Origin: an uncultured Actinomycetes bacterium
Lineage (GTDB): Bacteria > Actinomycetota > Actinomycetes > S36-B12 > CAIYMF01
Length of the DNA stretch: 32,000 nucleotides
Reading direction: 5' to 3'
NCBI GenBank assembly: GCA_963843975.1
Contig: CAWJMG010000003.1
Coordinates: forward strand, 630,001-662,000
The notes under the pieces are model-generated. The model saw only the letters and a list, made by a program, of their open reading frames with translations. It made no database searches and was not told the DNA's origin. Numbering within the stretch: position 1 is the first letter of the stretch; the number at the start of each line of letters is the position of its first letter. The position numbers and the translations under genes are program-made. Shown here piece by piece: positions 1 to 32,000 of the stretch.

Positions 1-1
1 G

Positions 2-145
2 ACCGCCGTCTCCGACGCGAAGGCGAACTCCGCCAAGCTCGGGCTTCTCGCCAACACCGTTCCTGTGGTCGCCGCCGTCGCCGGTCTCGTCCTGCTGGTC
101 ATCGGCATCCTGCTGATCCGTCGGCCGGACGGCACGGACGCCTAG
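2..145 (+). CDS. 3' end of a gene entering from upstream; C-terminal hydrophobic membrane anchor followed by a basic tail
   Basis: The frame ending at TAG 143-145 translates to ...KLGLLANTVPVVAAVAGLVLLVIGILLIRRPDGTDA* with high GC3. It shows a TM helix plus an RR tail. The 5' end is outside the window. Confidence 0.4.
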   Translation, partial: TAVSDAKANSAKLGLLANTVPVVAAVAGLVLLVIGILLIRRPDGTDA

Positions 146-166
146 CCAGCACCATCCGATCACGAC

Positions 167-199
167 GCGAGGGCCCAGCCGTCACGGCTGGGCCCTCGC
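167..199. terminator. Bidirectional stem-loop terminator between convergent genes
   Basis: Perfect 15-bp inverted repeat GCGAGGGCCCAGCCG (167-181) / CGGCTGGGCCCTCGC (185-199) with a 3-nt loop. It lies between the stop at 145 (+) and the stop at 209 (-). Confidence 0.7.
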
Positions 200-208
200 G
201 TCTCGTCG

Positions 209-1357
209 TCAGGGAGCAAGGCCACCGACGTCGACGAACTCCGGCACCGAGGCGAGCGCGTCCCTCATCAGGACACGCGCTGAGGGCGACGTCCGGCTCA
301 GCACCACGACCCCTGCAGCACCGGGGGGCGTAGCGACCAGCCCCGGCGCGTACGTGTACTCGGAGTCGGTCGAGGGGGACTGCAGCAGGACGCGCGACGT
401 CCACGGTCCCCACGCGTGCGCGGAGGTGAGCGCAGCGACGTCCTCGTCGAGGAACTCCTCGGGCTTGGTCACGAGCAGGACGCCCGCGGCGGTCGCACGC
501 GCTGCGAGAACCGTGGACACGCCGGCACGGAGGACCACCCGCGCGGCCGAGGGCGAGGGCGACCACCCGGTCGCGGTGCGGTAGGTCCAGGTGGCGGCGT
601 CCGCCACGGTGGCGACGGGTGCCCTGGCGAGCAGAAGATCCCGGCCGAGCTCGCCGGCGTGCGGGCGGGTGCCGTAGATCCACACGTGGTCGCCGACCGG
701 TGCGAATGCGGCGCCCCAGAGCACGTCCGACGCGGGCAGGTCGACGACGGGTCCGACCTGCGGCGCACCGTGGGAAGGAATCGTCAACGTCGCCGTCGCG
801 GCGCCCACCCGGCGGAATCCGAAGGCGTCGCCACGGTCCACGGCGAGACGCTGGCCGAACACGACCACGGTCACCGGGTCATCCCCTCGGACGACCACGG
901 AGTGCGTGGGCCACAGCCAGGTGCCGTCTCGGCCCGGGAGCGCGTCCTTCCCGGGCGACACGGAGGTCCAGCACCCACCGTCCGTGACAACCACGCTGTT
1001 GCGCAGCATGGCGGCATCGGGTCCTCGAACGCCGTCGTCGTCCACGGTGCCGGTGAAGGTGTCCCCGAACACCCAGAGCAGCCGACCGTCCGGCAGCCGT
1101 GTGCTGGACGCTCCGTCGCCGCCCGCCCAGTCCCCGTCCTGCGCACCGAACAGCCGACTCCATCCGGCGGCGTCGCTCGGCTCGTCGCCGCAGTCCTCGG
1201 TGGCGGTCGGCGCCGCGGTGGGGGCAGCACCGGTCATGGTCTGGGACGCCGCGGGGTGGGCGCCGCTCACGGAGTGCGGCGCGTACGACGACGGCGCACC
1301 TGCCCCCGCAGCGGCGACGAGGGCGAGGACGACCGGTCCGACCACGCCATGGAGCAC
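209..1357 (-). CDS. Secreted hypothetical protein, possibly a beta-propeller/DUF4185-like glycoside-hydrolase-like fold
   Basis: 382-aa ORF with high GC3 and a GTG start. It has a hydrophobic N-terminus (VVGPVVLALVAAAGAGA), an Ala/Pro/Thr linker, and a 'LLWVFGDTF' motif recalled from DUF4185-type proteins. The family call is from memory only. Confidence 0.55.
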   Translation of the reverse strand: MLHGVVGPVVLALVAAAGAGAPSSYAPHSVSGAHPAASQTMTGAAPTAAPTATEDCGDEPSDAAGWSRLFGAQDGDWAGGDGASSTRLPDGRLLWVFGDTFTGTVDDDGVRGPDAAMLRNSVVVTDGGCWTSVSPGKDALPGRDGTWLWPTHSVVVRGDDPVTVVVFGQRLAVDRGDAFGFRRVGAATATLTIPSHGAPQVGPVVDLPASDVLWGAAFAPVGDHVWIYGTRPHAGELGRDLLLARAPVATVADAATWTYRTATGWSPSPSAARVVLRAGVSTVLAARATAAGVLLVTKPEEFLDEDVAALTSAHAWGPWTSRVLLQSPSTDSEYTYAPGLVATPPGAAGVVVLSRTSPSARVLMRDALASVPEFVDVGGLAP

Positions 1358-1437
1358 GTAGTGGTCTTCGACGTCCGTCGCAGCCCGTCATGAACTGGAT
1401 GCGCCGAACGGGTGACGCCCGCACGCCACCTGGTGCG

Positions 1438-2217
1438 TCAGGACCGCCGGCAGACCCAGATCGCCGTGCCGGGAATGATCCGGCCGCGGGTCGGCGACCA
1501 ACCTCCCCAGACCTCGTCGTTGCGCTCGGGCCACTCAGGCTCCACGAGGTCCTCGATCGCGAAGCCGCAGCGCGCGAGCACACGGACCGTGTCTCCGAGC
1601 GTGCGGTGGTGCTCCACGTACGTCGCCGTTCCGTCCGCGTCGCGCTCCACGTAGGGCGTGCGGTCGAAGTACGGACGGTCGGCCAGGAGACCAGCGGGGC
1701 CCGGGGCATCCGGGAAGGCCCAGCGGACGGGGTGCGTCACGGAGAACACCCACCGCCCGCCGGGCCGCAGCACCCGGGCGACCTCGGCGAACACCCCGGC
1801 GACGTCGGCGACGAACGGGACCGCGCCGTACGCCGAGCACACCAGGTCGAAGGAGGAGTCCGCGAACGGCAGCTCGCCGGCGTCCGCCTGGACGAGCGGG
1901 ACCGCGGGGGAGTACGACCGGGAGTGCGCCAGCATCGCGTGGCTGAGGTCGAGGGCGACGGCTTCCGCGCCCTGCTCGACCAGCCAGCGGGCTCCCTGCG
2001 CGCCACCCGCGCCCACCTCGAGCACGCGGCGTCCGGCGACCTCGCCGAGCAGGCCCAGCTCGGCCTCGGTCCAGCCCTCGGGCCCCCACACGAGGTCGGA
2101 GCCGGCCCGCTCGTCGCCCAGGAAGGCGCCGTGCTCGGCGGCGTACTGGGGCGCCTCGGCGTCCCACCACTGCCTCGAGGCCCGCACGGAGTCGCGTTTT
2201 CCCAGGTCAGAGCGCAT
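1438..2217 (-). CDS. Class I SAM-dependent methyltransferase
   Basis: SAM-binding motif I 'VLEVGAGGAQGARWL', then 'ALDLS', 'FDLVCS' and 'LRPGGRWVF'. The start is placed at the ATG for MRSDLGK (2217). The track ORF extends to 2319 with an Arg-rich, non-protein-like N-terminus. Confidence 0.8.
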   Translation of the reverse strand: MRSDLGKRDSVRASRQWWDAEAPQYAAEHGAFLGDERAGSDLVWGPEGWTEAELGLLGEVAGRRVLEVGAGGAQGARWLVEQGAEAVALDLSHAMLAHSRSYSPAVPLVQADAGELPFADSSFDLVCSAYGAVPFVADVAGVFAEVARVLRPGGRWVFSVTHPVRWAFPDAPGPAGLLADRPYFDRTPYVERDADGTATYVEHHRTLGDTVRVLARCGFAIEDLVEPEWPERNDEVWGGWSPTRGRIIPGTAIWVCRRS

Positions 2218-2237
2218 GGGGGAGCCCTGAGGGCGGT

Positions 2238-2267
2238 TTGACCCGTGATCTGCCACGTCCGTATCCT
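2238..2267 (+). promoter_or_regulatory. Candidate sigma-70-type promoter for rpsA (TTGACC - 18 nt - TATCCT)
   Basis: -35 TTGACC at 2238-2243 and -10 TATCCT (TAnnnT) at 2262-2267. This would give a leader of about 160 nt before the rpsA ATG at 2436. Confidence 0.35.
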
Positions 2268-2435
2268 GGCGTGTGCGTCGCGGGCCTGCGCGCGCCTCAT
2301 ACCGAGCAGGCACGTGCATGTCGTCCGGAGTGAACCCACGCCGCCGCCCTCACGGGCTGTTGCTCGGCCGCGCCTGATGGCGAGGGCCCGTCGTCGCATC
2401 CGTCACGACACCCATCCACCGGAGCTCCTTACTCC

Positions 2436-3902
2436 ATGACTGCCACCATCGACACCCCCGCGACGTTCCAGATCGCGGTCAACGACATCGGCGATGCCGA
2501 GGCTTTCGCCGCCGCTGTCGACGAGACCATCAAGTACTTCAACGACGGCGACATCGTCGAGGGCACCATCGTCAAGGTCGACCGTGACGAGGTCCTCCTC
2601 GACATCGGTTACAAGACCGAGGGCGTCATCCCCTCCCGTGAGCTGTCGATCAAGCACGACGTCGACCCCAACGAGGTCGTCAAGCTCGGCGATGTCGTCG
2701 AGGCCCTCGTCCTCCAGAAGGAGGACAAGGAAGGCCGTCTCATCCTGTCCAAGAAGCGCGCTCAGTACGAGCGTGCCTGGGGCACCATCGAGAAGGTCAA
2801 GGAAGAGGACGGCGTCGTCACCGGCACCGTCATCGAGGTCGTCAAGGGTGGTCTCATCCTGGACATCGGCCTCCGTGGCTTCCTCCCCGCCTCCCTCGTC
2901 GAGATGCGTCGCGTCCGCGACCTCCAGCCGTACGTCGGCAAGGAGCTCGAGGCCAAGATCATCGAGCTCGACAAGAACCGCAACAACGTGGTCCTGTCGC
3001 GCCGCGCCTGGCTCGAGCAGACCCAGTCCGAGGTCCGTCAGAACTTCCTCACGCAGCTGCAGAAGGGCCAGATCCGCTCCGGCGTCGTCTCGTCCATCGT
3101 CAACTTCGGCGCGTTCGTCGACCTCGGCGGCGTGGACGGTCTCGTCCACGTGTCCGAGCTCTCGTGGAAGCACATCGACCACCCGTCCGAGGTCGTCGAG
3201 GTCGGCACCGAGGTCACCGTCGAGGTGCTCGACGTCGACATGGACCGCGAGCGTGTCTCCCTGTCGCTGAAGGCGACGCAGGAAGACCCGTGGCAGCAGT
3301 TCGCCCGCACGCACCAGATCGGCCAGGTCGTCCCCGGCAAGGTCACCAAGCTGGTGCCGTTCGGCGCGTTCGTTCGTGTCGAGGAGGGCATCGAGGGCCT
3401 GGTCCACATCTCCGAGCTGGCCGAGCGCCACGTGGAGCTGCCGGAGCAGGTCGTCACCGTGGGCAGCGACATCTTCGTCAAGGTCATCGACATCGACCTC
3501 GAGCGTCGCCGCATCTCGCTGTCGCTCAAGCAGGCCTCCGAGGGCATCTCGGGCGCCGACGACGAGCACTTCGACCCGGCGCTCTACGGCATGGCTGCGA
3601 CCTACGACGAGGCCGGCGCCTACGTGTACCCCGAGGGCTTCGACCCGGAGACGGGCGAGTGGCTCCCGGGCCACGAGGCCGCCCAGGCCGAGTGGGAGCG
3701 CCAGTACGCCGAGGCGCACTCCCGTTGGGAGTCGCACAAGAAGCAGGTCGACGAGCAGCGCAAGGCTGACGCCGAGGCCGGGGTCGCCACCGACGCCGAG
3801 TCCGGCACGCAGTCGTACGCCTCGCCCGCCCCCGAGGCCGCCGGCACGCTGGCGACCGACGAGGCGCTGCAGGCGCTGCGCGACAAGCTCACCGGCGCCT
3901 GA
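2436..3902 (+). CDS. rpsA: 30S ribosomal protein S1
   Basis: 488 aa with four repeated S1 domains (e.g. 'GTIVKVDRDEVLLDIG', 'GTVIEVVKGGLILDIG', 'GVVSSIVNFGAFVDLG', 'GKVTKLVPFGAFVRV') plus an acidic C-terminal tail. GGAGC lies upstream of the ATG. Confidence 0.97.
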   Translation: MTATIDTPATFQIAVNDIGDAEAFAAAVDETIKYFNDGDIVEGTIVKVDRDEVLLDIGYKTEGVIPSRELSIKHDVDPNEVVKLGDVVEALVLQKEDKEGRLILSKKRAQYERAWGTIEKVKEEDGVVTGTVIEVVKGGLILDIGLRGFLPASLVEMRRVRDLQPYVGKELEAKIIELDKNRNNVVLSRRAWLEQTQSEVRQNFLTQLQKGQIRSGVVSSIVNFGAFVDLGGVDGLVHVSELSWKHIDHPSEVVEVGTEVTVEVLDVDMDRERVSLSLKATQEDPWQQFARTHQIGQVVPGKVTKLVPFGAFVRVEEGIEGLVHISELAERHVELPEQVVTVGSDIFVKVIDIDLERRRISLSLKQASEGISGADDEHFDPALYGMAATYDEAGAYVYPEGFDPETGEWLPGHEAAQAEWERQYAEAHSRWESHKKQVDEQRKADAEAGVATDAESGTQSYASPAPEAAGTLATDEALQALRDKLTGA

Positions 3903-3941
3903 GCCACCGGCTCCCGGCGCTGATCGGCTGATCAGCACGAC

Positions 3942-3980
3942 ACGAAGCCCCCCGTGACCGCGAGGTCCGGGGGGCTTCGT
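3942..3980 (+). terminator. rpsA stem-loop terminator
   Basis: 12-bp perfect stem ACGAAGCCCCCC (3942-3953) / GGGGGGCTTCGT (3969-3980) with a 15-nt loop, 40 nt after the rpsA stop. Confidence 0.6.
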
Positions 3981-4004
3981 ACGTCCGGCGCTAGATTCAG
4001 CCGC

Positions 4005-4601
4005 ATGAAGATCGGTCTGACGGGTGCAATCGGCGCCGGAAAATCTGCGGTGTCCGTGCGCTTCGCCCACCATGGCGCTGTGATCGTGGACGCCGACACG
4101 ATCGCCCGCGAGGTGGTCGAACCCGGCACGCCTGGTCTGTCGGCCATCACGGCGGAGTTCGGGCGCGACATCCTCTCCGCCGACGGCACCCTCGACCGAG
4201 CCGCGCTCGCCAAGATCGTGTTCTCCGACCCGGAGCGCCGCGCGGCCCTGGAGCGGATCGTTCACCCGCTCGTCGCACTGCGCTCGGGCCAGATCATCGC
4301 CGCGGCCCCGCCGCAGGCGGTCGTGGTCTACGACGTCCCCCTGCTCGCCGAGCTCGTCGTCAAGGGTCAGCGCACCACGGACGAGTACGACCACGTGGTG
4401 GTCGTCGAGGCTCCCGTGGAGACTCGGATCCCGCGGCTCGTGGCGCGCGGCCTGCCCGACTGGGACGCCGAGGCACGCATCGCCTCGCAGTGCACGGACG
4501 AGGAGCGCCGGGCGATCGCCGACCATGTCATCGTGAACGACGGCACGCTCGCGGAGCTCGACGCCCAGGTGGACGCCCTCTGGGAGCGCCTCACCGCCTG
4601 A
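4005..4601 (+). CDS. coaE: Dephospho-CoA kinase
   Basis: N-terminal P-loop '[14 protein letters not shown]' and 'IVHPLV'. It occupies the conserved position after rpsA. The start is moved to ATG 4005 (the track ORF starts at 3954, inside the terminator hairpin). Confidence 0.9.
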
Positions 4602-4634
4602 TCCCGCTACGCCCGCCGTGAACCGGCGGGTGGT

Positions 4635-4656
4635 TGTCGGTGGTCTCTCGTACGGT
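4635..4656 (+). promoter_or_regulatory. RecA-independent (RecA-NDp / PafBC-type) DNA-damage promoter of uvrB
   Basis: TGTCGGTG (4635-4642), an 8-nt spacer GTCTCTCG, then TACGGT (4651-4656). This matches tTGTCRgtg-N8-TAnnnT exactly. The -10 ends 6 nt before ATG 4663. Confidence 0.65.
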
Positions 4657-4662
4657 GGCTGC

Positions 4663-6774
4663 ATGGCCCGCCCTGTCACCGACCTCCAGCGCACCGTCGC
4701 GCCGTTCGAGGTCATCTCCGACTACGTCCCGTCCGGCGACCAGCCCGCCGCCATCGCCGAGATCGCCGCGCGCATCGAATCGGGGGCGCAGGACGTCGTG
4801 CTCCTCGGAGCGACCGGCACGGGCAAGTCGGCCACCACCGCCTGGCTGATCGAGAAGCTGCAGCGACCCACGCTCGTGATGGCGCCCAACAAGACCCTCG
4901 CCGCGCAGCTCGCGAACGAGTTCCGTGAGCTGCTTCCCAACAACGCCGTCGAGTACTTCGTCAGCTACTACGACTACTACCAGCCCGAGGCGTACATCCC
5001 GCAGTCGGACACCTACATCGAGAAGGACTCCTCGATCAACGAGGAGGTCGAGCGGCTGCGCCACTCGGCCACCAACTCCCTGCTCACCCGCCGCGACGTC
5101 ATCGTGGTCGCGTCGGTGTCGTGCATCTACGGCCTGGGCACGCCGCAGGAGTATGTCGACCGCATGGCCCGCCTCAAGGTCGGGCAGGAGTGGAACCGCG
5201 ACGACCTGCTCCGCCGGCTGGTGTCCATCCAGTACACGCGCAACGACCTCGCCTTCACGCGCGGCACCTTCCGCGTCCGCGGCGACACGATCGAGATCTT
5301 CCCGGTCTACGAGGAGCACCCCGTCCGGATCGAGATGTTCGGCGACGAGGTCGAGCGGCTCATGACCCTGCACCCGGTCACGGGCGAGATCCTCACGGAC
5401 GACCAGGAGCTCTACATCTTCCCGGCCACGCACTACGTCGCCGGGCCCGAGCGCATGGAGCGGGCCATCGGAGGCATCGAGGCCGAGCTCGAGACACGCC
5501 TCGCGGAGCTCGAGAAGCAGGGCAACCTGCTCGAGGCGCAGCGCCTGCGCATGCGCACCACCTACGACCTCGAGATGATGCGCCAGGTCGGCTTCTGCTC
5601 CGGCATCGAGAACTACAGCCGCCACATCGACGGCCGCGAGGCCGGCACGGCACCGCACTGCCTGCTCGACTACTTCCCCGAGGACTTCCTGCTCGTCATC
5701 GACGAGTCGCACGTCACCGTGCCCCAGATCGGCTCGATGTACGAGGGCGACATGAGCCGCAAGCGCACGCTCGTCGAGCACGGTTTCCGCCTCCCGAGCG
5801 CGATGGACAACCGTCCGCTCAAGTGGGAGGAGTTCCTCGAGCGCGTGGGGCAGACCGTCTACCTGTCGGCGACGCCGGGCAAGTACGAGCTGTCGCGCGT
5901 CGACGACGACGTCGTCGAGCAGGTCATCCGCCCGACCGGCCTGGTCGACCCCGAGGTCATCGTGAAGCCCACCAAGGGTCAGATCGACGACCTCATGGGT
6001 GAGATCAAGCTGCGCACGGACAAGGACGAGCGCGTGCTCGTCACCACGCTGACCAAGAAGATGGCCGAGGACCTCACCGACTACCTTCTCGAGCAGGGGA
6101 TCCGGGTGCGCTACCTGCACTCGGAGGTCGACACCCTGCGGCGGATCGAGCTCCTGCGCGAGCTGAGGCTCGGGCTCTACGACGTCCTGGTCGGCATCAA
6201 CCTCCTGCGCGAGGGGCTCGACCTCCCCGAGGTGTCGCTCGTGGCCATCCTCGACGCCGACAAGGAGGGGTTCCTGCGCTCGGGCACATCGCTGATCCAG
6301 ACGATCGGTCGCGCCGCCCGCAACGTCAGCGGCCAGGTGCACATGTACGCCGACACCATCACGCCGTCGATGGCCAAGGCCATCGACGAGACCAACCGTC
6401 GTCGCGCCAAGCAGGTGGCCTACAACGTGGCCCACGGCGTCGACCCGACCCCGCTGCGCAAGAAGATCCAGGACATCAGCGACCTCATCACGCGCGAGGA
6501 CGCCGACACCGAGGAGCTGCTGGGCGGATCCGGCCGCACGCAGTCCCGGGGCAAGGCGCCGGTCCCGGGCATGGGATCAGCGCGCGGGGGAGCGGGCGGG
6601 CTCGACGTCAGCGGCATGCCGGCGCGCGAGCTGGCCGAGCTCATCGGCGAGCTCACCGACCAGATGCACGCGGCAGCCGCCGAGCTGCAGTTCGAGGTGG
6701 CCGCCCGGCTGCGCGACGAGGTGTCCGACCTCAAGAAGGAGCTCCGGCAGATGCAGGCGGCCGGGCACGCGTAG
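4663..6774 (+). CDS. uvrB: Excinuclease ABC subunit B
   Basis: Helicase motifs 'GATGTGKS' and 'VIDESHVT', a '[11 protein letters not shown]' motif, and a C-terminal UVR domain '[14 protein letters not shown]'. The start is at ATG 4663 ([10 protein letters not shown]...), supported by the promoter geometry. Confidence 0.97.
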
Positions 6775-6842
6775 CCGGGCTGCGGCGGCCGGTTCCCGTG
6801 GAAGGATGAGGGAGCCCGCGCACCGCTGACCGAAGGACCTGC

Positions 6843-7826
6843 GTGAACATCCCCGGCTGGATCTGGGCTGCGACGATCGCGCTGTACGCGCTGCTCTTCG
6901 TCGTCGACCTGCTGGTCGTCGGCCGACGTCCTCACATCCCGAGCACGGCCGAGTGCGTCCGCTGGCTCGGTCTCTACGTCGGCATCGCGGTGGCCTTCGG
7001 GCTCGCCATGTGGTGGTGGGCGGGGCGCGACTACGCCATCCAGTTCTTCGCCGGCTGGGTCACCGAGTACAGCCTGTCGGTCGACAACCTGTTCGTGTTC
7101 CTGCTGATCATGGCGCGCTTCTTCGTGCCGCGAGAGCTGCAGCAGTCGGTGCTGATGTACGGCATCCTCATCGCGCTGATCCTGCGCGCGGTGTTCATCG
7201 TGCTCGGCGCCGCGGTGATCGCGCAGTACAGCTGGATCTTCTACTTCTTCGGCGTCTTCCTGGTGTTCACGGCGGTCAAGCTGGCGACCGAGGGTGAGAC
7301 CGATGACGACGAGTACCGCGAGAACGCCCTCGTCCGCTGGGTGTCGCGTCTCGTCTCCACCACGCCGGAGTTCCACGGGACGAAGCTGCACACGATCGTG
7401 GACGGCAAGAAGCTGTGGACCCCGATGCTGCTCGTGCTGCTCTCCCTCGGCACGACCGACCTCGTGTTCGCGCTGGACTCGATCCCGGCGATCTTCGGCC
7501 TCACCCAGGAGGCCTACATCGTCTTCGCGGCGAACGTGTTCGCCCTCCTTGGCCTGCGCCAGCTGTACTTCCTGCTCGGCGACCTGTTGAACCGGCTCAT
7601 CTACCTGTCGATCGGCCTGGCCATCGTCCTGGGGTTCATCGGCGTCAAGCTGGTGCTCGAGGCGATGCACACCAACTCCGTGCCGTTCCTCAACGGCGGG
7701 GAGCCGTTCGAGGTGCCCGTGCCCTCGACCGGGCTCTCGCTCGCCGTCATCGTCGTCGTGCTCACGATCACGACGGTGGCCAGTCTCGTCGTCTCCCGAC
7801 GTGAGGGGTCCGCCGAGTCCGGGTAG
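6843..7826 (+). CDS. TerC-family integral membrane protein (paralog 1)
   Basis: 327 aa and multi-TM, with TerC hallmarks 'EYSLSVDNLFVF' and 'DLVFALDSIPAIFG...FAANVFALLGLRQLYF'. GTG start. Confidence 0.9.
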   Translation: MNIPGWIWAATIALYALLFVVDLLVVGRRPHIPSTAECVRWLGLYVGIAVAFGLAMWWWAGRDYAIQFFAGWVTEYSLSVDNLFVFLLIMARFFVPRELQQSVLMYGILIALILRAVFIVLGAAVIAQYSWIFYFFGVFLVFTAVKLATEGETDDDEYRENALVRWVSRLVSTTPEFHGTKLHTIVDGKKLWTPMLLVLLSLGTTDLVFALDSIPAIFGLTQEAYIVFAANVFALLGLRQLYFLLGDLLNRLIYLSIGLAIVLGFIGVKLVLEAMHTNSVPFLNGGEPFEVPVPSTGLSLAVIVVVLTITTVASLVVSRREGSAESG

Positions 7827-7835
7827 GTTCGGTGG

Positions 7836-8843
7836 ATGGACGTCACCTTCGGGCTCTGGGCTGGCACCATCGCCGGGATCCTCCTGCTGATCGCGCTCGA
7901 TTTCGTCACGGTCAGCCGGAAGCCGCACGAGGTCGAGTTCCGCGAGGCGGCGCTGTGGTCGGTGTTCTACATCGGCATCGCGATCTCGTTCGGCGCCTGG
8001 ATCTGGTTCGCCTACGGGTCGAGCCCCGGCACCGAGTACTTCGCGGCGTACCTCGTGGAGAAGTCGCTGTCGGTCGACAACCTCTTCGTCTTCGTCATCA
8101 TCCTCGCGCAATTCGCTGTGCCATCCATCTACCACCAGCGCGTTCTGCTCGTGGGCGTCGTCCTCGCGCTGATCTTCCGCGCGATCTTCATCGCGATCGG
8201 TGCCGCCGCGCTGTCGGCGTTCGCGTTCACGTTCGTGATCTTCGGCGGCATCCTGATCTGGACCGGCATCGGGCTCTTCCGCCACCGGGACGCGGACCCG
8301 AACCCGAAGGACAACGCCGTCGTGCGCAACGTTCGCCGGTTCGTCCCTGTGACCGACGAGTACGACGGCGACAAGCTCTTCACGCACATCGACGGCAAGC
8401 GGTTGGCGACGCCGCTGTTCCTCGTGATGATCGCGATCGGGTCCACCGATCTTCTGTTCGCGCTGGACTCGATCCCCGCGACCTTCGGGGTGACGCAGGA
8501 GCCCTATCTCGTCTTCGCCGCGAACGCCTTCGCCCTGCTCGGCCTCCGCGCCCTCTACTTCCTGCTCAAGGGACTGCTCGACAAGCTCGTCTACCTGTCG
8601 ATCGGGCTGGCGCTGATCCTGGTCTTCATCGGTGTGAAGCTCGTGCTGCTGTGGGCGCACGAGACCTGGCCGTCGGTGCCCAAGATCGAGACGTCGACGT
8701 CCCTGGCCGTCATCGGCATCGTGCTGCTGGTGACGGGATTGGCGAGCTGGTGGGCGGTCAGGCGCGATCCGTCGCGGACAGCCCACGCCGGAACAGTGAC
8801 CGATCCGGCCCCGCACCAGGACGACGACCGGCCCAGCGGCTGA
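7836..8843 (+). CDS. TerC-family integral membrane protein (paralog 2)
   Basis: 335 aa with the same motifs ('EKSLSVDNLFVF', 'DLLFALDSIPATFG...FAANAFALLGLRALYF'). It begins 9 nt after paralog 1. Confidence 0.9.
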   Translation: MDVTFGLWAGTIAGILLLIALDFVTVSRKPHEVEFREAALWSVFYIGIAISFGAWIWFAYGSSPGTEYFAAYLVEKSLSVDNLFVFVIILAQFAVPSIYHQRVLLVGVVLALIFRAIFIAIGAAALSAFAFTFVIFGGILIWTGIGLFRHRDADPNPKDNAVVRNVRRFVPVTDEYDGDKLFTHIDGKRLATPLFLVMIAIGSTDLLFALDSIPATFGVTQEPYLVFAANAFALLGLRALYFLLKGLLDKLVYLSIGLALILVFIGVKLVLLWAHETWPSVPKIETSTSLAVIGIVLLVTGLASWWAVRRDPSRTAHAGTVTDPAPHQDDDRPSG

Positions 8844-8962
8844 CGGCGTGACGCGGCCGCTGCTCGTCGCCGGCGAGGAGCTTCTTCGCCGCATCGGCGT
8901 GGGCATGTGCGTGTGCACGCCGGCTCTCACCCCGGCGGAGGCACTGCGCACCGCAGAAGTGG

Positions 8963-8980
8963 CCCTGTACTGGTACAGGG
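8963..8980. repeat. 18-bp palindrome CCCTGTAC-TG-GTACAGGG in the long intergenic region
   Basis: 8-bp arms at 8963-8970 and 8973-8980, AT-richer than the surroundings, 120 nt after the terC2 stop. It could be a terminator hairpin or a dimeric-regulator operator. Confidence 0.4.
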
Positions 8981-9359
8981 TCACCGCGGCAGGGCCGGCG
9001 CGGGACATCCGGCTGCGATGACCGGCGCGTCGCGCTGGACGTCTTGCCGACGCAGCAACGGCGAAATGTGCAGGTAGCACGACACGCGCGGCACCGGACG
9101 CCCGAACCGCCCGGGCGTGTCGTCCGCGATCCGCTGGTGTGCAACGACTTTCATCGCCGCCTGTGGTCGCTGGCCGACGTCGTCGTGCACCGACTGACAG
9201 GTCAGAGATGGTTAACGCGACGCGCCGTCGCAGCGGTACACGAGCGTTACGCACGCTCCCTAGCGTCCTCGACAGAGAAGGCCAGGACTGCACGTCGACG
9301 ATGACGTGGGCAGCTGGTCACGGGGATCACGACCGTGGGGACGGTCGAAGGGGGTTGTG

Positions 9360-11084
9360 ATGTCGATCGATGTCGGGCTGAGCCCGGACAGCGTTTCCGT
9401 GCACACCGAATCGGGTGAGGCCCTGGCGCCGGCACTCGCTGAGCGGCCGGTGTCGGCACCGTCGGACCGCGAGGTCTACTACTACTTCGGCCCGCAGAAG
9501 CGCTGGGTCAGCCTGTTCATGACAACCGCGTTCGCCCTCGCGGCCTACAGCCTCTTCAAGTTCTCCCTCAACAGCGCGTGGCTGCTGCCGATCCTGGTCG
9601 TGCTGGCGATCAACGTGTTCGGCTCGATCCTCTCCATGCTGTCCGGCCTCAACCGCCGGCGGATCGACCGTGCTGACCACGAGGCGCTGATCGCCGCGTG
9701 GCACCCCGAGGTCGCGCCGAGCGTGGACGTCTTCCTGCCGACCTGCGGCGAGCCACTGGAGATCCTCGCCAACACCTACGACCACGTGGCCGCCCTGCGG
9801 TGGGACGGTCGGCTGACCGTGCTCGTCCTGGACGACGGTGATCGTGCAGAGGTGCGCGAGCTCGCGGAGTCCTACGGGTTCCGCTACGAGGTGCGGCCGG
9901 ACCGAGGACGGATGAAGAAGGCGGGCAACCTGCGCCACGGGTTCTCCGTGACCGACGGCGACCACATCGCCATCTTCGACGCCGACTTCTGTCCCCGAGC
10001 CGACTATCTCTTCCACCTGATCCCGTATCTGGACGAGCCCGACGTGGGCATCGTCCAGAGCCCGCAGGCCTTCGATGCTTCGCGGCAGATGGGCTGGCTC
10101 CAGCGCACCGCCGGGGCGACGCAGGAGCTCTTCTACCGCTGGGTGCAGCCGTCGCGCGACCGTGCGGGCGCCCCCATCTGCGTGGGTACGAACGCGATCT
10201 ACCGACGGGCGGCGCTCACCGACGTAGGCGGCTTCGCCCAGATCGAGCACAGCGAGGACGTCCACACGGGTATCACGCTCCTCCGTGGAGGCTGGAGCAC
10301 GAAGTACGTGCCGATCGTGGTGGCCAAGGGGCTCTGCCCCGACGACCTCGCGGGGTTCCTCAATCAGCAGTACCGCTGGTGCAACGGCTCCATCACGCTG
10401 CTCAAGAGCGGCGAGGCCCACCGACGGCCGCTGAAGCTGCGCCAGCGCATGTGCTTCTGGGCCGGCTTCATGTACTACATCGGCACAGCCGTCAACGTGT
10501 TCGTCGTCCACCTTCCCGGCACGGTCATGGCCTTCTTCTACCCGGAGGAGGTACGCGCGGCGCACTACGTGCCCTTCATGGTCGGGGCCTGGGTCTACCT
10601 CGTGCTTCTCCCGAGCGTCTTCAAGTCGCACTGGCGCTTCGAGGTCCTGCGCGTGCAGATGGCCTACAGCTTCAGCCACACGGTGGCACTCGTGCACAAG
10701 GTGACCGGGCGGTCGGCCGGCTGGGTGCCGACGGGTGCCGTCAGCGCGTCGAGCCACCTCGCGCGCACCATCGCGAAGGTCGGTCTCGTGACGCTCACCT
10801 TCACCATGGCCGCGTCCTGGGCGGGCGTGCTCTACGCCGTGCCGGCGTTCGGTCTTGCGGAGTTCTGGCCGATGATCGTCTTCAACATCGGCTACACCTA
10901 CCTGGCTCTGCCGCTCGCGCTCGACTTCGGTCGTCTGCTCGGCGCCGGACGCGCGGCCACCAGGGCGCTGACAGCTCCGGTCGAAGCAGCCCCCGAGGCC
11001 GACGCCACGGTCGACATCCGCGAGATCGACCTGCGCGGGCTCGTCCCGGCGGCACGGACCGCTCTCGAGGGCGGCGCCGCATGA
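9360..11084 (+). CDS. Processive family-2 glycosyltransferase, cellulose-synthase-like (BcsA/CslA-type) beta-glycan synthase
   Basis: Two N-terminal TM helices, then 'LVLDDGD', 'KKAGNLRHG' (cf. BcsA HAKAGNLN), 'IFDADF' (DxD), 'QSPQAF', 'VGTNAIYRR', 'SEDVHTGITLLRGGW' (TED motif) and 'QQYRWCNG' (QxxRW), followed by about four C-terminal TM helices. No PilZ-like RxxxR/DxSxxG tail. The start is at ATG 9360, preceded by GAAGGGGG. Confidence 0.88.
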   Translation: MSIDVGLSPDSVSVHTESGEALAPALAERPVSAPSDREVYYYFGPQKRWVSLFMTTAFALAAYSLFKFSLNSAWLLPILVVLAINVFGSILSMLSGLNRRRIDRADHEALIAAWHPEVAPSVDVFLPTCGEPLEILANTYDHVAALRWDGRLTVLVLDDGDRAEVRELAESYGFRYEVRPDRGRMKKAGNLRHGFSVTDGDHIAIFDADFCPRADYLFHLIPYLDEPDVGIVQSPQAFDASRQMGWLQRTAGATQELFYRWVQPSRDRAGAPICVGTNAIYRRAALTDVGGFAQIEHSEDVHTGITLLRGGWSTKYVPIVVAKGLCPDDLAGFLNQQYRWCNGSITLLKSGEAHRRPLKLRQRMCFWAGFMYYIGTAVNVFVVHLPGTVMAFFYPEEVRAAHYVPFMVGAWVYLVLLPSVFKSHWRFEVLRVQMAYSFSHTVALVHKVTGRSAGWVPTGAVSASSHLARTIAKVGLVTLTFTMAASWAGVLYAVPAFGLAEFWPMIVFNIGYTYLALPLALDFGRLLGAGRAATRALTAPVEAAPEADATVDIREIDLRGLVPAARTALEGGAA

Positions 11085-11251
11085 GCCGCCACCTGCGCGA
11101 GCCCGGGGCCGTCGAGCCGCCACGTCCTCTGGACGTCGCATCACCGGAAAGCCTCGGCCGGGCCGAGGCGATCGCACTGTCCGTGGCCGTCGGCCTGGCA
11201 GCAGCCGTCGCTGCGGGCTGGTTCGACCCGATGATGCCCTGGAGCGGCTGA
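11081..11251 (+). CDS. 56-aa single-pass membrane micro-protein, translationally coupled between the synthase and the acyltransferase
   Basis: Its ATG overlaps the GT2 stop (ATGA at 11081-11084). Its TGA shares a base with the next gene's ATG (TGATG at 11249-11253). Sequence: MSRHLREPGAVEPPRPLDVASPESLGRAEAIALSVAVGLAAAVAAGWFDPMMPWSG, with one TM helix and mostly G/C third positions. Confidence 0.6.
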   Translation: MSRHLREPGAVEPPRPLDVASPESLGRAEAIALSVAVGLAAAVAAGWFDPMMPWSG

Positions 11252-13350
11252 TGTCCACGCTAGACGCACGTCTCGAGCAGGCACCGGCTGCGGAACGGCA
11301 GACCCCGCGTTTCGTGGCGGGCTTCCACCCCGACATCGAGGGCCTGCGAGCGATCGCAGTCCTCACGGTGCTCGCCTTCCATGCGGCTGTGCCGCACCTC
11401 GCCGGCGGCTTCGTCGGTGTGGATGTCTTCTTCGTGATCTCCGGCTACCTGATCACGAGCCTCATGCTCGTGGAGCTGTCGGAGACGGGCACGATCTCGT
11501 TGCGCGAGTTCTACGCACGACGAGGACGGCGCATCCTGCCGAGCGCGGGCGTCGTCATCGTCGCGATCGGCATCGCTTCGTGGTTCGTGCTGCCGATGCT
11601 GGGCGTCCGGAACGTCGCGCAGGACATGGTCGCCGCCGCGCTGTTCGTCGTGAACTGGCACTTCATCGCGCAGGGCACCGACTACCTCGCCGCGAGCTCG
11701 GACCACAGCCCGCTGCTGCACTTCTGGTCGCTCGCGGTGGAGGAGCAGTTCTACTTCGTGTGGCCCGCCGCCCTGCTCCTCGCCGTCTACCTCGCGCGCC
11801 GGTTCGGCCGGTCCTGGGTCGCGGCCATCGGGGTCGTGGTCGCCGCCACGGCCGTCGGGTCGTTCACGCTGTCGCTCCTGTCGACCGCCGGATCGCCACC
11901 CTTCGCCTACCTCAGCTCACCGACCCGTGCCTGGCAGTTCGCCGTCGGTGCCGCGATCGCACTGGCCGCACCGGCGCTGCGCCGCCTTGCCGAGGGACGG
12001 GGCGCGGCGCCGGTGCTCCTCCTGCTCGGCTGGGCGGGTCTGCTCGGCGTTCTTGCCTCGGCCGTGCTGTTCGACGAGTCGACGCCGTACCCGGGGTCAG
12101 CAGCACTGCTGCCCACCTTCGGCACGGCGGCCATGATCGTGGCGGGCATCCTCGGCCGGCCCGGGACAGGCAGCGCGTCGTCGCTGCTGGCCACGGCACC
12201 GATGCGCGCCATCGGCCGGCTCTCCTTCGCCTGGTACCTCTGGCACTGGCCGTTCGTCGTCTTCGGCCAGCAGATCCTCGGGGCCGACAGCGCATGGCCG
12301 GTGCTCGTCCTGCTCGTGCTCGCGTCTGCTGCGCCCGCATGGCTGTCGCTGCGCTTCCTCGAGCGACCCATCCGGTTCGCACCGGGCATCGCCTCGCGGG
12401 CCAGCGCCGGACTGGCGGTCGGGGCGATCTCGACCATGGTCGCCCTCGTGGCCGGCCTGTTCGTCGGCACGCAGTCGCTCCTCACGCTGGGCAGCGTCGA
12501 CACCCTGGCCCAGGCCGCGACCATCTCGTCGGTGTTCGGCGACGCGGGTGAAGCCTCGCGGACGTCCGGGGCCGTCAGCCCGACGCCGCTCAAGGCGCGG
12601 GACGACAGGCCACGGCCGGACGAGTGCATCCTGCAGCGCGGCCAGACGGCGGCTCCTGCCTGCGAGTTCGGACTGGCGTCCGGACCTACGGTCGTCCTGT
12701 TCGGCGACAGCCACGCGCAGCAGTGGCAGCCGACGTTCGAGGCCATGGCCGACGACCGGGGATGGCGACTCGTCGTCGTCACCAAGTCCGGCTGCCCCGT
12801 GCCACTCATCTCGCCACGTGAGGACGGAGCCCTGTTCTCACAGCCCGACTGTGCGGAATGGCGGGAGCAGTCCTTCCAGCGCATCTCCACCGAGCTGAAG
12901 CCCGATCTCATCGTGGTGTCGTCGCTCTGGAACTACGTGCCGGACCAGGCCGAGGTCCGGACAGCCTGGAACACCTCGCTCGAGAGGCTTCGTGCGGCGG
13001 GGGCGCCCATCGCCTACATCCGTGACACCCCGTTCCCGCACGCGGACGTGCCCGTGTGCATGTCGGATGCCGAGGAGGACTGGTCCCGGTGCTCGTTCGC
13101 CCGAGACGCGGCGCTCACCACTGATCCGATCCAGGTGGAGGCCCTCCAGGGCAAGGCCGACGGCGTCAGCATCCTCGATTTCACGAGCTATCTCTGTCCC
13201 GAGTCCTCGTGCCCGGCGGCCCGCGGAGGCACGCTGTTCTACCGGGACGACTCGCACATCACGGCGACGCTGGCGAAGGTCCTTACCCCCGCCGTCGCCC
13301 AGCAGCTGGACGACGCCGGGATCGCCCCGGCGACGTCGCCGAGGGACTGA
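11251..13350 (+). CDS. Acyltransferase-3 (OafA/YrhL-type) membrane O-acyltransferase fused to a C-terminal SGNH domain
   Basis: 699 aa. AT3 N-terminal signature 'IEGLRAIAVLTVLAFHA...VDVFFVISGYLIT' and about 10 TM helices, then a soluble C-terminus with the SGNH block I 'VVLFGDSHAQQW' and 'YRDDSHIT'. Confidence 0.88.
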   Translation: MSTLDARLEQAPAAERQTPRFVAGFHPDIEGLRAIAVLTVLAFHAAVPHLAGGFVGVDVFFVISGYLITSLMLVELSETGTISLREFYARRGRRILPSAGVVIVAIGIASWFVLPMLGVRNVAQDMVAAALFVVNWHFIAQGTDYLAASSDHSPLLHFWSLAVEEQFYFVWPAALLLAVYLARRFGRSWVAAIGVVVAATAVGSFTLSLLSTAGSPPFAYLSSPTRAWQFAVGAAIALAAPALRRLAEGRGAAPVLLLLGWAGLLGVLASAVLFDESTPYPGSAALLPTFGTAAMIVAGILGRPGTGSASSLLATAPMRAIGRLSFAWYLWHWPFVVFGQQILGADSAWPVLVLLVLASAAPAWLSLRFLERPIRFAPGIASRASAGLAVGAISTMVALVAGLFVGTQSLLTLGSVDTLAQAATISSVFGDAGEASRTSGAVSPTPLKARDDRPRPDECILQRGQTAAPACEFGLASGPTVVLFGDSHAQQWQPTFEAMADDRGWRLVVVTKSGCPVPLISPREDGALFSQPDCAEWREQSFQRISTELKPDLIVVSSLWNYVPDQAEVRTAWNTSLERLRAAGAPIAYIRDTPFPHADVPVCMSDAEEDWSRCSFARDAALTTDPIQVEALQGKADGVSILDFTSYLCPESSCPAARGGTLFYRDDSHITATLAKVLTPAVAQQLDDAGIAPATSPRD

Positions 13351-13356
13351 TCACCG

Positions 13357-14418
13357 GTGGGGAACGCCATGGTCGAGCGACCACACAGGGTCGCGTCCGG
13401 CACCGGGCACGGGGAGAGGGGAAGGCGTACGCCGGTCCTGCTCCTGACGACCGCCGGGGTTCTCATGCTGCTGGCCGTTGTGTGGGTGATGGCGCGCGGG
13501 TCCGGACCACCGAACCCGTTCGTGGGGGTGCGGCTCTTCGTCGCTGACGGCACTCCGGCGAGCGCAGCGGTCGAGCAGGCCCTCGCGTCGGGGACACCGC
13601 CGGCCGACATCCAGGCGCTGCGCGTGCTGGCCGACCAGCCCACGTCGTCGTGGTTCGGCGACTGGGTGCCCGCTGACCGCGTCACTGGCGAGGTCTCGCG
13701 GCTTGTCGGTGACGCCACCTCCCGGGGCGAGTACCCCGTGCTGGTCGCCTACGCCATCCCCGGTCGGGACTGCGACCAGCAGTCCGCGGGCGGTGCCGCC
13801 TCCGCGGACGCGTACCGCAGCTGGATGCTCGCGTTCGCCTCTGGCATCGGCGACAGGTCCGCCGCCGTCGTGCTCGAGCCGGACGCGCTGTCCCAGCTGG
13901 AGTGCCTGTCCGATGCCCAGCGCTCGGAAAGGACCACGCTGCTGGCCTTCGCCGTCGACACCCTTGCGGCGTACCCCGCCGTCTCGGTGTACCTCGACGC
14001 CGGTCACTCGTCCTGGATCCCTGCGCAGGAGATGGCTGGCCGACTGCGGACCGCAGGCATCGACCAGGCGCGCGGGTTCGCGCTCAACGTCTCGAACTTC
14101 GGTACCACGGCCGAGGAGACGCAGTACGGCGACGAGCTGTCGGCGCTCGTGGACGACAAGCCCTTCGTCGTCGACACCTCCCGCAACGGCAACGGCCGCT
14201 GGGACGGAGACGAGTCGTGGTGCAACCCGCCTGGGCGAGCTGTGGGTGCGTCACCGCTGAGCCCGGTCGACGACCCGCGTGTCGACGCGCTGCTCTGGAT
14301 CAAGACCCCGGGGGCCAGCGACGGCGCCTGCCGGCCCGGCGAGCCCCCCGCAGGAACGTTCTGGCCCGAGTACGCCGTCGGCCTCGTCACCCGCTCCGCC
14401 CTCGCACCGACGACGTGA
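13357..14418 (+). CDS. Glycoside hydrolase family 6 (beta-1,4-glucanase) with an N-terminal membrane anchor and no CBM
   Basis: GH6 signatures 'VLVAYAIPGRDCDQQSAGG' and 'VVLEPDALS', plus 'YLDAGHSSW', 'GFALNVSNF', 'VVDTSRNGNG', 'WCNPPGRAVG' and 'LLWIKTPGASDG'. N-terminal TM 'VLLLTTAGVLMLLAVVWVMA'. GTG start at 13357 (alternative ATG at 13369), 6 nt after the previous stop. Confidence 0.88.
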   Translation: MGNAMVERPHRVASGTGHGERGRRTPVLLLTTAGVLMLLAVVWVMARGSGPPNPFVGVRLFVADGTPASAAVEQALASGTPPADIQALRVLADQPTSSWFGDWVPADRVTGEVSRLVGDATSRGEYPVLVAYAIPGRDCDQQSAGGAASADAYRSWMLAFASGIGDRSAAVVLEPDALSQLECLSDAQRSERTTLLAFAVDTLAAYPAVSVYLDAGHSSWIPAQEMAGRLRTAGIDQARGFALNVSNFGTTAEETQYGDELSALVDDKPFVVDTSRNGNGRWDGDESWCNPPGRAVGASPLSPVDDPRVDALLWIKTPGASDGACRPGEPPAGTFWPEYAVGLVTRSALAPTT

Positions 14419-14470
14419 CCTACGCCGCTCCCGTCGCCTCCGCACATCGCACGACAGACAGGGAAACCCC

Positions 14471-15790
14471 ATGAGCATCCGCATGACCGTCATCGGAACC
14501 GGCTACCTCGGTGCCGTCCACGCCGCGTGCATGGCCAACCTCGGCTTCGACGTGCTCGGCGTCGACCACGACGTCGAGAAGATCGCAGTCCTCGCGAACG
14601 GCAAGACGCCGTTCTTCGAGCCCGGACTCGACGAGAGCCTGACCCGTGCGCTCGAGTCCGGCCGTCTGCGTTTCACCACCTCGTTGGCCGAGGCGGCGGA
14701 GTTCGGCGACGTTCACTTCGTGTGTGTCGGCACTCCCCAGAAGGACGGGTCCTATGCCGCCGACCTGCGGCACGTCGACAGCGTGGTCACAGGTCTGGCA
14801 CCGATGCTCACCAGGCCGTGCCTCGTCGTCGGGAAGTCGACGGTCCCGGTGGGCACCGCCCGCCGACTCGCGGACATGCTCACCGAGCTGAGCCCCGCTG
14901 GTGATGCCGTCGAGCTGGCGTGGAACCCGGAGTTCCTCCGTGAGGGGTTCGCCGTCCAGGACACCATGTCGCCGGACCGCATCGTGCTAGGAGTCGAGAC
15001 GCCGTCGGCGGAAGCGGTGCTGCGGGACGTGTACGCGTCGATGATCGAGCGCGAGATCCCGGTGATGGTGACCGACTACGCGACGGCCGAGCTCGTGAAG
15101 GTGTCGGCGAACGCCTTCCTGGCGACCAAGATCTCGTTCATCAACGCGATGGCCGAGGTGTGCGAGGTCACCGGCGCCGATGTCACGATGCTGGCCGATG
15201 CGATCGGGGCCGACGCCCGTATCGGACGCACGTTCCTCGGTGCCGGTCTCGGGTTCGGGGGTGGGTGCCTGCCGAAGGACATCCGTGCCTTCATGGCGCG
15301 GGCGGGCGAGCTCGGGGTCGACCAGGCGCTGACGTTCCTGCGCGAGGTCGACGAGATCAACATGCGGCGGCGTCACCGCGTCGTGGAGCTCACCCGCGAG
15401 GCCCTGGGTGGCCGGCTGCTCGGGATGTCGGTGGCCTGCCTGGGTGCCGCGTTCAAGCCCGACAGCGACGACGTCCGCGACTCGCCGGCGCTGAACGTCG
15501 CCGCAGCCCTGCAGCTGCAGGGCGCGCAGGTGCGGGTGGCGGACCCCGAGGCGACGTCGAACGCGCATCGCCTCTTCCCGACTCTTGCCTACACGACCTC
15601 GGGAGAGGAGGCAGTGGTGGGCGCCGATGCCGTCCTGCTGCTGACCGAGTGGCGCGAGTACTGCGACCTCGACCCTGTCGCGATGGGGGGCCTCGTGCGC
15701 CGGCGCACTGTGGTGGACGCGCGCAACGCGCTCGATCCCGCGGTCTGGCGGCAGGCGGGCTGGACCTACAGGGGCATCGGGCGCCCGTGA
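14471..15790 (+). CDS. ugd: UDP-glucose 6-dehydrogenase (UDP-glucose/GDP-mannose dehydrogenase family)
   Basis: Rossmann motif 'MTVIGTGYLGAVHAACMA', 'NPEFLREG', catalytic-Cys region 'GFGGGCLPKD', and 'AFKPDSDDVRDSPAL'. The start is at ATG 14471 after AGGGAAA. The track ORF start at 14279 overlaps the GH6 gene in a non-protein-like frame. Confidence 0.92.
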   Translation: MSIRMTVIGTGYLGAVHAACMANLGFDVLGVDHDVEKIAVLANGKTPFFEPGLDESLTRALESGRLRFTTSLAEAAEFGDVHFVCVGTPQKDGSYAADLRHVDSVVTGLAPMLTRPCLVVGKSTVPVGTARRLADMLTELSPAGDAVELAWNPEFLREGFAVQDTMSPDRIVLGVETPSAEAVLRDVYASMIEREIPVMVTDYATAELVKVSANAFLATKISFINAMAEVCEVTGADVTMLADAIGADARIGRTFLGAGLGFGGGCLPKDIRAFMARAGELGVDQALTFLREVDEINMRRRHRVVELTREALGGRLLGMSVACLGAAFKPDSDDVRDSPALNVAAALQLQGAQVRVADPEATSNAHRLFPTLAYTTSGEEAVVGADAVLLLTEWREYCDLDPVAMGGLVRRRTVVDARNALDPAVWRQAGWTYRGIGRP

Positions 15791-15918
15791 CGGCCCCTGA
15801 CACTGCAAGGGCCGCCACGGTGCCGATCGGAGGTCAGCCGTAGGCGGCCGCGAGGGCCTCCTCGGTCGCGGTCCAGGCGCCGGCGGCGTCGTCGGCGGCC
15901 TGCTGGGCGGCGGCCGGG

Positions 15919-16368
15919 TCACCCGAGGTCGTCAGCGGCGACACCTTCGCGGTGCAGCTCGTCGAGCGTTGCGCGGAAGGCCTTCTCCGTGGCGGGGTCA
16001 GGGCAGATGGGCACGTCGTGCGCTGCCTTGAGGGCGGCCAGCGCATCGGTCGCTGCGGGCTTCACGGCTGCCGGGCCGTTGGCGGCAGCGGAGCCGAGGG
16101 TCTGCATCGCCGACTCGACATCGTTGCGTGCGGAGCCGTAGCGGGCCGCCCACCCTCCGATCACGGCTGCGACGTCACCGCTGCCCGGCGACGCCGTCGG
16201 GTCGGTCGTGGAGGAGTCCGTGACCGCGGGCGGGGTGGTCGTCGCGCCCTCGGGCGCTGTCATGTCGCCGCATGCGGTCACGCCGAGGACGAGCAGCGGC
16301 ACGGTGACGAGGGCGAGTCGTCGGGCGGGGGACACAGCGGAGCGCTGGTGGCGCTGGGTCTTCATCAT
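15919..16368 (-). CDS. Small lipoprotein of unknown function (3' end possibly frameshifted; coding signal continues to 15834 in another frame)
   Basis: MMKTQRHQRSAVSPARRLALVTVPLLVLGVTAC has a basic n-region and a lipobox (VTAC), followed by a Thr/Pro linker and an Ala-rich helical body. The track ORF extends upstream to 16824 in a low-complexity Ser/Thr/Arg frame that is antisense to the MBL gene. Confidence 0.65.
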   Translation of the reverse strand: MMKTQRHQRSAVSPARRLALVTVPLLVLGVTACGDMTAPEGATTTPPAVTDSSTTDPTASPGSGDVAAVIGGWAARYGSARNDVESAMQTLGSAAANGPAAVKPAATDALAALKAAHDVPICPDPATEKAFRATLDELHREGVAADDLG

Positions 16369-16438
16369 GCGGGTGCCGTACCCCGGCGCCGATGGTCTAA
16401 CCCTGGTCGGTCGCGCGTTCTGGACAGCGGCAGCGCGG

Positions 16439-17095
16439 CTAGTAGCCGCGCTCGCGCCACTCGGCGAGGTGCGGGCGCTCTGCGCCGAGGGTCGTGTCCT
16501 TGCCGTGGCCCGGGTACACCCAGGTCTCGTCCGGGAGAGTGTCGAACAGCTTGCCGACCACGTCGCAGTACAGGCTGTCGAACCTCGCCGCGTCGCCCCA
16601 GGTGTTGCCGATGCCGCCCGGGAAGAGCGAGTCACCGGTGAAGACGTGCGGCGCACCGGTCGGGTCGTCGTAGACCAGCGCGACCGAGCCTGGTGTGTGT
16701 CCGACCAGGTGGACGACGCGGAGCGAGACCTGGCCGAACGTGATGAGGTCGCCGTCGGCGAGAGTCCGGTCGACGGGTACCTCGATGTCGACGGAGTCGG
16801 CGGCATGCGCCCAGTGCTCGGCACCGGTGGCCGCGACCACGTCCGCCAGCGCCTGCCAGTGGTCCTTGTGACCGTGCGTCGTGATCACCGCTTGGAGGCC
16901 GTCGTCGCCCACGAGCTCGAGAAGCCGGTCCGCCTCCGCCGCGGCGTCCAGCAGCACCTGCGTGCCGGTGGCGGTGCAGCGCAGCAGGTAGGCGTTGTTG
17001 TCGTACGGACCGACGGCCAGCTTGCTGACCACGAGGTCGCGCAGGTCGTGGACTGCGGCAGGGCCGCCGACGGTGACGTTCCCGGTGTAGCTCAC
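16439..17095 (-). CDS. MBL-fold metallo-hydrolase (glyoxalase II / hydroxyacylglutathione-hydrolase-like)
   Basis: 'VITTHGHKDHWQA' (HxHxDH), 'LVGHTPGS', 'TGDSLFPGG' and 'PGHG'. The start is set at GTG 17095 (MSYTGNVTVGGPA...), typical for this family. The upstream part of the track ORF is Arg-rich junk. Confidence 0.85.
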   Translation of the reverse strand: MSYTGNVTVGGPAAVHDLRDLVVSKLAVGPYDNNAYLLRCTATGTQVLLDAAAEADRLLELVGDDGLQAVITTHGHKDHWQALADVVAATGAEHWAHAADSVDIEVPVDRTLADGDLITFGQVSLRVVHLVGHTPGSVALVYDDPTGAPHVFTGDSLFPGGIGNTWGDAARFDSLYCDVVGKLFDTLPDETWVYPGHGKDTTLGAERPHLAEWRERGY

Positions 17096-17151
17096 GACCC
17101 GAACGTACCCAGGGTGCAGGCGGGCGTCACGCCAGGGAGGTCGCGCGTCGC

Positions 17152-17472
17152 TCAGGATGCGGCGACGATCCACACCTTGCGCAGGGTCTCGGTGACGTCC
17201 CAGGTGGTGATGTCGCCGGCGTTCAGCAGCCCGACGACGCCGGGGGCGAGGTCGATGCGGCCGCCGTTCTGGCACGTGACGGTGCCGCGACCGGAGAGCA
17301 CGACGAACATCTCGTCGCCGAAGTCGCCCACCGAGTTGCCGACCCCGTGGACCCAGACGCCGGACTCGAGGCCTGCGCCGGCGAAGCCGTCACCGATCCC
17401 GGTGGGCGTGCCGCCCCCGTCGGGCTCGGCCAGGGCGACGTCGACGGCGGGGGCGAAGAAGGAGCTGATCAT
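17152..17472 (-). CDS. Cupin-domain protein (DUF861/cupin_3-like)
   Basis: 106 aa: 'GVWVHGVGNSVGDFGDEMFVVLSGRGTVTCQNGGRIDLAPGVVGLLNAGDITTWDVTETLRKVWI', a typical small single-domain cupin. Confidence 0.75.
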   Translation of the reverse strand: MISSFFAPAVDVALAEPDGGGTPTGIGDGFAGAGLESGVWVHGVGNSVGDFGDEMFVVLSGRGTVTCQNGGRIDLAPGVVGLLNAGDITTWDVTETLRKVWIVAAS

Positions 17473-17497
17473 GGCGCCACGCTAGGGGGTCGCGCGC

Positions 17498-18172
17498 TCA
17501 CCAGGCGGGCGGCTCACCGGGGTCTGAGCCGTCCGTGCTGCGTACCGACGGGAAGGAGCCGCGACCGAGGCGCCAGGCGACGATCTCGGCGAGGTCTCCG
17601 GTGACGGCGGGCGCCGAGCCCCGGCCGTCGAGGAAGTCGACCATCCGGTCCACGAACGGCTCCGGCCAGTCCGACGGCGCGAGGCCGGCGTCGAGATCGA
17701 GATGGTGGATCTCCACCTCGCGCAGGCGCGCCCAGCCCAGGGTCCAGGCGGGAACGTCGGGTGCCGTGCCGGGCGGGGGTGCACCGAACAGGAGCAGCCG
17801 CCAGAGCGCCGCGTCGTCGGCGTCGACCAGGCGTGACGTGGCGACGCCGAGCGCCTCGGCGCTGTCGAGCAGCAGGGCGCGCAGCGCGGCGGGCGGCAGG
17901 GCCGCTGCCTCCTCGATCCCGGCCGTCCGGGCCTCCACCGACGGGTACATCGGCGTGGGCCGGCCCGTCAGCGCCCAGGCCACGAGGTTGACCATGCCCT
18001 CGGCGTTGCGCGCGACATGGGCCACCACATGGGCGCGCGACCAGCCGGGGAGAAGGGACGGCTCGGAGAGGTCCGGATCGGTGAGCCCGTCGACACGCTG
18101 CGTGAGGCGGGACGTGGCCTCGGTCACCTGGACGAGGTCGGCGGCGAGGGTGTCGCGCGGGGATGAGGTCAC
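17498..18172 (-). CDS. Mycothiol-dependent maleylpyruvate-isomerase-family / DinB-like metal-binding protein
   Basis: 224 aa. N-terminal 'LPGWSRAHVVAHVARNAEGMVNLVAWALTG' matches the MDMPI_N/TIGR03083 pattern. GTG start at 18172. Confidence 0.75.
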   Translation of the reverse strand: MTSSPRDTLAADLVQVTEATSRLTQRVDGLTDPDLSEPSLLPGWSRAHVVAHVARNAEGMVNLVAWALTGRPTPMYPSVEARTAGIEEAAALPPAALRALLLDSAEALGVATSRLVDADDAALWRLLLFGAPPPGTAPDVPAWTLGWARLREVEIHHLDLDAGLAPSDWPEPFVDRMVDFLDGRGSAPAVTGDLAEIVAWRLGRGSFPSVRSTDGSDPGEPPAW

Positions 18173-18217
18173 CTGGACGACGCTAGCCGCCCCGGAGCCC
18201 CGGCGTGGGAATGTGGC

Positions 18218-18239
18218 TGTCGGGGGTCCTCGTTAGCCT
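18218..18239 (+). promoter_or_regulatory. RecA-independent (RecA-NDp / PafBC-type) DNA-damage promoter of uvrA
   Basis: TGTCGGGG (18218-18225), an 8-nt spacer GTCCTCGT, then TAGCCT (18234-18239). It fits TGTCRgtg-N8-TAnnnT with one mismatch in the weakly conserved 3' part of the upstream box. Confidence 0.55.
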
Positions 18240-18287
18240 GACCCCGGACGCGTGCGTCCGACCGACCCCCGATGGACAGGATCTCTG

Positions 18288-21224
<2,937 letters not shown>

Positions 21225-21267
21225 ACGCCACGCGACCACTGCCGCGCCCCACACCGAAGGAGTACCG

Positions 21268-21684
21268 ATGACCGACCCGATCCTCGGCCCGACCCGCCGC
21301 CAGGTGCTGCTCACGTCCGGCACCGTCGTCGCTGCCGCCGCCGTCACTGCTGCCTGTGGCAACGGGTCCGGCGACTCCGGCTCCACCGCAGCCGCCGGCC
21401 CGACGACCGTGAAGACCGCGGATGTCCCCGTCGGCGGTGGCACGATCGTGCAGGACACCAAGATCGTCGTGACGCAGCCCGCGGCGGGCACCTACAAGGC
21501 CTTCACTGCCGTGTGCACCCACCAGGGCTGCGTCGTGTCGTCGGTGGCGGACGGCAAGATCAACTGCGCCTGCCACGGCAGCATCTTCTCCGCGACGGAC
21601 GGCTCCGTCGTGCAGGGCCCCGCGAGCAGCCCGCTCGCCGAGCTCAAGGCCACCGTCTCGGGCGACAGCATCACCGTCGCCTGA
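21268..21684 (+). CDS. Exported Rieske [2Fe-2S] domain protein (Tat signal plus lipobox)
   Basis: ATG 21268 is preceded by GAAGGAG. 'TRRQVLL' is a twin-arginine motif, 'AAVTAAC' a lipobox, and the Rieske ligands are 'CTHQGC' and 'CACHGS'. Confidence 0.88.
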   Translation: MTDPILGPTRRQVLLTSGTVVAAAAVTAACGNGSGDSGSTAAAGPTTVKTADVPVGGGTIVQDTKIVVTQPAAGTYKAFTAVCTHQGCVVSSVADGKINCACHGSIFSATDGSVVQGPASSPLAELKATVSGDSITVA

Positions 21685-21710
21685 GCACCACCCTGGAGGG
21701 CTGACCCCGC

Positions 21711-23663
21711 GTGGCGGACCCAGCGACCTACCGGCCGGCGCCGGGCGAGATCCCAGACTCGCCCGGCGTCTACCGGTTCCGCGACCAGCACGGCCGGGTC
21801 GTCTACGTGGGCAAGGCCAAGAGCCTGCGCAGCCGGCTGGGCTCGTACTTCCAGGACCTCTCCGCGCTGCACGTGCGCACCCAGGCGATGGTCACCACGG
21901 CCGCGTCGGTCGACTGGGTCACCGTCGACACCGAGGTCGAGGCGCTGCAGCTCGAGTACTCCTGGATCAAGGAGTACGACCCGCGGTTCAACGTCCGCTA
22001 CCGCGACGACAAGAGCTATCCGTACCTCGCCGTCACTCTCGACGAGGAGTTCCCGCGTATCACCGTCATGCGCGGAGCCAAGCGCAAGGGCGTGCGCTAC
22101 TTCGGCCCCTACGCCCATGCCTGGGCCATCCGCGAGACTGTCGACCTCCTGCTGCGCGTCTTCCCGGCGCGCACCTGCAGTGCGGGCCTGTTCAAGCGGC
22201 ACGGTCAGATCGGTCGCCCCTGCCTGCTGGGCTACATCGGCAAGTGCTCCGCCCCGTGCATCGGGCGGGTGGACGCCGAGGAGCACCGGCGCATCGTCGA
22301 GGACTTCTGCGCGTTCCTGTCGGGGCAGACCGCGGCGTACACCAAGCGGGTCGAGCGCGAGATGAAGGCGGCCGCCGCCGAGCTCGACTACGAGCGGGCC
22401 GCTCGGCTGCGCGACGACCTGCGGGCGTTGGAGCGTGCCCTCGAGAAGAGCGCCGTCGTGCTGGGCGACGGCACGGACGCCGACGTCATCGGGCTCGCCG
22501 ACGACGAGCTCGAGTCGGCCGTCCAGGTCTTCCACGTGCGCGGCGGACGCATCCGCGGCCAGCGGGGGTTCGTGGTCGAGAAGGTCGAGGACCTCACCAC
22601 CGGCGACCTCATCGAGCACCTGCTGCAGCAGCTGTACGGCGACCAGAACCCCGAGGCGGTGCCGCGGGAGGTGCTCGTCCCGGTGCTGCCGCCGGACCCG
22701 GAGCTGACCACCGCCTGGCTCTCGGACCTCCGCGGCAGCCACGTCGACCTACGCGTACCTCAGCGAGGCGACAAGCGCGACCTGCTCGAGACGGTCACGC
22801 GCAACGCCGGCCAGTCGCTCGCCCTGCACAAGACCCGGCGCGGGGGAGACCTCACCTCGCGCAGCCTCGCCCTCGAGGAGCTGCAGGAGGCGCTCGGGCT
22901 GCCTGAGGCGCCGCTGCGCATCGAGTGCATCGACGTCAGCCACCTGCAGGGCACCGACGTCGTCGCCTCGCTGGTCGTGTTCGAGGACGGGCTCGCACGC
23001 AAGTCCGAGTACCGCCGCTTCGCCATCCGGGGCGCCGCCGGCGACGGCATCAGCGACGACACCCGCTCGATCGCCGAGGTCGTCACGCGGCGGTTCAAGC
23101 GCCTCGCCGAGGAGCAGGCCTCGGTGACCGACGACGGGCTGCCGGGCATCGACCCGACCACCGGGCGGCCGCGCAAGTTCTCCTATCCGCCCAACCTGCT
23201 CGTGGTCGACGGCGGCCAGCCCCAGGTCGAGGCGGCGCAGGCCGCGTTGTCCGAGATCGGCGTGACCGACGTCGCCGTCGTGGGCCTCGCCAAGCGCCTG
23301 GAGGAGGTGTGGGTGCCGGGGGATCCCGACCCCGTCATCCTCCCGCGCACGAGCGAGGGCCTCTACCTCCTGCAGCGCGTGCGCGACGAGGCGCACCGGT
23401 TCGCCATCACCTACCAGCGGCAGAAGCGCGGCAAGCGCATGGTCGAGTCGATCCTCGACGACGTCCCCGGGCTGGGGGAGGCGCGCAAGAAGGCGCTGCT
23501 GCGCCAGTTCACGTCGCTCAAGCGGCTGCGTGCCGCCACGGCTGACGAGCTCGCGACCGTGCCGGGCATCGGCCCGACGCTCGCCCAGGCCGTCGTCGAG
23601 GCCCTCGCCGCCGATGCCCCTACGCCGGCCGTCAACACCGCAACCGGCGAGATCGTCGACTGA
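21711..23663 (+). CDS. uvrC: Excinuclease ABC subunit C
   Basis: GIY-YIG N-terminus '[26 protein letters not shown]', UVR domain '[16 protein letters not shown]', and a C-terminal (HhH)2 '[16 protein letters not shown]...[12 protein letters not shown]'. Confidence 0.97.
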
Positions 23664-23669
23664 TTCGGG

Positions 23670-23864
23670 TCACCCCGTCGGCCAGTACGACGCGCTGCCG
23701 AGGCCCTCGCCGGGGTCCGGGTCGGCGCCGTCGTCGGCCCGACGCAGGTCGTCATGCTCGGCCGGATCCGGATCCGGGGGCTCGGGGCGCAGCAGGAGCC
23801 ACAGCCCGAGCAGGCCGGCGCCGACGATCACCAGGAGGATCGCGAAGACCGCGAGAGCGTTCAT
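23670..23864 (-). CDS. 64-aa single-TM protein with an acidic Pro/Asp-rich tail
   Basis: MNALAVFAILLVIVGAGLLGLWLLLRPEPPDPDPAEHDDLRRADDGADPDPGEGLGSASYWPTG, with very high GC3. It is the C-terminal part of a longer artefactual track ORF, and its stop is 6 nt from the uvrC stop. Confidence 0.55.
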   Translation of the reverse strand: MNALAVFAILLVIVGAGLLGLWLLLRPEPPDPDPAEHDDLRRADDGADPDPGEGLGSASYWPTG

Positions 23865-24024
23865 GCCCGCATGGTGGTGCCGCGTGCCGACGGCGTCAGC
23901 GGGAGACCGACTCGTTCGCCTCCCGTTCACCGCGGGCACGGCGCTGCTTCGTGGTTCTCGGTGCCCGCTGTGCCACGCTTTCGGCAGCGCCCGGTGCAGG
24001 GCGCGCTGATTCGAGAGGAAGTTC

Positions 24025-24891
24025 GTGGTGGATCCGGCGTTCGAGCTCGTGCTCGTCACCGGCATGTCCGGGGCGGGCCGCTCCACGGCCGCACGCGCGC
24101 TCGAGGACCTGGGCTGGTTCGTCATCGACAACCTTCCGCCCGAGCTGCTCGCCGCCGCCGTCGACCACGTCTCGGGATCGCCCGACGTCGAGCGCCTGGC
24201 CGTCGTCGTCGACGTGCGCGGCGGCCGGATGTTCGAGGACCTCTCCCGCGCGCTCGACGACGTCCTCGCCTCCGGGCTCGACCTCCGGGTGCTCTTCCTC
24301 GAGGCCGGCGACAACGAGCTGGTGCGCCGGTTCGAGAGCAGCCGGCGTCCGCACCCGCTGCAGGGATCCGGTGGGATCCTCGACGGCCTCGTGCGCGAGC
24401 GGGCGACCCTCGGCGACCTCCGAGCGCGCGCCGACCTCGTGATCGACACCAGCTCGCTCAACGTGCACGACCTCCGGCGCAAGGTCGACGCCGCGTTCGG
24501 TGGCAGCGACCGCGTGCAGCTGCGCGCCACGGTCATGTCGTTCGGCTTCAAGTACGGCCTGCCGCTCGACGCCGACATCGTCAACGACGTGCGCTTCCTG
24601 CCCAACCCGTTCTGGGTGCCCGAGCTGCGCGAGCTATCGGGCCTGGACGCCGAGGTGAGCGACTACGTCACCGAGCTGCCCGAGGCCCGCGAGTTCCTCG
24701 ACCGCATGGCCGGGATGCTCGACCTCGTCTCCGACGGCTACCTGCGCGAGGGCAAGCGCTACGTCACGGTCGCCATCGGGTGCACGGGCGGGAAGCACCG
24801 CAGCGTCGCCATGGCCGAGAACCTCGCGGCCCGCCTCGTGAAGGTGGGTGTCGAGGTCCTCGTCGTGCACCGCGACCTGGGCCGCGAGTGA
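24025..24891 (+). CDS. rapZ: RNase adapter / nucleotide-binding protein RapZ (YvcJ)
   Basis: 'LVLVTGMSGAGRSTAARALEDLGWFVIDNLP', 'FGFKYG', 'DVRFLPNP' and 'IGCTGGKHRSV'. GAGAGGAAG lies before the GTG start. Confidence 0.95.
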   Translation: MVDPAFELVLVTGMSGAGRSTAARALEDLGWFVIDNLPPELLAAAVDHVSGSPDVERLAVVVDVRGGRMFEDLSRALDDVLASGLDLRVLFLEAGDNELVRRFESSRRPHPLQGSGGILDGLVRERATLGDLRARADLVIDTSSLNVHDLRRKVDAAFGGSDRVQLRATVMSFGFKYGLPLDADIVNDVRFLPNPFWVPELRELSGLDAEVSDYVTELPEAREFLDRMAGMLDLVSDGYLREGKRYVTVAIGCTGGKHRSVAMAENLAARLVKVGVEVLVVHRDLGRE

Positions 24892-25874
24892 GCGCCCCGC
24901 AGAGCGGCCCGGCCGGCCGCCGCGCCCCTAGAGCCACCGGTCCGCGCGTCGTCGCGCTCGGCGGCGGGCACGGTCTCGCCGCCAGTCTGCGCGCGTTGCG
25001 ACGCGTCACGGACGACGTCACCGCGATCGTGGCGGTGTCCGACGACGGTGGCTCGAGCGGGCGGCTGCGCGAGGAGTTCGACGTCGTACCCCCGGGTGAC
25101 TTGCGGATGGCTCTTGCCGCGCTCTGCGGCGACGACAGCTGGGGCCGCACGTGGAGCCGCGTGGTGCAGCACCGGTTCACCGGCACCGGGCCGCTCGCCG
25201 GACACTCGCTCGGCAACCTGCTCATCACGGCGCTGTGGGAGGAGACCGGCGACATCGTCACCGGCCTCGACTGGGTCGGTGCCCTGCTCGGCGCGCACGG
25301 CCGCGTGCTGCCCGTCGCGACGGTGCCGCTCGAGGTCGTGGCCGACGTCCGCGGCCTGCACCCGGAGGATCCGTCGATCCTCGAACGGGTCATCGGCCAG
25401 GTCTCGGTCGCGACGACCCGCGGCGAGGTGGTGCGCCTGCACATCGAGCCCCGCGAGGCGCCGGCGTGCCCCGAGGCCGTCAAGGCGATCGGCGAGGCTG
25501 ATGCTGTGCTGCTCGGTCCAGGCTCATGGTTCACCAGCGTCCTGGCGCCGCTGCAGGTGAGGGGGATCGGCCAGGCTGTCGCCCGCACCCCCGGTCGCGT
25601 GGTCGTCGTGCTCAACCTCGAGGCGCAGCCGGGGGAGACCGACGGCTTCAGCCCGCAGCGCCACCTCGAGGTGCTCAGCCGGCAGATGCCGTCGCTGCGC
25701 GTCGACACCGTGCTGGCCGACCCCGAGCATGTGCCGGATGTCGAGGCCCTCGCCTCAGCCGCCCGCGCTCTCGGCGCTCGTCTCGCCCTGGCCCCGGTCG
25801 CCTCGCGCGACGGCTCGCCGCGCCACGACGTGGACCTCCTCGCCTCAGCCCTGGGTGGCGTTCTCACCCCGTAA
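24888..25874 (+). CDS. yvcK: YvcK/CuvA-family (CofD-like, 2-phospho-L-lactate-transferase fold) gluconeogenesis / cell-shape factor
   Basis: 'VVALGGGHGLAASLRALR', 'TAIVAVSDDGGSSGRLR', 'PPGDLR', 'GHSLGNLLI' and 'LGPGSWFTSV'. The GTG start overlaps the rapZ stop (GTGA at 24888-24891). Confidence 0.93.
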   Translation: MSAPQSGPAGRRAPRATGPRVVALGGGHGLAASLRALRRVTDDVTAIVAVSDDGGSSGRLREEFDVVPPGDLRMALAALCGDDSWGRTWSRVVQHRFTGTGPLAGHSLGNLLITALWEETGDIVTGLDWVGALLGAHGRVLPVATVPLEVVADVRGLHPEDPSILERVIGQVSVATTRGEVVRLHIEPREAPACPEAVKAIGEADAVLLGPGSWFTSVLAPLQVRGIGQAVARTPGRVVVVLNLEAQPGETDGFSPQRHLEVLSRQMPSLRVDTVLADPEHVPDVEALASAARALGARLALAPVASRDGSPRHDVDLLASALGGVLTP

Positions 25875-25916
25875 CGCCACACGACAACCCGCCCAATATC
25901 CGGCACTATCGCTCGG

Positions 25917-26207
25917 GTGAGTGAGCAGCGGCCCTACGAGTACGTCGCATGGATTCGCGACAACCGGCTGGTGGAAGACGACCAGGATCGGGAGTGGCCC
26001 GCTGTCTTCATCGTGACGGCGCTCTCGGCCACGGAAGCACAGGCGTGGGGCGATCACCTATCGGCGGGGCGCTTCTCGCCGGGTCATCCCGAGGAGTTCA
26101 GTCACTCGGTCGTCCGACCTGCCAGCGACTCGACGATCCCCAACCTGGCGGACCTCCCTGTGATCCCCTACGGCTACGAGGCGTCGGCTGCCGAGGTCGG
26201 TTGGTAG
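25917..26207 (+). CDS. Hypothetical acidic 96-aa protein
   Basis: GTG start. MSEQRPYEYVAWIRDNRLVEDDQDREWPAVFIVTALSATEAQAWGDHLS... has a balanced, protein-like composition (W/Y/F/E/D), unlike the alternative frames. No family was recognised. Confidence 0.5.
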   Translation: MSEQRPYEYVAWIRDNRLVEDDQDREWPAVFIVTALSATEAQAWGDHLSAGRFSPGHPEEFSHSVVRPASDSTIPNLADLPVIPYGYEASAAEVGW

Positions 26208-26288
26208 CGCCTATGTGCCGATAGCGCTCGCCCCTCGCGTAGCTAAGCGGCATCCTCGTCCCCATGGATCAGGCGGCGCCTGCCGGCG

Positions 26289-26597
26289 ATGGAACGGCCC
26301 GTGAGACGACGATCTGGGTGGGTCGGGTCGCTCGCTTCACCGTCTCGGTCCCGGAAGCTTGGCCAGCCGGATGTGGCCCTTGCCCTGTTGACCTCGGACG
26401 GGCGAACCGTCGAACTCGAGTTCCTCGGGGTTATCGCTCTGGAAGTCCACGACTTCATGACCGGGTGGCCGATGACCCTGCAGATCACCGATCGCTCGCT
26501 CGATGGCTGGGAACGAGCCGACTTCGAGGTTTCCGACGCAGAGGAAGGCACCCTGCGCTTCCGGTGCGCCGAGGTCCGCTCGTCCATGACGGGCTAG
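26289..26597 (+). CDS. Small immunity-protein-like hypothetical (start uncertain, possibly frameshifted)
   Basis: The C-terminal 75 aa, 'VALALLTSDGRTVELEFLGVIALEVHDFMTGWPMTLQITDRSLDGWERADFEVSDAEEGTLRFRCAEVRS', look like a genuine beta-rich protein. The first 28 codons are Arg/Ser-rich. Alternative starts are GTG 26373, or ATG 26264 in another frame. Confidence 0.5.
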   Translation: MERPVRRRSGWVGSLASPSRSRKLGQPDVALALLTSDGRTVELEFLGVIALEVHDFMTGWPMTLQITDRSLDGWERADFEVSDAEEGTLRFRCAEVRSSMTG

Positions 26598-26612
26598 AAG
26601 TGCCGTTATCGA

Positions 26613-28523
26613 TTGGGTTTCCCCGTGAGCGGAGAGATTCTCCGCGGGCTGATTTCGCTTGGGGCTGAACGGTTCTCGGTCTGGATGGCCTCTGGAGGCG
26701 CCGCACTGTCAGAGGTGGTCGGCAGACTTGTCCTCATCAGGTTCGGTGGTGGTGAGGAGGTGACCGTGGCCGCTACTGCTGCTTCCTTCGTCGATCTCGA
26801 CGAGGGCGTGCCGATGCCGGCGGGCTGGTCGCCATACCCCTCGCTGCTGGAGATCGCCGAGCACGAGGCGCGCATGGCCTCCCTGGGTTCGGGCGAGCGT
26901 GATGAGCTCCAGCACCCGGACGATGTGCTGGATCGGACGGACCTGTTCGTGGACCCGGTGGCGGCGCTGTCGCTGCTTGCGGGTGAGGGATCGGGTGCGA
27001 CCTCGTTCGACCTCGGCGTCCTCGAGGCGGTGGACCCGGCCGCGCTTTCGGAGCCGATGGACAAGCTCGCGGTGCTCAAGGGTTTGGACAAGATCGAAGG
27101 GCTGGTCGGGTCGCTGCGGATCCGCGCCCTCACCTCGCTCGCCGGCACCAAGCCGGGCGAGGCCCTGGTCGACGAGCTTCATCTCGAGCATGAGATCGCC
27201 GTCGCCCGGCGCACCTCGGACTACTCCGCGGGCAAGGCCCTGGATCTGGCGCGCACGATCACTGCAACGTTCCCGGAGTTCCTCGTCGCCCTTGGCGCCG
27301 GCCGGGTGTCGTGGTCGCATCTGGCCGTGCTGGTGGAGCGGACCCGGTTCGTGGAGAACCCCACCGCGCTCACGGAGATCGGCACCCGGGCGCTGGTCCG
27401 TGCGCTGACCCGGACCCCCGGACAGTTCGCACAGGAGGTCGAGAAGCTCGTAGCCCGGTTCGACCCTGACGCCGCCGCACGTCACCGCAAGGCCAAGAAG
27501 AAGGATCGCAAGGTCTGGGTCAAGCAGCTCGCCGACGGCATGGGCATGCTCGGCTACATCGACGAGTGGGCCGTGGTCAACGCCGTCTACGAGACCCTCG
27601 CCGCCGACGCCAAGGCCACGAAGAAGGCCCGCAAGGACAAGAAGGCGGGCACGAAGCACGGCAAGAAGGCCGCGACGCCGGGCGGCGACTTGGTCCCAGT
27701 CGCCGACCGCGAGGTCGACGTCGTCGAAAGCGACCCGAGCGCCCCCGGTCCGCTCGATGTCGTCGAGGACTCCACCAACGCCGACGCCGACAGCAGAGAC
27801 CTGCGGGACGAGGCCGTGCCGAACTCGGAGGAGTCGTCGGCGGACGCCGACCGCGCGGACGCGCTCGCCGCGCGGGTGCTGGGCGTGGTGCACGAGGACG
27901 GCTCGGTGACGTGGGATCGCGCAGCCTCGACGCAGGTGCGTACGAGCCTGGTCGTGGACCTCAACACCCTGCGCGGCGAGGCCGACGGGATCGGTCTGCT
28001 GGACGGCCAGCCGATCCCGGCGGAGATCGCCCGCGAGATCGCGGGCCGCACCCACTCGTGGCGGCGGTTCGTGACCGACCCCGTCGACGGGCACCTCATC
28101 GACCGCGGCACCGACGTCTATGTCGACCCGCACCTGCGCTCGTTCATCCTTGCCCGCGACATCTGCCGCAACCCCGTCCACCGGCACGCCCTGACCTCGA
28201 CGCGGCTGGAGATGGACCACGCCGAGGAGTTCCCCCACGGGCCCACCTCGGCACCGAACTGCGGCGCGCTGTGCCTCCCCTCCCATCAGCTCAAGACCGC
28301 CCGCAGGGTCGACATCACCGACTCGGCGGCCGACGGGTCCTGCACCTGGACCACCGACTGGGGCCAGGTCGTGCACATTCCGCCCCGACCGTTCCTCGAA
28401 CACCCCGACCCGCCCGCCACCGAGCAGCCGGAGCCCGCGCCACCCGACGCTGCCGGGCCGACCCAGCACGCCCCACCACCCGGGGACACCCCGCCACCGG
28501 ACGACGACCCGCCACCCTTCTGA
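26613..28523 (+). CDS. DUF222-domain HNH endonuclease (REP13E12 / '13E12 repeat' family)
   Basis: DUF222-like region '[39 protein letters not shown]...[16 protein letters not shown]...[25 protein letters not shown]...[22 protein letters not shown]'. C-terminal HNH region '[51 protein letters not shown]...[10 protein letters not shown]'. The start codon is uncertain (TTG 26613 or GTG 26625). Confidence 0.85.
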
Positions 28524-28565
28524 CCGCCCCCTCGACCACGGCTGCTCGCCGGACCGACCCCGCAC

Positions 28566-28604
28566 CCCCGGGGCACGGACCCGGCGTACAGCCATGCCCC
28601 GGGG
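28566..28604 (+). terminator. Stem-loop after the HNH gene
   Basis: 10-bp arms CCCCGGGGCA (28566-28575) / TGCCCCGGGG (28595-28604) with a 19-nt loop, 43 nt after the stop at 28523. Confidence 0.45.
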
Positions 28605-28699
28605 AGCGTCCGACGCGACCTGCTCGCTCGAGTTTCGGCAGCGTTTCCGGATCGGGGTCGGGGAGCGAGGTCGTTGACGTGGGTGGCAGGATGCCCGCC

Positions 28700-29683
28700 A
28701 TGGCAATGACGGCAGCGGTCAAGGACGAGCTCGCGCGTCTCAAGGTCACCAAGCCCTGCTGCCGCAAGGCCGAGGTCTCCGCGATCCTGCGCTTCGCCTC
28801 CGGGCTGCACATCGTGGGCGGCAAGATCGTGATCGAGGCCGACCTCGACACCGCCATCGCGGCGCGGCGCCTGCGTCGCGACATCAGCGAGGTCTTCGGT
28901 CACGCCAGCGAGATGGCCGTGATCCACCCGGGCGGCCTGCGCAAGGGCAACCGCTACCTCGTCCGAGTCCACGCCGATGGCGAGCAGCTCGCTCGTCAGA
29001 CCGGTCTCGTCGACGCCAGCGGCCGCCCCGCCCGCGGTCTCCCGACGTCCATCGTGAACGGTTCGCTCTGCGACTCCGAGGCCGCCTGGCGCGGCGCGTT
29101 CCTCGCTCACGGGTCCCTCACCGAGCCCGGACGCTCCTCCGCGCTCGAAGTGACGTGCCCGGGGCCCGAGGCTGCGCTCGCGCTGTCCGGCGCGGCCCGC
29201 CGCCTCGGGATCGCAGCCAAGCCCCGCGAGGTCCGCGGCGTCGACCGTGTCGTCATCCGAGACGGAGACGCCATCGCGGCCCTGCTCACGCGCCTGGGTG
29301 CGCACGAGTCGGTGCTTGCGTGGGAGGAGCGGCGCATGCGCCGCGAGGTCCGCGCCACCGCGAACCGTCTCGCCAACTTCGACGACGCCAACCTTCGCCG
29401 CTCGGCCCGTGCGGCTGTCGCGGCCGGTGCGCGCGTGCAGCGTGCCCTCGAGATCCTCGGTGACGAGGTGCCCGACCACCTGGCCGACGCCGGCAAGCTC
29501 CGGATGGAGCACCAGCAGGCCTCGCTCGAGGAGCTCGGCGCGCTGGCTGACCCGCCCATGACCAAGGACGCGATCGCCGGCCGCATCCGCCGCCTGCTCG
29601 CCCTCGCCGACAAGCGGGCCCAGGAGCTCGGCATCCCCGACACCGAGGCCGGGATCCCGGCCGACCTGGTGGACGCCGACTAA
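28700..29683 (+). CDS. whiA: DNA-binding sporulation / cell-division regulator WhiA
   Basis: '[39 protein letters not shown]' is the canonical WhiA N-terminus. It also has degenerate LAGLIDADG-type domains and a C-terminal HTH. The start is set at ATG 28700. Confidence 0.95.
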
Positions 29684-29729
29684 GGCTGCGCTTACGTGAC
29701 CGGCGCCCTACTCCCGGGTAGCGGGAGGG

Positions 29730-29747
29730 CCCGCAAGCGCTTGCGGG
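29730..29747 (+). terminator. Palindromic hairpin after whiA
   Basis: Perfect palindrome CCCGCAAGC/GCTTGCGGG at 29730-29747, 47 nt after the whiA stop. Confidence 0.5.
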
Positions 29748-29791
29748 ATTCGGATAGGGTCGCTTTAGCCACGTGGGCGCGTACCCCGTAG

Positions 29792-30859
<1,068 letters not shown>

Positions 30860-30877
30860 ACCAGCGGGACTGACCAC

Positions 30878-32000
30878 GTGAAGACGATCGACGACCTCGA
30901 CGTCGCCGGTCGCCGGGTCCTCGTGCGGGCGGACTTCAACGTCCCGCTCGAGGACGCCGGCGACGGCACCCGTCGCATCACCGACGACGGCCGCATCCGT
31001 GCGGCGCTGCCGACCATCGAGGCCCTCCGCGGCCGCGGTGCTCGCGTCGTCCTCGTCGCCCACCTCGGCCGTCCGAAGGGGGAGGCCAAGCCCGAGCTGT
31101 CGCTCGCGCCCGTCGCCGCCCGTCTCGGCGAGCTGCTGGGCACCCCGGTGACCTTCGCCACCGACGTCACCGGCCCCTCGGCGCAGGCCGTCGTGGCCGG
31201 GCTCGGCGACGGCGACGTCGCCCTGCTCCAGAACGTCCGCTACGACGCCCGCGAGACCAGCAAGGACCCCGCCGAGCGCGGAGCCCTCGCGGCCGAGCTG
31301 GCCTCGCTCGCGGACGCCTTCGTGAGCGAGGGCTTCGGCGTCGTCCACCGCGAGCAGGCCAGCGTCACCGACGTCGCGCGGCTCCTCCCGCACGCCGCCG
31401 GCCAGCTGGTGCTGTCCGAGGTGCAGGTCTTCCGCAAGGTCCTGGGCGACCCCGACCGGCCCTACGCGGTCGTGCTCGGCGGCTCGAAGGTCAGCGACAA
31501 GCTCGCTGTCATCAACAACCTGCTGCAGTCGGTCGACCGGCTGCTCGTGGGAGGTGGCATGTGCTTCACGTTCCTGGCCGCCCAGGGCCACCGTGTGGGC
31601 TCCTCGCTCCTCGAGGCCGACCAGATCGACACCGTGAAGGGCCTCATCGCCACGGCGTCCGAGAAGGGCGTCGAGCTCGTCCTGCCGGTCGACGTCGTCG
31701 TCGCGACCGCGTTCTCGGCCGACGCCGAGCACAAGGTCGTCGCGGTCGACTCGATCGAGGACGGCTGGATGGGCCTGGACATCGGCCCGAAGAGCCGCGA
31801 GCTCTTCGCCGCCGCCCTGGCCGACGCCAAGACCGTCGTCTGGAACGGGCCCATGGGCGTGTTCGAGCTGGCGCCGTACGCCGAGGGCACCCGCGCGGTG
31901 GCCGAGGCGATCACCCACGTCGACGGGCTCTCTGTCGTCGGTGGTGGCGACTCCGCCGCCGCCGTGCGCCTGCTGGGCATCGACGAGGCCGGCTTCTCCC
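30878..32000 (+). CDS. pgk: Phosphoglycerate kinase (3' end beyond the window)
   Basis: GTG 30878. '[11 protein letters not shown]', 'AHLGRPKG', 'GGSKVSDK', 'WNGPMGVFE' and '[11 protein letters not shown]'. The frame stays open to the window edge. It is absent from the ORF track, which lists only complete ORFs. Confidence 0.95.

Follow-up and report, generated by a model that had tools for sequence, protein, structure and literature searches.

An actinobacterial operon that joins a BcsA-like synthase, a detached transmembrane helix and a fused acyltransferase, probably for an O-acylated beta-glucan

The proteobacterial BcsA-BcsB(-BcsZ-BcsC) system is built around a membrane-embedded processive GT2 with the motifs D, DxD, (T/S)ED and QxxRW. 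This enzyme acts together with a single-TM partner helix, and its operon contains a glucanase gene. An actinobacterial counterpart is the CslA-GlxA-CslZ system of Streptomyces, in which the synthase lacks a full PilZ domain and the CslA gene overlaps by ATGA a gene that itself starts with a TM helix. Both BcsA and CslA need TM-anchor partners, and CslA retains the FxVTxK gating-loop motif (PMC11022532). CslZ is a GH6 enzyme (PMC9040799) without a CBM; an acyltransferase or dehydrogenase is not described for the CslA system.

Other systems acylate their product or dispense with PilZ. Pseudomonas Wss and clostridial CcsABZHI combine a BcsA-type synthase with extracytoplasmic O-acetylation by a final transferase of SGNH fold (PMC8892547), using an MBOAT protein (WssH/AlgI type), separate SGNH-like proteins and BcsB homologues. 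Rhizobial BgsBA, which makes mixed-linkage glucan, and Agrobacterium CrdS, which makes curdlan, have BcsA-like synthases without PilZ and other partners (HlyD-type BgsB; CrdA/CrdC); BgsA and CrdS keep the canonical gating loop FKVTxKG and have neither an acyltransferase nor a split TM helix. Fused AT3-SGNH proteins are represented by OafA, OafB and OatA, members of which modify O-antigen, peptidoglycan or lipoglycans. We know of no AT3-SGNH O-acetyltransferase paired with a processive synthase.

Here we describe such a pairing in a 32,000-nucleotide stretch of DNA from an uncultured actinomycete (the window). Five co-directional genes occupy positions 9360-15790 of the forward strand, in the order GT2, 56-aa ORF, AT3-SGNH, GH6 and UDP-sugar dehydrogenase. 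Their junctions, read directly from the sequence, are -4, -1, +6 and +52 nt. At ATGA (11081-11084) the stop codon of the GT2 and the start codon of the small ORF share bases, and at TGATG (11249-11253) the stop of the small ORF does so with the AT3 start. From the AT3 stop at 13350 to the GH6 GTG at 13357 there are 6 nt (an alternative ATG lies at 13369), and 52 nt separate the GH6 stop at 14418 from the dehydrogenase ATG at 14471. A first-pass annotation of this DNA had read the packing as a single unit, with no hairpin in the 52-nt gap, and it was right on both counts. Folding of the gap gives nothing stable (z = +0.73), a scan of 8700-16500 turned up no terminator-like site, and a sister genome, whose GT2 is 94% identical, has the same five genes, both overlaps and the same neighbours on either side. 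Retention of this arrangement is far above chance expectation. By RNA folding, a GC-rich hairpin at 15785..15820 (+) overlaps the last stop codon and is a candidate end of the transcription unit (-42.2 kcal/mol, z = -1.79 for 15785-15865); the genes beyond it lie on the opposite strand. When trained on related loci, a gene caller based on codon usage recovered all five genes, including the 56-aa ORF. Pfam searches, which the annotation had proposed, and NCBIfam searches agree with every one of its domain assignments, and the catalytic motifs of the operon's enzymes are all intact. We conclude that the five genes make up a single, tightly coupled operon that serves a synthase-dependent glycan.

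The first gene (9360..11084, +) encodes a membrane-integrated processive synthase, BcsA-like by Pfam (Glycos_transf_2 and Glyco_trans_2_3) and NCBIfam, with 2 + 4 TM helices by hydropathy. The processive motif set claimed for it could be located residue by residue (D158-D159-G, K187-A-G-N, D207-A-D, Q233-S-P-Q-A-F, S298-E-D and Q336-Q-Y-R-W), and is invariant in 17 homologues. BcsA is the sole PDB match in a phmmer search (8e-37). It is also the best Foldseek match (6e-20, with CesA and HAS next) of an AlphaFold model of a fused homologue that is 65% identical (P0019; pTM 0.81), so that a BcsA-like fold is predicted for the window protein. Sequence identity to E. coli BcsA is about 28%; the window protein has two N-terminal TM helices where BcsA has four, and its operon, unlike Bcs, includes no PilZ, BcsB or BcsC. 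Bit scores are 288 for a Leptolyngbya protein, 163 (36% identity) for a bgsBA-type and 158 (34%) for a CrdS-like reference, both identified by length and context rather than annotation, 136 for E. coli BcsA and 95 for Streptomyces CslA. CslA is thus more distant than BcsA, and at 29% identity over 244 aa is not orthologous to the window GT2. The annotation had advised placing the GT2 among such synthases; by score the bgsBA-type and CrdS-like proteins lie somewhat nearer than BcsA, and CslA lies farther off, and the GT2 forms a subfamily of its own. All of the characterised proteins nearest to it by score are UDP-Glc-using beta-glucan synthases (PMC6821405). WVPTGA occupies the site of the FxVTxK gating loop, and the protein reaches 173 bits with NCBIfam CelA, whose cut-off is 699, so assigning cellulose synthase function by homology is unsafe.

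What is the 56-aa ORF? The annotation had treated this single-TM micro-protein (11081..11251, +) as an accessory in its own right, a view that does not survive comparison with homologues. With an HMM made from 20 of these ORFs, the element is detected in 75 of 81 loci, as a separate, overlapping ORF (ATGA-type) in about 22 and as the C-terminus of the GT2 itself in about 50. Of the 120 top homologues, 88 are split and 32 fused. Gordonia and Mycobacterium each include both states, and five G. alkanivorans entries are split without exception. The JGI, ENA and Logan pipelines also call the gene, at 53-71 aa. Against the sister genome its TM segment and its conserved C-terminal motif, GWFDxMxPW, are kept while the N-terminus drifts. 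Judged by these comparisons, the micro-protein is real, and it is the synthase's seventh TM helix, the C-terminal one, split off as an ORF of its own. It would provide this helix in trans, with the ATGA overlap linking its production to that of the GT2, and in a physical complex would probably stabilize the channel, as BcsB or GlxA do elsewhere with their single TM anchors. Its topology is predicted, and its likely placement and contacts are taken from the model of the fused homologue, not from a complex.

The third gene (11251..13350, +) encodes, as first annotated, an O-acyltransferase in which AT3 is fused to SGNH (Pfam Acyl_transf_3, 6.8e-29; SGNH, 1.6e-34); it has about 10-11 TM helices, and its SGNH domain is extracytoplasmic. 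The residues essential in OafA (PMC7448272) are all present: R33-X10-H44, G52-G-F-V-G-V-D, F60-F-V-I-S-G, R90-R-G-R, G485-D-S and D666-D-S-H. Its best NCBIfam match is SucT, which at 220 bits falls far short of the cut-off of 1275. Wss and Ccs divide this function among several proteins and include BcsB homologues; in the window there is a single fused polypeptide and no BcsB.

How much of the operon is conserved? In a comparison set of about 90 related loci, 73 of 80 genome loci (73 of the 76 informative ones) have AT3-SGNH as the next gene after the GT2 or micro-protein, in at least five orders and often with overlapping stop and start codons. The same holds for six of seven further metagenome relatives that encode distinct GT2s (L089-L092, L094 and L095; L093 is the exception); L081-L084 share the sister protein P0001. 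By gene content, the conserved unit is GT2, micro-protein and AT3-SGNH, with GH6 and dehydrogenase as lineage-specific extras; other lineages have a GH26 or a GH16 in their place. The five-gene set of the annotation is real here and in the sister genome, and in the survey it recommended the three-gene core is the part that is conserved. A literature search found no publication describing the system, in keeping with the earlier view that the combination is not a characterised system. No GlxA-like oxidase was found in the window or any related locus. The Kitasatospora loci have a GH25 muramidase nearby.

The recurrence of the core bears on whether these neighbours share a product at all. Peptidoglycan is the target of AT3-SGNH proteins such as OatA (PMC7448272), GH6 is a classic family of secreted cellulases, and the muramidase just mentioned counts on the same side; the acyltransferase might then modify peptidoglycan or another wall polymer, the GH6 attack environmental cellulose, and the dehydrogenase serve elsewhere. 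Against this stand the adjacency of GT2 and AT3-SGNH across at least five orders, the window junctions of -4, -1 and +6 nt, and a GH6 that lacks a CBM and resembles the synthase-associated CslZ. We regard the absence of a common product as highly improbable.

The GH6 (13357..14418, +; Pfam Glyco_hydro_6, 1.9e-61) is endo-beta-1,4-glucanase-like, with the motifs R137-D-C, EPD, DAGH and DTSRNG intact and no Pfam match to a CBM. Its closest solved relative, matched over the full length (2e-76), is M. tuberculosis Cel6/CelA1 (Rv0062), for which no synthase partner is known (PMC8892547); the homologue lists for the mycobacterial GT2 contain environmental mycobacteria only. The annotation called the enzyme membrane-tethered. 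Hydropathy shows an N-terminal TM or signal segment (residues ~23-51), and instead of anchoring the enzyme this might be a signal peptide that is cleaved off. The annotation had also counted GH6 as a departure from Streptomyces. The departure is from Bcs, which uses GH8; CslZ is itself a GH6, a Streptomyces-type CslZ is 45% identical, and the pairing of GH6 with a synthase is therefore not new.

Related loci carry other hydrolases, and these count against taking for granted a cellulose-type, beta-1,4 product, which is not established. In 36 Corynebacteriales loci AT3-SGNH is followed by a GH26 that matches the lichenase Lic26A of C. thermocellum (CtLic26A) over its full length (1.8e-44) and mannanases only partially and no better than 1e-13. 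A GH16 in six loci is closest to beta-1,3-glucanases/laminarinases (7.5e-60), and one locus, L090, combines a Lic26A-like GH26 with a GH6 around its GT2/AT3-SGNH core. Deduced from nearest solved structures alone, the substrates of these enzymes point to beta-1,3 bonds in the polymer. The backbone might then be a mixed-linkage beta-(1,3;1,4)-glucan or contain beta-1,3 bonds, as with BgsA and Romboutsia RiGT2, its GH6 cutting the beta-1,4 bonds. The synthase scores higher against the bgsBA-type and CrdS-like proteins than against E. coli BcsA and shares the SED and CVGT motif variants with the CrdS-like one. Such variants are unreliable guides to linkage, since GT2 enzymes do not all keep the Thr of TED, and what sets linkage in CrdS and BcsA is still undefined (PMC6821405). 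The sole hydrolase of the window is the GH6. To our knowledge that family cleaves beta-1,4 bonds only, and we think a backbone with beta-1,3 bonds, mixed-linkage or other, rather improbable.

The last gene (14471..15790, +) encodes a UDP-glucose 6-dehydrogenase-type nucleotide-sugar dehydrogenase, confirming the partner proposed at first: three UDPG_MGDP_dh Pfam domains, TIGR03026 at 420 bits (cut-off 189.8) and the catalytic Cys within GGGC266LPKD. Equivalog-level UGD models fall below cut-off (TuaD, 369 bits against 700), so its substrate is an inference. Could the GT2 use UDP-GlcA, alone or alternating with UDP-Glc, to give an O-acylated glucuronan or cellubiuronan-type polymer? Cps3S and the hyaluronan synthases use two donors each, and a single synthase beside a UGD is the classic has and cps3 layout. 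The dehydrogenase lies 52 nt past GH6 with no terminator between, and no second glycosyltransferase was found in the operon. A UGD homologue adjoins the cluster in at least nine other loci, in at least four gene orders (AT3-UGD, GH26-UGD, GT2-UGD and GH6-UGD) across Micrococcales, Rhodococcus, Nocardioidaceae and the window lineage. Yet about 67 of 80 loci have no UGD within 8 kb, UGD-linked synthases show no charged or suggestive active-site change, nor any active-site residue separating them from unlinked ones, and GH6 would not be expected to cleave glucuronan. An acidic polymer is thus rather unlikely. If the product is instead a beta-glucan, as we prefer, UDP-glucuronate would most likely provide a minor or alternating residue in the window lineage; the lack of a second glycosyltransferase in the operon speaks against this.

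The region upstream concerns control of synthesis. From the absence of PilZ, which Pfam and NCBIfam confirm, the annotation reasoned that c-di-GMP gating as in BcsA is not expected; that absence does not settle the matter. A PAS-GGDEF gene lies directly upstream in the two closest relatives (GT2 94% and 84% identical), with intact GGDEF genes at this position in L081, L083, L084 and L089. CslA responds to c-di-GMP without a full PilZ (PMC11022532), as does BgsA (PMC5567048), so a missing PilZ does not exclude such control. In the window strain the cyclase gene has been lost: compared with the sister, ~866 bp are deleted, and what is left is the decayed 3' end of the gene, the last ~60 codons, at 8839..9021 (+). 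By blastn and tblastn this remnant is 67% identical in amino acids to residues 258-317 of the 317-aa L081 protein, and it is 74% identical in nucleotides to the sister where the surroundings are 87%. The 338-nt leader or promoter region that follows (9022..9359, +) shares 86.7% identity with the sister genome; searches of it gave no Rfam match, no sigma-70-like consensus and no match upstream of other loci. GAAGGGGG, Shine-Dalgarno-like, lies just 5' of the ATG at 9360. In close relatives, the upstream cyclase would place synthesis under c-di-GMP control.

Taken as a whole, the operon is somewhat more probably than otherwise a minimal synthase-dependent apparatus that makes an O-acylated beta-glucan, either secreted or associated with the wall. 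The GT2 would polymerise UDP-glucose at the cytoplasmic face and thread the chain through its own TM channel, as do BcsA, BgsA and CrdS. The AT3 domain would carry an acyl group, acetyl or possibly succinyl, from cytoplasmic acyl-CoA across the membrane, and the tethered SGNH domain would esterify the glycan as it emerges on the outside. The GH6, whether anchored in the membrane or secreted, may cleave beta-1,4-glucosidic bonds and so free the polymer, set its length or clear it, a role that parallels those proposed for CslZ and BcsZ. The product is probably an O-acylated beta-glucan, and its synthase is a widespread actinobacterial relative of cellulose synthase.

The operon at 9360-15790 on the forward strand is a real, well conserved and uncharacterised system: a BcsA-type synthase with new partners. 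Synthase-dependent beta-glucans are central in biofilms and cell envelopes. To our knowledge, the CslA-GlxA system of Streptomyces is the only one of its kind studied in Actinobacteria. We found no publications on the present system, and reviews of Bcs and of AT3 do not mention it; subscription journals were largely outside the coverage of this search, so the absence is not proof. The first-pass annotation, made from the sequence alone, had proposed a five-gene exopolysaccharide operon. That interpretation is largely right, with corrections to be made.

The tight packing on which the proposal was built is borne out. The synthase (GT2) gene at 9360-11084 overlaps a 56-aa micro-protein ORF (11081-11251) in an ATGA at 11081-11084, and this ORF runs into the AT3-SGNH gene (11251-13350) in a TGATG at 11249-11253. 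Gaps of 6 nt and 52 nt lead on to a GH6 gene (13357-14418) and a UDP-sugar dehydrogenase gene (UGD, 14471-15790). The 52-nt gap has no hairpin, as had been claimed, and is unstructured (folding z = +0.73); a scan for intrinsic terminators found no such site inside the cluster. The last stop codon carries a GC-rich hairpin, beyond which the genes are convergent. Purine runs resembling Shine-Dalgarno sequences precede the starts, and neither a sigma-70 scan nor an Rfam search of the whole window returned a match. A gene caller based on codon usage, with related loci as its training set, recovered all five genes, including the 56-aa ORF; Pfam and NCBIfam HMM searches confirmed each of the five products, and the four with assigned domains retain intact catalytic or signature residues. 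Could the 338-nt leader be a conserved regulatory RNA? We rejected this: its identity to the sister genome, a relative whose GT2 is 94% identical, is 86.7%, no higher than that of coding DNA, and an nhmmer search of the regions upstream of other loci was negative.

The operon lies between two TerC genes and uvrA in a conserved actinobacterial backbone (rpsA, coaE, uvrB, the TerC genes, then uvrA, a Rieske gene, uvrC, rapZ, yvcK, whiA and gap). Window G+C is about 70%, and the S1 protein shares a 90%-identity cluster with Longivirga aurantiaca (Sporichthyaceae) and a Nanopelagicales MAG. The TerC genes (6843-8843) are tandem paralogues with DNA identity of about 68%; neither yybP-ykoY nor any other Rfam riboswitch was detected upstream of them. 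Just past the operon, about 650 nt (15791-16438) have no counterpart in the sister genome, where an MBL-fold gene follows the dehydrogenase after 5 nt. This stretch includes a 149-aa lipoprotein-like ORF on the minus strand (15919-16368) in which LGVTAC resembles a lipobox and which has no Pfam match. Adjacency of yvcK and whiA is expected; here two small ORFs and a 636-aa DUF222 protein (26613-28523) separate them at 25917-28523, where G+C dips to 0.66, and the segment may be an inserted mobile element. At 209-1357 on the minus strand lies a gene for a secreted DUF4185/DUF5005 protein; recent work connects DUF4185 with glycosidases that degrade arabinogalactan.

What kind of synthase does the first gene encode? 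Its GT-A motifs (D158-D159, D207-A-D, S298-E-D and Q336-Q-Y-R-W) are all present, and of the processive set that had been claimed, D, DxD, SED and QQYRW are invariant in 17 homologues of 52-95% identity. Sequence matches in the PDB are to BcsA chains only (8e-37). By hydropathy, the GT domain is preceded by two TM helices and followed by four, in line with the flanking helices originally described. For structure we used an AlphaFold model of P0019, a 65%-identical Rhodococcus triatomae homologue carrying a fused micro-protein segment, and not of the window protein itself (mean pLDDT 79.6, pTM 0.81). After the GT domain this model is all-helical: two TM helices and an interface helix lead to a low-confidence loop where the gating loop sits, followed by another two TM helices, a linker and a last helix. 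In a Foldseek search its best match is BcsA (6e-20, TM-score about 0.6), with plant CesA and hyaluronan synthases next. On this modelled architecture, the window synthase would have its GT domain inserted between channel-forming TM helices, as processive enzymes do. The reported lack of a PilZ domain also stands, given that Pfam finds none and that the homologue model is all-helical past the GT domain.

The enzyme is nevertheless set apart from known synthases. PilZ, the FxVTxK loop, an equivalog-level score and the BcsB partner of cellulose synthase proper are all missing from this system. NCBIfam TIGR03030 and NF008558 score 173 against a cut-off of 699 bits and 145 against 992. No BcsB-like gene occurs in the operon or in the clustered neighbourhoods. 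The gating-loop position reads W455-V-P-T-G-A, as against F-x-V-T-x-K-G in BcsA and in the BgsA-like and CrdS-like proteins. The homologue model matches hyaluronan synthase (HAS) structures only at 1e-12 with 12-16% identity, a weaker match than to BcsA and on a par with that to CesA; judged against HAS structures, it does not fall among the dual-donor synthases with an adjacent UGD (HasA, Cps3S). Streptomyces CslA is 29% identical over 244 aa (95 bits), which does not amount to orthology; our CslA reference came from a genuine cslA-glxA-cslZ locus on metagenome contigs, found through a published cslA primer sequence. The remaining references were E. coli BcsA (136 bits), a Leptolyngbya plasmid GT2 (288 bits), a 664-aa GT2 from Sinorhizobium whose gene follows one of HlyD type, as in the bgsBA layout (BgsA-like, 163 bits), and an Agrobacterium 655-aa CrdS-like protein (158 bits); the last two are named by length and context, as NCBIfam holds no CrdS or BgsA model.

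Among these references, WVPTGA, QQYRWC and a shortened QxPQxF loop are common only to the window family and the cyanobacterial protein, and SED with CVGT is common to the family and the CrdS-like protein. By its motifs and bit scores the family forms a subfamily of its own and is not orthologous to CslA. Across GT2 enzymes the TED motif is variable at its Thr, and how CrdS and BcsA determine linkage is still undefined (PMC6821405). The closest non-actinobacterial relative of the synthase (locus L086, 7986-9497) lies on Leptolyngbya boryana plasmid pLBA, with 36% identity over 436 aa; its surroundings are hypothetical genes, with no AT3-SGNH nearby. Actinobacterial plasmids gave no match, and the top plasmid match was a cyanobacterial homologue. 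Relatives within the family are routinely auto-annotated as cellulose synthase without evidence.

How much of the five-gene cassette is conserved? A scan of a one-genome-per-species collection gave 303 sites with relatives. We examined the best 80 of 303, which share 50-64% identity with the window GT2 and belong to Gordonia, Rhodococcus, environmental mycobacteria, Microbacteriaceae, Cellulomonas relatives and Kitasatospora. By tblastn with the window proteins, AT3-SGNH lies directly downstream of GT2 in 73 of the 80 loci; of the other seven, four stop at a contig end. Our own gene calling and clustering recovered the core order (GT2, micro-protein, AT3-SGNH) in Kitasatospora/Streptomyces, Mycobacterium, Gordonia, Rhodococcus/Williamsia, Dermatophilaceae and Microbacteriaceae, and likewise in the Cellulomonas relatives Sanguibacter and Flavimobilis; closer metagenomic relatives, independently annotated, have the same order. 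The survey thus upholds a widespread core and not a fixed cassette of five, GH6 and UGD being variable among loci. UGD occurs in 13 of the 80, in eight of them directly after AT3, GH26 or GT2, in several orders. GH6 is largely confined to Micrococcales, to the window lineage and to a few metagenome contigs; Corynebacteriales loci carry GH26 and a lipase-like hydrolase, Kitasatospora loci GNAT and GH25, and six loci GH16. The 94%-identical sister genome has all five genes in the same order, and the set is also complete in Sanguibacter, Flavimobilis and Galbitalea, where GH6 lies upstream and is divergent. In an 84%-identical relative the order matches through GH6, and the contig ends within an unannotated fifth gene.

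Some loci depart from the common layout. L093 (5487-8963), a rare exception to the core, has GT2, two small ORFs (113 and 105 aa) and GH6 without AT3-SGNH. At L094 (7763-9839) AT3 and SGNH are called as two genes, for products of 256 and 343 aa, that lie 275 nt apart, and a transposase-associated gene is close by; this is either a natural split or a decayed copy. In 11 loci of Mycobacterium and Rhodococcus (L018-L043, L003/L068), a gene judged by sequence inspection to encode a glucose-1-phosphate thymidylyltransferase of RmlA type lies no more than a few kb from the core; in Rhodococcus it comes directly after the dehydrogenase.

The micro-protein is the least familiar part of the core. It consists of a single TM helix followed by a GWFDxMxPW motif; helix and motif are kept in the sister genome, and the divergence is in the 20 residues at the N-terminus. 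With 20 small ORFs lying between GT2 and AT3 we built an HMM, which detected the element in 75 of 81 loci. About 22 loci have it as an ORF of its own, mostly with 1-4 nt overlap with both neighbours; in about 50 it is fused, forming the C-terminal 40-55 residues of GT2. The best 120 database homologues divide into 88 split and 32 fused. Because Gordonia and Mycobacterium each contain both states, and Gordonia alkanivorans entries are split in 5/5, the split is real and recurrent and not a sequencing error. The helix count suggests that the C-terminus should face outward.

Its genetic position after the synthase is equivalent to that of GlxA in Streptomyces. BcsA requires the TM anchor of BcsB, and the N-terminal TM helix of GlxA is predicted to bind CslA (PMC11022532). 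The HMM gave no significant match to the GlxA TM anchor or to the CslA C-terminus, and a small ORF after the Leptolyngbya GT2 was rejected as a counterpart, having neither TM helix nor motif. On a Streptomyces-type cslA-glxA-cslZ contig (L103, 7252-7255), cslA and glxA overlap in an ATGA, just as the genes for GT2 and micro-protein do in the window. The GlxA radical copper oxidase itself is absent from the window and from 80 + 15 related loci; neighbours of about 600 aa near Kitasatospora loci, considered as candidates, look from sequence inspection like a metallopeptidase-like and a sedolisin-like protein.

The acyltransferase has the features expected of fused AT3-SGNH carbohydrate O-acyltransferases: R/K-X10-H in TMH1, GG(F/Y)xGV(D/P/V), FFxISG and RxxR, with GDS in SGNH block I and DxxH in block V (PMC7448272). 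At residues 33-44, 52-58, 60-65, 90-93, 485-487 and 666-669, all residues essential in OafA are present, and four Cys pairs fit an extracytoplasmic SGNH domain. Its resemblance to SucT in NCBIfam is sub-threshold; an exact-match lookup of the protein was empty and a cluster lookup matched. The GH6 protein (Pfam, 209 bits) retains R137-D-C, E-P-D174, DAGH and DTSRNG, and its closest solved relative is M. tuberculosis Cel6/CelA1 (1UOZ, 2e-76). It is 45% identical to CslZ and, like that glucanase beside the Streptomyces synthase, has no CBM, Pfam finding GH6 alone. The Arg-rich tail and hydrophobic segment at its N-terminus would suit either an anchor or a signal peptide, perhaps of Tat type. The dehydrogenase is a three-domain NDP-sugar dehydrogenase; it scores 420 bits with TIGR03026 (cut-off 189.8) and has its catalytic Cys within GGGC266LPKD; its top equivalogs, TuaD (369 against 700 bits) and AglM (332 against 670), are both UDP-Glc dehydrogenases and score below cut-off.

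Which polymer is made? All characterised relatives make beta-glucans from UDP-Glc, and the GH6 of the window argues for beta-1,4 bonds. A mixed-linkage glucan is a serious rival, since the Corynebacteriales GH26 has full-length similarity to the C. thermocellum CelH lichenase domain (1.8e-44, mannanases far weaker), the GH16 of six loci resembles beta-1,3-glucanases, and a Lic26A-like GH26 and GH6 both stand around the core at L090. That locus (6600-12949, 68% identical) reads GH26 (lichenase-like), GT2, a 62-aa micro-protein, AT3-SGNH and GH6, so that two glucanase families flank one core. The second rival, incorporation of glucuronate, draws on the recurrence of the dehydrogenase beside the core; however, no active-site difference marks the UGD-linked synthases, and none of 22 clade-correlated positions suggests uronate binding.

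The lack of PilZ had been taken to argue against c-di-GMP gating, and here the first-pass reading must be revised. In the 94%- and 84%-identical relatives a PAS-GGDEF gene lies between the second TerC gene and the synthase. The window keeps only its last 60 or so codons (8839-9021) after a deletion of about 866 bp relative to the sister genomes (window 8826-9021 region); the remnant diverges faster, with 74% identity to the sister against 87% for flanking DNA. Control by c-di-GMP is thus likely in the lineage, and the window strain has lost the dedicated cyclase. The remnant also contains a perfect 11-bp hairpin (8959-8984) absent from the intact gene. GGDEF is not a general neighbour of the core: it is directly upstream only in the window lineage, and the one in Sanguibacter is at the locus edge, about 7.5 kb upstream. 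RAATR (RxxxR) in the GT2 tail was dismissed as a c-di-GMP site, as it is not conserved in the family consensus.

We advance one broader reading only tentatively, and consider it rather unlikely to hold: that the family represents a third type of bacterial beta-glucan synthase, minimal in design, in which a TM peptide of about 50 residues, fused or free, replaces BcsB or GlxA and AT3-SGNH is obligate, the product being an undescribed O-acylated glucan, mixed-linkage and/or glucuronate-containing, with c-di-GMP acting through a non-PilZ site. No homologue was found in M. tuberculosis or M. smegmatis entries, so the bearing on the question of the mycobacterial cellulose machinery is indirect. Within the family itself, three ideas can be tested. 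The split and fused states are a natural experiment on a synthase TM helix acting in trans; the one-protein AT3-SGNH route may acylate the nascent glucan; and GH6, GH26 and GH16 have all been recruited to one core, a hint of unusual linkage chemistry. Experiments are feasible in cultured carriers, among them Gordonia alkanivorans and G. polyisoprenivorans.

Follow-up and report, generated by a model that had tools for sequence, protein, structure and literature searches.

The REP13E12 (13E12) repeat family of Mycobacterium tuberculosis combines DUF222 with HNH (Gordon et al. 1999, as cited in PMC10589994), and 13E12 genes are under LexA and RecA_NDp control (PMC3381160). The rAID-1 clusters of Bacteroidales are recombinase-associated acquired interbacterial defence gene clusters (Ross et al., bioRxiv 10.1101/471110). 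They are recognised by a recombinase that shares at least 44% identity with the one of rAID-1 in B. fragilis (bioRxiv 10.1101/471110). Integrons and CALINs contain arrays of single-gene cassettes, and a search by Cury et al. 2016 (PMC4889954) found no complete integron in Actinobacteria.

We analysed a window of 32,000 nucleotides from the genome of an uncultured Actinomycetes bacterium, in which three genes lie between yvcK and whiA. The largest of them resembles REP13E12. It encodes DUF222 followed by a degenerate C-terminal HNH-type motif, it is multicopy with paralogues behind predicted LexA boxes or RecA-NDp-type promoters, and it is inserted between housekeeping genes without a transposase. 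Unlike in REP13E12, the zinc knuckle of the clade to which it belongs is altered (CxxxxH ... CxxSH) and the protein ends in an SSB-like tail. An 18-nt cassette motif stands at the head of the gene unit, and exchangeable small-gene cassettes lie beside it.

For the cassette system itself, the rAID-1 arrays of Bacteroidales and the integrons appear to be the closest analogues. As in rAID-1, a tyrosine recombinase, here Xer-like, adjoins co-directional small-gene arrays (in congeners; this genome has no such recombinase), intergenic sequences are repetitive, GC is below that of the host and some of the cargo matches putative immunity families (here SUKH-1, Barstar and WapI-like). Unlike rAID-1, the system belongs to the phylum Actinomycetota, with another repeat and another recombinase lineage. 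Its arrays run outward on both sides of the recombinase, and DUF222-HNH genes are frequent members or neighbours.

With integrons and CALINs (Cury et al. 2016, PMC4889954) the system shares single-gene cassettes that recur in different contexts and stand in direct arrays (3-8 sites) with a recombination-site-like repeat between them. At one locus (G049), array and tyrosine recombinase point away from each other, as in integrons. Recombinase-less arrays occur elsewhere in the genomes, as in CALINs. Unlike in integrons, the recombinase of congeners is not IntI (TIGR02249 68 vs 265 bits), and a search at E <= 1e-40 found none in this insert or genome. The motif lacks the R/L boxes (GTTRRRY) of attC, and each cassette carries most of the site at its 5' end. 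We found no description of such a system, an 18-base site with an Xer-like recombinase, for Actinomycetota.

A composite insertion between yvcK and whiA

The spacer between yvcK and whiA is normally short. The matches to the two genes are about 50-220 bp apart in about 20 genomes of the same genus and about 17-58 bp apart in 13 genomes from other families of the order. The spacer is occupied in three genomes: ours (2.8 kb; G000), G007 (3.6 kb) and G008 (3.1 kb). Hence, the initial annotation was right to see an insertion in an otherwise tight junction, and the three genes are not carried at this site by all related genera, which would have spoken for an old resident. The empty site that it suggested looking for in relatives exists in G021 and G020. 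Alignment to these two genomes leaves the left edge at 25875 and moves the right edge from 28699 to 28631. Thus, the insertion spans 25875-28631; it is composite and specific to this lineage (Table 1). The overlap of rapZ and yvcK (GTGA) was also described correctly; the yvcK start overlaps the rapZ stop.

The insert carries no integrase or transposase domain in its three ORFs (Pfam) and no target-site duplication, as had been noted: the sole shared 7-mer lies away from the junctions. A longer spacer in G021 was considered as the scar of a DUF222 leader and rejected, since the BLAST matches are at chance level. An Rfam scan of 25700-28800 (E <= 1) returned a single sub-threshold Guanidine-II match, which is a chance match.

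Table 1. Features of the occupied yvcK-whiA junction and its flanks (positions in the window)
Feature	Position	Strand	Remarks
rapZ	24025-24891		gene order
yvcK (CofD-family), left flank	24888-25874	+	PF01933, E 9.5e-72
Leftmost 18 nt of insert, CGCCACACGACAACCCGC	25875-25892	+	common to G007, absent in empty-site genomes; from junction alignments
Degenerate half-site ATCCGGCACTATCGCTCG	25898-25915	+	abuts ORF1 start; inverted core (CGGCAC) plus TATCGCTCG
ORF1, 96 aa	25917-26207	+	acidic, pI 4.4; no Pfam/NCBIfam family
Cassette head motif 1, ATGTGCCGATAGCGCTCG	26213-26230	+	31.6 bits; 5 nt past ORF1 stop
ORF2 cassette gene	26264-26597	+	ATG 26264 (MDQ...); listed ORF 26289-26597 reached by 1-nt shift
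Cassette head motif 2, AAGTGCCGTTATCGATTG	26598-26615	+	27.9 bits; starts at first base after ORF2 stop; heads DUF222-HNH unit
Conserved leader box GATTTCGCTTGGGGCTGAACGG	26651-26672	+	in 5/7 paralogues of the clade
Putative RecA-NDp (PafBC)-like promoter	26707-26728	+	TGTCAG-N10-CAGACT; position kept in four paralogues
DUF222-HNH gene, 585 aa	26766-28523	+	GTG start after RBS GGAGGTGACC at 26756; HNH region 28164-28298
3' trailer hairpin, then CATGCCCC	28538-28593	+	homologous in paralogues
Right end of insert	28594-28631	+	common to G007, absent at empty sites
Native whiA upstream region, GGTCGTTGACGYGGGTGGCAGGATGC, 68 nt	28632-28699	+	conserved across genus, present in empty-site genomes
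whiA, right flank	28700-29683	+	WhiA_N, LAGLIDADG_WhiA, HTH_WhiA domains (Pfam)

The insertion is not very recent. G007 shares both junctions and the nuclease gene with our genome. The nucleotide identity of the nuclease gene is 86-87%, close to that of the flanking genes (about 89%), so the nuclease gene is older than the split from G007. The DUF222-HNH unit would then already have been present in the common ancestor of the two genomes. Across rapZ-yvcK, our genome is 89% identical to G007 and 88% identical to G021. The insert of G008 in this spacer is an independent one, and its DUF222 gene has the reversed orientation.

The three genes had been taken for one block of unrelated genes. Instead, a stable DUF222-HNH core is joined to exchangeable cassettes. 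In G007 a DUF1254/DUF1214 gene stands in place of ORF1 and ORF2, and the cassettes of ORF1 and ORF2 are found elsewhere with other neighbours. The low GC content ascribed to the insertion holds for its left part; quantitative GC and GC3 analysis shows a mild deviation overall and a host-like nuclease gene. The GC content of the insert is 0.694 vs a genome mean of 0.716 (sd 0.024, windows of that size). The left cargo (25875-26597) has a GC content of 0.661, at about the 5th percentile, and low GC is limited to the left 0.9 kb. GC3 is 0.81-0.82 for ORF1 and ORF2 (13th-16th percentile among long ORFs) and 0.903 for the nuclease gene.

ORF1 belongs to a real family of small proteins, with homologues at 47-91% identity. 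Its cassette recurs in the contigs L046 (93%) and L047 (75%, downstream of another DUF222-HNH gene). L046 has the full head motif, which is missing here. What we find at its place is a half-site, where the homology to other ORF1 cassettes ends on the 5' side. As a motif copy this stretch stays under 9 bits; a better reading is the right-hand half-site left by a truncated head.

Copies of the ORF2 cassette, with different neighbours, occur in the metagenome contigs L026 (95% nt) and L027 (87% nt), and the homology spans exactly the segment between the motifs. ORF1 and ORF2 cassettes are thus each known from three contexts; they are the only two cassettes seen in more than one. As listed (102 aa), ORF2 is not an intact gene. 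By comparison with two homologues (110 aa, start MDQ..., pI 4.5) the frame starts at ATG 26264, and one extra A near 26356 (GGAAGCTT vs GGAGCTT) is either a frameshift or an assembly error. Searches of both ORFs against Pfam and NCBIfam up to E <= 10 gave nothing usable, and a reading of ORF2 as Imm50-like was not confirmed by these searches.

The core is the DUF222-HNH gene, for which GTG 26766 is most likely the start rather than TTG 26613. The DUF222 assignment is firm (PF02720, E 6.2e-15, 55.7 bits vs a cut-off of 24.4), and the HNH motif is degenerate. The HNH region reads CRNPVH...DH...N...CLPSHQLKT. Aligned with the paralogues, it retains D-H, N and the final H but has His and Ser in place of two Cys ligands. 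PF01844 (HNH) matches weakly (11.8 bits, E 0.28). Because of the altered zinc knuckle and this low score, the predicted nuclease activity is uncertain. A PDB sequence search with the nuclease returned no match. The C-terminal tail DDDPPPF (28500-28520) is similar to the tail of the genome's own SSB. The gene is multicopy and dispersed: there are 11 Pfam matches in the genome, 7 copies belong to this clade, and further copies lie at C3:462k, C3:1751k and C1:406k.

The paralogues have more in common than the gene. They share the leader, the RecA-NDp-like promoter, the RBS and the 3' hairpin. The candidate promoter has a non-canonical -10 (C in place of T1); the uvrA site in the window (18218) reads TGTCGG-N10-TAGCCT. 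Five of the nine LexA-box matches of the genome lie before DUF222 genes, and so do several TGTCRG-N10 promoters. The predicted damage-type control of the paralogues agrees with the LexA/RecA_NDp control of 13E12 genes (PMC3381160). A hairpin had been annotated at 28566-28604. A hairpin does exist, but the stable one is that at 28538-28593; it has no U-tract, and we found no canonical terminator.

Downstream of the insert, whiA probably always had its 68-nt upstream element, because these last 68 nt are native, conserved in the genus and also present in empty-site genomes. A -10-like CAGGAT lies at 28687-28692, 7 nt before the whiA ATG, and a putative whiA promoter of its own in this region is plausible.

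The 18-nt motif and its association with an Xer-like recombinase

The motif A-N-GTGCCG-N-TA-K-CG-M-TCG opens both the ORF2 cassette and the nuclease unit. Head motif 1 has an inverted partner, GCTAAGCGGCAT, at 26242-26253. The arrangement of head motif 2 is also found in G007, twice in G021 (C3 and C9) and at two other places in our genome (C3:462k and C3:1751k). In intact cassettes the motif begins 0-19 nt past the preceding stop codon, and the distance to the next start varies from about 20 to 300 nt.

Most motif copies of our genome lie near DUF222 genes. A PWM scan covering 8.4 Mb of its sequence (both strands) gave 12 hits of at least 20 bits, 10 of which lie within about 2 kb of DUF222-type genes. 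Direct arrays occur in relatives: G021:C3 has 7 copies followed by a DUF222 gene of the same clade, G019 has 3 copies behind a DUF222 gene, and G049 has 8 copies that are divergent from the recombinase. The empty sites and the G008 insert contain no copy of at least 9 bits. A strict 16-mer is only about 2-fold above its reversed control in the genus, and among 390 genomes of the order it is not above that control outside the genus (and a sister genus). Hence, we claim no wide distribution from the pattern alone.

Two candidate identities of the motif were not adopted. The case for an attC-like hairpin is weak: the inverted core follows downstream in about 12/27 sites vs about 23% expected, and most MFEs are within the shuffle range. 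A dif-like Xer site is a weak lead, since the candidate dif (C3:716570, TTATCCGATAA-TGAGCA-TTATGTAATGT) shares only the CCGATA core, about 7/12 positions, and has no counterpart of the XerD arm.

An Xer-like tyrosine recombinase of 303 aa, with alleles in G023 and G050 among others, is present in 9 of 27 congeners. Each of the seven full-length recombinase loci has the motif (at least 19 bits) facing outward within about 1 kb, which amounts to 11 hits in 33 kb vs about 0.1 expected. The same layout with a variant motif is found on a contig with a 74% identical recombinase. Of the more distant homologues (63-64% identity), one is accompanied by a single motif copy and another, in a plasmid/ICE-like context, by none. 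Long motif arrays stand beside the recombinase without any DUF222 gene within 10 kb. The recombinase scores 68 bits against TIGR02249 (IntI; cut-off 265), and its best NCBIfam matches are XerD and XerC, both below cut-off. About 25 cassettes were tested for cargo. They include SUKH-1, Barstar, DUF6228/WapI-like, DUF4288 and a weak DUF4926 match, and most have no family. In our genome and in G007, the cassette recombinase was not found in a search at E <= 1e-40.

How the insertion may have formed

We think it rather probable that the insertion is a composite of a stable DUF222-HNH unit and exchangeable cassettes from a genus-wide motif/recombinase cassette system. In this model the core would be one copy of a multicopy unit, consisting of head motif, leader with RecA-NDp-like promoter, RBS, ORF with SSB-like tail and 3' hairpin. 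The single-gene cassettes upstream, ORF1 with a truncated head and ORF2 with a frameshift, would be exchangeable. In the manner of integrons or rAID-1 arrays, the recombinase would excise and integrate cassettes at the motif; the copy before DUF222-HNH genes would serve as their docking point. Since our genome has no recombinase, its copy would be a frozen, decaying outpost. For whiA, transcription would probably start from the retained native 68-nt element. The genome comparisons establish the insertion itself, its composite make-up, the edges of the cassettes and the link of the motif to both the recombinase and DUF222 genes; the acting enzyme, the route of the first insertion and all expression are what we infer from the sequence.

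The motif-plus-recombinase system of congeners is a candidate for how the cassettes got here. Because neither our genome nor G007 has the recombinase, cassette exchange at this locus would be old, act in trans or depend on another enzyme. Recombination from motif to motif does not explain the first insertion: on its left side the insert begins with no more than a degenerate half-site, and neither the right end nor the empty sites have a motif. The independent insert of G008, with its reversed DUF222 gene and no motif, points to the nuclease gene and not the cassette system as the vehicle.

This brings up an alternative that we consider unlikely, a plain selfish DUF222-HNH (REP13E12-like) element. 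The nuclease would cut or nick a preferred target and repair would copy the gene with its neighbours. The motif would be the binding or cleavage site of the nuclease or the DUF222 domain, and the small genes would hitch-hike. Such an element could account for two independent DUF222-bearing inserts in one spacer of 80-220 bp (G000/G007 and G008), although among about 28 genomes this could be chance (rough estimate 5-10%). It also fits the position of the motif, 100-250 nt ahead of DUF222 genes that represent at least three subfamilies, and motifs being present here in a genome without a recombinase. It does not fit the long arrays at the recombinase that are far from any DUF222 gene, nor a DUF222 gene without motif in G008. 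The altered zinc knuckle and the low PF01844 score also speak against it. Alternatively, the motif may be a regulatory or REP-like intergenic repeat (promoter, operator or terminator) and the shuffling due to ordinary homologous recombination with no dedicated enzyme. We regard this as quite improbable. The motif is indeed short and strictly intergenic, its position after stop codons is fixed, enrichment of the strict pattern over the control is modest, and site-specific recombination is something we infer from sequence comparison. Yet an identity of 18 nt is too short for efficient RecA-dependent exchange, an oriented association with one recombinase family is not predicted, and the variable distance from motif to start is unlike that of a promoter or RBS element.

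Least credible, and by our estimate very improbable, is that the three genes are ancient residents lost in most relatives, or that faulty assembly of a metagenome-assembled genome created the junction. Our genome is about as far from G007 as from G021, so a single loss in G021 is conceivable. However, the short spacers in and outside the genus would need many independent precise deletions, and the empty sites largely refute an ancient resident. The genome is metagenome-derived and its nearest relative is labelled a MAG, but the same junctions occur in G007, whose assembly is independent, which argues against chimerism.

Returning to the composite insertion, a wider version of it is possible, and we put it forward tentatively. 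This lineage and relatives with a recombinase at least about 74% identical may run their own integron-like gene capture, with an Xer-like enzyme, an 18-nt site and single-gene cassettes, many of immunity type. DUF222-HNH genes would be cassettes in it or preferred docking points.

Implications for DUF222-HNH repeats and whiA

To our knowledge, few unexplained repeats of Actinomycetota, M. tuberculosis included, are as common as the DUF222-HNH (13E12) genes. The locus offers a clean comparison of occupied and empty sites at a well-known junction. This comparison defines the ends of the unit and a putative damage-type promoter. The SSB-like tail is a second concrete handle, here on a docking partner of the nuclease. 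The locus is also a natural experiment on the biology of whiA, which would here be uncoupled from yvcK read-through.

At this locus a DUF222-HNH gene travels with exchangeable cassettes, which are marked by a short site tightly linked to one family of Xer-like recombinases. If the recombinase moves the cassettes, the system would be an actinobacterial counterpart of integrons and rAID arrays. If true, this would connect cassette capture with the 13E12 repeats, and would do so in a phylum where Cury et al. 2016 (PMC4889954) found no complete integron.

The insert between yvcK and whiA

We placed yvcK and whiA in 40 related genomes, mostly MAGs. In other families of the order the matches to the two genes lie ~17-58 bp apart (13 genomes), and in ~20 genomes of the same genus ~50-220 bp apart. 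Kilobase spacing occurs in three genomes only: G000, which holds the window (2.8 kb), its nearest relative G007 (3.6 kb) and the congener G008 (3.1 kb). The insertion splitting yvcK from whiA that the initial annotation proposed is thus borne out by short spacers in relatives versus 2.8 kb here, and the rapZ/yvcK overlap (GTGA) is indeed seen.

Insert borders were determined by BLAST against fetched loci and by inspection of the junction sequences. Homology to the short, empty spacers of two congeners (G021 and G020) ends at the yvcK stop codon and restarts at 28632 (GTTTCGGCAGCGTTTCC...). Hence, the insert spans 25875-28631. The final 68 nt ahead of whiA are native and hold a genus-wide conserved block, GGTCGTTGACGYGGGTGGCAGGATGC, also present in empty-site genomes, with a -10-like CAGGAT 7 nt 5' of the whiA ATG. 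Because an independent assembly, that of G007 (labelled a Nanopelagicales MAG), has both junctions in common with the window, including 18 nt past the yvcK stop, an assembly artefact is excluded as the source of the insert.

The lower GC content noted at first is real but modest, and only the left cargo and the leader show it. The whole insert has a GC of 0.694 against 0.716 for the genome, ~0.9 sd low for windows of the same size. The left 723 bp reach 0.661 (~5th percentile) and the leader 0.607. Among 2479 long ORFs, GC3 is at the 13th-16th percentile for ORF1 and ORF2 (0.81-0.82) and at the 48th for the nuclease gene (0.903). Low GC alone would not prove foreign origin.

Features of the yvcK-whiA region (window coordinates)
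Feature	Position	Remark
uvrC	21711-23663	
rapZ	24025-24891	
yvcK	24888-25874	
ORF1 half-head	25898-25915	
ORF1	25917-26207	no family match in Pfam or NCBIfam
Motif copy 1	26213	5 nt past ORF1 stop
ORF2	26289-26597	as listed; no family match in Pfam or NCBIfam
Motif copy 2	26598	first base after ORF2 stop, 168 nt before nuclease start
Leader box	26651-26672	
Long DUF222 ORF	end at 28523	Pfam PF02720, E 6.2e-15
SSB-like tail	28500-28520	DDDPPPF
whiA	28700-29683	followed by a gap, then pgk

Cassettes and their motif

The nuclease gene of G007 shows 86-87% nucleotide identity to that of the window, compared with ~89% for rapZ-yvcK. At the place of ORF1 and ORF2, between the common 18 nt and the nuclease leader, G007 carries a 456-aa DUF1254/DUF1214 gene. 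The borders of the swap carry a repeated sequence with the consensus A-N-G-T-G-C-C-G-N-T-A-K-C-G-M-T-C-G (28 sites). ORF2 has two close 110-aa homologues on metagenome contigs, and the nucleotide homology of its cassette (95% and 87%) runs exactly from motif to motif, while the neighbours on both sides differ. Compared with these homologues, the ORF2 frame in the window is shifted by a single additional A near 26356. On one of the two contigs (L026), three small genes have a motif after each.

ORF1 homologues were found as well. In one of them (L046) the ORF1 cassette, 93% identical in nucleotides, starts with a complete head motif; 15 nt further on come an inverted core and TATCGCTCG. The window and a second locus (L047) retain only this second half of the head, inverted core plus TATCGCTCG, which in L047 comes after the 3' trailer of a different DUF222-HNH gene. 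G007 has a pair of head motifs shortly before its nuclease leader (L011, G007:C73, ~3849-3900, oriented). Spaced 34 nt apart, they flank a perfect GC hairpin, GCGCGCCGC-TTCG-GCGGCGCGC. The pair might represent an "empty cassette" or the footprint of an excision.

The nuclease unit and its putative control

The DUF222 assignment of the long ORF stands, and its HNH motif is degenerate (PF01844, 11.8 bits): D-H, N and the final H are kept and two zinc ligands are replaced. The gene is multicopy, with 11 PF02720 matches in G000 and more copies missed by the model. One clade, including the window copy, has seven members; the closest paralogues are at C3:1638k (60% aa) and C3:1195k (59% aa). Nucleotide homology to the paralogues covers 26643-28599, past both ends of the ORF. 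From their alignment we read the parts of a shared unit: a leader box GATTTCGCYTGGGGCTGAAC, a TGTCRG-N10-nAnnnT element, an RBS GGAGGTGACC followed by GTG or ATG, and a 3' trailer hairpin ending in CATGYCC. The conserved RBS and start codon make GTG 26766 the most likely nuclease start. A stable hairpin does precede whiA (fold z = -2.5), but it lies at 28538-28593 instead of 28566-28604 and lacks a U-tract. Searches gave neither a canonical terminator nor a sigma-70 promoter. The DUF222-HNH literature gives no mobility mechanism. Five paralogues, one of them LexA-type, keep the leader box at 35-95 nt before the promoter; it may serve as an operator or mark the end of an element.

All seven clade proteins end in D[D/E][I/P]PPF (other loci in G000: C1:74770, C1:208346, C3:1041752, C3:1195959, C3:1638323 and C3:2541945). 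The tip of the genome's own SSB is similar (..YDEPPF, C1:1348662-1349264). Among the 18,380 ORFs with 120 aa or more, only 10 have such an ending, seven being the clade nucleases and one the SSB. The resemblance suggests that the tail may mimic the SSB C-terminal tail, i.e., dock to SSB-partner proteins.

The spacing of TGTCRG-N10 matches the uvrA promoter in the window (TGTCGG-N10-TAGCCT) and 31 strict sites genome-wide. At the nuclease gene the -10 reads CAGACT. The relaxed pattern is frequent by chance, and conservation among paralogues is all that argues for a function of the element. Five of the nine G000 matches to the actinobacterial LexA box (TCGAAC-N4-GTWCKA) lie immediately ahead of DUF222-HNH genes: three other members of the clade and two additional DUF222 genes. 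Hence, over half of the SOS-type boxes would serve the DUF222-HNH family. Examples are C1:76359, C1:208410, C1:311714, C3:1697147 and C3:2543558, several placed as for leaderless transcripts. Most 13E12 genes of M. tuberculosis are LexA-bound or have a RecA_NDp promoter (PMC3381160), and RecA-NDp is the PafBC motif (PMC6789036). The LexA/RecA-NDp-like sites at DUF222 genes fit this published regulation.

A recombinase in congeners and the origin of the insert

A PWM of the motif gives 12 matches of at least 20 bits in G000, 10 of them within ~2 kb of DUF222-type genes; the remaining two, in coding sequence, look like chance. Among congeners, direct arrays are seen in G021, with seven copies followed by a same-clade DUF222 gene (contig C3; right flank syntenic with G000 C3:1195k), and in G019, where three copies follow a DUF222 gene. 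On contig C9 of G021, heads occur singly ahead of DUF222 genes.

Motif copies in G023 and G006 adjoin a tyrosine recombinase. Our genus search found this enzyme in 9 of 27 congeners and in neither G000 nor G007. Each of the seven full-length loci has, within ~1 kb, motif copies scoring 19 bits or more that always face away from the recombinase: 11 matches in 33 kb, where the G000 background (12 per 8.4 Mb) predicts ~0.1. In wider flanks, G049 has eight direct copies that begin 395 nt upstream of the recombinase and run divergently from it; G050 has four downstream. The enzyme scores ~115-119 bits against XerD/XerC models, far under their cut-offs, and 68 bits against the integron-integrase model (cut-off 265); it is Xer-like. 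The family is large in metagenomes. A contig with a 74%-identical recombinase repeats this layout, with outward-facing copies of a variant motif, AAGTGCCGTTA..., on both sides; at 63-64% identity the layout is not clearly seen, and outside the genus a strict 16-mer shows no enrichment. Most cargo proteins are orphans; the cargo includes SUKH-1, Barstar, DUF6228/WapI-like, DUF4288, UPF0158 and many small membrane proteins.

Right after the G023 recombinase (G023:C333, L031/L052) lies a family-less 246-aa ORF (L031 3422-4162) without a tblastn match in four other extended recombinase loci (G048, G049, two in G050). Outside the window, a candidate chromosomal dif, TTATCCGATAA-TGAGCA-TTATGTAATGT, is the sole such match in G000 (C3:716543-716570).

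Among described systems, the rAID-1 cluster comes closest. It is reported as limited to Bacteroidales and has a XerD-family recombinase, orphan immunity gene arrays, skewed GC and integron-like intergenic repeats (10.1101/471110). Integrons share the array logic, whereas integrase type and attC architecture differ; Cury et al. report no complete integron in Actinobacteria (PMC4889954). In the present system the site sits ahead of an uninterrupted nuclease gene, and the enzyme linked to the system belongs to the tyrosine recombinases. We infer the whole mechanism by comparison.

Simple site-by-site recombination does not account for the first insertion, because empty sites lack the motif, the insert has no target-site duplication (as first noted), its left end is a half-site and its right end has no motif. 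G008 carries an independent insert in the same spacer, starting directly at the yvcK stop, with a DUF222 gene in opposite orientation plus glyoxalase-like and YCII genes. It is ~3 kb long (L014, G008:C7:182500-190000, ~2260-5310) and unrelated to the G000 insert; the assembly has many frameshifts. Two insertion events at one spacer could be chance. Because the G008 insert has a DUF222 gene and no motif, it hints that the nuclease gene may be the pioneer, and that cassettes would dock later at its head motif.
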